A stretch of DNA of 64,000 nucleotides. Origin: Scenedesmus sp. PABB004. Lineage: Eukaryota. Under the pieces are notes generated by a model. That model saw only the letters and a list, made by a program, of their open reading frames with translations, made no database searches and was not told where the DNA came from. How positions within the stretch are numbered: the stretch's first letter is position 1; every line of letters begins with the position of its first letter. Of the stretch, positions 1-64,000 are shown piece after piece. The stretch is from positions 372,001 to 436,000 of the forward strand of contig JABVCE010000011.1 in the NCBI GenBank assembly GCA_014905635.1, written 5' to 3'. Made by a program: the position numbers and the translations under genes.

Positions 1-1545
1 GGCTCTGCGCCCGCGTCTGGCAGGGGGTCGCACGGCGCCGCAGCCGCCCAGTCAAACACCTGGGTCGGTGGCAGCACAGATCCGGGCAAATCCGGCACTG
101 GAGCCCCTTGGACCGGCCGCGGCGCTGGCTGCGGCGACGGCCCAGCGCCGGCGCCCTGCAGGCTGGGAGCCGCCTGCTGCGACTGCTGCTGCTGCTGCTG
201 CTGCTGTCGCGACTGCTGCTGCTGTGGCTGTCGCGACTGCTGCTGCGACTGCTGCTGCGACTCCTGTTGAAGGGGCGCTCGCCGCTCCGGATGCAGCGGC
301 AGCAGCATGGGCGGCGGTGCCTCCTGCGCCGCTTGCAGCTGCTGCCCCTGCTCCTGCTCCTGCGCCTCGAGCTGCTGCCGCAGCACGTCCAGCGGAACGA
401 GCTGGTCGGACGCGGGCTGGTCGGTGCGTCGGCTGGGTTCCGTGCCTGCCGACGCTGCCCTTGCCGCCGGTGCCGCCGCCGCCGCGTCTGCCGGCGGCGG
501 CGCGCTGGTGGCCTGCTGCAGCACCGCAGCGACGCCCTGCTGGACGCGGGCGTCTGCCCACCACTGGCTGCCGCCGCCGCCGTCCGTGGCGTCCGAGTGC
601 ACGGTGCCGCCGTCGCTGATGCTGGTTGCCTGGCTGACAGCCCAGCCGGCCGCACCCTCGGCGGCCGCGCGCAGCGCCGCGGCCGCCGCCTGCTGCTGGG
701 CCGCCAGGAGACTCGGGCCCTGCAGCAGCGCCAGCAGCGCAGCGGGGCCCGCCGCCGCCGCCCCCAGCGCCGCCTGCGGCGGCGGCGGGACGGGCGGCGA
801 CGCGGACGCGGACGCCGCGACCGCCGCCGCCACTGCCGCCTCCTGCTGCCCCGACAGGGCCTCATCCGTCTGCACCTGCTGCGGCTGCTGCTGTGGCTGC
901 TGCTGCGGCTGCTGCTCCTCCGCCGGCGTCGGCGCCGCCAGCGCGCCGGCGCCGAACGCGAGCCGCACGACGGCGGCGCCGACGCGCAGCGACTCGCTGG
1001 GCCCGCGCAGCACGTGCACGACGCCCGGGCGCAGCGGCGGCGCGCGGGGGCCCACCCCGAGCCGAGTCTTGTTCATGCTGTCCAAGTCAGTCAGGCGAGC
1101 GAGCGAGGCGTCGGGCTCGAGCTCTGCGCGCGGCCGCGGCGCGGCCGCGGGCTTGGGGCGCGCGCGGCGCGCCCAGGCGCGCGGCCGAGGGCGGGCGCGG
1201 GCGCGGCCGGCCGCATGCAGAGGCAGCGCCGCCGCGCCGCGCACCGATGAGCAGGTGGGTCGCAGAGACGGTCGGGTCGTCCAGCAGCACGGCGTTGACG
1301 CTCTCCCGGCCGAGGGCGAGGCGCCACTCCGCCTCCCGCTCCGCCAGGGGCCGCGTGCCCGGCCCCGACGCGCGGCCGACCACATTGGCTCCCGCCAGCA
1401 GCCCGCGCGCGCCGCCCGCGCTGTAGAGCCAGCCGAGCGGCACGCGCGGCGCCGCCGGCGGCGGCTCCGGGACGTCGTCGTCGTCGTCGTCGTCGTCGCA
1501 TGGCTGAGTGCCCAGCTCCGGCTCGAACGCCTGCGTGGCCGCCAT
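1..1545 (-). CDS. FHA-domain protein, multi-exon, truncated at the left window edge
   Basis: ATG at 1545 (MAATQAFEPELGTQP). FHA signature residues: NVVGR...LLDDPTVSATHLLI, then LTDLDSMNKTRLG in a following exon (~1070-1100). Low-complexity Ala/Gln-rich sequence continues to the window edge. Confidence 0.75.
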
Positions 1546-1925
1546 GGCCGCGCGCCTCGGCGCCGCTGCTCTCGAGCCGCCGTGCTGGCAGCGCGCAGCA
1601 GCTCCGCCGCCAGTCGGGAGCGCGAGGCGTCAAGCGAGCGCCATGAGCGCGATGGCCGGGGCGCTGCACGCTGCCGGCGGGCGCGGCGGGCGGCGGCGCT
1701 GCTGCTGCTCTCTTTGCGCGCGTGTGCGCCGGGCGCCCAGGCGCTGGCCCGCCTCCTCGCCGCACCGCACAGTGGGAGATGCCCGCGAGGCGCGGCGCTG
1801 TGTTGCTTTTGGCGCCGGGCGCGGTTCAGCGTTACGAATGGGTCAAATCCCGCCGCGCCCCGCGCAAGCGGGCGACACCGGCAGCGCTCGCTCGCTGATG
1901 TTGTACACTGCACACACAGCACACA

Positions 1926-4841
1926 CTACTCCGACCCGGGGAACACGAGCGCACGCAGCTCGTCCGCCAGGCTCCGCACCTGCTGCGCGGCGTCGCCGAG
2001 CAGCAGCGGCGGCGGCGGCCCCGCGGCGCTCGCGGCGCTCGCGGCAGCGGCTGGGGCGCAGCGCGCGAGCGGCGGCGCGGCCGCGGCGTCCTGCAGCAGC
2101 CGCACAAACGCGCCGACCGCGGCGTCGCGCTCGCCGGGCGCGCCCGCGGACGGCCGCGCCGCGCCGCCGAGCGCGGCGTGGGGCGGTGGCGCGGGCGCCG
2201 CCGCGCCGCCCGGCTCCGCGTCGAGCGCAAACGGCAGCGTGTCGCTCTTCTGCTCGTCGAGCAGCGCCAAGCCGAGCGGCGGCTCGCCGTCGGCGCCCGC
2301 GCCGACCGTCTCGCCGCCGCGCGCGGGGCCGCCTGCGCCGCCGCCGCCCGCGGGGTCGCTGCTGCCGCTGCTGGGGCCAAACCCGCCCGGCTGCACCACC
2401 GCCGGCGTCATGCAGGGCGCGCCCGCTGCCGGCGCAAACCCGCCGCCGCCGCCGCCGGCGCCGCCGCCGGCGCCGCTGCTGCCGGCGCCGGCGCTCGCGC
2501 CCTGGCTGCCGCTGCCGCCGAGCAGGCCGGGGCAGTCCAGCAGCCCGCCCATGAGCGGCGACACGCCGAGGTGGTGCGGCAGCGACGCGCTCGCGGCGAC
2601 GTCAAAGCTGCTACTGCGGCTGCTCCAGCTCGGGCGCCGGATGGTGGCGAGGCCCGAGATGTCGCGGATGCACGACACGTGCGGCGGCGGCGACGGCGTG
2701 CCCACGCCCCCGCTCGCGCCGCGCTGCAAGCCGCCACCGGCGTGCGCGCCCGTGCCGGCCGGCGCGGGCAGGCCGCGCGGGCCGCGCGGCGCCGCGGCGG
2801 GGCTGCCGCCGCCGCCGCCGGGCGCCGCCGCGGCGCGGCCCGCGGCGCAGGGGCCCAGCGCGCCGCGGGCGGGGTCCGCGAGGGCGATCAGCGACATTCC
2901 CAGCGAGGCGGCGGAGGGCGTGAACGCAAAGGGCAGCGCCGGGCTGCTGCCCAGCACCACGCTGCCGGGCGCGCCGGGCGTCGCGGGGAGGCCGCCGCCA
3001 AAGCCGCGCCCGCCCGCGAGGCCGCCGCCGGGGCTGGGCGACGCGCCGCTGCTGCGGCGGGCGAGGGGCGGGGGGCAGACGATGATGGAGCGCTGCCCGC
3101 TGGCGCCGCCGCCGTCGTCGCTGCCGGGCTCGCCGCCGCCGTCCAGGTCTGCCGGCCCCGCGGGGCCCATCGTGGCCGCCGCCGCCGCGTCGTGGCCGTC
3201 GAAAATGTCTGCCTGCTCGAACCGCCCCACGCCGCAAGCCGCCGCGTCGCCGCCGCCCGCGGCCGGTGCGCCGCGCAGCGCCACGCCGGCGTCGCCGGAG
3301 CCGGCCGCCGCGGCCGCTGCCGCCCCGTCGCCGCCGCGTGCGCCGGCCGGCGGCGAGAAGGACGGCGACGTGTGTCCGCTCGCGCACAGCAGCTGGCCGA
3401 GCATGCTGCGCGGCGCGGCGGGCGCCGACGCCGGCACCTGCTGCACGCCGCCACCGAGGCCGGCGGCGCCCAGACCGGCCCGCGCCCACGGCCGCCCGGC
3501 CGCCGCGCCGGACGCCCCCGCGCCGGCCAGGGCGCCCAGCTGCGGCCCGGCCGGCCAGCCCAGGCGGCTCGCGCCCGCGCCGCCGCCCGCGCCGCCGCCG
3601 GCGGCGCCGGCGGCGCCGCGCTGCTGCGCCTCGTCCGCCCGTCCGGCCCCCGCCTCAGCAGCCATGACCGCCAGGTCAGTCACCGACCGCGCCCGGCCCT
3701 TGCCGCGCGCTGGTATCATCACCGGCGCGCTGCGCCCCTGGCTGCCGCACGCACCGGCGGCGTCCGCGCCGGGCGCGGCGCCCGCCGGCGCAGCGCCGCG
3801 CGGCTCCGCTGCCGCCGCCACGCCACCGCGCGGCTGCGGCGCGTCGCCGCCCTCGCACGCCTGGCTGGCCGCCCCGCCCCCGCCTCCGCCGGCACCGTCC
3901 GCTAGCTGGAACCCCTGCTGCCGTGCCTGCGGGCTCGCCGGCGTCGGCGCCGCCAGCCGCTGCTGCAGGTGGAACCCCAGCACGCGCGGCGCCGAGCTCG
4001 GCGAGCTCCCGCCGCTCACGCTGCTGCTCAGCCGGCTGAGCGCCTGGAGGGAGGAGCCGGCGGCGGCCGCGACGGCGGCGGCCGCCGCCGTTGCTGCAGC
4101 GGCCGCGGCCGGGCTGGCCCGCAGCAGCGAGCCGCGCCCGGACGGCGTGCCCGGGCTCGCCGGCGGCAGCCCGCCGGCGCCCGCCGGCACGAGGCTGGCG
4201 TAGCCGCTGCCGCTGCCGCCGCTGACTGCGGCGGCGGCCGCGTGCGCGGCATGCGCCGGCGAGTGCGGCAGCGGCGGCCGGCCGAGGCTGCTGGGGCCCT
4301 GGAAGAGCAGGGGCGAGTCGCTGCTGCCGGCGGCAAACGCGCTCGCCGCCGCCACGGGCGAGCCCGCCGAGCCGCAGCCCTGGCTCAGCGAGCGCCGGTG
4401 CAGCGCCAGCGCCGCCTGCTGCGCGACCGCCGCGCCCGCGCCGCTGCCGAGCGAGGCGGCGCGCGCCGGCGGGTGGAAGCCGCGCTGCACGACCGGCGGC
4501 GCCGCCACGTCGCGGCTGCTCCAGCTGTGCCGCACCAGCGGCGGCGCGTGGTGCGGCGAGTGCAGGAAGCTGAGCGAGCCTGCGCGCCGCACGGCCGCGC
4601 GCGGCGGCGGTGTGAGCGGCCAGCCAGCCGCGCGCGGCTGCGCGGCGGCCGCGGGGCCCCGCTGCGCGCACCCGGCTCGCCGCCGCCGCGCGCCGCGGCG
4701 TCGGCCCCGCCGGCGGCCGCCGCGCCGCGCGCCGCGCCGGCGCCGCCGTGCGGCGCGGAGCGCGCGCACGCGGCGTCGACATAGTCAGGGATGACGCGCG
4801 GCGCGCACGGCAGCGCCGTGGTTTGCTGCGGCGGCGGCGGA

Positions 4842-4892
<51 letters not shown>

Positions 4893-6189
4893 GGGTGGAG
4901 CGGCGCGCGGCGCGGCGCGAGGCGGGGGGCGCCGCGCGCGGGCGCGCCGGCGGGCCCGGCGCTGGGCGGACCTCCAGGAAGTGCACCGCGGTGGCAGGCT
5001 GGTATTCGACCGCGACGCCAAACGCGCCCAGCGCCGTCTCGACGGGCGCAAAGGCGAAGCGGCGCATGCGGCCGCCGCCGCACGCGCCGGCGCCGCCCGC
5101 CGGCGCAGAGGGCGCGGCGCCGAGCGAATAGTGTGTGGCAAAGAGCTCAGCCCTGGCGGCGGCCGCCGCGGCGGCGGGCGCGGTGGGCGCCGCGGTGGGC
5201 GCGGTGGGCGCCGCCGCCGCCGCCGCCGCCGCCGCCCCGGCCCGGCCCTGCCTGCGCCGCGGCGCCGCTCACCCCGCGCGCTTGCAGGCGCGGTACATGC
5301 GGTACGCCGGCAGCACGCGGACGTAGCTGTGCAGCGAGCGAATGAGCAGGATCTGCCCCGCGCGGCGGCGGCGGCGGCGCTCATGGGCGGGGCGCGCCAG
5401 CAGCATGGCCGCCGCCGCCGCCGCCGCTGCCGTGGCAATCGCACCAGCCGCTTGTAGACAGCCGCGCTGTCCGCCGGGGCGCGGCCGCCGCTGCTCGCCG
5501 CGCTCCCGGGCGCGCTCGGCGCAAAGCTGATCGTCCACCGCTCCAGCAGCGTGCTGCCTGCGCGGCCGCGGTCGCGGTGAGCGGGCGGCCGCGCCCGACG
5601 GGCGACGGGCGACGGTCGGGCGCGCCGCAGGGGCAGCGCGGCCGCCGCCGCCGCCGTCGCCGCACCCGCCGCCGCCGTCGCCGCACCCGCCGCACCCGGG
5701 CCGCCGCCGCTGCACGGCATGACGGCGCTGGGCTCCCATGGCTGGATGTGGATCTGCGCGGCGCGCCGGCGCCAGCGGCGGGCGGCTCGCCGCGGCGCAC
5801 GCCGCCTGGGCCGCGGGCTGCGGCCGGCGCCGCACCTCGACGACGAGCGGCGCCGACACGTCGCGGCGCCAGGGCTCCAGGCGCGCCGCCAGGCCCTCCA
5901 GCTCCTCCACCTCCAGCAGGAACTGCCGGCCGGCGCGGGGCGCGGGGGTGGGCGCCGCGCGGCGCGCCTGGGCGCAACCGCCGCGCAGCGGCGAAAACGG
6001 CAGCGCGCCGCCGCCGCTCGCGGCCGGCGCTGCGGCGCGCCCTGCTGCACCCACCCAGCGCGCGGCACGCTTGTCCGGGGGCGGCCTCGCGGCGCTGGGC
6101 GCCCACACGCGCGCGGCGAGCACCACGCTGGCGCACTTGGCTCGAGCCTCGGCGATAAAAGCCTCCAGGCGCGGCGGGGGCGCCGCCAT
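1926..6189 (-). CDS. ATG13: Autophagy-related protein 13 (N-terminal HORMA domain, long disordered C-terminus)
   Basis: The exons give KCASVVLAARV, FLLEVEE, LLERWTISF, AVYKRL, ILLIRSLHSYVRVLPAYRMYRAC and MRRFAFAPVETALGAFGVAVEY. The C-terminal LPFALD and DAAVGAFVRLLQDAAAAPPL motifs match plant ATG13. Stop at 1926. Confidence 0.9.
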
Positions 6190-6462
6190 GGCGACGCTGG
6201 CGCGACCGCAGGGGCGCGGGATGCCCCTGCGGCGGGAGGGAGCAGGGCAGTATGTGCGGGAGGGAGCGCAGGGGAGGAGGCAGCATGTCATTCGGGGGTC
6301 GGCCGCTGCGCTGCCAGCGCGTGCCGGCGCCCGCACCGGGGTCCCGACACTGTCCAGTGCAATCCGCTACCTCCTGCAGGCCACGCCGCGATCGCACGAG
6401 CTCAGCAGCGCACGCATCGTCACCTCCCACGCAAGCCCGCGGCCCCGCGCCGAGCGCCGAGC

Positions 6463-6859
6463 ATGGAGCGCCGCGACGCCCCGACGGAGCCCCAGGGGAC
6501 CCAGGCGGTGCGGAGCGTGCCGGGCTCGCTTGCAGGCGGGCTGGCGGCGCCCGCCGCGCACGCACGCCACGCGCTGCCCCGCGCCGCCGCACCCGCAGGG
6601 CGACACCGCCGGCGAGGGCGTCCCCGCCGGCCACCACATGGCCGCCCCGGAGGTGCGGCCCAGCAGCGGCGCGGGCGCGTGCGCGGGCGCCGGCGCGGGC
6701 GCGGGCGCGTGCACTGCGCGACGCGCGCCGCCGCTCGGCGCCGCCGCGCAGGTGGAGGAGTGGGCGCCGCACCCCTACGAGGGCGAGGGGCTCCACCGCC
6801 GCGAGAGCCTGAAGGCCGACCAGCCGGAGCCCGCGCACGAGGCCAGCGGCGGCGCCTGA
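6463..6859 (+). CDS. Small hydrophilic hypothetical protein (~68 aa, 3 exons), divergent from ATG13
   Basis: Splicing two in-frame GT-AG introns gives MERRDAPTEPQGTQA|GDTAGEGVPAGHHMAAPE|VEEWAPHPYEGEGLHRRESLKADQPEPAHEASGGA*. Codon usage matches that of the neighbouring genes. Confidence 0.55.
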
Positions 6860-7339
6860 GTCGGGCGGCCAGACGCGCGCGCTCCGGGGAGGGGGTTGAT
6901 GCTCATGCGTCGAGCAGCAGCAGTCAGTCGGTTGGTCGGTCGGTTTCAGCCTGGCAGGCTCACGCGAGCCCCGCACCCCGTGTTGGCAGGCACACACAGA
7001 CACAGACGCGCCCCGCGTTGAGTGAGTGATCAGTTGTGGCACCACCGCGCGTAATATCAACACCACCACCGACCACCGCGGCTCACCGCCGCCGACCGCC
7101 CAAAGCTTGCGCAGCAGGGCAGAGCACGGCCGAATTGTCGCGCCGCCCCGCAAGGCCAGGTGCTGCAGCGCACGCCTGCTCGCCCGCGGCACACACAAGA
7201 GAGAGTCAGTGCTGCGCAAAGACCTCCCCGCGTCCCCACGCACATCCCCCACCTGCCGCCCCACCCCACCCACCCTGCTGGTCTCCCCCTCCCCCCTCCC
7301 TCCCAGCCCCGCATTTGTTCACGCCCGCGCACGCGCGAT

Positions 7340-9375
7340 GGTGGGCGGGCGTGGTCACGCGATGCACACGGCGTGAGCGCGGTCGAGGCGCTCAGATGCA
7401 GCATGCAGAGCAGCAGCAGTCAGTCAGGAAAAGGGGTCTCCTGCGGGCGGACGCCTGAGCAGTGCGCGTGCAGAGCGATGCGGATTGCAGCTCACGGCGT
7501 GAGCGCGGCTGAGGCGCCCGAACGCAGCATGCAGAGTCAGAAAAGGAATCCCCAGCGGACGGATGCCTGAGCAGTGCTGGGCGATGCGAATCGCAGCGAG
7601 GCTCCCGGCCCGCCGGCACGGCGTGAGCCGCGCCGGCTTCGCGCGTTCAGGCGCTCAGGGCTCCGGGACAGCGGCAGCAGCCGGCTGCTGGCCAGCGCCG
7701 CACAGTGCTCGAGCAGGACACACAGGCAGCCCCGCTGCAGCAGCAGGTCCGAGCAGCGGCCGGCGGGCAGAAACAAAAGAATGGCGCCGCGCTCAGGCTG
7801 GCCCAGAGCGATCAAGAGAGGTCTTCAACCTGCTGCCGATTGATCGGCCGAGCAGTAGGATGCATCGCGCCGCGAAGTGCGGGAGCCCCGGTCAAGGGGA
7901 TCATGAGAGCAGCAGTGCTGCAGTTTGCTAGCGGCACACAGCTCGGATCCCGGCTCCGGCGGACTCTGATCAACCGGCGGTCTCCAGCGAACAAATGCTG
8001 CACCACGACCGGTGGTGGGCGGGCGTGGTCACGTGACGCGCACAGCGTGAGCGCGACCGAGGTGCTCAGGCGCGGCGTGCAGAGCAGCAGTCAGTCAGGA
8101 AAAGGGGTCTCCTGCGGGCGGACGCCTGAGCAGTGCGCGTGCAGAGCGATGCGGATTGCAGCTCACGGCGTGAGCGCGGCTGAGGCGCCCGAACGCAGCA
8201 TGCAGAGTCAGAAAAGGAATCCCCAGCGGACGGATGCCTGAGCAGTGCTGGGCGATGCGAATCGCAGCGAGGCTCCCGGCCCGCCGGCACGGCGTGAGCC
8301 GCGCCGGCTTCGCGCGTTCAGGCGCTCAGGGCTCCGGGACAGCGGCAGCAGCCGGCTGCTGGCCAGCGCCGCACAGTGCTCGAGCAGGACACACAGGCAG
8401 CCCCGCTGCAGCAGCAGGTCCGAGCAGCGGCCGGCGGGCAGAAACAAAAGAATGGCGCCGCGCTCAGGCTGGCCCAGAGCGATCAAGAGAGGTCTTCAAC
8501 CTGCTGCCGATTGATCGGCCGAGCAGTAGGATGCATCGCGCCGCGAAGTGCGGGAGCCCCGGTCAAGGGGATCATGAGAGCAGCAGTGCTGCAGTTTGCT
8601 AGCGGCACACAGCTCGGATCCCGGCTCCGGCGGACTCTGATCAACCGGCGGTCTCCAGCGAACAAATGCTGCACCACGACCGGTGGTGGGCGGGCGTGGT
8701 CACGTGACGCGCACAGCGTGAGCGCGACCGAGGTGCTCAGGCGCGGCGTGCAGAGCAGCAGTCAGTCAGGAAAAGGGGTCTCCTGCGGGCGGACGCCTGA
8801 GCAGTGCGCGTGCAGAGCGATGCGGATTGCAGCTCACGGCGTGAGCGCGGCTGAGGCGCCCGAACGCAGCATGCAGAGTCAGAAAAGGAATCCCCAGCGG
8901 GCGGATGCCTGAGCAGTGCTGGGCGATGCGAATCGCAGCGAGGCTCCCGGCCCGCCGGCACGGCGTGAGCCGCGCCGGCTTCGCGCGTTCAGGCGCTCAG
9001 GGCTCCGGGACAGCGGCAGCAGCCAGCCGTTGGCCAGGGGCCGCGCAATGCTCGAGCAGGACACAGAGGCAGCGGGCTGCGGCGACACACCGCCAGGGGT
9101 GCAGCAGGTCTGAGCAGGCTCGATCAATCCAGCTGCCGACGGGCAAGCCAAAAACAATGGCGCCGCGCTCAGGCGGCACCGGCTGGCCCAGCCGAGCACA
9201 GAGCGACCGAGACAGAGCGATCAAGAGGTCTTCAACCTGCCGCCGAGCAGACCGGCGACCGATTGATCGGCCGAGCTAGCAGTGGGATGCATCGCGCCGC
9301 GCGGGCGTACGCTCGCGCAGCAGGCCCTGGCAGGGCCGGGCAGCCAAACAAGTGCGGGGGCGCCGGTCAGGGATG
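7340..9375. repeat. Tandem repeat with a 671-bp unit, about 3 copies, the last copy diverged
   Basis: Matching ORF boundaries recur at 7537/8208/8879 and 7563/8234/8905 (period 671). Units start with GGTGGGCGGGCGTGGTCAC at 7340, 8014 and 8685. Similarity decays after ~9020. Confidence 0.95.
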
Positions 9376-9634
9376 TCCGTGCGTGAATCAAAGGAATGCT
9401 CAGTCGACAGAGCCTAGGGCGCCGCCAGCACAGCACACGCAGCGCGCATTCAAGTGCGGTCAAGCACGGGCGCGGCGCGCCGCCTGCACGCAGCACTGCC
9501 GCGCCGGCGCGGGGCCACGCAGATCTAGGGGGACTGCACAAAAGCAACTGCTGGTCAGTGTGTCTGTGACAAAGCAAACAGGCCGTGCGTGGGCCAAACA
9601 AAACATCGTGCCGGGCCCGCGAACACGCTCGGGC

Positions 9635-11989
9635 TCAGGCGCCAGGGCCCCACACCAGCCAGCCGTAGTACCGCCCGGCGGCGCCGGCCGCGGCGGCGCG
9701 CACGTACGGCTGCGCGCCGGCGGCCCTGGCGCTGCGGCGGCGCTGCGCCGCTGCGCGCATTGGCTCGAGGTTTTTGTAGCCGATTGGGCTCGCGCAGCCG
9801 CCGCCCATGAGGCAGTTGGCCGCAGCGCCCGCCACGTGCGGCGCGGCCTGCGGCGGCGGCGGGCGGGGCGGCGCGCGTGAGCGCCGGCGGCCCACGGGGG
9901 CGGCGGCGGCGGCTGCCCCGCGCCGCGCCGGGGCACGGGGCTCCGGCTCCGCCCGGGCAGGACCGCCGCGCCGCGCCGCGCCGCGCCGCGCCGCACCATG
10001 CTGGTGCCGCTCTTGACCGCGTAGCCGCTCGGGTCGACCACGAACGAGACGGTCGAGTTGATGTCCGAACCGGGCGCGGCCACGACGCGGCGGCGCTCCT
10101 CCGGCGCCGCGTCGGCGGGCAGCCAGTTGCTGAAGCCGGCGGGGCCGTCCCCCGCGCCGTCGAGCGCGGTGACCGCCGCGACGCCGGGGCAGGCGGCCGG
10201 CAAGTAGTCGGCCAGCGCCTCGCCTGCGTTGCCGGCCGCGACGACGCTCAGCACGCCCGCCGCGCTCGCCTCGGCAAAGACGGGGCAGATGCTCGCGAGC
10301 GTGAGGGCGTAGCCGGGCGAGCTCGCGGGCAGGTGCGCGGCGAGGCTGAGGTTGATCACGCGCAGCCCGTTGGCGCGGCCGTTGACCGCGGCCCACTTGA
10401 CCGCCGAGAGCATGCCGCTGAGGAGGCCAAAGCCGGAGTCGTCCATGATGCGCAGACTGAAGAGCGGCACGCCGGGCGACACGCCGACGAGCCCCGCGCC
10501 GTTGTTGCGCGCGCCGACGATGCCCGCGAGGTGCGTACCGTGCCCTGTGGGGTTCAGACCCGCGGCGGCGGACGCGGCGGTCAGCGCGGGGCGGGGCGCG
10601 GCCGCGGGCGCCGGCGGCGCGCGCGGGCCGCGCGGTGGGGCGCTCACCGAAGCCGTCGCGCCCGGCGTCGGTGTCGTTTTTCACAAAGCTGACGCCGCCT
10701 GGGGGGGGGGGGGCAGGGCCGGCCGGCCCGGCGGGCGGCGTCAGGCGGCGTGCGTGCGAGCGGCGAGGGCGGGGCGGCGCCGCGGCGGGGCAGCAGCGGC
10801 GGCGGCGCCCACCCGCGTAGTTGAGGTCGGGGTGGCTCGCGTCGATGCCTGGCGGCGGCGGCGGCGCGGCAAGGGCGTCGGCGGCGGCGCAGCAAGCAAG
10901 GGCGGTGGCGGCGGCGCACCAGGGGAGCTCCCCCCCCCCCACAGACACACACACACACCGCACCGGAGTCTATGATGCCGACCACCACCTGCCTGCCGGG
11001 CGGCACGCCGGCGGAGCTCACCACGCCGGCCGCGGTGGCCGCCTCGATGCGCGCCACGCCGGTCGGGACCTGCTCGCCGGCCGCGAGCGGCACGCGCGGC
11101 AGCCCGCCGGCGCTCGGCTCCGCGCCCGCGGCGACCGCGCGCGGCGCGGCCGCGTCGCCGGCGGGTCTGGCGTCCTGCCAGCCGGCCGGCAGGAGCGGCA
11201 GGTCGGGGATGACTGCGGCCACGAGCGGCGAGCGGCGCAGGCGCTGCACCGCGTCGGGGGTCGCCGACACGACCGCGCCCTGCACGCCGCCGCCGGCGGC
11301 GCCCCCGGGGGACGCCGCCGCCGCCACGCCGCGCGGGGCCGTCGGCTCGCCCGCGGGCTGCCCCAGGCTGCCCAGCAGCTCCACGTCGGCCTGGCCGCCG
11401 GCGGCGGCCGCGCCGCGGGCCCCGCCGCCCAGGAGCGCCTCCGCGGCGGCGGCGTCGGCGCCCGGCGCGAACATGACGATGTAGCGGCCGCCCGCCGCGG
11501 CGGCGAGCTCTGCGGGGCACAGGCGGCGACGGACAGCAGGCGTCACCGAAGCGCGGCGTGAGCGCCCGGCGACGGCGCCGCGGCGGCGCGGCAAGCACGC
11601 GTGCCGGCCCCCCTGCGCGCGGCGGAGATCCCGAGGCCGGGCGCTCACCGTCTGGCACGGCCTGCAGGCCTCGCGGCTGCACGACATCGGCGCCTGCGGT
11701 GCGCACGCAGCGGCAGCCTCAGCGCGGCTGCGCACTCCGCTCCGCTCATGTGTACCAGCACCACCGCCAGCTCGCCGGGCGTGCCCCCCGGGGCACGGCG
11801 GGCGGCGGTGCCGCGCGGGCGGGCGATGAGGCCGGGCTCACGGCGGCGTGGGGCACGCGCGGCCTCACCTGCCAGTTCCGGCGCAACGAGGGGCCTCCCA
11901 CTAGTCCCGGACACGGCGAGCAGCAGCAGCAGGCCGGCCCGAGTGGCGGCCAGCGCCGCACTCCGCGCGCCCCGGCATGCTGCGGTCAT
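9635..11989 (-). CDS. Secreted subtilisin-like serine protease (peptidase S8) with I9-like prodomain
   Basis: Signal peptide (GLLLLLAVSGTSG) and prodomain RYIVMF. Catalytic motifs VVVGIIDSG/IDASHPDL, HGTHLAG, oxyanion AAGN and SGTSM|AAPHVAG. Multi-exon. Confidence 0.92.
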
Positions 11990-13272
11990 TTTGGAGGCGT
12001 CTAAGGGAGCGTCTAAGGGAGAGGAGGAGTCAACAACACGCCCAGCCGGCGCGCGGAGGGAGATGCGGTGCCGGGAGTGCGCTGCTGCTCGGGAAGTTCC
12101 ACGAACTTCAAGCTCATCGTTAGCCTGAAATGAGTCATGCGCCGCGCGGCCGCGCCGCCCCGTGACGCCGCGTCCCGTGCCCCGCTCCCGCACAAAGCAG
12201 GCGCTGCGCCGGCGCGGTGCGCGCTGAGCGGTGCCCGGCGCAGTCGGCCGTCGCGGCGCGCGTGTGCGGTCCCACTCCCTGCGGCGGCGGGCTGGCGCGG
12301 CCGCCCCGACGCGCTGGTGCGCTGGTGATGCCGCCCGCGCGAGCGCCGCCTCTGACTCGAGCTCCCGTCGACGTCGTCAGGCTGACGACTGCACGGCCGT
12401 CGGTGCCTCTCGCAGCTGCCCGCACCCAGGCACACCCGTGCCCAGCACATGCACCCACGTCGCTTGAAACGCGCTCGGCGTGGCGCTCCGGGCCACGTGT
12501 GGGCCGGCGCGCGCTCACGCTGCCGCGCGCGCTGCAGCGCGCGTGCAGCTGCACGCGCGCTGCCCGGGTCCGCCGCCGCCGCGCGGCCAGCCCCTGAGCT
12601 TGCGCCCTGGCGCAGGGCGACGGCGGGAGGCGAGTACTGGTCACGGCGGCGCTCCGGCTGGCCGTGGGCGCTCGCCACCGGCGACCTGCGCGCCTGCGCG
12701 GCGGCGGCGGCGCGCGCGCCAGGCAGCGCGGCTCCAGAGCAAAATCGCTGTCGGGCTGGCCACACCTACGCGGTGGGCTGGCCGCGCTGGGCGCTCGGAG
12801 GACCGGGGTTCGAGCGGCCAGCATCGCTGGAGCATGGGCCTGAGTCAGGCCGCCCACCGCGTCGGCGCCGGGGAGCCTTCGCAGACCACGCGAATGGTGG
12901 AGTTGCTTCTTTTCCCGGCCGCCAGCAGGGCAGCCAGTTTATACAGGCCTCTATAAACGGTTCGTCGCGAGCCTCACTGCGAAGGGCAGGTCAGGTTGGC
13001 AGTCCACCGCTCCGCCAGGCCCCCCGCCGCGTCCGCGCCGCGCCAGTTGGATTCCTGACCCCGACGTGCAGCCTTGGGAGGCACAAGAGAAGCCCCAGCG
13101 CCACACGCGCGCCTAGCCACGTAGCAGCTGCCACGCGACCAGGCCCGCTCGCCAGCCAGCCGCGCACGCGACGCGCCTGGGAAAGTTTGTTGGACAACAG
13201 GCGCATCATCACCGGCGAACCGCCGGTTCAGAAGGAGCAGGAGCTGCCGCAGGAGGCCTGCGAGCAGGCCTG

Positions 13273-15981
13273 ATGCCGCACCAGACCTGCCTGGCCGCGC
13301 TCCTGACGCTGCTGCTGGCCGTGCACACCGCCATCGCCCGCCAGGAGCCCGACGCTCGCTCCGCAGCGCCGTCAGGTGCGCTTGTGGCGGGACGCGCGGC
13401 AGGTTACGCGAGCAGGCCACGATCGGAGGGCGCCGCGCGGCGCGCCAGTGATCGTCACGAGCTCGCTGGCTGACGGTTCCGCGCGGCCTCCGCCCGCCAG
13501 GGCTCGCCGACCTGCCGCTGGGCGCGCCCATCGAGGGCCGCTATGTCGTGATGTTCAAGCGCGAGGCGGGGGCCGCCCCCGCCGCCACCACTCGGTGAGG
13601 ACGCGCGCAGCGCGGGGGCCGCGCCGGCGCCGCGGCGGCGGCGCCGCGCGGGCGGGCGTCACCGGCCGGGCGCTGCTCACCTCTGCCGCGCCGCGTCGTC
13701 CCCCGACCCCGCGCCGCAGGCTGGCGCAGCACGTCGCCGCCGCCGCAGCAGCAGCGCCCACGCTGCGCGGCGTCGCCGCCGCGGCGTCCAGCAGCGCGGC
13801 GGGCGCGCCCGGCTTTGTCGTGGTCGGCAGCCTGCAGCGCGACCAGGAGGACGGCGCCGCCCGCAGCGCCGCCGCAGCCGGCGCAGCGGCGCCGCGTGGC
13901 GCGCAGGGCATCGTGGTGAGCGCCAGCAAGCAGGTCGCGGCGGTCATGCAGACCTCCAGCGACGTCGCGGCGGTGTTTGCGGACCGCGTCATCGGCGTGC
14001 AGGGTGCGCGGCGGGCGCGGCGGGCCCGGCGGCGGCTGACCCAGCGCTGCAGCCCGCGCCGCGCAGGGGCAGGCCCGCGGCAGCTGCGCGCGGCCCTCGC
14101 CCTGACGCCTGCCGCGCCGCCGCCGCCGCCGCCGCCGCCGCTGCCGCGCAGCCCGCGCCGCGCCGGCCGCCTGCGTCGAGCCGCAGACGCTCGAGCAGGG
14201 CGTGTCGCTCGCGGCCGCGTCGGCCCCGCGCTTCAAGTGGCCGGGCTGCATCGTGCCCGGCGCGCGGCTGGTCTACAAGGGCGCGCGCTGCGACGCCAGC
14301 TCAGACCTGGTGCAGTACAGCGAGGTCGCCGCGGTCAACGCCGCCGGCAGCGTGCTGCGCTCCGCCTCGGCGGGCGCGCCCTGCGTGCTGCGCAGCAGCA
14401 CGCGCGCGACGTGGACGCGCCAGCGCTTTGGCGGCTGCGGCGCGGCGCCGCTGTTCGTGGCGTCGCTGCCCACGCGCGTGTGCCCCACGCGCTCCGGCGG
14501 CGGCTTTGTGAGCGGCAGCCCGCCCCCGAGCCCCAGCCCCAGCCCCAGCCCGAGCCCCTCGCCCAGCCCGGCGCCGGAGCTGCCGACGCCCGGCGTGTCG
14601 CCCTCGCCCCCGCCCCCGGCGGCGACGGCGCAGCTGCCGCGCGTGCCGCTCGCGGCCGACGAGTTTGTGCCCACCGGCGTCGCGCGCATCGAGGCGGCCA
14701 GCGCCGCGACCGGCGCGGTCAGCCTCGCGGGCCTCCCGACCGAGCAGCAGCTCGTGGTGGGCATCATCGACTCCGGTGCGCCCCGCGCGCGCTCCAGCAG
14801 CGCGCCGGCGTGCGCGCGCGCGCGCGCCGAGGGCCGCCGCAGGGCGCTCACCCGCTCTGCCGCCGCCGCGACAGGCGTCGACTCGACGCACCCCGACCTC
14901 AACTTCGCGCCTGAGGCCAGCCGCAGCTTTGTCACCGGCGACACCGAGCCGGGGGTTGATGCATACGGTGAGCGCCCGACGCGCTCCCCGCGCCGCCTGC
15001 GCCGCGCCGGGCGCCCCGCACCCCGCGCGCCGCGCCGCCGCACGAGCTGACCGCCGCCGCCGCCGCCGCCGCCGCGGGCGCCAGGGCACGGCACGCACGT
15101 CGCGGGCATCGTCGGCGCGTCGAACAACGGCGCGGGCGTCGTCGGCGTCTCGCCCGGCGTGCGCCTCGCGTCGCTCAAGGTCCTCGACGCCGCGGGGCGC
15201 GGCACGCTCTCGAGCATGCTCGCCGCCGTGACGTGGGCGACGAGCGCGGAGGGCGCGGCCGCCGGCATTCGCGTGATCAATCTCAGCCTCGCTGCGTACG
15301 TGGCGCCCGACAGCGCCGACGCCGCCGCCGTCACGGGCGCTGTGTGCGCGACCTTCCAGGCGGCCAGCGACGCGGGTGCGGCGCGGCGCGCGAACGCGGC
15401 GGCGCGTCGCACGGCGCCGCGGCGCGTCGTGCCGGCACCGCGCGCGCGGCGCCTGACGCCCGACGCGCCCGCCCCGCCGCCGCTTCCCCCTTGCCCCCCG
15501 CCGCGCAGGCATCGTCGTCGTCGTCGCCGCCGGCAACTACGGCGCCGACCTGACCTCCGGATACCTGCCGGCGGGCTGCCCCTCGGTGATCGCGGTGACC
15601 GCGGTGGACGAGGCCGGGGCGTCGCCGGCGATGTTCTCCAACTGGCTGCCCGACTCGGCCGGCCCCGACGCCAAGGCGCGCGTGCTCGCGGCGCCCGGGA
15701 CGAGCATCCGCAGCACCGTGTCGTTCGCGCGCGACCCGAGCGGCTACAAGACGCTCTCGGGGACGAGCCAGGCGAGCCCGCACGTCGCGGCCGTCGCGGC
15801 CAACTGCCTCATGGCCGGCGCGTGCGCGCGCGGCGCGCCGGGCGCGTCCGCCGCGGGCGTGCTGCAGGCCGCCGCCGCGGCGCGCCTCGCGCGCGCGGGG
15901 CCCGCGTACGGCTTTGCCGGCGACGCGGCCAGCACCGCCAACGCCAAATTCTTCGGCCTCCTAGCGCACGCCGCGTTCTGA
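13273..15981 (+). CDS. Secreted subtilisin-like serine protease (peptidase S8), paralog of 9635-11989, with an extra Cys-containing domain and (SP)n linker
   Basis: Signal peptide MPHQTCLAALLTLLLAVHTAIA and prodomain RYVVMF. Catalytic motifs VVGIIDSG/VDSTHPDL, HGTHVAG, AAGN and SGTSQASPHVA. Stop at 15981. Confidence 0.92.
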
Positions 15982-17793
15982 ACGACGCGCACGCGCGCGC
16001 CGCGAGAGCTGCCCGCCCTGACCGCGGCGCGCCGTGCCGTGCACGGCACGCCCCAGGGCTGCGCCCGGCCCCGCGGGGCGATTGCCCCCAGGGGCTGCGC
16101 GCGCTTGGTTGGTTGACCTGGTTTGCCCTCCCTCCCTTGCCTGACGCGGGCGCGCCCGCCCTGGCGTGCCGCGCGGGCCGGCCGCACGGCCAGGCCCCGC
16201 GCAGCGCGGCTGGGCGCGCGCGCCAGCCGCGGCGCGCTCGTCGGGTCATGCCTTGGGCCTCGCTTGCACCCAGCACTGCCGCACCGCACCGCCAGGCGCG
16301 GCTGGCCTGCCTGCCTCCCGCGCCCCGCTGGTGTGCTTGCCGAGCGCGTCCACCCAGCAGCAGTGGCAACCCAGCTGCAGGCGTGCGCGAGCGTTTTTGA
16401 GTGCCCCGTTGGACTTGCCTGTACAACACCAACCAGCCTTGTGAGGACGCCGCCGACGGACGTGAGCTCCCCCCGCGCCCCGCCTGGGCCCCTGCATGCC
16501 TTGCGCGCGCATTCCTGGGGCGCGGCGCGCGCGCCGCGCCCCCACCACTGCAAGGTGCCCGTCCCTGTTTGTGAGGGACTCTGGGTCTGTCAGACTGTCC
16601 CTTCTCTTTGTGCCTTGTGCTGAGGGCTCTCTCTCCCTGAGGGGGGTTGGCGCGTGCGTGCGTTGATGATGATGATGATGCTGGCGAGGGGATGGGTGCT
16701 CACAGGCGCAGACACACGCGGCCGCCGCGCGGCGGCGCGGCCCAGCGGCGAGCGCGGGGCGTGGCCGCCCCCGGGCCGCCCCCGCGAGCCGCCGCGCGCC
16801 GCGCCGCGCCGGCGGAGCGCAAGCGCGCCGGCTACCGGGGCCGGGGGTGGCGCCCCGCAAGCGGGGCGGGCCGCGCAGGCCCGCCCGCCGCCGGCGCCGC
16901 CCCCTCGTGTGTGCGACGACAGCACGGTGATGGGCATTGCTTTGCGCGCCATACCTTCCTTTCTTTTCCACGCCCGTCAGCCACAGGTTGCTGCCCCCGC
17001 ATTCCTGCCCCCACGTCCCGTCCCGGCCTGGCGCTAGAGGGGTGATTCGGTGATCGGCAGGATCGGCAGGGGCTCGGGATGGGGCGGTAGGCGCTTTGGC
17101 TTTGCTTTGGCGCCTGAGCACGCGCACGCTTCACCTCGCACACTTGCCACCTCTTGGAGGTGCTGGCCTCAGCACGGGCGGCGGCGGCGCTCACGGCGCT
17201 CGTTGCACCCGCGCACATGCTCGCCCATTCCTTTTGGCCCATCCCTGCGTCGACCGAGGGTGGTGGGCAGCGACGCCCATGCTGCGACGTAATGGCGATT
17301 CAAGATGCTAGATGCACCACGCGCGATTCATCCCTCATTCCTCAACCGCGACCGCACCGGGGCAGCGCTGAGTGCGCTCGCTGCACGATCATCCCTTTTT
17401 TTCCGCGTTTGGTCAACCCAACCCTTCTCTGTCTTCTGCTGCCTGGCTGCGGGGGCGACGGCTGCTCGGCCAGAGGGCGCTGTGTGTCGCACCCGGGTGC
17501 ACTGCCGACGCGTCTCGCACACAATGTGCGAGTGTGTCACAGCGGCACGCGGCGCCGCAGATTGCGGCGACGATTCAACTGCACCTCTGCCTGCAGCGCT
17601 GTGCCTGCGCACGCGCGGCGCGGCGGCACGAAATGTGCCGCACGCGCGTCGCGGCGGCACGAAATGTGCCGACCACCTGAATGGATGAGACGGGAGCTGC
17701 AGCTGGAGACCGCATGGCCGGCCAGCCGCCGGCTTTAGAGCCTTGTAAGTCATCATCAGTCCACAGCCTTTACAAGCAGCAGCGCACGCGCAG

Positions 17794-19232
17794 CTACTGC
17801 ATCTCGTCGCTGTCGCCGCCGCTGCGCTCTGCCTCGCCGTCGTCGCTGCCCGCCGCAGCGTCGAGCAGCGTCTGCCGCATCAGCCCGCGCAGCTGCAGGC
17901 AGCCGCCCATGGCGAGCTCCAGGCCCTCGCGCACCTGCGCGGCCGACCAGCAGCCCGTGAGCTGCATCTGCATCACCTGCGCGCGCCGGGCGGCGGGGCG
18001 GCTCAACGCGGCGGCGGCGGCAGCGGCGGCGGCCGCGGCGGCGGCGGCGGCGGCGCAGCGCGAGCCTTGGGCGCCGCAAGCGCCGGGTGCGCCAGCCCGC
18101 CACCGCGCCTGGTTGGCCGCCGCCGAGTACGCCACCAGCAGCGCGCCCGCCTGCTGCGCGGCCTCGTGGGGCACCGGGTCCAGCAGCAGCTGCCCGTTGA
18201 TGAGAGCCTGGCGGCACGCGGCCGGGCCGCGCGTGGGCGCGTGAGCGCGGGCGGCGCAGCGCGGCGGCGCCGGCGGCGCCGGGGCGCGGCCCGCCCCGGC
18301 CGCACCACCGAGCACGCCGGCAGCAGGTCCGTCTGCTCGATGCCCGCGTCCGCCAGCGCCGCGCTCGCGGCGCAGATGCTCGCGGCAAGCTCGCCGCCGT
18401 CTGCCTGCATTACCAGCACCGCCACGTCCACGGCGGCCTTGGGGAATGTTGTCACGTCCACGACGCCCGCCAGCGCGGTCGACAGCATGCCGCTCAGCTC
18501 CTTGCAGGACGCGCGCTGCGGCACACGACGGCGGCACGCGACGGCGGGAGCGGCGGCGGCGGCACGCGGTGGCGGGAGCGGCGGCGGCGGCGGCGCGGTC
18601 GTAAAGCCGCCGCCGCCCTCCGCGCGCCGCCGCGCGCCGCGCGCCGCCGCGCGCGCGCGCACCTGCGCCTGCTTGCCCCGCAGCGTCTGCGCCATGGCCG
18701 TGTAGCTGAGCTCGCAGTTGATGCGGCCGCGGTCGCTGAAGCCAAACCGCCGCTCGCTCGGCCGAGGACCATACCTGCGCGGCGGGGGCGCCGCCGCGAG
18801 CGTCGCGCGCCGCCCGTGGCTGCTGCGGCTGCTGGGCCGCCTGCCGCCGCCTGCCTGCCGCCGCTGCCGGCGGCCGCCGCGCGACGAGCCCCGCTCGCGC
18901 GGCTGCGGCGGCGGGCGGGCGCTCACACGGCCGCCATGACTTTGGTGCCGCCCAGCTCGATGTAGGCCGAGCCGGCGGCCCTGGTGACGACCTGCGTGTC
19001 GACGACTGCGCGCGCAGCGGCGGTGGGCAGCAGCGGCGGCGCCCGCGGCGGCCGGGCGGCGCGCGTTGCGCAGCGGCGCCGGCCTGCGCGACGCGGCCCG
19101 CCGTCGGCGCTCACAGACGCTGCGGAACTCCTCGTGGCCGCGGCCGTCCAGGCGCGCGCCGTCGGCGAAGAGCGCCATCGGCAGCGGCAGCGGCGCCAGC
19201 GGCACCGACTCTGGCGCTGCGACCGCCGCCAT
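17794..19232 (-). CDS. RRP41L: RNA exosome core subunit, RNase PH-like (RRP41-like/MTR3)
   Basis: Motifs RLDGRGHEEFR, AAGSAYIELGGTKVMAAV|YGPR, GRINCELSY, FPKAAVDVAVLVMQADGG and AASAALADAGI follow plant RRP41L/MTR3. Confidence 0.88.
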
Positions 19233-20893
19233 TGCGCGCCACGCCACGACCGGGCGGCCAGGCAGACGCACTGCGAGCGGCGGTGCTGCGACGCCCCAGC
19301 GGGCTGCGGCGGCCGCCGCTGGTGCTGCTGCTTGCGCACTGCAGGCGGCGCGTGGTGCTCGCCAGTGCTGCCTGCCTAGCAGGGAAGCAAGGAAGGGCCG
19401 CTACTATATTACCGCGGCGAGAGGGCCCGCGCCGCGCCAAGCATCGACGGATCGCCGGCGAGCAACGTGTGTCGTGACGACATGACAGCTCAAGTGGGCA
19501 AGGTCGACAAGCACCCCACCGGTGTTTTGGACGAGGGTGAGGGAGGAGTTCAGCTGGGAGCCTCAGTCCCACAGCCCACCGGCCGGAGCGCCAGCACGCG
19601 CAGGCAGTGCACCACCATCATGCCTTCCAAGCTCTGACGCGCCGCCGCCGCCGCGCACAGCGGCGCCCGCGAGCGGGAGCGACACGCAAGCGCCGGCGCG
19701 CGCGGCCAAGAGCAAAGCCCTGGGCTTTTTTCTTTGTGTTCTTCAACCAGTTGCTGACGCGGTTGACGTCATCCGTGCAGCACCGACAGACGCGGCATCA
19801 ACTGCATGGCAGACCGCGCAAGCGACGGCGCCTGAAAAGCAAAGCCTGTCCTGCCGCCAAGCCCTCGCCCGTGTGACCGCATCCCGTGCGCCGGACTGGT
19901 TGAAAGCGGCGGGGACCACGGTTCTGGGTGGCCCCCGCCGCAAACCGCGCCCGACACACAGCTGGAAGCCCCGGGGGCTCGCGCACAGCGGCGCCGCCAA
20001 GTGTGTGCAGCACCAATGCCGACAGCGTGTGTGCGCAGCGTGCACGTGGTTTTCCCGCCGACTGCGTTGGTTGGTGTGTGGTGGTGGTATGGGTGTATGT
20101 GTGCGGGCGCGCCTCCCACGACCCGCAAGGTGATATCCTTTGATACTGTGGACAGTGCGTGTTCGTGGTGGTGACGCAAAAGCAAAAGCAACGGCCCCCT
20201 CTGTCTCGCCGCCGCAGCAAAGGCACGGGCAGAGGCTGACGGCGCGCAGGCGGGCCACCGTGGTGGTGGCCCACGTTCTGGGGGCGGCTGCCGGCGCCGC
20301 AGTCAAAGCACGCCGGGCCCGAGCAAAGCCCACATCCGCACACAAACCAGCGTTGACCAACCAGGGTTCCAGACATGGCGCCAGCGGCATGCGGCGCAGC
20401 AGCAGACGCCGCGGCGGCGCGCCACGCCATAGCCACCAAGTGGTGAGCAGCCTCCCGTGCGTGGCCGCCGCTGTTCATGCAATGCTGTGCCTGCGCCGCC
20501 GCCCCGCGTGCGCCGCGCTGCGTGCGCGGCAGCGGCAGGAGCAGGGGCGGCAGGCTCCGTGCGCAGCTGCGACCACTCTGCCGCGCATGCACTCAGGCGC
20601 GATCCACGCGCGCGCCGCTCGCGCGCATGACTCAGGCGCGGCATGCAACCCAAGCGTCCTGGGCAGCAGCAGCAAGACGTGCTGCAGCAGCGAGTGCAGT
20701 GCCGCCACACAAATGACCGAGAGCGCAGCAGGCGCGCGCCCGCCGCCCGCGCGGCCGACGCGGCGCGCCGAACGCGGGAGGGGGTTTCCACCAGCAGTTT
20801 TGTTGGCGCCGCGTTGGCACCACCCCGCAGGGCAAAAGAAAAAAGAATGCCGGGGGCGCCGCTGAGGGCGCGTCTGTGGAGCGCGGCGGGCGC

Positions 20894-21475
20894 TCACCAG
20901 CCGCCCCGCTCGTGCGGCTGCTGCGACGGCGGCATGCCCGGCAGGGCTCCGCTGTGGCCGCCGAGCACGCCGCGAGGCGCCAGACCGGGCTCGCCCGGGC
21001 CAAGCAGGCCGCCGTGCAGCGCTGCGTGCGCGCCCGGGCTCACGAGGCCGCCCACGTCCAGCTGCTGCGCGCCCGGTGGCAACCCGCCGCTGCCGCCGCC
21101 GGCGCCGCCGCCAGGCAGCACGAGGTGCCCTGGCGGCGCGCCGGCGCCGGGCGCGTACGCCGCCGGCGGCCGGAAGCCGCCCGCCGCGCCGTAGCTGGCG
21201 TACGCGTGGCCCCAGCCCTGCTCCATGGGGCTCGGAATGTAGACCAGCGGCGGCTGCGGCGCGCCCGGCGGCGCGCCGTACGGGGCCGCCTGCGGGCCGC
21301 TGCTGGGCGGCAGGACCATGACCACCTGCTGCTGCCCCCGCCGCCCGCCGCGTGCGGCGGCGGCAGCGCGTCGCCAGGCCACGCCTCCACGCCGCCGGGC
21401 TCGCTCGCGCGCGGCGCCATGGGCGCGGGCGTGACCACGAGCTGCGAGAACTGCTGCACCACGCCCGCCAGCGGC

Positions 21476-21516
<41 letters not shown>

Positions 21517-22658
21517 CGGCACGACGACGACCGCGCCGCTGGGCAGCTGTGCGTCCGGCGAGTAGAAGCGCCCCGGCAGCTGCCCCGGGTGCGCGTACTG
21601 CTGCTGCACGCCGGGCGGCGGCGCGCCCACGTACGACAGCGGCGGGTAGCCGGGCCCGGGCCCGGCGCCGCCGCTGGGCGTGAGGGCCACGCCCTGCTGC
21701 AGCAGCAGCTGCGGCGCCGGCGCCTGCTGCACATAGCGCACCCCGCCGGGGGGCAGCACGCCCCCCAGCGGCACGCACGCCGACTGCAGCAGGCCGGCGC
21801 CGCCGCCGGCCGGCGCGCGGCCGCCGCCGCCGCCGCCGCTGCTGCTGGCGCGCTTGCCGAGCCCGGCGGCGGCCTCGTCCGGCGCGGCGGGCTTGAGGCC
21901 CGCCGGCAGCGGGCGCAGCTCCACGTCATTGTGCGCAAAGAAGCACACCGGGCGGCTGCAGCGGACGCCCTTCTCGCACATGCTCGTCCGGTAGCGGTTG
22001 GGGTGCAGCCAGAACTCAAACGCGCTGTGGCTGCACTGGCAGTCCTCGAGCCGCGGGCACACCTTTTTCTGCGCGCGCGGGCGCGGGCGCGGGCGGCGAC
22101 GGCGGCTGAGCGGCGAAGCGCGGCCGCCGGCGCGCCGCGCCCGCGCGCGACCCGGCGCGCGCGTGCGCACGCCGCCGCCCGCTCACCGCGCGGACCTCCG
22201 GGCAGAGCAGCGCCTGGTAGCGGCTCGGGTGGCGCCGCCGCGCGACGTCGCCCGGGTGCGCGTAGGGGCAGCTCCCGCGCGGGTGCTTGTCGGCGCGGCT
22301 GCACAGCTCCACCTGCGCGGCGCGCGGCGCGCGCGCGCGCGCGCGCGCAGGCGCGGGCGCGTCGGCGGGCGCGGCCGCCCCGCCGCGGCGCGGGCGCTGC
22401 AGGCTGCCGCCGCGCGTTCCTGCGAGCGCGGCGCGCGCCCAGGGCCGCTGCTGCGCTGCGCACCTTGTACGTGAACATCATAAACTCATCAGGGTAGCCG
22501 TAGTTGCGCGCCCCCGGCACCGGCGCCACCGTGCCGGCCTGCTCGCGCTGCTCCGCCGCGGCGCCGGCCGGCTGCTCGCCCGGCGGCGCCTGCTGCTCCG
22601 CGCCGGGCCCGGCCGCCTCGCCGGGCCCGCCCGCGCCTGGCGCGTCCAGCTCCTCCAT
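20894..22658 (-). CDS. Tandem CCCH zinc-finger protein (plant TZF-like), with one apparent 1-nt frameshift near 21335
   Basis: DEFMMFTYK|VELCSRADKHPRGSCPYAHPGDVARRRHP, CPEVRA|KKVCPRLEDCQCSHSAFEFWLHPNRYRTSMCEKGVRCSRPVCFFAH. The C-terminus is Gly/Pro/Gln-rich. Confidence 0.9.
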
Positions 22659-23498
22659 GGCGGCCTCACCGCGCTGGCCAGGCGCGCGCGCAGCACATCA
22701 TGCGGCCAGGACGCGGCGGCGGCGGGCCTGCAGCAGACAGCGGCGGCGGCCGGTTATCAGGTCATGCGCCGGCCCAGCGGGCGCCTGCCAGCGGTCTCAG
22801 CGGCACCTCCGACCAACCGGCGGCCGCGTCCGGCCGGGCGGGCGCCCGTTCCGGGGGGCGCTAGGCATCCGATGGGCATCATCACCGAGGGCCCCCCTCG
22901 TACGATAACGCCCACCGCCGGCCCGGGCGCCCAACCCCGCGCGTCCGGGCCACCACTGACACGCCAACGCTCACCCTGCAGGCCGGGTTACGCCGCGGCG
23001 GGTGCTGCTGCTGCCGAGTTCGCCCGCCGGACGCCGTTGTCGCGCCCGCCGTTGTCGCGCCCGCCCCGCGCCGCCCGCGCCAGACGTTGAGCGAGTCGGC
23101 GCGGAAGCAAGTCGTGCCGGGGACGGCGCTGCCGAGCGGCGCTGCGAGCGTGGCTGCTAGCGCCGGCTGCTCGCTGTCGCTGCTGCTACCGCGTGAGCGG
23201 GCGTGCCGCCCCTAGCCGAGCCTCCTGTGCGACTGGGGGACGGCGCCGGCCGGGAGAGCCTGTGCGTAACACACCTGGGTGACAAAGACCGATCGGGCGC
23301 CAGCAGCGGCAACCCAGGTGCTCGCGTCGCCGTCGCCAAAGCGGAGGGCGCGGCGCCGGCGCCGGCCGCCGGTGCCGACGTCGCGCCGCAGTGCCGTCGG
23401 CGGCAGTCTCGCGCGGTGACGCTCGCGCGCCGGCGCTCCACCAACTCCTTCCCCGCTCTACACACACTCCCGGCGCCTACTCACTCACAACCTCACCA

Positions 23499-26249
23499 TC
23501 AAACAACTTCCGGCGCGGACTCAAGCCAGCAGGCTGCGCCAGCAGAGGCTTCGGCCTCGGCCGCGGCGCGCGCGGAGCGCCAGACGCGCGACGCGAGCGC
23601 GTCTGGGTCGCCGCCGCCGTAGCACGCGCGCAGCGCCGCCTCCGCGCTGCCGCCGCCGCCGCGCGCGCAGCACGAGCGCAGCCCGCAGGCGTCGGTGGCA
23701 AACGCGAGCACGACGAGCACGCAGTGCGCGCCGCAGGTCTCCGTGCCCGGGCGCTGCAGCGGCGCGCAGGGCAGGCCCACCACCTGGTACGAGGAGCAGG
23801 CACGCGGCGCGCCGCCGCGCCATGCGGGCGGCAGCCACACGCGTGCACGCTCGCGCAGCGCTCGCGCGCGGCCCCCGCTCGCGGCGCTGCCGAGGGAGTC
23901 GAAGGTAAGCAGCAGCCGGGCGGAGTGGTGGGCGACGGTCAGCGTGAAGTGCTCGCCGTTGCGGACAAGAACGAGCTCAGACACGCCAGTGATAGGGCGG
24001 GCCACCGGGGCAGGCGCCGGCGACGCGAGCGCCGCGGCGGGCGCGGAGGGCGTGGCGGGCGCGGCGGCGCCCGGGCGCCGCCACGCCGTCGCCCCGGCGG
24101 CCGCGGCCGCAGCGGCCGCCGCTGCCGGCAGCAGCGCCGGCAGCAGCGCCGCGCCCGCCGGCAGCGCGACCACGGCAGCAGTGACTCCGAGCGTCGCCAC
24201 CGAAGCCGCCGCCGCCGCAGCGGCCGCGGCCGCCGCCGCGGCAGCGCCGTCAACGTCGGGGCGGGGCTCGGCGACGGCCGACGGCGCCGCGGCCGGCCCT
24301 GGCGCGGGCGCGGGGTCGCTCGCCGCGCGGCGCCGCGCCGGGCCTCGCTCGTGCGGCGCCGTGCCGGCGCCGGCCTCACCGGCCCAGCGCACGCCGGCCG
24401 CGTGTGTGGCGTAGAAGGGAAGATGGCCGGCGGCCGCGGGGAGCCACGCGCCGCTGCGCACGTCCCAGGTGCTCACGTGGAGGAGGTGCCCGTCACGCGT
24501 GACGTGGCCGTCGAGGTGCGCCAGCGCGTCAGCGATATTCGTGAGGTCGAGTCGCACCACGTACGGCGTACGTCGCGCCGCGCCAGCAGCAGAGCCAGCC
24601 GGAGCCGGCGGGGCCCCGCCGCCCCGGGGCGGCGGAGGCTCCGCGCGCGGTGGCGGCTCCCGCTCCGCGCGCGGCGGCGCCTCCCACAGCCACCGCCTGC
24701 CAGCGTCGCGGCTGGTGCCGCCGCCGCCGCCGGCGGCGGCGGCGGCGGCGGCGGCGCTGCCCTGCTGGCCCTGCGCCCAGCGCGCCTGACGCGCCTCGCG
24801 CGCGGCGCTGGGGCTCCTGTGCGCGCGGCGCCGGAAACACCCCTGGCCGGGCTGCCACTGCCCCTCCGCCGCCTCAAGGTGCTCGGCGCCCCCGTCGCCG
24901 CGCCCGGGCGCTGCAGCTGCGGCCCGCTCGTCCGCGGGCGGCGGCGGCGCGGCGCCGCCGAGCAGCTCCAGCGCGCTGCGCAGCATCGCGTCTGCCGCTC
25001 CGCCACCGTCGCCGCCGCCGCCGTCGCCGCCGCCGCCACCACCGCCGTCAATGCGACGCTCGCGGCGCGGCGGCGCGACGCGCCGGCCCGGCCACAGCCT
25101 CACGCCGACCAGCCCCAGCACCGCCTCGCCCTCCAGCAGCAGGTGCGCGAGGGCGCCCAGGGACAGGTCCGGGTCCAGCTGGTGCGCCAGGAGGGTCTCA
25201 TAGAAGCGCAGCGGCGCGGCGCGCGCCGCGGTGTGGGCGAGCAGCAGCGCGAGCACGTGCGCGCAGCTCGCGCCAGGCTGGCGCTGCCGCAGCGCGCCGG
25301 CGCCCGCGTAGCGCAACGGCAGCCCTGGCCGGCGGCGGGCGGCGGCGACGGCGCGTCCGCGTTGGCGCGGCGACGCGCAGGGGCGCGAGCGCGCGTCAGC
25401 CCTGGCCACTGGTGGCAGCCGCCGGCGCGAGCATTCACCTGCCGCCGCCAGCTCGGGCCGCAGGCTAGCAAACGCGCCCGACGGGTCCCAGAGCTCCCAC
25501 GCCGCCTGCGCCGCGCCCGCGCCCGCCCGCGGCTCGCCCACGAGCAGCGCGAGCTCGCGCGTGTGGCTGCCGTGCGCGACAGCATAGACCGTGCCTGCAG
25601 GCGTGCACGCCGCCGCCGCCGCCGCCAGCCCGCTCGCGGCGCAGCGCCCCGGCGAGCAGTCCAGGGGCACGGCGGCGCTGCCAGGCGCGGCCGCGAGCAG
25701 CGCGCGCACGCGCGGGGCGCCCAGCAGCTCGGCCGCGGTCAGGCCGATGACGTACGTGCTTCCCACGTGCGGCGCCGCCAGCGGGCTCATCAGCGCCCGC
25801 AGCGTCGCCTCGTCCGGCTGCGGCCGCGGCGGCGGCGCCGCCGCCCAGGCCCAGGCGTCGCCGGCCGCGCGCGCCGGGCCGGGGGCAGGCCGCGCCGCCG
25901 CGCAGGCGTCGCTGCCGGGCGCGCCGCCGCCGGGCGCGCCGCCGCCGGGCGCGTGCGCCAGGTCCAGCTCCAGCTCCAGCAGCGCGCCGCGCACGCCAAG
26001 CAGCAGGTTGAGCAGGTTGGCAGCGGGGTGCAGCACGGGGGCCATCAGCGCGGCCTGCAGCTGCAGCGCCGCGCCGGCAGCACGCGGGCGCGCGCCGCGC
26101 GACGCCGCCGGCGCCGCTGCGAGCCGCTGATGCCGGCGTCCGCGCGCCAGCGAGCCATGGTGGGGCTCACGGAGCAGGCGCGCGGCTGCTGGGCGCGGCG
26201 GCGGCGGCGGCGGCAGCGCGCGGCCCGCTGCTGGCGCGAGCGCATGCAT
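23499..26249 (-). CDS. Putative CE-clan (Ulp1/SENP8-like) cysteine protease with one clear and one probable protease domain; start codon uncertain (26249 or 26045)
   Basis: Long open frame. C-terminal domain (~23680-24000): NGEHFTLTVAHHSARLLLTFDSLG...APLQRPGTETCGAHCVL, giving the H-D-Q-C order. N-terminal domain (~25240-25600): HGSH..LALLV..WELWDPSG..RQRQPGASCAH once an in-frame 114-nt GT-AG intron (25325-25438) is removed. Confidence 0.65.
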   Translation of the reverse strand: MHALAPAAGRALPPPPPPRPAAARLLREPHHGSLARGRRHQRLAAAPAASRGARPRAAGAALQLQAALMAPVLHPAANLLNLLLGVRGALLELELDLAHAPGGGAPGGGAPGSDACAAARPAPGPARAAGDAWAWAAAPPPRPQPDEATLRALMSPLAAPHVGSTYVIGLTAAELLGAPRVRALLAAAPGSAAVPLDCSPGRCAASGLAAAAAACTPAGTVYAVAHGSHTRELALLVGEPRAGAGAAQAAWELWDPSGAFASLRPELAAAGECSRRRLPPVARADARSRPCASPRQRGRAVAAARRRPGLPLRYAGAGALRQRQPGASCAHVLALLLAHTAARAAPLRFYETLLAHQLDPDLSLGALAHLLLEGEAVLGLVGVRLWPGRRVAPPRRERRIDGGGGGGGDGGGGDGGGAADAMLRSALELLGGAAPPPPADERAAAAAPGRGDGGAEHLEAAEGQWQPGQGCFRRRAHRSPSAAREARQARWAQGQQGSAAAAAAAAGGGGGTSRDAGRRWLWEAPPRAEREPPPRAEPPPPRGGGAPPAPAGSAAGAARRTPYVVRLDLTNIADALAHLDGHVTRDGHLLHVSTWDVRSGAWLPAAAGHLPFYATHAAGVRWAGEAGAGTAPHERGPARRRAASDPAPAPGPAAAPSAVAEPRPDVDGAAAAAAAAAAAAAASVATLGVTAAVVALPAGAALLPALLPAAAAAAAAAAGATAWRRPGAAAPATPSAPAAALASPAPAPVARPITGVSELVLVRNGEHFTLTVAHHSARLLLTFDSLGSAASGGRARALRERARVWLPPAWRGGAPRACSSYQVVGLPCAPLQRPGTETCGAHCVLVVLAFATDACGLRSCCARGGGGSAEAALRACYGGGDPDALASRVWRSARAAAEAEASAGAACWLESAPEVV

Positions 26250-26386
26250 GCGGGCGGCCGCGGCGCCGGTGCCAGCGCCGGCGGCCGTCGGTACACTCCG
26301 CTGGTCGCGCTGGCGTCGCGGGTCGATCGGCGGGCGCTCGTGCGGGCGACGTGAGCCGTCACGCGGCGCCGCCGCGCTGCGCAGGC

Positions 26387-26421
26387 GAGCTTTGCGGGGG
26401 CGGCGCGCCCCCGCAAAGCTC
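26387..26421. promoter_or_regulatory. Perfect 16-bp inverted repeat in the divergent promoter region between the protease and UBL genes
   Basis: GAGCTTTGCGGGGGCG-gcg-CGCCCCCGCAAAGCTC: the two arms are exact reverse complements. A regulatory role is inferred only from position. Confidence 0.6.
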
Positions 26422-26448
26422 CCCGGCACAAAGTTCGCATCGAGCAGG

Positions 26449-26988
26449 ATGCAGGCGGCGCGCAGGGCGCTGCGGCAGCGCGAAGCGGTGGCGGCGGCGC
26501 CGCGCCTCCTCGGGCGCTGCCTGCCGCGCGCCGGCCTGCCGCGCGGCCTGCTGCCGGTCGTCCGGCCCGCCCGGCTGGCCCTGACCGCCCTGCCGAGCGG
26601 CGCCGACAGGGCCGACGCGGCGCCGCGCGGCGCCCGGCGCGCCGCCGCGCAGCGTGCGCCGCCGGCAGCTGTCGCGGGCTGCGGCAGCGCCAGCCTCGAG
26701 CCGCCGGCCGACGGCCCGGCCGACCACCTGCTGAAGCTCAGGGTGGTGCTGCTGGCCAGCGCCGCCGCCAGTTTCGAGGTGTGCCTGCCTGCGTCCGGCG
26801 CGACCCTGGGCGCGCTGCGGCGCGAGCTCGACGCGCGCCTCGGCGGCTGGGCGGCGGCGGGCCCGGCGCGGATCGCGTACGCTGGCAGGGAGCTGGCGCG
26901 CGGCGCTGACGCCGACGGCGCGCCGTTTGTGCCCGTGCGAGGCGTCCGCGTCCTGCACGTGCTGCCGCACCGCCTCGTCGGCGGCTGA
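26449..26988 (+). CDS. Ubiquitin-like protein with exposed C-terminal diglycine and N-terminal extension (179 aa if unspliced)
   Basis: LKLRVVLL..SFEVCL..ATLGALRRELDARLG..ARIAYAGREL..RVLHVLPHRLVGG* aligns by eye with ubiquitin (DTIENVKAKIQDKEG, RLIFAGKQL, TLHLVLRLRGG). Confidence 0.78.
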   Translation: MQAARRALRQREAVAAAPRLLGRCLPRAGLPRGLLPVVRPARLALTALPSGADRADAAPRGARRAAAQRAPPAAVAGCGSASLEPPADGPADHLLKLRVVLLASAAASFEVCLPASGATLGALRRELDARLGGWAAAGPARIAYAGRELARGADADGAPFVPVRGVRVLHVLPHRLVGG

Positions 26989-27100
26989 CCAGCGAGCGGC
27001 TCTCGAGAGAGCTCACGAGCTCACGAGCGCACGAGCCACGCACGAGTCGGGGGTGCAAGCGGTTGCAGAGCGGCGCGCGTCGCCTCCCCGCGCCCGGTCG

Positions 27101-28984
27101 TCAGCTGCCGCCGCCGGCGCCAGCCTCGGGCGGCTCCCAGAGCTGCAGCCGGCAGTCCGAGCCGCCGCTGACGAGCCCGCCGGCCCCGCGCCAGCCGACC
27201 GCGAGCAGCTTGGCGCCCTCGCCGTGCTGCGCGAGGCTGGCCAGCGGCACGGGCGTGCGGATGTCCCACAGGCGCACCACGCCGTCGTGCCCCGCGCTCG
27301 CGAGCTGGTGGCCGCTGCCGGGCCGCCACGCGAGCGCCGCGACCCAGCCGCCCTGCCCCCCGAGCGCGCGCACCGCGAGCGCCTCGCCCGGCGGCGCGCG
27401 CGCGTCCCACACCCGCACCGCCGCGTCGGCGCCGCCGAGCGCGACGAGCCCCCGCCGCCTGGCGGCGCGGCGAGGGCGTAGACCGCCTTGCTGCCGTTGT
27501 AGGTCTCCGTGTTGGCGCACGCCTCGGCGTCGTAGCGCCGGACCGAGTGGTCCCAGCCGCCGCTGAAGACCGTGCCGGCCGCCGGCCACGCGACCGCGGC
27601 AACGCAGTGGACGTGCCCCGGCAGTGCGCCGCGCGGCGCGAGCGCGGGCGGCGCGGGCGGCGCCGCCGCCGCGTCGCGCGTCCTGCGCTTCTTGCGGCCG
27701 GCCGCCGCCGCCGTGTCCTCGCTGCCCTCGCCGCCGCCGGCGGCCTCATCTTCCAGCGCCTGCTGGCCTGCGCGGCGGCGGCGGCGGCGGCGGGGGGGGG
27801 GGGGTTGCGCCGCGTGCCGCGCGCCCGCCAGGCGCGCGGCGCGCCGAGCCGCGCGGCGGCCGCGCCCCCGCGCGCGGCGCCGCCGCACCCGTCCGCCACA
27901 GCAGCAGCTGCCCGTCCCAGCCGCCGCTCGCGCAGTGGTCTCCGGCCGGGCTCGCGGAGACCGCTTGCACCGCCTCGCGGTGCCCCTGGCAGACCAGCGC
28001 GCAGCGCGCCCCGCCGCCGTCGCGCTGCAGCTGCCACAGGCGCACCGCGTGGTCCTTGCCCGCCGACAGCAGCAGCGGCGCCGCGCCCGCCGCCTGTTGC
28101 TCCTGCTGCGCCGGCAGCGCCGCGAGCGCATTGACGCCCAGCCGGTGCGCGGTGAACTCCAGCTCGCACTCGCCGCCGCCCCACACCCGCACCACTCCGT
28201 CCGCGGCGCCGCTCACGAGCGCGCCGCCCGGCTGCAGCGACGCGACCGCCGTGATCCTGCGGGCCGCGGCGGCGCGCGTCACGCGTCGCGCGCCGGCCGG
28301 CGCCGACGGCGCAGCGCGCAGGCCGCCGCCGCGGGCGGCGCAGCCGCGGGGCCGCACCAGTCGTCGTGCGGGATGGCCGACCGGGGCTCGGGCGGCACCA
28401 CCGCCGGCACGTACTCCACCTCCACCACCGCCTCCTGCGAGCGCGTGGCGCGGCGCGGCGCGACGGGGCGGCGGCAGCCGCGGGTCGGCGCCCAGCCCCG
28501 CGCTCCGCCGCGGCGCGGCGTGAGCGCGCCGCCGCCGGGCGCCGCACGGCACGCACGGGCGAGATGCTGTGCTCCAGCAGGTGCCGCTCCAGGCTGCGGC
28601 GCAGCAGCTCGCCGTTGATGATGAAATCGAACGGCCGCGGCGGGTCTGCGGCGCGGCGGCGCGGCGCGGCGCGTCGGCGCGGCGCGTCGGTGCGGCAGCG
28701 ACCGCCGCCCCCGCCCGCGCGCCGGCGCGCGCGCCGCACCCAGCGCCAGGAGGTGGTTGATGATCTGGGAGAGCCCATAGCGCTTCAGCGACGCCGGCAC
28801 GGCCTGCGGGCGCGCGGGCGGTCGGCGGCGGGCCGCGGCCGCCGGCGGCCGCTGCTGCCGGCGCCGCAGCCGCCCGCGCCGCGGCGGGCGCGCGCACCAC
28901 TTCGGTGGGCGGCACTTGCAGCTCCGGCGGCAGGCGCGTGGTGAAGCGCACCAGCACCTGCGTGGCCTCGGCCGCGCCCGCCAT
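27101..28984 (-). CDS. WDR12: Ribosome biogenesis protein WDR12/YTM1 (NLE domain plus WD40 repeats), with an apparent 1-nt frameshift near 27450
   Basis: QVLVRFTT, VPASLKRYGLSQIINHLL, FDFIINGELLRRSL, EAVVEVEYV..PHDDW, followed by WD repeats (GHREAV, SGGWDG, GHVHCV, SGGWDHSVR, LASAGHDGVVRLWDIR, SGGSDCRL). Confidence 0.92.
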
Positions 28985-29345
28985 ACTCGGCGGCGGCCGG
29001 CAGCAGCGGCGGCAGCAGCAGCGGGCGCAGAGGGTTGCGCGGCGGCGCGACGCGCTCCCAGTAGTGCAGGGCGACTGGTGGAGGAGCGGAGGGAGCCTGG
29101 CGCGTTCGGGGCAGCGAGGAGGACGAAAGCGCCGGCAGGGCGACCGGCCGCGGCCTAACCAGGACGCTCGGCCGTGAACGGACAGTTTGTCAACGACACG
29201 TTGCCACCCTCGCACGCGCCGCGCGCCTGGGCGAGCGGTGCACGCGCGGCGCGCGCGGTCCGCCGCGCCGCGCCGCGCCGCGCCGCGCGCTCTCTCGCTG
29301 CCCTACTCGAATGCAGCACCACCCGGCTCAGCAGCAGCTCGCCCA

Positions 29346-29974
29346 TCACCGGTGGGGGTGACCGCGGGCGTGGTGGGCGTGGCCGTGCACGCCGGGCGCG
29401 GGCGGCGCGGGGCTGGCAGCCTGCGCGCTGGCGTCCGCCGGGGCGGCTGCCGTCGCGGGGGCGGCTGCCGTCGCGGGGGCGGCTGGCACCGCCAGCGCCG
29501 CCAGCGTGCTGGGCCAGGACTCAACCGGCTCGTACGGGCCTGCGGGGCGGGCGCGTCGCCCTGAGAGGCAGGCGTGCGCCGGGGCCAGCCGCCCCGCGGC
29601 GCGCCCCGGCACGCGCCGCGCGCGCGCCCGCGCCGCGCACCAAAGCTCCGGCCGTTGCGCTCAAAGTCGCTGCCGCTGGTGCCGCCGGTGTTGCCGCCGC
29701 CCCTGCGGTCCGGCACCGGCTCGTACTCCCCGAAGCGCGGGCGCTCGCGGTCCTCCCAGCCCGCGCCGCTCGCGGCGTCGGTGCTCTCGTTGTCCCACGC
29801 CGCGGCGCCGGCTGCGGCGGGCGGCGGCGGCAGCCGAGGCGGTGGCGCCGGCGGCAGTGGGTGAGGGGCGGCGGCCGCCGCAGCCGCGGGGACGAGGCGG
29901 GCACCTCGCCGCGGCTCACCGAGCAGCAGCAGCAGGCCCGCCAGTGCCAGATTCGGTGGGGCGTGGCGCCCCAT
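29346..29974 (-). CDS. Small secreted protein A of the GTxGSDFxxxxRxFG family (3 exons)
   Basis: Exons 29974-29920, 29811-29641 and 29539-29346 are joined by GT-AG introns. Product: MGRHAPPNLALAGLLLLL|AGAAAWDNES...RPRFGEYEPVPDRRGGGNTGGTSGSDFERNGRSF|GPYEPVESW...HGHAHHARGHPHR*. Confidence 0.75.
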
Positions 29975-30506
29975 GGGAGCTGCGCGAACGGGGCGGAGCC
30001 TGCGGTGTGCCGGCGGCCGCGCCCTGAGCGCCGGCGCGAGGGCAGCCAGCCCGCGGCGCCGCGCGGCCCCGGCCCCCGCCCGCTGGCCCACGGCGCCGCT
30101 TGCGCAGCCACCTGGGTGCTCTCGATAACTGCGCGACCGGATTGCGGCTGCCGCGGGCACGGCCTGAGGTGCTCGGGCGAGCCGGCTCGCGCGCGCGCGG
30201 GCTCGCGCGGCAGGGCGTGCTCGGGCGGCTGTTTGGCTGACCGGCTGAGTGCCTGGAGACTCAGAATGCGGCCGTGGAAAGCTCTGTCAACGGCAGGAGC
30301 AGGCGAGCCGAGCCGCGACAGCCGCGTAGGAGCATTGCACTTTGGCGGGAACGCTGTCGCTCTGCCCGACCCGCGCCCGACAGGCCACGCGGCGGCGTGG
30401 AGCTCGCTTGAGCTGCGACGGCTTCGAACAAGCAGCTCGCGCGATGCCGGAGCGTTGCGGCGGCGCGCGTTGCCAGCGGCGGCACTCGCCCGCGACGGGT
30501 GCCAAC

Positions 30507-33099
30507 TCACAGCCCCGCCTCGCTGACGAGCGCGAGCGCCATGCGCATCTCGCCGTCCGCCTCCTGCACGTACATCCGGCTCGGCGGGCGCGGCGCGGCC
30601 GCCGCCACGCCACCGGGGGCGGCGCCGGGCGCCGGCGCCGACGCGGCGCCGCCGCCGCGCCCGGTCGCGGCCGCCACAGCGGCGGCCACCGGCGCCGCCA
30701 GGCGCGGCCCGCGGCCGCTGACGCGGCCGCCACCGCCGGGCGCGCACGTGAGCACCCACTCCTTTTGCGCCGGCTCTCCCAGCGCGCGCTGCAGGCCGCG
30801 CACCTCGCGCAGCCACGCGGGCCCGCCGCGCGCGCCGTCCTGCGAGCTGCCAGGCGAGCCCCGCGCCGCGTGGTCCTGCAAGCCCTCCGCGTACGCGCCG
30901 TCCTGCAAGCCCTCTGCATACTCGCCGTCCTCGTGGTGGCACAGCCCCTCCAGCCCCAGCTCGCCGCCGGCGCTCTCGTCCGAGCCGCTGCGCCCCGGCG
31001 GCGGCGCGGCGCACGCCGCCGCCCAGCGCGCGAGCGCCAGCCGCTCGTCGTCGCCGAGCCGCGCGGCCGGCAGCAGGCTGCCGGGGCCCATCACCGCCGC
31101 GTCGCCGCCGCCCGCGCCCTGCAGCAGGTTGGCGAGCAGCCGCGCCGCGAGCGCGCGCTGCCCCGGCAGGCGCTGCAGCAGCGCCTCGCCCAGGACGACC
31201 ACCTGCTCCACGTAGGCAAACTCTGCGAGCAGCAGCTCGAGCTCGACGTCCGACAGCCCGCCCTCCGCGCCCTGCCAGTCGCCCGCGAGCGGGGCGCCGC
31301 GCGGCGCGTCCGCGCCGGCCGCGGCCGCCGCGGCGAGGTGCTCCTCGATGCCGCCGCCCTTGCGCAGCACGCCGGCGGCCATGCCCTTGAACCTGCGGCG
31401 CGCGCAGCAGCGGCGGCGGCGGTGTGCGCGCGGCGGCGGCAGTGGGCACGCGGTGCGGCGGCGCACGCCGCGGCGGCGCACGCCGCCGCACCGCTCCACG
31501 ACCGCCGCGGCCGCCGGCAGCGCCGCGCCGCGGCTGGCCGCGAGCAGCGCGAGCGCCTCGGCCACCGCGGCCGCGAGGAGCTGGCTGAAGAGGGGGCGTG
31601 GCTGGAGGGTCTCCAGGTAGTGCAGCACCTGCGGCGCCAGGGCGAGGCAGAGGGGGCGGGGCGGGGCGTGTGACGCGTGGCGCGCGGCGCGTGGGCGGGG
31701 CGCGGGCGCGCGGCGGCGTGGCCGGGCGCGCGCACCTGCTCGCCCTCCTTGGCCGGGTTGAGCAGCTGCCGCTGCGCCGACGCGGGCAGCGGCGCCGCGA
31801 GCGCCCAGAGCTGCTGCCAGCTGTTGCCGGGCGCCGCCATGCGCGCCGACAGGCTGCCGCCGGACGCGGCGTCGCCGCTGCCCTCGCCGCCGGCGTCGCC
31901 GCCGCCCTCGCCGCCGGCGTCGCCGCCGCCCTCGCCGCCGGCGTCGCTGCCAGCGTCGCTGCCGGCGTTGCCCCCGTCTGAGCACGCCGCCGCTGCCGGC
32001 GGCGCGACGTCGCGCGGCGAGTACCAGCGCAGGAAGTCGTCCAGCACGCAGCCGGGGTTGGCCGCCTTGAACGCAGCCATGTCACCCAGCAGCGGCGCGG
32101 ACAGCAGGCGCTGCCGCAGCAGCAGCAGCTGCTCGTCGCCGCCGGCGCCGGCGCCGCCGCCGGCCGGCGCCGCCGCCGCGAGCTGCAGCAGCGCGGCCTG
32201 GCGCTCAATGGCCTGGTCCTCTGTGAACACCGGCGCGTCCTGCACGACCGGCACGCGCAGCGGGCGGCCCGGGAAGCGCAGCAGCGCGGCGCCCGGCACC
32301 ACGCCCGCCACGCCCAGCGGCTCGGCGTCGTCGCCGGCGTCGGCGAGCAGCGGCGCGGTGCCCGCGCGCGCGGCGGCGCGCCCGGCGCCGCCGTCGGGCG
32401 CCGCGTCGGCGCCCGCGGGCGCGGCAAACTCGGAGCGCGCGTCCTCAAAGGCCGCCAGCTGCTGTGCTCGGTCGTCGCCATCGTCGCCGCCGTCGCCGTC
32501 GTCGTCGCCGGACGCCGAAAAGAAGCTGCTGCTTCCGCCGGGCGTGAGCGGGCGGCGCGCGCCAGCTCCGCCGCCGGGTGCTGCGGCGTCGTCGTCACCG
32601 CTGGCGCTGCCGTCGAGGGACGCCGCCTCGCTGGGGCTGGCTGGCGAGTCGTCCGGCAGCGGCAGCGCGGCGGCGGCGGCCAGGCCCCCGCCGAGGCCGC
32701 TGCCGGCGCGGCGCGCGCGGCGGGCGCCGGGCGCGAGCCGGCTGCCGGCGCTCGCGGCGCTGGCGCCGCTGCCGGCGCGCCGCAGGCCCAGCGCCGGCGT
32801 GCCGCCGCTTGGTGGGCGGGCCTGCTGGTGCGCCACGCCGCGCGCCGTGCGGCGGTCGCGGCGCCAGATGCACAGGTTGAGCATCTGCAGCTTCTGTTGC
32901 AGCAGGCACGCATCGAGGTCAGGCACGGGCGGGCCGCCCGCGCACGCGGCCGCCGCCTCGCCAGCGCCGGCGTCGCCGAGCGAGCCCTGCCGGCTGTGGC
33001 CCGGCCAGCTGCTGCAGCTGCTGCTGCTGCTGCCGAGGCGGCTGAGCCCGGCACCGGCCGGCTGCTGCTGCGGCTGCTGCGGCTGCTGTGGTTGCTGCG

Positions 33100-33142
<43 letters not shown>

Positions 33143-36100
33143 GCTGCACGCCGGCATGTGCGGCAACAGCGTGCGCTGCTCCCAGAAGCCCAGCCGCACC
33201 TGTGGCGGCGGCGCGGCGACAGCGGCGGAGCGCAGGGTCAGCATGGGAGGGCTTGCGGCGCCGCGGCGCGGCGCCCGCCGCCCGCCTGCCCGCCCGCCCG
33301 CCGCCCGCCCGCCCGCCCGCCTGCCCGCCCGGCCGCGCACGCTCGCCGCCGCACCTGGACCATGAAGCGCTGCCACAGGGCCGCCACGGCGCGCGCATTG
33401 CCGAAGACCAGCGCGTGGCACGCGAGACGGCACAGCAGGCTGCCTGGCGGCGCCGCGCGCGGCAGGCACAGCGCGGCGGCCGCCCGGTGCTCCCGTCCCC
33501 GTCGCCCTCGCCCGCCACGCTCGCCCGGCTGCCGCCTGCGCCGCCGCGGCCGCCTGCGCCGCCGTCGGCGCCGCCGCTGCCGGCCTGCTGCTGGCGCGGC
33601 GGGCTCAGCAGGTCGCGCAGCACCGCGTCCAGCACCCCGTCGGGCGGCAGCAGCGGCGCCAGCACCTCGCCGCGCTGCTCCCACCACTCGGCGCCTGCGC
33701 GGCGGCGGCGGCGGCGGCGCGCGGCCGTGGGCGAGGCGAGCGAGCGCGCGCCCGGCCGCGCGCCCGCCCGCCGCCGCACCTGCCAGCTCCCAGAGGCTGC
33801 CCGCCGCCGTCGCCGCGGTGCGAGCGGTCATGAGGGCACTGAGCATGACGGTGAAAGACCCCGGGTCGAGCCGCGGCCCCGCCACGCCGCGGCCCGCCCA
33901 CGTGCCGGGGCATAGCCCCAGGGCTGCGGGCACACGCCCGACAGCCGCCCGCCCTCCGCGAGCGCCGCGGCCGCGAGCTCCGCGCTCCACAGCCAGTCGG
34001 CGCCTGCGCGGCGCGCGGTGGGGGTGAGGCAAGCGCGGCGCGGCGCGGCGCGGCGCATGCGGCGGCCGCGGCCCGCGCGCACACCCGCGGCGGTGACCGA
34101 GACGTGGCGGCGGTGCCGCTCGCTGCTGCGCATGCCCAGGCGCCCGTGGCGCAGCGGCGGGCTTGAGAAACCATGGTCAACCGCGTGCAGCAGCCAGTGG
34201 TCGGCGCTCGCCGCGTCGGCGAGCGCGCGCGACAGCGCCGCCGGCGTGTCCAGCCCGCCCGGCGGCGGCAGCGGCGGCGGCTCGGCGCGGGGCGCGCCGT
34301 CCCCGGCCGGCGCGGCGGGCGCCGCCGCGGACCCTCTGCTGACCACGAGCTTGCCCGGCCGGGCCTTGCCCGCTGGCGGCGTGCCGGGCCGCTGGCTGCT
34401 GGCGGCCGCAGCCGCCGTCGCGGCCGCCGCCGTGGCCTCGTCGACCAGGCGCCGGTCCTCCCAGACCACGTCCAGCTCCAGCGCCACCACGGGGTCGCGC
34501 TGCTGCGCCCAGGGCTGCCAGGGCGCGTCCGCGTCCCATTCCCGCCCCCGAGCGCGTCGTCGTCGTCGCCCGGCAGCGCCGCCGGCCCGCCCGTGGCGCT
34601 GCTGCCGCGGCTGCCCGCGCCGCCGCTCGCGCTGGGCCCGCGCGGCTGCGGCGGCGGCGGCGCCGGCTGCGGCCGCGCGCGCGCCTCTGGCTGCGGGTGC
34701 AGCCAGTGCTGCCGGCTGGCGTCTGGGAGGCGGAACGTGAAGCAGGCGGACGCCCACACGGCGTAGCCGCCGCCGCTGCCGCAGCCCAGGCCCAGCTGCT
34801 GCTGCTCGCCGGGCGGGCTCGGGGCGCCGCCCTCGCCCGCCGCCGCGCCGTCGCCGCCGGGCGCCGCCACCGGCGCGTGCCCGAGCGCCACGAGGCACGC
34901 CGCCGCCGCGGCGGGCGCGTGCGGGGCGAGCTGGTCTGCAAACACCGTCAGCTGCTGCTCCAGGCCCGTGAGGTGGCGAGGCAGGCGGCTGATGTGGATC
35001 GAATCGGCCGTGAACACGACGCTGCGCCCGCCCACCTGCGCGGCAGCGGACGGCGACGGGCGTGCGCGCGCGGCCAGGGCGGGGGCGGGCGGGTGGCGGG
35101 GGGCGAGCAGGCCGGCCGAGGCGCGGGCGCCGCGCGTGACGTGGCGGGTGCGGCCCCTGGGGCGCCGCACCTGCGCCACGCCGGCGTACGCGTCGCGCAG
35201 CGCGTCGTGCACCGGCAGCAGCAGCGGCCACGCGACGCCGCTGCCGGCGAGCGCGAGGCGGCCGACCGAGAGCAGGCTGCTCGCCTCGGCGGCGTCGAGC
35301 AGGCGCCGGCTGTAGCTCGCGGGCTGCAGCAGGACGAACAGGTCCAACGCGAACCAGCGCTGCAGCTTGTGCACGCCCGACACCGGCGCCCACCAGGGCA
35401 GCTTGAGGCTCGGCAGCGCCTGGAACGGCGCGCCCTCGGCGCCGCCGCCGGCGCACGCGGCCGCGTCGTCGAAGCAGTGCGGCCACCAGCCGCGGCTCGC
35501 GGCGCCGCGGCTCTGGTCGAGGCGCACCGCCGCGGTCGCCGCCGCCAGCGCCTGGCTGTCGAGCACCGCGAGCGCCTCTGGCGGCGGCAGCTCCACGAGG
35601 CGCGAGCTCGCCTCGCCGCCCTCCTCGCCGCCGGCGTCGCTGCCGCCGCCCTCGTCGCCGGCCGCGAGCGTCGCCGCGGCCGGCGCGCCGCCGTCGCTCG
35701 CGGCGCCGCCGCTGGCGGCCCCCGCGCCCCGCCGCGCGCCGCGCGCCCTGGCGCCGGCGCGCGGCTCGCCGCCGCCGCGGCCGGCGAGGCCGAGGCCGGA
35801 CAGCGCGTCCACCGCCGCGCCGACCGCCGCCGCGGTGAGCGACTTGCCGCCGGACGAGCTCGAGCGCCGCCGGCCGAGCAGCACGGCCTCGCCGCCGCCG
35901 CCGGCCTCGCCGCCCGCGCCGGCGTCCCTGCCGCCGGGGTCTGGGCTGCCGCGCTCGAGCGCGGGCGCCACGTCACTCACGTCGATCTCGTGGCTCGTCA
36001 GCCGCCGCGGCCGCCGCACGTGGGGCGCCGCGCCGTCCGGCTCAGTCGCGCTGCCCTCCTGCTGCAGCTGCGCGTGCAGCTGGGTATACTCGGCGATCAG

Positions 36101-36953
36101 CTCCTGCACGTGCTGCTCCAGCTGCGCGCCGCCGCCGCCGCCGGCGTCGCCCTCGCCGGCGTCGCCCGCGCCCGCGGCGCCGGCCGCCCCCGCGGCGGGC
36201 GCTGCCTGCCGGGCGGCCGCCTGCGCCGTCGCGGCCAGCTGTTGCTGCTGCTGCTGCTGCTGTTGCCGCCGCCGCCGCTGCCGCTGCTGCGCCTGCTGCG
36301 CGTGCTGCGCGTGCTGCGCGTGCTGCGCGTGCTGCGCGTGCTGCGTGCGCTGCATCTGCTGCTGTGCTTGTTGTGTCTGCTGCTGCGGCTGCTGCTGCTG
36401 CTCTTGCCGCGGCTGCTGCTGCGCTTGCTGCGCCTGCTGCTGCTGCTGCGCCTGCTGCGCCTGCTGCGCCTGCAGCTGACGCTGCCGCGCCGCGGCCAGC
36501 TCCGCCTCGCGCGTGTAGGGGACATGGAGCGTCAGCGTGTACGGCTGCTCGCGCCAGGGCAGCCTGCGGCGTACGCGCGGCGTGGCGGTTGGCGTGGCGG
36601 CCGCGCGCCAGCAGCCGCCCAGCACGCGCCGCCGCCGCCGCCGCCGCCGCGGGCGGACCGGTGCCGCAGGGAGTTTGCCACGCGCACGAGGCCGATCGGC
36701 TGCTTGTCGGCGCCCACCGCCGGCGGCATGTGGCTGATGTTCTCCAGGCCGGTGAGCAGCCAGCCGCGGAAGCACTGCTCCAGCTGCGCGACCAGCCTGC
36801 GGCGGCGCGCGCGGCGGGCGCGGCGGTTGGGCGCCGCTGCCCGCGACCGCCGCTGCCACCGCCGCAGCAAGCGGCGCAGCCGCGGGCGCAGCGCGTCGGT
36901 CACCGCTCGACGTTGGTGGCGAGCGTGTAGTCATGGAAGCCCTCGTCCGACAT
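30507..36953 (-). CDS. RAB3GAP1: Rab3 GTPase-activating protein catalytic subunit, multi-exon, with poly-Q tracts and apparent frameshifts near 33495 and 34545
   Basis: N-terminus MSDEGFHDYTLATNVER. Further motifs HKLQRWF, AVAALWQRF..VRLGFWE, PDLDACLLQQKLQMLNLCI, LLGDMAAFKAANPGCVLDDFLRWYSPRD and LSARM..GNSWQQLW..QRQLLNPAKEGEQVLHYLE. Confidence 0.92.
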
Positions 36954-37435
36954 CCGGCCCACCGCCGCTGCTCGCCGACCGCGTGCAGCGTGTGCGCAGC
37001 TCGCGGGCCTGGGGCGCGGCAGCCGACGACTCCACACTCGAGACAGTGCCGCGGGGCGCGTGGGCGAGCGGCTGCGGCGGGGCCCTGGGCGATCGGCTGC
37101 GGCGTGCCGGCCGTCGCGCCCGTGCTGCTGCTCGGCCGCGCCCGCGCAGCACCGCGCGCACGCAGGGAGGGGCCCGTGTGGCCGGTCTGGGCTTCCTGAT
37201 CGTCACACACAAAGATCAATGCGTCGCCGCGCGAAAACGCAGAACCTCGGCGGCGCAAGCCGGTGAGGCCGCGGCCCAAAACAAAGTGAACTGTGCAAGA
37301 TGTTTGACCGGGGGAGGGGTTGTGTTGCAGCTGTCGACAACAGACCACCTAGAGGTGCCAGTGCTGCCGCGGTGGCCCGTCACGAATCGGGGCCCGCCCG
37401 CAGGTGCGCGCCACCAATCAGTTGCGCGCCGCCAA

Positions 37436-37964
37436 TCAGTTGTGCGCCGTCGCCGCATGCGTGGCGCCGCCCGAGAGCTCGTGGACCCACGCCCACGCCG
37501 TGCCGTCCGCGTCGTGCGCCTCGCCGTCCAAGTCGTACAGGGCGGGCTGGCCGTTGCCGTCTAGGCCGAGCGCCTGGTCAACGGGCACGCCGTCGTAGGG
37601 GTCGTGCGGGTCGTGCCCCACGGCGCGCCAGTCCTGCACCCAGTCCCAGGGCTGCTCCTCCTCCACCGCCAGCTCGTCGTCGGTCCACGCGGCGGCGCCA
37701 CCGGTGGCGCTGCCCGCATCGTCGTCGTCGTCTCCAAAGCTGCGGCCGCCGCGGAGGAAGTCGCTGCCCGTCGTGCCGCGCGCGTGCGCAGCCGCCGCAC
37801 AGCCTGGTGAGATGTGGCGCGGTGTGAGCGGGTGAACGGGCCAGATGCTGCTCGGGCAGCCAGCCAGCTGCCGGCGTGGCTGCTGCGCGCAGCGCTGCGC
37901 CAGCGCCGCCCCGCCGCACCCGCGAGCAGCAGCGCCGCGTGAGGCGGGGGGCAGCCCTCCCCAT
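37436..37964 (-). CDS. Small secreted acidic protein B of the GTxGSDFxxxxRxFG family (2 exons; one extra base needed in the G6 run at 37946-37951)
   Basis: Exons 37964-37920 and 37803-37436. With the run corrected: MGRAAPPPHAALLLA|GCAAAAHARGTTGSDFLRGGRSFGDDDDD...PWDWVQDW...ATAHN*. Confidence 0.65.
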
Positions 37965-38201
37965 CCGAGCAGGCCCGCACCGCGACACCAATAGCCTAGA
38001 GGCTCCGCCGCTGGCGCGGTTCGTGCCCTAGTGATGCTCCCAACTCGCTCGACTGGCGTCCAGGTCAGGGCGCGGCGTGCTGGTCGGGCTGGCCGCGCGG
38101 CTGGCGCGGAGGCGAGGCGGTCACGTCGCGGCACGCTTGAGCTGGCGCGCGCGTGCTGAGATTGGTGAGCAGTGAGTGTGCAGGTTGCTAGCTACATAGC
38201 A

Positions 38202-38538
38202 TCAGCTCCGTCGCTTCGGCGGCGGCGGCGTCACCGCCGCCGCTTCGGCGCTGCCCCACGGCCCCCAGCTTCGGCTCGCCACGCGCGTCTTCACCGACGT
38301 CTTCAGGCTCTCCGCGCCAGGCTCGTAGGCGCCGAATTTGCGGCTCCGCTGGTCGAAGTCGCTGCCAGGCGTGCCCCCCGCAGACGCGAGCTCGCCTGCG
38401 GCGGCGCGCGGCACGAGCGGCCCTTTCAGGCGGGGCGCCGGCCGGTGAGTCCTCCAGCAGCCGCAGCAGCTCACCCAGCAGCAGCGCGGTCAGGGCCAGC
38501 GCGAGCGCCACGCGGCCGAGGCGCGGCGCCCTGGCCAT
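38202..38538 (-). CDS. Small secreted protein C of the GTxGSDFxxxxRxFG family (2 exons)
   Basis: Exons 38538-38475 and 38395-38202 give MARAPRLGRVALALALTALLL|GELASAGGTPGSDFDQRSRKFGAYEPGAESLKTSVKTRVASRSWGPWGSAEAAAVTPPPPKRRS*. Confidence 0.75.
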
Positions 38539-38829
38539 CTTGGCAGCTGCGGCGGCGGTTGTGCGTGCAGCGACGCTGGTGCCTGGCCGCTTCGGATTCG
38601 AGTCCTGGAGCGAAAGCGTGCGTCGTTAATAGCTGGAGCGGGCTGTGACGGGCGCAAACAGTGGCGGCGCGCCGCGCGGCGCGGCGTCGGTTTCTGGAAC
38701 GTGGGCGTGGCGGCACCGCCAGCGCGCGCGAGCTGCCCCCAAAAGTCGCAGTTGTCGCCGCGGACGCAGCGCACGGGCGGCGGCGACCGGCGGCGCGCCG
38801 CGGCTCTGCCGCCCGCCCTCCAACCTTCG

Positions 38830-40129
38830 TCACGCCAGCGCCGCGAGGAACTGCTCGGCCGTCATCGGCCTGCTGAACATGGGGAACGTGAACTTGACGG
38901 ACGCGTCGTGCTCCTCCTGGCTGCGAGCGCGCGGGCGCGGCGCGGGCGGGCTCGGCGCGCGCCGGCGGGCCGCGGCCGCCGCCGCGCCGCGCGCGCGCGC
39001 GCCCGCGCGCGCGCCTCGTGGCCGCGCAGCAGTCGACGAGCGTCACCACGTTAAACCCCGCTTCGTACGCCGAGCGCATCGTGCTCTCCACGCAGCAGTT
39101 GGTCTGCAGTCGCCGCGCAGCCGCCGCGCTCGCAAGCGCGCGCGCGAGCTGCGTGAGCTGCGCCCGCGGCCGCCCGCCCGCGCCGCGCGGCCCCCGGGGC
39201 GCTGCTGCGGCCCCGAGAGAGAGCTCACCAGGAAGCCGGCGAGCACCACGTTGTCGATCCGGTTGTGGCTGAGGATGAAGGGTAGGTTGGTGCTGCGCCC
39301 CGCCACACGCGGCGGCGCGGCACGGCGCGGCCCGGGCGGCGCGCGGCGGCGCGGCGCGGGGCGCCGGTGAGCGCCCCGCCAGGGCGCCAGGGCGCTGGGC
39401 GCGCGCGTCGGAGCAAGGGAATACAAAGCGAGCCCGGCGCGGGGCGCGCGCGCCCCGCGCCGCACCTCGCAAAGGCGCAGAGCCCGCTCTTGCCCTGCAC
39501 GACGGTGTCGCCCGGCGCGGGGGCCATGGAGTCACAGATCGCGCCGCCCCAGCTGCCGCGCTTGAAGGCGCCGCCCGCCTTCACGCTGAAGCGCGCGGGG
39601 CGGGGCGGCGGCGGCGGGTGAGGCGCGGGCGCGGGCGCGGCACGCGGCGGGCCGGCCCGCTGGCAACCGCGCGGCGCCGCGGGCGCGCGAGCGTCGCGGC
39701 GCCGCTCACTTGCCCAGGATGCCGTACGGCTGCTTGGCCAGCTCCCGGTAGTCGTCAGAGACTGGCGGCGGGGGCCCGTCAGGCAGCGGGCGGCGGGCGG
39801 CCGGTCAGGCGGCGCCCGCGGCGGCGGCGGAGCGCGCGCGCGCGCCACCGCACATGTGATGGGCGCGTGGGCGATGAGCACTCCCTTGGCGCGCGCCGCG
39901 TCTGCCACGGCCCGGGCCTTGCCCAGCATGCCGGTGCTGCCGTGGGCGGCGGCGAGGCGCCGGCGCGGGCGGGGTCGGGCGGCCGGAGCCTGTGGCTGGC
40001 CCCGAGTGCCGCGCGCGCCGCCGCCGACCTGTCCATCACGGCCTTGACGGCGCCGTGCAGCACGCCGCCCTCGGTCGTGAACTCGTTCTGAAACTCGATC
40101 AGCACGAGCGCGGTGCGCGCCGGGTCCAT
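38830..40129 (-). CDS. Isochorismatase-family cysteine hydrolase
   Basis: MDPARTALVLIEFQNEF, VVQGKSGLCAFA|STNLPFIL..VVLAGFL|TNCCVESTMRSAYEAGFNVVTLVDCCAA. Multi-exon. Confidence 0.92.
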
Positions 40130-40435
40130 TGGAGCAGGCCGGTGGAGCAGCGCGGCGAGCGAGCGGTGGAGCTGCAAGCAGGCGAGGCCGCTTGGGAGTG
40201 GTAGTGGGAGTGTGGGAGTGTCGGGGGCGGCGGGGCCGCGATCGATCCAGCAGTGCGCCGGAGGAACCGCCGCGGTTCGCCGGCGCTGCTGTCGCGCCGC
40301 CGCCGCCGCGGCCACCGCTTCCGCCCGCCCCGGCCGTCGCAGACCTCGGCCTCCCTGCGACGGCAGTCACGAGCGCGCCGCCGATTCGCCCCGACGCCCG
40401 TGCAGCGCGGTGGTTGCGGGGGCATCGGGAGCAGC

Positions 40436-41358
40436 ATGCAGCCCCCGCTGGGCCCGCCGGGCTCGGGCTACGGCCCGCCGCCGCCCCAGTCCTACTGGGC
40501 GCAGCAGCAGCCGCCCGTGGGACCGCCGTCACAGGGCGGCGGCGCCGCGCCAGCGTCGTACCCGGGCTACCAGCCTCAGGCGCCCTACTCGGGCCAGATG
40601 GGCGCCTACGGCGCGCCCCACGGGCCGCCGGGCGGGGGGCAGGTGCCGCACGTCTCCAGCTACCCGGGGCCCATGGCGCAGCCCGGCTACGCGCCCGCGC
40701 CGTTCGTGCCGTCGCAGCCGCAGTACGCGTATCAACCGCCGCCGCCGGGGCCGCCGCAGGCGCGTGCGGCGCGCGCCGCACGCGCCCAGCCCCCGGCGCG
40801 CCCGCGCCACGCGCGCCGGCGGCGCGGCGCGGCCGCGCCGGCGCGCGGGCGCGCGCGATCGACCCCGCTCACGCTGCCCCCTGCTTGATGCTGCTGCTGC
40901 TTGGCGCTGCTGCGCCGCGCGCGCGCCGCAGATGCCGGCGGCGCCCATGGCGGGCGCGAGCTTCATGGGCGGGCTGTCGCCGATGACGCTCATGACGGCG
41001 GGTGCGGCGGCGGGCAGCGGGCGGCGGGCAGCGGGCAGCGGGCAGCGGGCAGCGGCGCGCGGCAGCGGCGGGCAGCGACGGCGGCGGGGGACGGGCGGCG
41101 CAGCTGGCGCAGCTGGCGCGGCGCGCGGCGCGCGCGCCCACGCCCGCGCCGCGTGCCCGCGCGCGCAGGCGGGCTGCTGTCGGCGCCGCAGCAGTACATG
41201 CAGCAGCGCGTGAGCTGGCTCAAAACCAACATGACCGGCGGGACCATGAGCGCGCTGTTCAACATCAGCAACAGCTACGGTGCGCCGCGGCCGGCGAGCT
41301 GGGGCCTGGCAGGAGCCAGCAGCCGCGCGGCGCCCGGGCCCAGCAGGAGCCAGCAGCC

Positions 41359-41405
<47 letters not shown>

Positions 41406-42268
41406 TGCGGCGCACCAGCCCAGCGCGCCCCGCCCCGCGCCTCGCCGCCGCCGCAGTGCGGAGCAAGCTGCTGATGCTGCTGCTGCCCTTCCTGGGCAGG
41501 TGGACGTACGCGCGCTCGCACGAGCAGGTCCGCCCCCGCGCGCCGCGCCCGCCGCGCCCGCGCCCGCCGCCGCGCGCCGCGGGCGGCCGCGCCGACGCCC
41601 GCGCGTCGCGCTGTCCAACTGCAGGTCGCGGGCGGGCAGCGCTGGCGGGCGCCGGCGGGGGACGTGAACGCGCCGGACCTGTACCTGCCCCTTATGGCGG
41701 TCTGGGCATACGCCCTGCTCACCTGCGCGGCGGCCGCGGCGCGCGGCGCGTTCAAGCCCGACGCGATGAGCAGCGCGGTGCGGCGGCGGCGCGGCGCGGC
41801 GCGGCGCGGCGGGGGCCGCCGCGCGCAGCGCCGCGCGCAGCGCCGCGCGCAGCGCCGCGCGCAGCGCCGCGCGCAGCGCCGCGCGCCGCGCGCCGCGCCC
41901 GCTCCTGGCGGCCCGCCGACGCGCCGACGCGCCCCGCCCGCGCCCGCGCCCGCGCGCGCGCGCAGCTGTACAGCGCGTGCTTCGCGTGGGCCGCGCACTG
42001 GCTGCTCGCGCGCCTGCTGCTGCGCGGCGTCGGCGCGGGCGGCGTGCCCTGGGCGGAGCTGGCCGCCTACACGGGCTACCCCTTCCTCGCGGTGAGGGGC
42101 GAGGCCGCCGCGCGCGTGTGCGTGTGCGTGCGTGCGTGCGTGCGTGCGTGTGTGTGTGTGTGTGCGTGTGCGTGTGCGTGTGCGTGTGCGTGTGCGTGTG
42201 CGCGTGCGCGTGCGCGTGCGCGTGCGCGTGCGCGTGCGCGTGCGCGTGCGCGTGCGCGTGTGCGTGTG

Positions 42269-42305
<37 letters not shown>

Positions 42306-42770
42306 GTGGGGGGGGGGGTCCCTGGCGCAGCCGCAGGCGCCGAAGCTGACGCGCCGCCACGCACGCCGCGCGCGCGCACCCAACAACCGACGACAGGTGA
42401 GCGCGGCGACCGCGGCGGGCGCGCTGGGCGGGCGGCCGGGGTACTACGCGGTCGGGGCGTACGGCGCGCTTGCGAGCGCGGTGTTCCTGGTCAAGACGAT
42501 GAAGCGCGTCATCTTCCTCGAGACGCGCAGCTACGGTGAACGGCGCGCCGCGGCGCGGGGCCGTGCGGGGTCTCCGGCCTGGCGGCGGCGCTGCGGGGCT
42601 GCGCGCGGCGGCTGCGGAGGGGGCGGGGCCGAGCGCGGCGCCAAAGCCTGCGCGCCGCGCCGCGCCGCCGCGTCGCAGGCGCGGACGTGCGCACGTCCAA
42701 CTACCTGCTGTTGGGCCTGGCGCTTTTCCAGTTCCCCTTCATGTGGTGGATGGCCGCCCGCCCCGTGTGA
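40436..42770 (+). CDS. YIF1: YIF1-family ER/Golgi membrane trafficking protein
   Basis: Pro/Gly/Tyr-rich N-terminus, then LFNISNSY|VRSKLLMLLLPFL, DVNAPDLYLPLMAVWAYAL, ELAAYTGYPF and AVFLVKTMKRVI. Confidence 0.9.
42113..42304. repeat. Compound microsatellite (GT)n/(GCGT)n/(GTGCGC)n inside a YIF1 intron
   Basis: About 190 bp of alternating purine-pyrimidine repeats, directly visible. Confidence 0.95.
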
Positions 42771-43071
42771 CCACGGCCAGGACCGACCGGGGCGCGGCGC
42801 GCATGTGCGGCAGCGCGTGCGGCGCGGCGGCGCGGCGCGGCGCGGCGCGGCGCGGCGCGGCGCTGCAACGGCGCCCCTCTCGGAACGCGCGGCCGCGACG
42901 TCCGTCGGCAGCGCCCGCGAGCGCTCGATCTCAAACGGCCCGGGCAGCGCCGTCCGCGGCCGAGGCAGGGGCGCGCCGCTCGTCACCGCACCGCCCGCCG
43001 GCCGCCCGCGCTCGCTCGCAGCCACAACCACCGCAACCTCCCCGGCCGCCCCGCTGCAGCTGCGCGCGCCG

Positions 43072-44738
43072 CTAGCCCTGCGGCGGCGCCGGCGGCGCCG
43101 GCGGCTGCCCCGGCTGCGGCACGCCGCCGCCGCCGCCGCCGGCCTCGGCGCCCGCCGCGGCGCCGACGCGGCGCGTGTTGTAGCCGCCGCAGCCGCTGCA
43201 CTTGTGCCCGACCACGTGGAACGCGGCCTCGCCGCGGTGGCCGCAGTCGTTGCACAGCACGCTCACCTGCGGCGCCCGGCGGCAGGGGCCGCGCGGCGCG
43301 GCGGCGTGGGCGGCACGCGGGCGCACACCGCCCCCCACCCCGCCGCGCAGCTGCCCCGGGACCGCCCCGGCCCGCCGCGCTGCCCCGCTGCCGCCGCGCC
43401 ACACACCCGGACGTGGCGGTACTCCTCCGGCATGGGCGTGTCGGCGACCTGCTGGTCCAGGTAGCGCCACATGCGCGCCTGGCCGCACGACGCGGCGCGG
43501 CGGCGGCGGCGGCGGAGGGCCGCGAGGGGTGCGTCTGAGCGCCGCGGCCGATCGCCACGGGCTCCCAGTGACAACCCCCCCCCCCCCCCCCCCCTCCCTT
43601 CGCCGCGCCGCGCGCCGCGCCTGGTCGTCGGGGCCGAGGATGCACTTGAGGCAGAGGGGGCAGGTGATCGTGTTGTGCGCCATCAGGTCGCGGTGGCACT
43701 CCTGCGGGTGCAGCGCCCGCCGCGGACGGGCGGCGGGTCAGGAGGCTGCGGCGCGCTGCCGCCGGCGGCGGCGGTGGCGGCAGCGGCGGCACGGCCGCGG
43801 CGGCGCGCGGCGCGCGGCGCTGCCACCAGGCGCCGCGCCTGGTGGATGGTGTGCCCGCACGCGAGCACCGCGATGGGTCGGATCGAGTCGAAGAGGAACT
43901 CGACGCACACGGGGCAGTTCTGGTGCATGCTGTTGCTCACGCACACGTGGCTGCCGCGCAGCGAGACCGAGTAGCAGCAGTTGCAAGTCGCGCAGTGGAA
44001 AAAGTTGGCGCGCCCGCCGACGCGGCAGATGCCGCATTCGTCGCAGTGGAACTGCTGCTTCGCGACGGTGTCGTCCCAGAAGTTGCACCTGACGCGTGCG
44101 GCGCGGCGTGCGCGGAGCGCCGGCGGGCGCGGCGGCGCGCGGTGGTGAGCGGGGGCGCGGGCGGCGCGAGGGGCGCAGCGGGACAGGGGGGCAGGGAGCG
44201 CGGGGTCACTCACTTGAGGCAGGCGTAGCGCCCAAACGCAGCGCCGCACGCGGCGCAGCCCGCGGCGACCGGCTGGCGCACGCCGCAGAGCGCGCAGACG
44301 ACCTCGGCCACGAGCTTGCGGTCGAGCGTGTGGCGCTTGGCCGGGTCCTGCGGTGGGGTCGCGCGCGTGATGCTGGCTGTGCCAGCGCGGCGAGGCCGCC
44401 AGCAGCGCGGCGCCGCGCCACCTGCTCGCTGTCGTCCTTTGCCACGTTGTGGCAGTGCCGGCACCAGAACACCTCGCCGCAGCACGGCGCGACGAGCTTG
44501 CAGCGCCGCCTGCGCGGCGTGCGTGCGCGCGCGCGGGCGGCGGCCGCATTCGGGCCGCGGCGCTGCGGCGGGATCGCGCCTGCCTGACCCCCGCGCCGCA
44601 CCGGTAGTGCTCGCAGCCGTGCTGCATCACGCCAGCCGCGGCGGCGCCGCTCGCCGCCGCCGCCGCTGCTGCGGTCGTGTCGTGCTCGTGCTCGTCGCCG
44701 CTGGAGGCGCTGACGTAGTGCTCCTCGTCGGCCGCCAT
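43072..44738 (-). CDS. CHY zinc-finger/CTCHY/RING E3 ubiquitin ligase (PIRH2/RCHY1, MIEL1-like)
   Basis: [77 protein letters not shown] and [23 protein letters not shown]. Confidence 0.95.
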
Positions 44739-45116
44739 CGCACGCGCGCCGGGGCGGGCCTGGCGGGCTCAGCAAGGGTCGGCGCGCCGCGGGCGGGCGC
44801 GGGCGGGTGCAGCAGCGGTCGCGCGGCGGCGGTGGACGCGGCGGGCGCAGCAGCGGTGCTTGGCGGTGCGGGCGTGAACTGATCGTGCGGACGGGGGAGC
44901 GGACAAGCTCGGGCAGCGTCCAGAGGGCTCAGCAAGCGCACGCCCTTGGTCTGCTGCTCGGCGCGCGGCCCGGCCGGCCACTCTCGCGCCACCGCTGCGC
45001 CCAGCGCGTCCCCGCACGCCCCTCGCCACCCGGCCCCGCACCGCGGCGCGCGCGCGCGCCACCCCTTGCTGCCCCTCGTCCCCTCGCGCCCGGCGCGGCC
45101 AGCGGCAGCCGGCGCC

Positions 45117-46303
45117 ATGTTCACCGCGGGCCCCACCACCGCGGCGCGCGCGGTCGGCAGCAGGGTGCGAAGCGCCGGCGCCGCGGCAGCAGGGGGAGAT
45201 GCGCGTGCGCCTCGTCCGCCCTCCCCGCGCGCTCAGGCGCCGCCGGCTCGCCGCAGGCGGTCCTCGTGGGCGTCGTGGCGCGCCCGTGCCGTCCCTGCCG
45301 CGCCTGCGACGCCAGCGGCCGCACAGCAGGTGAAATTGCGCCCCGAGGCGCGGCCGATGGGCCCGCAGGCCGCGCCGCGGCGCCTCGCGGCCCGCCGCGG
45401 CGCGCCCTGGGCCGGGCCCGGCAGCGACGGCGCGTGCCCGACGCTCCGGCGCGCCCCGGGCCCCCTGCTGGGGCGCGGCGGCGGCCGCGGGCGTGGGGGC
45501 GGCAGTAGGCGCTGCTGCCGCAGCCGCTGCCGCGCCCGCCGCGCCGCAACCCCTCGGCGCCGCCGCGCGCGCCCGCCGCAGGCCGCCGCAGCAGCCGGCA
45601 CGTCGCGTCGGCGGGCAAGGGCGGGCTGCTGGACAGCCCGACCATCACGACGCCGACGTACGAAAAGGGGTGCGTTGGCGTGGGCCACCACGCAGCAGCG
45701 CCCCACCGCCGCGCCGCCCGCGCCCGCCCCGCCCCGGCCCGCCCCCTCTCATGCTGCCCGCCCGCGCCGCCCGCGCCCGCGCCCGCCTCCGCGCGGCGCC
45801 CGCGCCGCGCAGCACCGAGGGCAGCAAGAAGAAGCCGCCCATCTACAAGGTGATGCTGCACAACGACAACTACAACCGCCGCGAGTACGTGGTCAAGATA
45901 CTGCTCAAGACGGTCGAGGGCCTCACCGTGGACGACGCGGTCAACGTCATGCAGGCGCGCCGGCGGCGGCGCGGCGCGCCGCGGCGCCGGCGCGCGGGCG
46001 CGGGGGACGCAGCGGCGGCGGCGCGGGCGCAGGGGGCGCGGCGGGCGCAGCGCGCGCGCCGGGCGGCGGCGGGGCGAGCGGGGCGGGCGCCGCGCGCGCA
46101 CGCCAGCAGCGGAGCAGCGGCGGCGGCGCGGTATGCTTGCGCCCGCCGCCCATGCGCCCGCCGCCGCACCCGCCGCTGCCGCGCAGGAGGCGCACGAGAC
46201 GGGCGTCGCGCTCGTGGTGGCGTGCGCGCAGGAGGTGGCGGAGACGTACGTGGAGAGCCTGCGCCTCAATGGGCTCATCGCCTCCATGGAGCCGGGGCAC
46301 TGA
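45117..46303 (+). CDS. clpS: Chloroplast ClpS adaptor protein
   Basis: Transit-peptide-like N-terminus, then PPIYKVMLHNDNYNRREYVVKILLK..AVNVMQ|EAHETGVALVVACAQEVAETYVESLRLNGLIASMEP. Confidence 0.93.
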
Positions 46304-47506
46304 GACCGGCGCGCACCGCGCGCGCGCCGCGCAGCGCCGCGCCCGGGCGCCGCAGCGCTGCTGCGCCGGCGCCGGGGCGGCGGGCGCGGCGCCGCCGCCG
46401 CTCGCGTGGCCGCTGTCTGCGGCCGCGCGCGAGGGAGAGAGAGAGCGAGATAAGCGGCCGCCGCCCGGCCACCCCTCTCACTTAGGGCGGTGGCGTCCGC
46501 CAGCTGTGTACGATTAAACACACGTTTTGGAATGGCGGCGGCGGCGCCGCCGCGGGGCGCACGTCGCCGCGACGACGGGGCTCTGAGTTTTGGCGCACCG
46601 CGCGCGCTCGCAGCCCCCGCGCGCGCGCCGCGCCTGCCGCCTCGGCAGCGGTGGGCGCCGCGGCGCCCCGCGGGGTGTGTGTGTGTGTGTGCAACAGGGG
46701 GCGTCTGCCTGTTTATTTTTTTTCTCTGGTCGACCTGCGTCGCCGCACGCGCGGCACGGCGCGCGGGCGGGGCCATTGCCGTGCCTTCCTAGGCGAGAGA
46801 GAGGCCGCGTGCGCTGGCGCGGGGGCCGGCGGCGCTCGCTCGCTGCGAGCGCCGGCCGGCGGGTGCGCGCTGATTTGCACGCCACGGAGCCGCGGCGCGG
46901 CCACAGCGCAGCAGCAGCAGGGCCGCGGCGGGTGCAGGGCGGCGGCGCCACCAGGCGCGCGTCGCAACAAGAACTGCCTGCCTGGCGTCCGCCCCAGACT
47001 GAGCAACAGCAGCAGGCGCCGGGAAGGAAGGGCGGCACGCGCGTGTGTGCGCGCGCGGCCGGCGCGCGGCCGGCGCCGCCCAGGCACGCGCGCCGCGGCG
47101 CCCGTTTGATGGCGACGCGCCGCCGTGCCATGCGGCGCCATTTGATCGCATGTGACCGGCGTGTCTAGGCCTGCCCCTGCGGCATGTGCGGCGTGCCGCG
47201 CCGCCGCAGCACGCCGCGCGCCGGGCCGCGCGCGCCCTGCGGTGCGCAGCCTTGCGGCGGGCGTCCCTGCGTGTGCTGTCGTAGAGTCAGACGCTGTACA
47301 GGATTGATAATGCACACGGGGCGGGGGCCGTCGTCGTTAGGGGTCTGGTCGGCGGCGCGGGCACCTGAATCGCCAAGCCCGCGTCCATACGCCTGCGGCA
47401 GCAGCCCCCCTCGCGGCAGAGCAATCGCGCCCGCAGCAGAAGGCGCCGCCGACCAGGCCACGCGCCCCGCTGCGCGCTGCAGCGGCGGCGGCGGCGCGCT
47501 CAAAAG

Positions 47507-48787
47507 ATGGGCGGCCGCATGCTGCTGGGCTGGCGCTGGCTCAGCCCGGCCGCCCAGCCGGCGGTGACGACCCAGCGCCCGGTGCCGTCGCCGCGGCTGC
47601 GGACGACCTCGAGCCGGTGCGTGCGCACGCCGCGCTGCGCCGGCAACAGCCCCGCCGCTGCTCGCGCGCCCTCTCACCGCCGCCGCTGCCGCCGGCCCTC
47701 GCCGTCAACGCAGGCCAGAGGCCGCTGCCGGCGGCAGCAGTAGCAGCAGCTGCAGCAGCAGCAGCGGTGCAGCGGCGCAGCCGCGGGCGCAGCAGCAGCG
47801 CCCGGCGCCGCCAGGCGGCGGCGGCGGCGGCGGCGGCTGGCCGCGCTGGCGCGTGGGCGAGGCGGGCGACGGCAGCGGCGGCGACGGCGGCAGCAGCGAC
47901 GCGGGGGGCCCCCACCCGCTGCGCGCGCTGCTGCGCGCGCTGCTGCGCGCGCTGCTGCCCGCGGCGGCGCTGCAGCTCACGGCGCCGCGGGGCGCGGCCG
48001 CGGCGGGCGGGCGCGGGCGCGCGGGCCTGGTCTCTCGCGCCGACGAGCGGCTGCTGCCCGAGTGGGAGGTGGAGGCGTTTGTGGAGCGCATGTGGGGGCT
48101 CTCAGGGCCTATCATGACGCAGCTGGGCTTCTCTGGCCTCCTCGGCGCCGCGGCGGCGGCGGCGCTCAAGGCACGGCGCGGCGCGCGCGCGGCGCGAGCG
48201 CTCCGGCGTGCGGCGCGGCGCGGCGGCGCGCGACCGCAGCCCCCGCCGCCGCCGACCCCGCCGCCGCCGCAGTGGGTCGGCCGCGCGCTCGCGGCGTCGC
48301 TGGGCGTGGCGCTGGTGCTGGTGCAGGTGCTGTCTCACTATGGGGCCATCACGGTCAACTGGTCCGTGGTGCACCGCCAGGCGGCGCAGGTGCTCGACCG
48401 CACCGGCGACGGGTGCGCTGCAGCGCCACGCGGCGCACGCGCCGCGCGCGCCCTGCCCTTTGCACTCCCCCGCGCGCGCCCGCCTACTTGCCGCCGCGCG
48501 TCACGGCGGCCCTGCCGCGCGCGTGCGCGCCGCAGGCGGCTCGACCCTGACCGCCTCAAGCGCGCTCTCAAGCAGGGCCTGATCCTGCTCACTGAGGCGC
48601 GTGCGCGCGCCGCCACGCACCGCTCGCTCCCGCTGCACAACCCGCGCGCCGCCGCGCTGCGCGCCGAGGGACCGCGCGCCCCGCGCGCCGCCCGCCGACG
48701 GCCGCCGCCGCGTCGCCGCCGCGGCAGGGCGTGCCGAGCGTGTCGGGCTTCCTGGTGGGCTTTGCCGTCGGGCTGCGCGTCTTCTGA
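47507..48787 (+). CDS. FUN14-family membrane protein (5' exon uncertain)
   Basis: QLGFSGLLGAAAAAALK|WVGRALAASLGVALVLVQVLSHYGAITVNWS..LDRTGDG|RLD..|GVPSVSGFLVGFAVG. Confidence 0.85.
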
Positions 48788-49153
48788 CGGCGGCGCTGCG
48801 CCGCGGGCGCGCGTGTACCAACGCTGTACAACAGGCGGCTGGGTGGGTGGGTGGTGAGCGGGGAGGCTCGTTCAGATGCGTTCTCGCGCTCAGCGCGGCG
48901 GTGTGCTTCGGTCTGCCGTGGCGTGGCCGCGTGCTGGGCCCTCACGCGCGGCGGCGGCGGCGTGCAACTGACAGCGGGAGCAGGACCTCCCCGCGCGCAC
49001 AGGGAGCCCAGCAGCAGCCAGGCGCCCTTTCACCGCCGCCACGGCTGCAGCGCCGCTGCAGCGTGCGGGGCACCTCCCGGCGCGCACGCCCAGCCCCGCG
49101 CAGCTCGCCCCCGATCCGCGCTCTCAGCACGCCGCAGCACCGCTCGCTGCAGC

Positions 49154-51008
49154 ATGGCGACCGACGGGGAAGCCAGCTGCGCCGCCGAGGAGTGCGCGCT
49201 GCTGCCGGCCCTGGAGGCGCTGGGCGAGGCGGCCTGGGGCGCCGCGCTGGTCCCCAAGCTGCTGGCGGACCGTGCCAGTGCGCCCGCGTTCGCACTGGCC
49301 TGCAGGGCGACGCGGCGCGTGGTGCACGGCGCGGTCGCGGCGCTGAAGCTGCCCGCCGGCGACTGCGAGCGCGCGGCGGCGCTGCAGGGCGGACTGTTCG
49401 CGTCCTGCGCCAGGGTGGAGGTCACGCTGGCCAGCCGCGAGGACGCCGCGGTCGGCCTGGCGGCCGCGCTGCCGGCGCTCGCGACGTGAGCGGGCGACCG
49501 GCGCTGCTGCTGCTGCTGCTGCTGCTATGCGCGCGGCCTGCGCAGGCGTGCCTGCCGCCCGCGGCGCCGGCTGCTTGGTGGCCGTGGCGGCGTGCATGCC
49601 CTGCGCCGCCCACGCAGCGTGCCCGGTCGACGGCTGACGCGTGCCGCCCGCCGCCTGCCCGCCCGCCGCGCAGGCTGCCGCAGCTGACGGCGCTGCGGCT
49701 GCTCGTCGCGGACAGCAGCGCTAGCGAGCCGCTCAACCTGGCGCTTGTGCTGGGCACTGTGCGCTTTGCCCTGCCCGGCCTGCGCGAGCTGGAGCTGGAC
49801 GTGGCCAGCAGCTGGGCGGGCAGCGACGCGGCGTGGCGGGCCCTGGGCCTGGCGACGCAGCTCACCGCCGTCACCGTGCGGTTTGGTGCAGGCCTGCAGG
49901 TGCCTGCCAAGCTGGCGCACTGCTCGGCGCTGACCCAGCTCAGCGGCCTGGCGAGCCTGGAGGTGTCTGGCGGCAGGTTCAGCAAGAGCCCTCAGCAGCA
50001 GTACGGCTGGCTGAGCGGCCTGGCGCCAGCGCTCACGTCGCTGCGCCTCCCTTGGGTGCGCGACCACCAAGGCCTGGCGTCTGTGGGCGCCTGCACGGGG
50101 CTGCGCAGCCTTTGCTTGTGTCCGCAGGCTGATCGCAGAGCCGGCGAAATTGCGTTGCCGGCGCTGGGCGGCGACGAGTGCGCGGCGCTCGCGCGCCTGG
50201 TCGCGCTGACGGAGCTGCAGCTGCTAGCCAGGCAGGGCTCGGACCCGCGCCTGCTGGCGGCGCTGGGCGCGTTGACCGACCTGCACGTGTTGAGTGTTCA
50301 TGGCCTGTCGCGTGCTTCGCTGCCGTGCCTGGCGGGCCTGAGCCGGCTGACTTGGCTGGTTGGCGGGTGGGTGGAGAGTGGCGAGGGCGCGGCCGTGACG
50401 TGCCCCTCGGTGGCGGAGCTGTGGGGCAACGGGCCGGTGCCGTTTGCGGCCTTTCCCCGCCTGCGCACGGTCGGGCAGTGGAAATCCTGGTCGCCGGCCA
50501 CGCTGCAGGAGCTGGCCGATCACTGCAGCTGCAGGTGCTGGTGCTTGATGACAGCGTGCACAGCCCCAGCCTGCTGCAGGGCGAGGGCGGCAGCGAGGCG
50601 GAACGCGTGGCGGCGGTGCGGTCGCTGGCGCGTCTGCCCGCGCTGCGCGAGCTTGAATTTGCTACGGGTGACGACACAGAGCTCGCGGCGCTGGCCAAGT
50701 GCACGCAGCTCACCTATCTCGACGTGCACGTGCCCGCCGGCAGCGACATCACGACAGTGGGTTTGATGCAGCTGGCCTGCATGCACGCGCTGCGAGACGT
50801 GCGGCTGAAGCTGCGCGGGCTGGAGCTGTCCCGGGCGGACGCGCGCGCGGTGCTGTGCGGGCTGTCGTTTCTGAAGTATCTCTGGCTGGGCGTTGCGAAC
50901 GAGGACGAGGACGACGAGTGGCGTGCGGCGGTGTCGGCGGTGGACGCGGCTGGCCTGCCCCGACCCGCGAAGGTGGATCTGAAGGTGCTGGAGGAGGAGG
51001 AGGCATGA
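49154..51008 (+). CDS. Leucine-rich repeat protein of algal type with an F-box-like N-terminus; apparent frameshift near 50528
   Basis: N-terminal AFALACRATRRVV, followed by repeated LxxLxxLxL units (LPQLTALRL, LPGLRELEL, LSGLASLEV, LVALTELQL, LPALRELEF, CTQLTYLDV). Confidence 0.75.
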
Positions 51009-51781
51009 CGGGCGGCCCCGTTCGGCGGCGGGGTGAGCGCACACTCGGCTGCGCCGCCGGCTGCTGCGTGCGTGCGTGCGCCGCGCGAGTGTGCAGCTGC
51101 TGCACTTGGGGCAGTTGGGGATGCGTGCCCGGCGAGCAGCACGGCTGCTCGCCGGGCACGCGCGTCGCCGTGTGTGCGCACGCGGCCCGGCGGGCGCGCC
51201 CGGCGCCACGACGCGGCGGCGCGCTGAGCCCCGCGCAGGCGCGCGGGCTGTGGCGCGGCGTGCAACGGTTGAGGAGCGGGCCCTCGCTGCGCGCCCAGCT
51301 GCGGCCGAGCAGCGAGCCGCCCAGCAGCTGGCGAGCGGCCGCTGCCTTCGCAGGGTTTCGGGCGGCCGCGCCGCGGCCGCCGCCGACCTGCCCCTTGGGC
51401 CCCCAGGTCTCCCGAGCAGTCTCCCGCCCGCCCGCTGCCGCTCCCGACGCCCCAGCCCTCCAGGTGCGCCGCGCGGCCTCGAGCTGCCGCCCCCTCGCGC
51501 CCCCGGGCCGCGGGAGCTCTCGTCGTCCGCGGTGGCTTGCTGCGTTGGCCCGAGCGATCGCCTGGTGGCGCGCGGGGCAGCGCGGACCGCCGCGCGGCGC
51601 GGGGGCGGGCGGACAGCTCGGCATCCCCCGAGCGTTTTTCCCACGAAGCTCCACGCTCGGCTCCGGCCCCCGCCGATCTCGCGCGCGGCGGCGGCTCCCC
51701 AATCACGACACGCCGCGCCCGCCGCCGCCGCCGCCCGCCTGGCGCGCGCCGCCGCAGACGCCCGCGCCCGCCTCCACCACC

Positions 51782-52057
51782 ATGCCGTGCGGCGGCAAGG
51801 ACTGCGGCTGCGGCGACAGCTGCGCCTGCGGCGAGGACTGCGCCTGGTGAGCCGCCGGGCCGCCGCGCGCCTGCGCAGGCGCGCTCGGCGCGCGCGCCCG
51901 CGCGCCGCCCCAGCCCGCCGCCTGCCGCGCCGCGCCCCGCGCCGCACCGCACAGCAAGGCCAAGTGCACGACGCCGTGCACCTGCGGCGCGGACTGCAAG
52001 TGCGGCGCCCACTGCGACTGCAAGAAGGCCGCGGGCGGGTGCTGCACCAGCAAGTAG
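51782..52057 (+). CDS. Metallothionein (55 aa, 16 Cys, 2 exons)
   Basis: Exons 51782-51846 and 51955-52057 give MPCGGKDCGCGDSCACGEDCACKAKCTTPCTCGADCKCGAHCDCKKAAGGCCTSK*. Confidence 0.88.
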
Positions 52058-52164
52058 GCCTGCCAGCTGGCCGGCCGCGAGCCGCGCACGCGCCCAGTCA
52101 CATGCGCGCGCGCCCCAGTCACATGCGCGCGCGCCCCAGTCACGTGCGCGCGCGCCACCTGTGA

Positions 52165-52170
52165 GTTACA
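52165..52170 (-). promoter_or_regulatory. Chlorophyte-type TGTAA polyadenylation signal downstream of the kinase gene
   Basis: GTTACA on the + strand reads TGTAAC on the - strand, about 225 nt after the stop at 52395. Confidence 0.5.
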
Positions 52171-52394
52171 GGCGGTAACGGCCACCCAAGCGCGCCCGCC
52201 GCCGCGGCAGCCGCCTGGCTGCGGGCGCGCGCCTGCAGGCCCCGCGCCGTTGCCCCCTCCGCGACCGCCCCCCAAAGGGTTGTGTTCAATCACGGGCAGT
52301 GCCGCCGCCGCGCTCTCGCCTCCCTCTAACGCACCACCAGCCCCCTCTGCACAGTGCGCGCCCCAGCCACGCGCCGCGCTCAGCCAGCGCTCGC

Positions 52395-52918
52395 TCACTG
52401 CAGCGCGGCGGCGGGCGCGCGCGGCTGCGGCGGCGTCGGCGGGCGGGCCGCCTCGCTGAACGAAATTTCGCCCAGGCCCTCGCCCGCGTGCAGCAGCTGC
52501 GCCGGCTGCTGCGCTGCCACGTGCTCGCCCGGCCGCGGCGCGTCCGGCGGCGGCCGCCCGTCCGGCGGCGGCGGCGGCAGCGGCTGCTGCTGCTTCTGTG
52601 ACTGCTGCTCCCGCGACTGCTGCGCCTGCGGCGCCTGCTGCGCCAGCGCCTGCCCCGGCTGCTCCGGATGCCCCGCCGCGGCCGGCGCGCCCTGCTGCCG
52701 CGGCGCGCCGGCGCCGGCGCCGGCGCCGGGCGGGCTCGCCGCGCCGTCGTCGCCGTCGCCGTCGGCGCCGCCGGCGGAGCTGAAAAAGTCTGAGATCGTC
52801 GCCAGGTCGGTGTGGCCGCCGCGGCTCTCGTATTCAAACGGGTTGATCTGCCACCGCGCAGCGGGGGAGCGGAGGGAGGGGCAGGGGGTGGGTGGGTGGA
52901 GGTCGGCGCGGTCGCGGC

Positions 52919-52949
<31 letters not shown>

Positions 52950-55900
52950 GCGGCAGCGGCAGCGGCGGCGGCACGTCCTCGGCAGCGTGCGCACCGAGGT
53001 GAGGCTGATCTTGCGCAGCCCGGCGGCGCCCCGCGGCGCCGCGCCGGCCTCGCCGCCGCTGGCGCCCGCGTACGCGCCCGCGCTGGCGGCGTCCTCCTGC
53101 TCCGGGGAGTAGCGGCTCGCGGCGAGGTAGATCATGCGCCGCAGCGCGCTGTCGCGGTCGCGGCTCACAAACGCGCCCGCCGCGACCTGGCGGGCGGCGC
53201 GGGCGCGCGGGCGGCGCGGCGCGCGGGCGTGGGCCGGCGGCGGGCGCACAAGGCGCAGAGGGCGTGCAGCGGCGTGCGGGGCAGGGGCCGGCCGCCGGCG
53301 CCGGCGGCAGGCGGGGGCGGCACGCGCGAGCTCGCGCGGCGCGTGCGGCGCGGCTCTCGCGGCGCGGCTCTCGCGGCGCCCGCGGCGCCCCCGGTGCGTG
53401 CCGCGCACCTGCGCCGCGGCGGCGCGCACCTGCTGGTCGATGCGCGCCTGCTCTTCGTTCAGCCGGCCCATCGCGTTCGCGTACAGCGGCGGCAGCGGGC
53501 GCGCAAACCAGGGGTGCTCGCGAATGCCAGGGATGTCGATGCTGCGCGCAGCAGCAGCAGCAGCGCGGTGTGGGTGTGGGTGTGGGCGGGTGGGGTGGGT
53601 GTGTGCGTGTGTGCATGTGTGCATGTGCGTGTGTGCATGTGCGTGTTTGTGTGTGTAGGAGGGCGCCGGCGCCCGCGCCTCAGCCCCGGCGCGCCTAAAC
53701 CCCCAGCGCGCCCCAGACCCCGCCAACCGGCCGCACCGCTGGCCCTCCTCGAGCGCAAACATGCGGTTCAGCAAGTCGGTGCACTCGGCCGACAGCATCG
53801 CCGCGTCCTGCGCGATCAGCGGGTTGTCGTGCCACGACGCCGTGTTCTGCTGCCGCCACACCTGCGCGCGGCGCGGGCGTTTGGCGACCGTTGGGCGTCC
53901 GCCCCGCTCAGCCGCGCGCCCCGCCGCACGCCCCACGCCGCGCCCCGCGCCGCAAGCCCCGCGCCGCAAGCCTCGCGCGCCGCGCCGCAAGCCCCACGCC
54001 GCGCCGCGCCCCGCTGCGGCCGCACGTGCGCGGAGACCTCCTCCAGGTTTGTCGCGTTGGACATCTCGATGCCCTCAAACGGGAAGCGGCCGATGAGCAT
54101 GACGACCAGCATCACGCCCGCCGCCCAGATGTCGGCCTTGGTGCCGTCGTACAGCGCCTGTAGACGCAGCGGCGGCGGTGGTGGGGGTGGTGGCGGCGGC
54201 GGTGGTTACGTTGGTGGTGGTAAGGCGGCGGGGCGGGCGGCGGCGCGCGCGCGCGGAGGAAGAGGAGGGGCGCTGCGCCGCACCGCCTTGTTGCAGGCCT
54301 TGGGACCCAGCAGCTGCGGCGACATGTAGTCCGGCGTGCCTGGCGCGGCCGGGCGGCGGCCGGGCGGCGGCGTCGCGCGCGGCGCGCGCACACGGCCTTG
54401 CCGCCCGTCCTCCTCCCTCCCTCCCGCGGGGCCCAGCTGCGCCCCACAGCGGCGCCCCACGGCCGTGCGCCCACGCCGCGGCGGGCCCCGCTCACCGGTG
54501 ATGGTTGACATGTGTGGCTCCTGGCTCCACCACTTGGCAAAGCCAAAGTCGCAGAGCTTGATGCGCGGCGGGTCCTGGTCGTCCAGCAGCGTGTTGTCCA
54601 TCTTGAGGTCCCTGTTGACAGTGGCGGGCGGAGGCACACGGCCGGAGAGGGAGGAGGCGGGAGAGGGGCGAGAAGGAGGAGGGTGGGAGCGGTGCGGGTG
54701 GGCGGGGGCGGGGGAGCGCGCGGCGGCCGCAGTCGCCGCACGCAGGCGCCCGCGCGCCGCGCCGCGCCGCGCACCTGTGCGCGACCTTGTTTTTGTGGCA
54801 GTAGTCCACGGCGTTGATGATCTGCGCGCGCGTGTGTGTGCGTGTTGTGTGTGTGGCGGGGGAGGGGCGGCGTCGGCGCGGCGCCGGGCCCGGCGCCGGC
54901 GGCGCTGCGGCGCTGCGGCTGCGGCGCCGCCCCGCGCGCCGCGAGCGCCAGCCCAGCCCCCTGCGCCCGCTGCCGCTGCTGCTGAGCTGCTGCTGGCGCT
55001 GCCCCCGCTGCCGCCGCTGGCGCTGCCGTCGCTGCTGCTGCTGCTGCTGGCGCTGCTGGCGCTGCTGGTGCGCGCCTGTGTGAAGAAGTAGCGCGCCTCG
55101 TCCTCCTCCATCACCAGGCCGTCGCGCGTGTCAAACGACCCAAACTTGAGCAGGATGGTCTGGCGCCGGCGGGCGGCGCGCGGGCGCGGGAGCGGGCGCG
55201 TGAGGGGCGCGGTGGGCGCGGGCGGCGGTGGCTGCGCCGCGCTCCCGCCTCCGACGCGTGTGACGTCACGTTATCGTAACGGAATGCAACACAAAATGCA
55301 ACAGCCGCCGGGGCGCCCCACCTTGAGGATGTAGTCCGCCATGTTGCCGCCGGCGACGTACTCCATGACCAGACCCAGGTGCGTGCTGCGCGGCGGGCGG
55401 CGGCGGCGGCAGGCAGGGTGTGGCGGTGGCAGGCAGGGCGCGAGCGTGAGCGAGCGCGAGCGAGCGTGAGTGGCCGCGGGCCGACGCGTGGACTCTGGAG
55501 GGCGCCCCCGCCCTGCCCCGCCCTGCCAGCCTCCCTCCCTCCCGCGCCCGCCGCCTGGCTGCCTGCCTCGCGCGCGCGCGCGGCCGCCTCGCGTGAGCGC
55601 GACCGCCCGCGCGCGCGCGCGCGGCTGCCTGTCGCGCGCGCGCAGCCGCCTCTCGCCGCCGTGCCGCCCGCCGCGCGTCGCGCGCACCGGGTGAGTATGA
55701 GCTCGCGCGGCTTGACGATGTTAAGGTGCCCCTTGCCCAGCTGCGCGCCGATCTTGACCTCTCGCATGATGTTGTTCCCCATCAGCGGCGGCAGCGGCCG
55801 GGCCATGAGCTTGACGGCGAGCAGCTCGCCGCTGCTGCGGTCGCGGCAGAGCCACGCGTCGCCCGCAGAGCCGCTGCCGAGGAGGTGCTTGACCTCGTAC

Positions 55901-56145
55901 GACTCAGCCAGCCCGCCTGTGTGGGCGCGCGGGGGCGCGCGGGCGCGGTGGTGGCGCGGGCGCGGGTGCGGGCGGGGAGTGGGGTGCGAGGAAGGGGGAG
56001 GAGAGGGTGACGGGCGGCCGGCCGCCGCGCGGCGCCGGCGGCGCGCGGCGCGGCGGCGCGCGGCGCGCGCTGCACCCGTCGCGTCGTTGGCGCGCGCCAC
56101 CTCTTCGACGTCCACGTCCGCCGCCTTGCCCAGGCAGCCGCCCAT
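52395..56145 (-). CDS. SnRK2-related Ser/Thr protein kinase with an N-myristoylation/palmitoylation-type start (MGGCLG)
   Basis: LGSGSAG, LAVKLM, HLNIV, HLGLVMEYVAGG, EDEARYFFTQ|IINAVDYCH..HRDLKMDNTLL..RIKLCDFGFAK, GTPDYMSP, YDGTKADIWAAGV and IREHPWF. Confidence 0.92.
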
Positions 56146-56961
56146 CGCGCCGCGGGCGGCCGGGCCGGGACCCGCCGCGCGCGGCGCTGCTGGGGGCGCG
56201 CGGCCCCCGCCCCCGGCGCCGCGGCGCGGTCGCCGCCCGTGCGGCGCCGGCCTGCGCCTGCCGCGCGGTCAGGGGCGGCGGCGCATGCGGGCGGCCTGCA
56301 GGCGGCGACGACGGCGCGGGCGGCGTGTGCGGCGGCAGCGGCGGGCGCGCGGCGGCGGGCGCCTGCTGCGGCGGCCGCTCGAGCGGGGCGTCTGCTGGGC
56401 TCTGTCGCACCGCAGCGCCAGGCGGCCGCGGGGCCAGGCCTGCGCGCGCAGGCGGCCGCTCGCTGCGCGGGGTGCCCGGGGCCGCTGCTGCCGCCGCTGC
56501 CGCCGCTGCCGCCGCCCACCTGTTGACCCAGGGAGCCCGCTCCGCTGTGCCCGCACGCCCCGAAGCCCTGACAGAGCCGCTCCGGCCGGCAGCGCGCTGT
56601 TCTGCTGCTGCCCCCAGAGGCGCTGCTCGTGCGGTCCGCCGGGGAGCAGGGCGCGCGCCCGAGCGCTGGCTGCTCGGATCGCGGGCGTCAGGTCTCTTGC
56701 GAATCCGGCGCGCCTCCGCGGCTGGGCGTGCGAGTGCGCGAGGGTGGCTGGGCGAGGCACTGAAACCCCAAACGCCTGCGCTCAAAGGATACGTCCCGCA
56801 CTGCCTGCCGGCGTTCAGCGCGGCCTGCTCCGCTGCTCCGCCCCGCAGCCAGCCGGGTCACCAGCCAAGCTCAGCGCGGCGGCGCTGCCCGCCTCTGCGG
56901 GCCCGCCGCCGGTGCCGACGGCCACAGCCGTGGCGGGCGCGGCCCGGCCCCTGGCTTCGCT

Positions 56962-56967
56962 GTTACA
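56962..56967 (-). promoter_or_regulatory. TGTAA polyadenylation signal downstream of the oxidoreductase gene
   Basis: GTTACA on the + strand, about 70 nt after the stop at 57039. Confidence 0.55.
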
Positions 56968-57038
56968 CGCCACCCCGGCGCCCCGGCGCCAGCGCCCGCG
57001 CCCCGGCGCAAGCGCCGACGCCCGGCGCAGCCGTGCGC

Positions 57039-59793
57039 CTAGGCGCCGCTGCCGCCGCCGGCCGCGAGGCGCACGTCGCGCGGCGCGCCGTGGTCGTCGT
57101 ACAGGATGTCCACCGGCGCGCCGCCCGCGTCGAGGCTGAGCCGCCCCGCCTGCAGGATGGCCGTCACAGCGAGCGTGCGGCTCGCGAGCGCCAGCACGCC
57201 CTCCTGCGCACGGCGCGGCGCGCGGCGCGCGGCCCGCGCGCCGCGCGGCGGTCCGCGTGGGAGGCTTCCTCGCGCGCGAGCGGCGCGGCAGCGGCGCGCG
57301 CCCGCCGGCGACGCGCCTGCTCGTACGTCGCCACGCTCGCGCGGCCCGCGTTGATCGCCGCCGCGGCGTCCAGGAAGGCGGCGATACTCAGGTAGCCGTA
57401 GCCGCCCTGGCCAGCGAAGAAGCCCGCGGCGTCCGGCGTGTACCTGCGCGGCGCGCGGCGGCGCGGAGCGCGGCGGGCGGCGGGCTCGGGCGCCGCCGGC
57501 GAGCATGCCACCTCGGACCCGCCCTCCCGCACGTCGAACGCATGCCCACCGACAGCCACGCCCACACCCACACCCACCCACACACAGCCACACCCACACC
57601 ACAGACGCAGTCCCACGCAGTCACACGCACCCCCACCCACACACAGCCTCACCGCATGTACAGCGGGTTGAGCGCGGCGTAGCCCGACTCGTCTGTCGCG
57701 GTGTTGTACCCCCGGTGCGCCTGGTCGGCGTGCAGCTCGCCGCGCTGGCCCATGTAGTGGAGGTGCTGCCGCGTGTGGCACTCGCCCTGCACGCGACGCG
57801 TGGCGCGACGACGCGGCGCGGCGCGCGCGTCGGGCTCTCGCGCGCTGGCGGGCGGGCGCGTGCGGGCCCGCGCGCCGGCCTGCGCGGCCGGGCGCAGCGC
57901 GCGGCGCGGCGGGGCGAGTGCCACGCGCGGTCGCGCCTTGGGCGCGATCCAGGACGCGGTGTAGATGGCGGTGCCGGTGGACCCGCCTTCGCGGTTGGCC
58001 CACTGCACGCTCAGCGTGATGGTGTCCTCGCACGCCCGCTCGAGCTTGGCCTCCGCCACGCCTGCGGTGCGGGGCGCGTGGGCGACGAGGGAGGGAGGGA
58101 GGGCCGGCGCGCGGCGCGCGGCGCGCGGCGGCGGCGGGCGCGGCGCGCGGCGGCGGCGGGCGCGGCGCGCGGCGCGCGGCCTCGCCTGTCGCGGCGAGCG
58201 CGGTGACGCGTGTCGGGTGCGCGGCGTGGCCGACAAACCAGTTGTGGATGTCGATGTGGTGGGAGTTGAGGTAAAAGTTGATGTCGCTGCTGCGCCCCGC
58301 CCACGCCCTGGGCGCAGCGGGGCGGCCGGCAGCGCGAGCGCGTCGCGCGCGCGCCGCGCCGCCGCACAACCCGCCGCCCGCCCTGTGCGCCCTGCGCTCG
58401 CCTGAAGGTGTCGAGCTGCTGCTTGGGCTGGGCCATGTAGGAGTAGTAGTATGAGAAGGGCCCCAGGCTGCGCGCGCGGTTGCGCGCGTCTGCGTAGATG
58501 GGGTCGAAGCGCTTGTGGTACTCCACAGCGAGCTGGCGGGGAGGGCGGGAGGGAGTGGGCGTGGGCGGGCGTGGGCGGGCGAGTGTGGCGGAGGGAGGGC
58601 GAGTGTGGGCGCAGGCGTGGGTGGTCGGACGGCGGGTGTGCGGGCGTGGCCGTGGGCGGGCGCGTGCGCGCGCGCGCGCGCGCGCGCCGGCGGCGCGCGC
58701 CGCGCCGCGCGCGCACCAGCACGTTGTGGCGCTTCGCCGCCGCGACGAGCTCCGCGTGCTGCGACAGCGTCTTGACGAGCGGCTTGGCCACGAGCACGTG
58801 CAGCCCCGCGGCGAGCGCGGAGCCCGCGATGGCCGCGTGGGTGTCGTCCGGCGTGAAGATGATGGCGACGTCCCCCGGCTTCATCGTCGCGATCGCCTGC
58901 GGGCGGCGGCAGGCGGCGGCCAGGTCAGCGCGTGGGCGGGTGGGTGCGGCGGCGCGCGGGTGGGTGTGGGTGTGGTTCGCACCCGAGCAGCAACCGCTGC
59001 TCGGGTGCGAACGCGCGGCCCGCGCGGGTCGGCCGCCGCGGGACGTGCCGCCGCCGCCGCAGGCTGCGTCCGGCTGCGTCCGGCTGCCGGTGCAAGCAGG
59101 GCCCGCCACCACGCGCGACGAGCTCTCCCAGCCCGCGCCCGCTGCCGCGCGCGTCCGCCGCCGCCGCGCCTTGATCGTCGCGTCGGGGTCGTCGTGCACG
59201 TCGTCCGCTGGGAAGCACTCGAGGCTGAGGTCCAGGCCCCGGTACACGCGGCCGATCTTGGCCTCCATCGTCGCGCGCACCGCGGGCATGCGCGTGCCGC
59301 AGCGGTCGCACAGCACCAGGCGCCGCACCTGCGCGCGCGCGCGCGAAAGCGGGCGCGGCGCGGCGGCGCCGCGGTCGGCCGGCGCGGGCGCGGGCGCGCT
59401 GCTCCGCGTGGGCTGGGGGGTTCTGCTGCCACCGGGGCATCTGGGGTGCCCGCCGGGGCGGCTGCTGCGGCGCGGCGCGGCACCTTGCCGAGGCGGCGGA
59501 GATCGAAACACGTGAGCGCGACCACGCCCGCGGGCTTGTCCGCCGCCGCGCCGAACGAGGTCTGCACGAACCTGCGGCGCGTGTTCCGCGGGCAGGGAGC
59601 GACCGGCGCACCGTGGGCGCCGGGCCGGGGCGGGGCGGGGCCCCTGGAGGCCGGCGCGGCGCGGCGCGGCGCCGCCGCCCGCCTGTGGCCGCGCCGCCTG
59701 CGCGCTGCTCGGCCCGGCTCCGCGGGCACCGCACCCGCAAGTGTACTCCCCTGCCCCAACCATCAGCACGTCCACCGGCTCTAGCTCGTGCAT
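57039..59793 (-). CDS. Gfo/Idh/MocA-family NAD(P)-dependent oxidoreductase (D-galacturonate reductase-like)
   Basis: [80 protein letters not shown] and YTASWIAPK. The substrate assignment is tentative. Confidence 0.85.
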
Positions 59794-60434
59794 GGCTGCG
59801 CGCTGGCCGCGGCGGCGGGCGGGAGCAGCAGCGGTGCGGTGCGCGCGTCCCGCCGCAGATCGCAGGGATGTGGCCGTGTGTGTTTCACGCCGCGCCGCAG
59901 GCGTGGGAACGATCCCAGAGCGGACATCGGCGGCGGCACGGCGCGGGCGGCGGCAGGTCGCAGACGGCAACCGCCGAAAGCGGTTCTCTTCATCCCCGCG
60001 CTGGGTGCGCAGGCTGCGCGCGGCGCGCCGGCCCCACCGCACAGTCTCTGCGGTCTCATGCAACTGCTCGCGATCGGCGCCCGCACTGCCACCAGGCCAG
60101 GCACGCCCGCTGCCAAGCGACTCCGGCGGCCGCGAGCGCCCCGGCCCGCTGGGCCTGCTGGGCCTGCTGAGTCGTAGACGTCGTCGAGCATGATTTGTGA
60201 TCTGGCTGCAGCTCCGCTGGCGCGCCTGGCGCCCTGAGCGACCCGAGCGGCGGGTCCGCCGCCAGCAAGCCCCGCGCGGCCACGCAGCCGCCCCCGGTGC
60301 GCGCGGGAGCGAACCCGCCGCGGCATTTGCGGAGCCGTCAGCCCCGGGTGGCGCGCCAAGCAGCGCCGTGCACCGCGCACGCTCAACCGCCGCTCCGCAC
60401 CGCGGCGCAACCGCCGGGGGCGGCTGGCAGCGGG

Positions 60435-61179
60435 ATGGCTGCGCCGGTCAAGGCCGAGCCCTGCCTGGACCTGAGCGATGCGCCCAGCAGCCCAGCAGCG
60501 CAGCGAGCGCTGGCCGCCGCGCTCAAGCGGCGGCAGCCAGCCGGCGACCAAGCGCGTGCCGACACGGCCAGCGCCGAGCAACGGGCGATGCAGGTGGCTG
60601 CCGGGCGGCGCGGCTCGCCCGCGGGCTCGGCTGGCCCGGGCGAGAGCTGACGAGCGCGCGTGCCCCCGCCGGCTCAAATCCCCCCCCCCCCCCCCCCTGT
60701 CGCGCCCGCCGCCGAGCCAGGCCGAGCTGGAGGCGCTGCGCATGCACAACAGCGGCCTGGAGCTGCAGCTGGCGTCCGCGCTGTCCGAGGCGCGGCGGGC
60801 AAGCGAGGCCAACGCCGAGCTGCGGCACCTCGTGGCGTCGCTGCACGGCGTCGGCGGCGCGGCGTCGGCGGCCGCGTCGCCGCTCGTCGCCGGCGGCGCC
60901 TGGCCCAGCGCGCCGGCGCCCGACCCCGCCGACGCGCGGCCGGTGCGCCGCGAGCTGCGCCTGGCGGCCAGCGCGGCAGCGCTGGCCGCGGGCCCGCTCG
61001 GCGCCGGCGCCGCGCGCCGCCACGACCACCACGGCGGCCGGCCGTCGGTCGGCAGCGCGGCGAGCTGGCCGGGCACGCTGCTGGGCGAGCCGCTGCAGCC
61101 TGAGGAGTGTCTCATGGGCGACGAGCAGCCCCACATCAGCAGCGCCGCCGCCGGTCTGCACCCGGCGCGGCAGGCCTGA
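60435..61179 (+). CDS. Hypothetical coiled-coil protein (2 exons)
   Basis: MAAPVKAEP...[48 protein letters not shown] shows a heptad pattern, with a GT-AG intron at ~60594-60720. Confidence 0.6.
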
Positions 61180-61649
61180 CTGACCATCGACATGGTTGAC
61201 GCGCGCGGGCGCACTGTTCTGACGGCAGGACGGCAGGACGCAGGTTGTGGCGGTGTTGGTTGGATGGCTGGGGACCTGTTTGTTTGCTGGCGGCGGCGGT
61301 GCGCCGCCGTCGAGCGGCGCTGCGACGCGCCCCGCTCCGTACCGGCCGGCGCGATTGTGACGGGCCGACGCCGCGGCCGAGCCCCGCCGCAGCCCCCGCC
61401 GCCGCTACTCTCGCTCCGCCGGATTGCCGACTGCAGCAGGCGTGGCCCGCTGGCGCGCCCGCCCCCACGCGCAGCGCGGGCCCCCGCCGGCAGCGGCAGC
61501 GGTCGCCGCCGCTGATCGCGTCGCCGCGCGCACCGGCGGCGCGTACAGCGCCTGGGCGGCCCTCACAGCGCGCTTCGGGCGCTCCTGCGCCGCGGGCGGC
61601 CCGCGCCCGGGCCCCAGCTGCTTCGCGGCGGCGGCGCGTCGCCGCTGCA

Positions 61650-64000
61650 ATGGTGAGCCCCGCGCCCTCAAGCCCTGCAGCCCCGCCCGCTGCACCGGCG
61701 TCACTTTACCCCGCCCCCGGTCCTCTGACGCGCCCGCCCGGCCACGACCGGCCGCAGGCGTGCGCCGCGCCTCGCCACTGGCGCATGTGCAGCGGGCTCG
61801 CGCGCCTGGGGAGCGCCTCCGCGTTCGCACGGCGGCTCGCGGTCCAGCGCGGCGGCGGGGGCGGCCCGCGCAGGGCGGCGCCCGCGGCGGCGTGGCCCGC
61901 CCGCGGCGAGACGCCCGCGCCGGCTCCGGGAGGCGCATTCGCGCGCCCAGGTGCGGCCACGGGCATCCAACGCCCGCCTGCGGCGCGGCAGGCGCTGCTC
62001 ACGCGCAGGGAGCTCGCCGGCGCCGCCAGCGCGCGCGCAACTCACCGACGCTGGCGTCCCACCGTCCGTCGCCCGCGCAGGCGCCGCGCCGAGCCACCGC
62101 GCCCCCTTCCTCGGCTGCGTGCGCCCGGGGCTGCGGCTGGGCGGCCCGCCGGCGAGCCACGCGGCGGCGGCGCTGCCAGCGGGACGGCTGGCCATGCCCC
62201 GCTGCGAGGGCCTGCAGCACCGCCGCCGGCTGGCGAGCAGCACGGCGCCGCCCGGCGGCGATGAGCAGCGCCAGCGCAGCAGCAGTGGCGGCGGCGGCGG
62301 CGGCGGCGGCCAGCGCGGCAGTGTGACCGCGCGCGCCGCGGCGAGCGCGACGTGGGACCAGCCCCACGACCACGGGGCGGCGGGCGACGCGCGCTCGCAC
62401 GGCCACGGCGACGAGGGCGGCAGCTGCGGCTGCGGCGGCGGCGGCGGCGGCGGCGAGCACAGCCACGCGGAGGGGCACGGCCACGGCCACGGCGCGCACA
62501 GCCACGGCGCGCACAGCCACGGCGCGCACGGCCGCGGCCACGCGCACGGCCACGCGCACGGCCACCACCACCACCACGGCGCGGGCGGGCACCACCACCA
62601 CTTCCACACCGACTCGGCCGCACTCAGCAGCAGCCCGCTGCTGAGCGCGCTGGCCAAGACGGGCCTCTTTGGCCTGGCGGAGCACCTCGAGCACCACACC
62701 GCCTACACGGTTGCCTCGGTCTCCGCCTTTGTCGCCGCGCTGCTGCTGCGGCTCGCGGCGGCGCAGGGCCTGCTGACCGCCGCCACCGCGGGTGCGCGCG
62801 CGCGCGCGCTGCCGCGCGCCCCCTGCCGCGCGCCGCGCGCGCGCTCCCGCCTCCCCTCACCCTTCTCTCCCTCCACCTCACCCCTCCCTCTCGCCGTCGT
62901 CGCCCCCACCCACCCACACACACACGCACGCAGCGCTGCTCGCCAAGGCGGCGCTGGGTGTCACGTTTGCGCTGTCGGGCGTGCCGCAGCTCGCCGAGAC
63001 GCTCGGCGCCGCGGCGGCGGGGCGCGTGGACACGCACGTGCTCATGAGCGCCAGCGTGCTGGGCACGCTCTACATGGGCATGGCCCAGGAGGTGCGGCGG
63101 GCCTTGCGGGGCTCAGGGCTCAGCAGGGCTCAGGCTTCAGGGGTTGAGGCGCTCAGGGCTTGGAGCTGAAGGCGGCGCAGACCTTGGAGCTCTTGCGCTC
63201 ACACGCGCGCGCCGCGTCCCCGCCGCGTCCCCGCCGCGTCCCCCCCCCCCCCCCCCGCAGGGCGCGCTGCTGCTGCTGCTCTTCCGTGTGTCGCACCTGC
63301 TCGAGGACCGCCTGACCGCCAAGGCCGCCGGCGGGCTGCAGCGCCTGTTCGACAGCGTGCCCGACACCGCGGCGCTGGTCGAGGTCGAGCCGAGCGGCGC
63401 GCCGCGCGCCGCGACCGCGCGCCAGGTGCGCGCGCTGCGCCCGCCGCGCGCCGCGCGCCGCGCCCGGCGCGCACGCCCGCGGCCCGCGCCGCGCCGCGCC
63501 GCGCGCCCACGGCCCACGGCTCGCACCGCCGCCGCCGCCGCCGCGGCAGGTGCCGGCCGGGGACGTCGCGCTGGGCAGCACGTGCTCGTGCGGCCGGGCG
63601 AGCAGGTGCCGCTGGACGGGACCATCTCCTGGGGCACCGCCAACCTCAGCCTGCAGCACATCAGCGGCGAGGAGCAGCCGGTCCGGCTCGGGCCCGGCCA
63701 GGAGGTACCGGCGGGGTCGCTCAGCACCGACGGCCTGCTCGTCGTGCGCGTGCAGGCGACCGCCGCGGACAGCACGCCCGCGCGCATCGCCCAGATGGCG
63801 GCGCAGGCGCAGGTGGGGCCGCGTGCGCGCGCGGGCGTGCGGGGGCGCGGCGCCTGGGGCGTCCGGGGGGTGGCACCCCTCCCGCAGCAGGCCCAGTGCC
63901 CGCGCCCGCCCGGCCGCTCACCGCCGCCCGCGCGTCGCCGCGTCGCGTCGCCGCCGCCGCAGGCGGCGCGCCCGCAGCTCACGCGCTGGCTCGACGGCGT
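61650..64000 (+). CDS. HMA1: Heavy-metal P1B-type ATPase, chloroplast HMA1-like, truncated at the right window edge
   Basis: Transit-peptide-like exons and a His-rich N-terminus, then VDTHVLM..MGMAQE|GALLLLLFRVSHLLED, VRPGEQVPLDG, QHISGE, VPAGS and DSTPARIAQMAAQAQ|AARPQLTRWLD. Confidence 0.9.

Follow-up and report, generated by a model that had tools for sequence, protein, structure and literature searches.

A divergent CE-clan protease gene lying head to head with a candidate ubiquitin-like reading frame in GC-rich eukaryotic DNA

The locus lies in a 64-kb stretch of DNA (hereafter the window, meaning the whole stretch that was analysed) of about 80% GC, among ordinary eukaryotic genes that include a WD40 gene and a kinase. 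Two divergent reading frames were found here (Table 1). The minus-strand ORF (23499-26429, 976 aa) is open from 26429, with candidate starts at ATG 26249 and ATG 26045 and its stop codon at 23499-23501. The plus-strand ORF ends in ...VLHVLPHRLVGG-stop (fuller C-terminal reading ...ARIAYAGRELARGADADGAPFVPVRGVRVLHVLPHRLVGG-stop), with the GG codons at 26980-26985 and TGA at 26986-26988, so that ...PHRLVGG runs directly into the stop codon as the first-pass annotation had read it. Depending on the start codons chosen, the two frames begin 199-403 bp apart. The gap of about 200 bp given in that annotation is right for a protease start at ATG 26249, but since the codon signal of this gene fades upstream of about 26045-26075, the gap may instead be about 400 bp. 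Between the genes lies an inverted repeat (26378-26402 / 26406-26430) with arms of 25 nt that are 88% complementary and are separated by a 3-nt spacer; exact copies of its 12-mer core occur in the window only at these two arms.

Table 1. Features of the locus, with positions counted from the first letter of the window.
Feature	Position	Strand	Basis or remark
Protease gene	23499..26249	-	ORF list, GC2 periodicity, codon log-likelihood; apparently one uninterrupted frame
Block B, predicted CE-clan cysteine peptidase catalytic core	23502..24011	-	Homologues, profile, fold, ESM
Cys899 codon	23733-23735	-	
Gln892 codon	23754-23756	-	
Asp844 codon	23898-23900	-	
His827 codon	23949-23951	-	
Ala/Pro-rich low-complexity insert between blocks A and B	24012..24380	-	Family alignment, model, codon log-likelihood
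Block A, YVxxLDLTxxADxLAHxDG...W...LPFYxTHAAGV	24381..24563	-	tblastn and family alignment
Divergent intergenic/5' region	26250..26448	.	Contains 25-nt inverted repeat
Orphan ORF, 179 aa	26449..26988	+	ORF list, codon model
Candidate ubiquitin-like domain (UBL), 92 aa, ends HRLVGG	26710..26985	+	AlphaFold, Foldseek, VIA, ESM

It may be noted that, because of the GC content, long ORFs count as no evidence here: the window's stop-to-stop ORFs have a median length of 64 aa and a 95th percentile of 392 aa. Both frames are nevertheless coding-like, with a GC3>GC1>GC2 periodicity that agrees with each of them. On the minus strand GC2 is lowest in one frame across 23550-26250. A codon model, for which 21 other segments of the window served as the training set, gives a positive log-likelihood at 23502-24011 and at 24380-26045, and a weak one upstream of 26049. 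In the homology-confirmed block of the protease the frame is favoured by +0.12 to +0.63 nats per codon. The plus-strand frame has a lead of +0.19 to +0.72 nats per codon over each of the other five (+0.26 to +0.95 for the domain part alone), a support at least equal to that of the protease block. The best coding segment (26416-26985) stops exactly at the stop codon of the plus-strand ORF, and the ORF antisense to it scores like the complement of a coding frame. Elsewhere in the window, antisense "shadow" segments have codon scores of 46-71, similar to that of the plus-strand ORF.

Near its C-terminal end the minus-strand ORF reads GEHFTLTVAHHSARLLLTFDSLG...PLQRPGTETCGAHC, and the pattern HFTL...FDSLG...LQ...TCGAHC, from which the first-pass annotation had proposed a Ulp1/CE-clan protease, is present on this frame. 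The residues of the catalytic pattern are H827, D844, Q892 and C899, with spacings counted on the translation of 17 (H to D), 48 (D to Q) and 7 residues (Q to C). A strict version of the H-D-Q-C motif occurs once in the 1067 stop-to-stop ORFs of the six frames of the window, and a loose H..D..Q..C spacing pattern 15 times in the window's stop-to-stop ORFs. An exhaustive phmmer search of 1.84 billion representatives gave five matches at E up to 0.001, four of them true relatives that have in common GVSEIILHRSGxHFTLS...FDSLG...Q...TCGPH...RSSC...ALQxCY (block B, P0001-P0004, E 6.5e-8 to 2.6e-6). The fifth, a bacterial RTX-repeat protein, is spurious. A further relative (P0007, 979 aa, E 1.1e-23) has block A as well, and in all the family was seen in the clusters of only five relatives among the 1.84 billion representatives. 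None of the four catalytic residues (H, D, Q, C) varies among the six aligned sequences, and it is this conservation, together with the fold and language-model results given below, that upholds the protease identity.

By tblastn, block A, which carries a conserved Trp, has 54-58% identity with P0007 and P0003. Alignments of CE-clan chains to the model by VIA-align cover residues 9 to about 340, suggesting that block A probably belongs with block B to one CE-clan domain, as its N-terminal subdomain. Where the window protein has its insert, P0003 and P0007 have longer Ala/Ser/Gln-rich inserts in the family alignment; the model has a pLDDT below 50 over the insert, and the codon log-likelihood is negative, so that an in-frame intron is conceivable there.

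No match of the window protease to Pfam PF02902 (Peptidase_C48) was found even at E up to 10, and only one of the six family members matches it (E 0.11, under the gathering threshold). As this threshold is missed, we place the protease in clan CE, as a divergent family resembling C48 and not as a member of Pfam C48. By language-model (ESM) features, the Peptidase_C48 set accounts for 27 of 30 matches (score 0.94, with 179 features shared), and the nearest clusters consist of short C48 fragments of oomycete and land-plant origin. The AlphaFold model has a low overall confidence (pLDDT 47.7) with a better core (63-74), and in it the His opens a strand, the Asp closes the next strand and the Cys is placed at the N-end of a helix. 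The Foldseek comparison that had been proposed as a check returned CE-clan proteases at every one of the listed ranks 1-50 (probability 0.96-0.98), the best match being SENP1 (E 0.011, probability 0.96). Against 48,161 chains, VIA-align gave 18 CE-clan proteases by title in the top 20 (Z 5.0-6.1) below a top row of Lpg1148 (Z 7.1), it being understood that a Z of at most 7.1 is a common level by the tool's own note and that all the structural scores of the protease are modest. With this reservation, the predicted model shows the CE-clan alpha/beta fold. It is therefore well supported that the minus-strand product is a long, low-complexity-rich protein whose last ~350 residues are a highly divergent CE-clan (Ulp1/SENP/DEN1-like) cysteine peptidase of predicted activity.

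The protease shares with Ulp1/SENP/DEN1 (MEROPS C48, clan CE) the H-D-Q-C order, an aromatic residue after the His and the Cys at the helix N-end. The 17 residues from H to D equal the spacing of His514 and Asp531 in Ulp1, and the predicted fold matches SENP1, SENP2, SENP5, SENP7, Ulp1 and DEN1. It differs from these enzymes in having Phe after the His where Trp is usual, in a domain apparently split by an Ala-rich insert of 120-330 aa, and in falling short of PF02902. A Chlamydomonas survey retained pfam02902-positive proteins only (PMC7522501), and a family like the present one would have escaped such a selection. Bacterial CE-clan effector deubiquitinases/deneddylases (ChlaDUB1/Cdu1, SseL, RickCE, OtDUB) are also present in the structural lists. 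They are the only solved structures that the family profile reaches by sequence in the PDB profile search; it places H, D, Q and C on the ChlaDUB1 chains (HW..FDSL..QR..CG in ChlaDUB1 against HF..FDSLG..QR..TCG in the family) at a weak E of about 0.7, which is not significant. Unlike these effectors, the window protease is encoded by a eukaryotic nuclear gene that has the codon usage of its host, and it has no secretion or effector context. Going by the chemistry of clan CE, Cys899 at the helix start would be the nucleophile, with His827 as the general base oriented by Asp844 and Gln892 forming the oxyanion hole, and the enzyme would cleave ubiquitin-like proteins at the (iso)peptide bond that follows their terminal Gly-Gly.

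The plus-strand ORF has an N-terminal part of 87 aa, rich in Arg and poor in acidic residues, and a beta-grasp-like domain at its C-terminal end. Its first 40 residues contain 22.5% R+K and 2.5% D+E, as against 7.3% and 7.5% in the coding background, and from this composition the N-terminus looks like an organelle presequence. The GG end alone is unremarkable, being found in 2 of the 396 window ORFs of 100 aa or more. A single-sequence AlphaFold model of the UBL has low confidence (pLDDT 53.9) and a strand-strand-helix...strand order. Foldseek, from which a beta-grasp had been expected, gave ubiquitin, ubiquitin, Ufm1 and Caldiarchaeum ubiquitin as its first four matches, but at E 0.85-1.5. 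Most of the 50 VIA rows listed are, going by their titles and the folds known for them, beta-grasp domains (ubiquitin-like, UBX, FERM F0/F1 and superantigen C-terminal domains; Z at most 4.2). The first ESM match is a PF00240 cluster (0.93), with 157 shared features as compared to 170 typical of true family members, and the neighbours belong to ubiquitin, Dsc3_N and Rad60-SLD clusters, with ThiS absent from them. The ESM "recognition" value is 3067, as compared to 2300, a value attained by 9 of every 100 shuffled sequences according to the tool, which also states that shuffled proteins give a first match of 0.9 in 4-10% of cases. Sequence comparison gave no family match in Pfam and NCBIfam (PF00240 and Rad60-SLD included), no ubiquitin-like chain among PDB chains by phmmer at E up to 10, and no homologue in searches with the ORF. 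The leads to the fold proposed in the first-pass annotation come from the low-confidence model, the two structural comparisons and the ESM features. We consider that the C-terminal 90 residues probably fold as a ubiquitin-like beta-grasp, and the ORF as a whole is a plausible but weak candidate for a divergent protein of this kind with a GG end. The stop codon of the ORF is only 112 bp from that of the convergent WD40 gene, so the ORF could sit in the 3' region of that gene.

FAT10, URM1 and the archaeal SAMPs are ubiquitin-family modifiers that are translated with a free Gly-Gly end, and the candidate beta-grasp likewise has a predicted flexible ...HRLVGG tail up to its stop codon. The tail of Ub/NEDD8/ISG15 is LRLRGG/LALRGG, and the R, L, G and G of the UBL tail are common to RLRGG of ubiquitin. 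The candidate differs from the ubiquitin-like families in its lack of sequence-level similarity, its basic N-terminal extension of 87 aa and its want of homologues.

The reading that we tentatively prefer, as a plausible one somewhat short of probable, is that both genes are real, belong to the nuclear genome of a very GC-rich eukaryote, are transcribed divergently and are mere neighbours. The plus-strand product would be made with a free ...RLVGG end, and with its L-x-G-G tail it is a candidate substrate of the protease. The protease would nevertheless serve the ordinary ubiquitin-like proteins of the organism, with the UBL gene only adjacent to it.

It is somewhat unlikely that only the protease gene is real, and that the plus-strand ORF is a spurious, non-coding frame lying within the protease promoter region and the WD40 3' region, with its ubiquitin look and GG end due to chance. 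The ORF lengths of 80% GC DNA would allow for it, as would the missing homologue and family match, the low-confidence fold model, the rate at which shuffled proteins reach an ESM first match of 0.9, the WD40 stop codon just 112 bp away and the comparable codon scores of antisense shadow segments. Yet the frame wins over the five others more clearly than the protease block does, its antisense frame loses, and the coding-like segment reaches precisely to the stop codon. Also against a chance frame are the ESM recognition value, the mostly beta-grasp or ubiquitin-like chains given by two independent structure aligners, and a predicted strand/helix spacing that agrees with the topology of ubiquitin.

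We regard as unlikely the dedicated module that the first-pass annotation had put forward, in which an orphan modifier of ubiquitin-like type would be co-regulated with a CE-clan deconjugase of its own from a shared bidirectional promoter, with the modifier born mature with its GG, needing no processing, and conjugated by host E1/E2. The head-to-head arrangement with closely spaced starts and the intergenic inverted repeat, unique in the window, are consistent with it. So is the Leu-x-Gly-Gly form of the ...HRLVGG tail, a form recognised by Ub/NEDD8/ISG15-directed CE-clan enzymes and by adenain. Both proteins are lineage-restricted and missed by standard family models, and if the UBL is real, we estimate that the chance adjacency of a CE-clan protease and a GG-ended beta-grasp should be rare. 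The pair was, however, picked after the fact out of a large scan, the protease has detectable homologues while the UBL has none, and no UBL fusion is seen in the protease relatives. A modifier with a free GG needs no processing protease, and the presequence-like N-terminus could, if real, separate the UBL from the protease. The statement that the pair encodes no E1 or E2 extends to the window, in whose 78 coding segments neither domain was found. In prokaryotes, the Caldiarchaeum ubiquitin operon with Rpn11 and the bacterial Bil-type operons have a ubiquitin-like gene beside an isopeptidase gene, also encode E1 and E2, and use JAB/MPN proteases. The adjacency of a ubiquitin-like gene and a putative isopeptidase gene is similar here, but the genes are eukaryotic and divergent, the protease belongs to clan CE, and conjugation enzymes are absent from the neighbourhood.

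Sulfur carriers are beta-grasps that likewise have a free GG end, and the plus-strand product could, instead of a protein modifier, be a divergent carrier of the MoaD/ThiS/URM1 type or another organelle-targeted beta-grasp, in either case unrelated to the protease, which we find very unlikely. Apart from the GG end and the beta-grasp, it would fit the presequence-like N-terminus and the MoaD-type chains low in the structural lists (1vjk at rank 46 in Foldseek; human MOCS2A, 5mpo_B, at rank 37 with Z 3.4 in VIA). The best structural rows are, however, of ubiquitin type, the ESM neighbours are those named above and not ThiS, no ThiS/MoaD match was found in Pfam (PF02597 at E up to 10) or NCBIfam, and MoaE, ThiG and E1-like genes are absent from the window.

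A recent mobile-element or viral insertion carrying its own Ulp1-like protease, the origin suggested in the first-pass annotation, could explain two uninterrupted genes near a WD40 gene and a kinase split into many small exons, as well as the ESM proximity to short C48 fragments, which are often transposon-borne, but is largely refuted and highly improbable given GC content and codon usage that match the surroundings, flanking or terminal repeats of GCC-type low complexity only, a single copy of the gene in the window, no transposase or viral domain in the 78 coding segments, no relatives in 2.9 million viral contigs, and relatives that have a further conserved block in common and are built alike, as is expected of orthologous cellular genes. 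The contrast with intron-rich neighbours from which that origin was argued holds for the WD40 gene and the kinase, but other long uninterrupted coding segments lie in the window, e.g. at 1929-4580 and 34538-36562.

The C-terminal part of the minus-strand ORF carries ...GVSELVLVRNGEHFTLTVAHHSARLLLTFDSLGS...PLQRPGTETCGAHCVLVVLAFA..., and an exhaustive phmmer search with the last 213 residues of this protein against 1.84 billion representatives returned five proteins at E up to 0.001. Four of them (P0001-P0004, E 6.5e-8 to 2.6e-6) have in common the motif GVSEIILHRSGxHFTLSIxNHQH..LL.FDSLG and, later, Q..G..TCGPH...ALxYxAD..G.RSSC ... ALQxCY, while the fifth (P0005/P0009) is a bacterial RTX-repeat protein and was discarded as spurious. 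An additional relative of 979 aa (P0007, E 1.1e-23) came from a word-indexed search, and all the relatives are JGI/IMG 'hypothetical proteins' on short contigs. The six-sequence alignment shows no variation at the putative catalytic H, D, Q and C, nor at FTL, FDSLG, TCG.H, RS.C and CY; the N-terminal ~600 residues of the ORF have no similarity to the relatives. These alignments mark the protease gene as real and conserved.

Pfam gave no match for the window protease at E up to 10, and only one of the six family members touched Peptidase_C48 (E 0.11). Low-complexity noise aside, the sole match of the family profile among PDB sequences was ChlaDUB1/Cdu1 (E 0.65-0.78), with HF aligned on HW, FDSLG on FDSL, QR on QR and TCG on SCG. 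The AlphaFold2 model built from the six-sequence alignment is poor overall (pLDDT 47.7, pTM 0.39), with the two conserved blocks at 63-74; in it (alignment numbering) His214 starts a strand, Asp231 ends the next one and Cys286 lies at the N-terminal end of a helix. On this low-confidence model, all Foldseek matches listed against the PDB (ranks 1-50) are CE-clan proteases (best E 0.011, probability 0.96-0.98), including SENP1, SENP2, SENP5, SENP7, Ulp1 and DEN1 as well as ChlaDUB1, ChlaDUB2, SseL, SdeA-DUB, SnCE1 and poxvirus I7L. VIA-align, which is independent of Foldseek and compared 48,161 chains, placed at the top Lpg1148 (Z 7.1), which we take to be also a Ulp-like deubiquitinase; the titles of 18 of its best 20 rows name CE-clan proteases (Z 5.0-6.1), and the alignments cover model residues 9 to ~340. 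Of the 30 nearest clusters by ESM features, 27 belong to the Peptidase_C48 set, with 179 shared features and a score of 0.94. These lines are modest singly, but combined with the invariant catalytic residues they make the minus-strand gene very probably a CE-clan peptidase, as the first-pass annotation had claimed, even with the Pfam C48 threshold failed; a divergent CE-clan protease family is a solid conclusion.

By its residues and predicted fold the window protease belongs to clan CE and would act in a mode like that of Ulp1/SENP/DEN1, but it lies below the Pfam C48 threshold, has Phe after the catalytic His where Trp is usual, and has a split catalytic domain. Against ~80 residues ahead of the catalytic His in Ulp1, block B has only ~20 ordered ones; from this we infer that the N-terminal subdomain otherwise missing is provided by block A, the catalytic domain being split by the insert. 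Block A of P0003 and P0007 is 54-58% identical to that of the window protein (tblastn); all three carry the pattern YVxxLDLTxxADxLAHxDG....DGHL...W...G.LPFYxTHAAGV, and in all three a long insert rich in Ala, Ser or Gln follows the block. The Ala-rich insert has a negative codon log-likelihood, so it may be an in-frame intron; since this site carries long open inserts in the less GC-rich relatives too, coding low complexity is favoured. By eye, an H-D-Q-C-like pattern (H...WDPSG...RQRQPGASCAH) is also present in the N-terminal half of the ORF; as a second CE-like motif it was rejected (BLASTP against block B E 2.2 or worse, no PDB match), and it may reflect a degenerate domain duplication or simply chance.

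The locus demonstrates that a conserved, seemingly catalytically intact CE-clan family can fall below Pfam C48 thresholds, and it appears that a long low-complexity insert between the two halves of a CE catalytic domain is tolerated. For algae and plants, inventories of the proteases acting on SUMO, NEDD8 and ubiquitin rest on Pfam C48 matches; the Chlamydomonas example retained pfam02902-positive proteins only (PMC7522501), so that families like the window protease would be missed. Within the scope of the full-text terms used, the literature describes neither such a pair nor such a family.

The plus-strand ORF ends in ...RIAYAGRELARGADADGAPFVPVRGVRVLHVLPHRLVGG followed by TGA; both the GG end and the H/D/Q/C residues lie where the first-pass annotation had placed them. 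In its strict form the H/D/Q/C motif is present a single time across all six-frame ORFs of the window (15 times with loose spacing), and 2 of the 396 ORFs of at least 100 aa end in GG; the protease motif is thus distinctive, and the GG end by itself is not. It may be noted that G+C is 72-84% across the entire window, where six-frame stop-to-stop ORFs number 1067 (longest 1310 aa), and since stop codons are rare at this composition ORF length is no proof of coding. The two proposed frames are precisely those in which position-specific GC follows GC3>GC1>GC2. With a codon model whose training set was 6255 nt from 21 other segments of the window, all open and of strong periodicity, the UBL (ubiquitin-like) frame led all five others by a margin (nats per codon) of +0.19 to +0.72; the margin was +0.26 to +0.95 for its 92-residue domain and +0.12 to +0.63 for the homology-verified block B. 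The long antisense ORF has the score of a coding frame's complement. The best plus-strand coding segment terminates at the UBL stop codon, a score to be read against antisense 'shadow' segments elsewhere in the window that total a similar 46-71. Only 112 bp separate this stop from that of the convergent WD40-repeat gene, so the two 3′ UTRs must be very short or overlapping; TGTAA, a green-algal poly(A) signal, was uninformative here (4 sites against 3.3 expected). Among sequencing runs, no RNA run came up; from one DNA run (X1, with a small share), two short contigs were near-identical to parts of the protease gene, with low-complexity matches only elsewhere at the locus and none usable on the UBL ORF.

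Coordinates of the features at the locus and in its surroundings
Feature	Position	Strand	Remark
Coding-like segment	1929-4580	-	884 codons
Subtilase (Peptidase_S8)	9955-10629	-	
Subtilase (Peptidase_S8)	15087-15978	+	
Gene without Pfam match	20475-22658		
Protease ORF	23499-26429	-	H827, D844, Q892, C899
Protease coding signal	~23590 to ~26075	-	single frame
Block B (catalytic core)	23502-24011	-	
Ala/Pro-rich insert	24012-24380	-	
Block A	24381-24563	-	
X1 contigs	24409-24574; 25063-25245		
H-D-Q-C-like pattern	25200-25600	-	residues ~280-400
Inner protease ATG	26045	-	divergent gap 403 bp
Outermost protease ATG	26249	-	divergent gap 199 bp
Outermost UBL ATG	26248	+	
Palindrome ATGCAT	26246-26251		
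Inverted repeat	26378-26430		25 nt
Antisense ORF	26359-26970	-	
Best plus-strand coding segment	26416-26985	+	
UBL ORF	26449-26988	+	179 aa; inner ATG 26449
UBL candidate domain	26710-26985	+	92 aa
UBL stop codon	26986-26988	+	
WD40 gene stop codon	27101-27103	-	
Coding-like segment	34538-36562	-	675 codons
zinc_ribbon_6 domain	43075-43365	-	E 2.1e-14

The UBL ORF has no Pfam, NCBIfam or PDB-sequence match, and no homologue in word-indexed searches, a weak blank because these require exact shared 5-mers. Its single-sequence AlphaFold model is of low confidence (pLDDT 53.9), with strands at 6-14 and 21-27, a helix at 33-44 and a last strand at 81-91. Foldseek gave no match at E up to 0.001, with ubiquitin (twice), Ufm1 and Caldiarchaeum ubiquitin as the first four rows (E 0.85-1.5). 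In VIA-align (Z at most 4.2) most of the 50 listed rows are beta-grasp domains, judging by their titles and known folds, among them FERM/kindlin F0-F1, USP11 UBL, FAT10, hPLIC2, HHR23a, UBX, SUMO, ISG15, Hub1, MOCS2A and superantigen C-domains. Among the ESM matches an archaeal PF00240 cluster ranks first (0.93), ahead of clusters of Dsc3_N and Rad60-SLD; the 157 shared features do not reach the 170 that true members typically have, and of the 30 matches 21 are without a family. The tail HRLVGG has R, L, G and G in common with the RLRGG of ubiquitin. Arg and Lys make up 22.5% and Asp and Glu 2.5% of the first 40 residues (window coding background 7.3% and 7.5%), a composition reminiscent of an organelle presequence, or else just of a basic, disordered arm. 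Of the modifier claimed earlier the GG end stands, while a beta-grasp fold is plausible only, with ubiquitin-type rows on top in Foldseek but at E of at least 0.85 and no family match; the balance tips slightly towards a real beta-grasp protein ending in GG, and the UBL is plausible as an orphan ubiquitin-like protein.

The coding signal of the protease gene is unbroken in a single frame and fades upstream, so the inner ATG is as good a start as the outermost one and the divergent gap has two possible lengths; the spacing of about 200 bp reported earlier agrees with the outermost ATG and not with the inner. Codon statistics favour the inner starts, that of the UBL and possibly that of the protease. 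The outermost in-frame ATGs of the two strands overlap within the palindrome ATGCAT, probably by coincidence. About 20 bp upstream of the UBL ATG lies the inverted repeat (88% complementary, 3-nt spacer), which could act as a palindromic element of the promoter or form a 5′-UTR hairpin; exact copies of its 12-mer core occur in the window at its two arms only.

That the two genes form a dedicated modifier-protease module is unlikely. Their head-to-head arrangement, the unique 25-nt inverted repeat between them, the tail of LxGG type and the low prior probability of such neighbours speak for it, but co-conservation lends no support, the UBL may have a presequence and is uncertain as a gene at all, and the locus was chosen after the fact. 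The protease relatives have no fused UBL, and scans of metagenome contigs with the family profile (A2) and with P0007 confirmed no locus. In such a module the modifier would be translated conjugation-ready with a free RLVGG end needing no processing, the split-domain CE-clan protease would be its dedicated deconjugase, one bidirectional promoter with the palindrome-like element would drive both genes, and conjugation would go through borrowed host E1/E2 machinery. The whole assembly (orphan modifier, dedicated CE-clan deconjugase, shared promoter, host E1/E2) as a previously unknown, lineage-specific eukaryotic system is quite improbable. If the neighbouring GG-ended protein were a true modifier served by the protease, this would count as a new ubiquitin-like pathway in eukaryotes, which is a rarity, and gene adjacency would provide a built-in genetic handle; if not, the locus holds an ordinary divergent Ulp-like protease adjoining an orphan gene. 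The mobile or viral origin proposed from the intron-poor genes is unsupported, with host-like GC content and codon usage, flanking repeats of GCC-type low complexity only, a single copy within the window, no relative of either protein in viral contigs, and other long unbroken coding segments nearby.

A Pfam scan of 78 segments of the window selected by the codon model showed surroundings of ordinary eukaryotic nuclear type: two subtilases, exosome RNase PH, a WD40 protein, a Rab3-GAP catalytic subunit, YIF1, a zinc_ribbon_6 segment, ClpS, FUN14, a GFO/IDH/MocA oxidoreductase, a P-type ATPase and a protein kinase with many small exons; E1, E2, transposase and viral domains were absent among these segments. 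The WD40 neighbour could not be kept as WDR12/Ytm1-like, as Pfam returned WD40-type matches only, nor the gene at 20475-22658, which had no Pfam match, as a CCCH zinc-finger protein. Two very long unbroken coding-like segments without a Pfam family may represent additional orphan genes of low complexity, of a kind typical of the Scenedesmus genome here. The zinc_ribbon_6 domain, known as the C-terminal module of CHY/RING-type E3 ligases, is 16 kb from the locus with no link to the pair. The two subtilase genes lie on opposite strands, within ~6 kb of one another.

Follow-up and report, generated by a model that had tools for sequence, protein, structure and literature searches.

Three linked genes of Scenedesmus sp. 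PABB004 probably encode a family of small secreted proteins with a conserved GTxGSDFxxxxRxFG block

Three minus-strand genes of Scenedesmus sp. PABB004, spread across 9 kb, form a real paralogous family of small, probably secreted proteins with one conserved block in unalignable flanks. We refer to them as genes 1, 2 and 3 (positions 29346-29974, 37436-37964 and 38202-38538 of the window, i.e. the whole 64-kb stretch of DNA analyzed). We read them, with a probability of about 0.4, as lineage-restricted, secreted, disordered proteins in which an N-proximal motif of ~20 residues is a recognition element, possibly that of a ligand.

Results

A conserved block in three linked genes

Our search for further motif copies covered the 64-kb window, whose six-frame translation gave exactly three matches to the regular expression GT.GSDF.{4}R.FG, all of them on the minus strand, and no GSDF outside these copies. 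The back-translated DNA pattern of the motif found the same three sites in the window and none in 100 dinucleotide-preserving shuffles. Besides, a profile built from the three motif segments recovered only these three among all window ORFs (63.5, 59.0 and 35.7 bits, with the runner-up at 7.6 bits). Regular expression, profile and shuffles agree on the three small proteins with a common block described in the initial annotation, and a paralogous family of probably secreted proteins with variable flanks, also proposed there, was upheld by the sequence. Five of the nine invariant motif residues are encoded by different synonymous codons among the copies and the flanking regions cannot be aligned, which suggests that the peptide is under purifying selection and speaks against recent copying of the DNA. 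Synonymous codons, codon-position GC and a common intron position show that the motif is kept by selection at the protein level.

Past the motif Gly, FGxYEP is conserved in three of the four copies (gene 1, gene 3 and a partial copy in gene 1); the residue following F-G is P, D or A in the full copies and E in the partial one. The motif Arg is invariant, with a second Arg two to three residues upstream, and a G-R is found inside the motif of genes 1 and 2 (RNGR and RGGR) and is absent from that of gene 3. As annotated, the genes flank RAB3GAP1, since a Rab3GAP domain (PF13890, E 3e-35) was found between them. No k-mer of at least 11 bases is common to the three upstream regions, and an Rfam search gave 0 matches.

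Table 1. Features of the three genes (positions in the window)
Feature	Position	Strand	Description
Gene 1 exon 1	29920..29974	minus	ATG, short basic n-region, Leu/Ala-rich hydrophobic core; 55 nt, phase 1; GC3 0.83
Gene 1 intron 1	29812..29919	minus	GTGAGC..CGCAG, 108 nt; position common to gene 3
Gene 1 exon 2	29641..29811	minus	Variable acidic/Trp stretch, partial copy, RR, Gly-rich linker, motif; GC3 0.96
Gene 1 partial copy RPRFGEYEP	29717-29743	minus	Within exon 2; FGEYEP at 29717-29734, RPR before
Gene 1 motif copy	29639-29683	minus	Regular expression, six-frame translation
Gene 1 intron 2	29540..29640	minus	GTGCGC..CCGCAG, 101 nt, phase 1; splits the final Gly codon of the motif
Gene 1 exon 3	29346..29539	minus	PYEP, Ala/Pro-rich repeat, His-rich tail; stop TGA 29346-29348
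Gene 2 putative exon 1	37920..37964	minus	ATG at 37964; C6 run 37946-37951; 45 nt
Gene 2 putative intron	37804..37919	minus	GTGCGG..CACCAG, 116 nt
Gene 2 exon 2	37436..37803	minus	Ala-rich end of signal region, motif, D5 run, acidic Trp-rich tail; GC3 0.93, GC2 0.55; stop 37436-37438
Gene 2 motif copy	37733-37777	minus	Regular expression, six-frame translation
Gene 3 exon 1	38475..38538	minus	ATG, three Arg, Leu/Ala core, split Gly codon; 64 nt, phase 1; GC3 1.0
Gene 3 intron	38396..38474	minus	GTGAGC..CGCAG, 79 nt
Gene 3 exon 2	38202..38395	minus	..LASA, motif with AYEP, basic tail, PPPP run; GC3 0.89; stop 38202-38204
Gene 3 motif copy	38331-38375	minus	Regular expression, six-frame translation

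Gene structure and coding signature

The initial annotation gave each gene a signal-peptide exon followed by a phase-1 intron. This held for genes 1 and 3, where an ATG, a GT donor after a split Gly codon, an AG acceptor and phase 1 are all present. The donor lies behind the first base of the Gly codon (on which exon 1 of gene 1 ends), where the Leu-rich core stops. The signal peptides of all three genes were assessed by visual inspection; in genes 1 and 3 the putative signal consists of a basic n-region and a Leu/Ala core 13-16 residues long, with small residues preceding the motif. In the proposed frames GC3 is 0.83-1.0 and GC2 is the lowest value in five of the six exon segments, with the exception of gene 3 exon 2 (GC1 0.65, GC2 0.70); for comparison, Pfam-confirmed exons of the window give a GC3 of 0.96 and a GC2 of 0.58. 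Motif, paralogy, coding signature and the structure of genes 1 and 3 are established by these observations.

Regarding gene 1, exon 2 encodes the whole motif through F and includes the first nucleotide of the Gly codon, and splicing of intron 2 restores FG+PYEP, as in gene 3. The FG/PYEP join thus requires this second phase-1 intron, in which GC is flat over the codon positions. Intron 1 keeps the frame and contains no stop codon, so it could be retained; its read-through frame has a GC3 of about 0.75 vs 0.96 in known exons. The partial extra copy and the dibasic RR, noted previously ahead of the motif, are both present in the translation, the RR eight residues upstream of the complete copy. 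A half-motif (RxFGxYEPV-like) is doubled within gene 1, as in multi-copy peptide precursors.

For gene 2 the annotated model failed. From the ATG to the donor (GTGCGG at 37919) there are 45 nt, which gives phase 0, and the motif exon demands phase 1. As assembled, the hydrophobic stretch (..HAALLLA) is one base off the ATG frame, and its own frame has no ATG. We enumerated 41 GT/GC-AG models and none provided a hydrophobic N-terminus; in four of them, with GT donors, the introns are just 34-52 nt long. The position of the donor matches those of genes 1 and 3, and in the frame of the hydrophobic stretch the layout of exon 1 and donor is the same as theirs. Gene 2 may be a pseudogene or carry an assembly error.

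The motif is N-proximal: genes 2 and 3 have it 1-2 residues past the probable signal cleavage and gene 1 within about 45 residues of it, and a tail of 37-97 residues follows. These tails differ wholly: that of gene 3 is basic with a T-PPPP run, that of gene 2 is long, very acidic and Trp-rich, and that of gene 1 is Ala/Pro/His-rich, with an Ala-Pro/Thr-Ala repeat encoded by an 18-nt tandem repeat of 3.2 copies. AF2 models showed almost no secondary structure (pLDDT 55.6 and 63.4, pTM 0.20 and 0.14), which is weak evidence for disorder because the input alignments had 1 and 3 sequences.

Searches for relatives

None of the four exon products matched a Pfam family at E<=10, profiles of CLE, RGF, PSY, CEP, IDA, CIF and PSK included, and PDB gave no match at the same threshold. 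The lack of Pfam and PDB matches and the poor AF2 folding would be easier to reconcile with a linear motif than with a folded domain. When an alignment was compared with 5.8 billion protein clusters, 802 candidates shared words with it and none reached E<=10. Against 1,835,955,588 protein representatives, a profile gave two matches at E<=0.001. By our own estimate from average residue frequencies, GSDFxxxxRxFG on its own should turn up a few hundred times by chance among 2.4e11 residues, and for this reason both matches were rejected as relatives: one is a low-complexity protein of 1233 aa with a repeated KPGSDFVHA, and the other a bacterial-type protein of 528 aa with a weak STN domain, whose high rank is due to its 4-5 repeats of FGPGSDFE..M+.FGEQ. 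A scan of metagenome DNA with the motif pattern yielded 27 loci, 17 of which match the degenerate DNA only. The ten that translate to the full motif (three of them the same 290-codon ORF and two in a 23-codon ORF) were also discarded, with GC of 0.46-0.56 and neither a signal-like start nor YEP. The ESM Atlas gave a top score of 0.89, between gene 3 and unnamed clusters, and gene 2 had no usable match.

Hence, no orthologues were found in the protein sets, metagenome DNA or ESM Atlas, and neither these collections nor Pfam, PDB or the literature yielded a match to a described family, in line with the annotation, which had recognized none. Failure to find relatives is weak evidence of their absence, because the motif is so short that it lies near the detection limit.

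Discussion

From these features we infer secretion, processing, a partner and any signalling role as follows. The three linked paralogues would encode proteins of about 85-160 residues, each entering the secretory pathway via a cleavable N-terminal signal peptide, the remainder being intrinsically disordered. Selection would act on two elements only, the signal exon (plus the phase-1 intron behind it) and the ~20-residue motif (with the xYEP extension in two genes), and the tails would be free to drift. In the products of genes 2 and 3, signal peptidase would leave the motif at the mature N-terminus or close to it, while in gene 1 it would come after a spacer of about 45 residues containing the RR. 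The motif might dock to one common partner, most likely an extracellular receptor, the family being one of secreted peptide or protein ligands. The active element would continue through the Gly into YEP, without amidation at F, and its Tyr, which has acidic neighbours, is a candidate for modification. Counting against a ligand, no conserved processing site bounds the motif C-terminally. A more specific proposal, which we regard as doubtful, is that of an undescribed ligand family in which signal peptidase unmasks an N-terminal epitope of ~20 residues (GTxGSDF..RxFGxYEP), possibly with a modified Tyr, for a dedicated receptor.

Vasopressin/oxytocin and NPY lie directly after their signal peptides, end at G-K-R and are amidated. 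As predicted here for the trio, signal peptidase makes the N-terminus of the active peptide; their G-K-R site is absent from our genes. Amidation was central to the initial annotation, according to which the precursors release ~15-residue peptides ending in RxF-amide through the action of PAM on the conserved Gly. A signal peptide with a conserved core ending in F-G, the R-F-G of the partial copy and the existence of PAM and amidated peptides in Chlamydomonas (PMC6919629) speak for it, yet in none of the four copies is the Gly C-terminal or followed by a basic residue, and conservation crosses the proposed cut, since an xYEP kept in three of the four copies is unexpected for discarded sequence. 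The three amidated Chlamydomonas products described in PMC6919629 all needed a Gly that is C-terminal or precedes Arg/His removed by carboxypeptidase (they come from -GRRR, -GR, or a Gly whose following Arg and His are trimmed), and the screening rules given in PMC6313938 accept only G(K/R) or a Gly at the terminus. Their prepropeptides (Cre03.g204500/GATI-amide, Cre12.g487700 and Cre17.g722300) resemble the trio as secretory proteins of a green-lineage protist, in locally clustered lineage-specific families with Pro/Ala-rich low-complexity regions, and differ from it in being large (94 kDa for the first; PMC6919629). No sequence similarity was found between them and the trio. Altogether, we consider release of an RxF-amide extremely unlikely.

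The N-proximal position of the motif would fit a sorting or processing tag equally well as a ligand. The motif could be a sorting, cleavage or modification signal of the secretory pathway and the variable tails functional cargo, a reading that we find unlikely. Vacuolar NPIR propeptides and RxLR/PEXEL-type motifs are examples of N-terminal tags; oomycete RxLR, Plasmodium PEXEL and plant NPIR proteins share with the trio the signal peptide, the nearby short motif and the divergent C-terminal part. Their motif sequences differ from GTxGSDFxxxxRxFG, and these families are large, with folded effector or cargo tails, whereas the trio has three copies and disordered tails. Nothing in the trio points to a parasitic lifestyle. 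Closeness to the likely signal cleavage and wholly different tail compositions suit a tag, but the tails have no recognizable domain and appear disordered in the models, so they offer no obvious cargo. The invariant Arg with the Arg upstream could be a subtilase site, and the window has two S8 subtilase genes; no P-domain was found. However, these lie 13-28 kb away with nothing to tie them to the trio, and RxxR-type patterns are non-specific, a convertase-type site being present in 756 of the 771 secreted Chlamydomonas proteins considered in PMC6313938.

Alternatively, the genes could encode small cell-wall or matrix proteins, similar to hydroxyproline-rich glycoproteins, with a motif for assembly or cross-linking and no signalling role. 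The Ala-Pro/Thr-Ala repeat of gene 1 and the T-PPPP run of gene 3 look like the O-glycosylation modules seen in algal wall proteins, and the Tyr of YEP could cross-link. Gene 2, though, has no Pro-rich module, the proteins are very short and their conserved part is not the Pro-rich one, all of which makes a wall function quite improbable. It is very improbable that there is no working family, only unexpressed, decaying or mis-modelled chance ORFs of a 79% GC genome. Open frames do abound (the window has 150 stop-to-stop ORFs that reach 250 aa or more), gene 2 is frame-broken as assembled and protein searches returned no orthologues, but chance ORFs would not keep nine identical residues through synonymous changes, nor are a common intron position and GC3 periodicity in exactly the motif frame expected of them.

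Plant peptide motifs are C-terminal and Pro-rich, and often begin with DY. In the trio, the block is N-proximal, lacks Pro within its core and has no Pfam counterpart at E<=10, unlike in plant precursors such as that of RGF, whose conserved domain is C-terminal (PMC8708909). Nevertheless, the precursors of RGF/CLEL, PSY, CLE, CEP, IDA, CIF and PSK, as described in PMC8708909 and PMC13091385, are like the trio in having a signal peptide, some 80-180 residues in total and a single short stretch of conserved sequence (13-20 residues) between variable flanks; in both, a Tyr near acidic residues could be sulfated, and cleavage need not be dibasic.

Little has been mapped of peptide signalling beyond animals and land plants, and annotation routinely misses short intron-containing genes like these. 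If the ligand-family reading were true, the trio would represent lineage-specific cell-cell signalling unrelated to plant and animal peptide families; a motif proving to be a ligand would mean that a unicellular lineage invented secreted peptide signals independently, and would offer a synthesizable probe for receptor discovery. At present, its worth is that of a clean motif and a caution over the gene 2 model, in one of many orphan secreted families. As minor observations on the window, TGTAA occurs just 4 times in its 64 kb, and searches with its Notchless and Rab3GAP ORFs gave a Closterium match at 32% identity.

A short motif is shared by three small genes

When the six-frame translation of the window was searched with the regular expression GT.GSDF.{4}R.FG, we obtained three matches, all on the minus strand and one in each of the small genes that we call genes 1, 2 and 3; beyond these sites, GSDF is absent in every frame of the translation. 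A degenerate DNA pattern of the motif found the same three sites in the window, against none in 100 shuffles. A2, a profile made from the three motif segments, was run against every window ORF of 15 codons or more; the segments scored 63.5, 59.0 and 35.7 bits, and there was no fourth, weaker copy (best remaining score, 7.6 bits). The initial annotation had proposed three minus-strand genes with a common motif, and all three approaches give just these sites.

The alignment of the three copies shows nine invariant positions (G, T, G, S, D, F, R, F and G). At five of the nine the copies differ by synonymous codons: Thr (ACC/ACG), Phe (TTT/TTC, twice), Arg (CGG/CGC) and the last Gly. Outside the block, no alignment among genes 1-3 was possible, in agreement with the earlier description of the proteins as dissimilar except for one block. 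Synonymous changes in invariant residues, together with unalignable flanks, form a signature that points to an old duplication followed by purifying selection at the peptide level, and not to a recent DNA repeat.

Gene models

Features of genes 1-3 and their neighbors in the window
Feature	Position	Strand	Description
Gene 1	29346-29974	-	
Gene 2	37436-37964	-	
Gene 3	38202-38538	-	
Motif, gene 1	29639-29683	-	
Motif, gene 2	37733-37777	-	
Motif, gene 3	38331-38375	-	
Gene 3 exon 1	start ATG 38538, 64 nt	-	ends on first base of Gly codon
Gene 3 intron	38474-38396, 79 nt	-	GTGAGC..CGCAG
Gene 3 exon 2	down to TGA at 38202-38204	-	product opens ..LASA, then GGT and motif
Gene 1 exon 1	start ATG 29974, 55 nt	-	split-Gly donor as in gene 3
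Gene 1 intron 1	29919-29812, 108 nt	-	in frame, without stops
Gene 1 exon 2	between introns 1 and 2	-	variable stretch, RPR + FGEYEP, RR, Gly-rich linker, motif up to F
Gene 1 intron 2	29640-29540	-	phase 1; splits the motif's last Gly codon
Gene 1 exon 3	after intron 2	-	product opens PYEP
S8 subtilase (Peptidase_S8)	9463-10680	-	Pfam
S8 subtilase (Peptidase_S8)	15051-16397/15457-15978	+	Pfam
Notchless-type WD40 protein	27-29.3 kb	-	
Rab3GAP catalytic subunit	ORF 31094-33604	-	PF13890, E 3e-35
Isochorismatase	38.5-40.9 kb	-	
RNase PH, ClpS, FUN14, protein kinase, GFO/IDH/MocA oxidoreductase, P-type ATPase	elsewhere in window		

Each gene had been described as a signal-peptide exon followed by a phase-1 intron. 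The exon layout and the intron phase hold for genes 1 and 3, with their split-Gly donors and putative signal peptides, and break down in gene 2 as assembled, where the donor is in phase 0 and the frame is broken. Splicing of gene 1 intron 2 is supported because its removal restores FG-x-YEP as in gene 3. The gene 1 motif had been placed downstream of a dibasic RR and a partial extra copy (RPR + FGEYEP), and both are present in exon 2. Since gene 1 intron 1 is in frame and stop-free, its retention in the transcript is possible; its GC3 in the read-through frame is approximately 0.75, versus 0.96 in confirmed exons. Regarding codon-position composition, GC3 reaches 0.83-1.0 in all proposed exon frames of genes 1-3 and GC2 is the lowest position in five of six exon segments (the exception being gene 3 exon 2, with GC1 0.65 and GC2 0.70), a pattern also seen in the exons that Pfam confirms for the subtilase, the WD40 protein and Rab3GAP. 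Retention of the gene 3 intron would take the gene's ATG into another frame, motif-less and open to 38188 (38188-38625, minus strand), which shows how easily alternative ORFs arise at such GC.

In gene 2, 45 nt separate the ATG at 37964 from the only good donor, GTGCGG at 37919, giving phase 0 where exon 2 (from 37803) requires phase 1. A hydrophobic stretch (..PPPHAALLLA) followed by a split Gly and a donor is the counterpart of the signal cores seen in the other two genes, and its frame contains no ATG back to the preceding stop. We enumerated 41 GT/GC-AG introns joining an upstream ATG to the motif frame; the introns of the only four with GT donors are 34-52 nt long, and a hydrophobic N-terminus results from none of the 41. 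As assembled, a C6 homopolymer (37946-37951, minus strand) lies between the ATG and the hydrophobic stretch, whose frames are offset by one base. A one-base length change in this run would align the frame and yield an N-terminus resembling that of gene 1. Candidate explanations are an error in the assembly or consensus, a young pseudogene and an unusual start; exon 2 shows strong coding periodicity (GC3 0.93, GC2 0.55), which is compatible with the first two alike.

An 18-nt tandem repeat (37401-37449; 2.7 copies, 90% matches) spans the gene 2 stop codon, so that duplicated units make up both the stop and the beginning of the 3' UTR. Only 237 nt (37965-38201) separate the gene 3 stop from the gene 2 ATG on the same strand, which leaves scant room to fit both a 3' UTR and a promoter and makes co-transcription of genes 3 and 2 conceivable.

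Search for relatives

When the alignment of the three paralogues was used in a word-indexed search of 5.8 billion clusters, 802 candidates were scored and none reached E≤10. An exhaustive search of 1.84 billion representatives with the profile returned two matches at E≤0.001. We rejected the first as a low-complexity sequence. The second, P0009, is a periplasmic protein of bacterial type (528 aa) that has a weak STN domain and 4-5 repeats of FGPGSDFE..M+.FGEQ (residues ~235-400), a unit strikingly like the motif core and with no Pfam family match. It was also discarded as a relative, its high rank being due only to repetition of the unit. By our rough estimate, chance alone would produce the eight-residue core hundreds of times among that many sequences, and we judge that these repeats mimic the motif core by chance or convergence. 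A metagenome scan with the motif DNA pattern found 27 loci, with the full motif translated in ten; these ten have 46-56% GC and lack both a signal-like start and YEP. The ESM Atlas gave no usable match for the family, and no published description of the motif was found in the literature on the motif itself, microalgal small secreted proteins or green-algal sulfated peptides. The initial annotation did not recognize the family as a described one, and our Pfam, PDB, protein-set and literature searches likewise revealed no relative.

The paralogues themselves score only 36-64 bits, and among 1.84 billion sequences a match needs about 36 bits to be significant; short intron-containing genes are, moreover, often missing from annotation. 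Hence, the lack of matches is weak evidence that the family is confined to this lineage.

Possible roles of the encoded proteins

None of the four exon products of genes 1-3 matched a Pfam family or a PDB chain at E≤10. AlphaFold2 gave a pLDDT of 55.6 and a pTM of 0.20 for the gene 2 exon 2 product (single sequence), and 63.4 and 0.14 for that of gene 3 (three-row alignment), and the sole regular element in the models was a six-residue helix within the motif. With alignments this shallow, the models are weakly consistent with disordered exon products. The tails differ entirely in composition: gene 3 has a basic tail that includes a PPPP run, gene 2 a highly acidic, Trp-rich one, and gene 1 one in which an Ala/Pro-rich 18-nt tandem repeat is accompanied by a His-rich end.

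A predicted signal peptide, one short selected block in drifting and apparently disordered flanks, and a half-motif duplicated within gene 1 together resemble secreted peptide or protein ligands, which we consider the most likely role, with a probability of around 0.4 for this reading as a whole. The initial annotation went further, proposing ~15-aa peptides possibly ending in RxF-amide, with the amide derived from the conserved Gly. This version is disfavored: the residue after that Gly is P, D, A or E in all four copies, unlike the Chlamydomonas amidation sites, and xYEP, beyond the proposed cut, is conserved in three of the four, so the functional unit would extend past the Gly and across the supposed cut. 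Genes 1 and 2, unlike gene 3, have a G-R pair within the motif. In Chlamydomonas, all three identified amidated products derive from a C-terminal Gly or a Gly with trimmed Arg/His (PMC6919629), and published screening rules accept only G(K/R) or a Gly at the terminus (PMC6313938). The latter paper reports a convertase-type site in 756 of 771 secreted Chlamydomonas proteins, which makes such patterns uninformative.

In plant modified-peptide precursors, the conserved domain is C-terminal (PMC8708909), whereas the motif of genes 1-3 is N-proximal. This position would suit a sorting, processing or modification tag equally well, a reading to which we give perhaps half the weight of the ligand one. 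Somewhat less probable are small wall proteins, suggested by Pro-rich modules in two tails. That the genes are non-functional is less likely still, being hard to square with the signature of selection. Genes 1-3 are a real observation of an orphan family, with the gene 2 model corrected, for which the label of peptide hormone precursor is premature.

Genomic setting

The window has 78.7% GC and no N, with 74-83% GC per kb in the region of interest. It is eukaryotic, and its Pfam domains are spread over several open frames and interrupted by GT..AG boundaries. Among named proteins, the one closest to the Rab3GAP segment comes from Closterium (32% identity). Taken with the presence of ClpS, this match makes it plausible that the DNA is from a protist that belongs to the green lineage or bears plastids. 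The two subtilase genes are divergently oriented, with Peptidase_S8 E values of 3.6e-20, 9.6e-15 and 2.6e-14, and no convertase P-domain was detected near them in ORFs of at least 80 aa (8-17.8 kb). TGTAA, the core-chlorophyte poly(A) signal, occurs four times and AATAAA once in the 64 kb, counting both strands, with no TGTAA downstream of genes 1-3; this scarcity indicates that the poly(A) signal here differs from the usual chlorophyte or animal one. A long CAG/GCT-type repeat (36238-36485) encodes a Gln/Ala-rich tract; it lies upstream of the Rab3GAP domain in a long minus-strand ORF (33605-37348) and is the region's only strongly AT-skewed stretch (AT skew -0.38).
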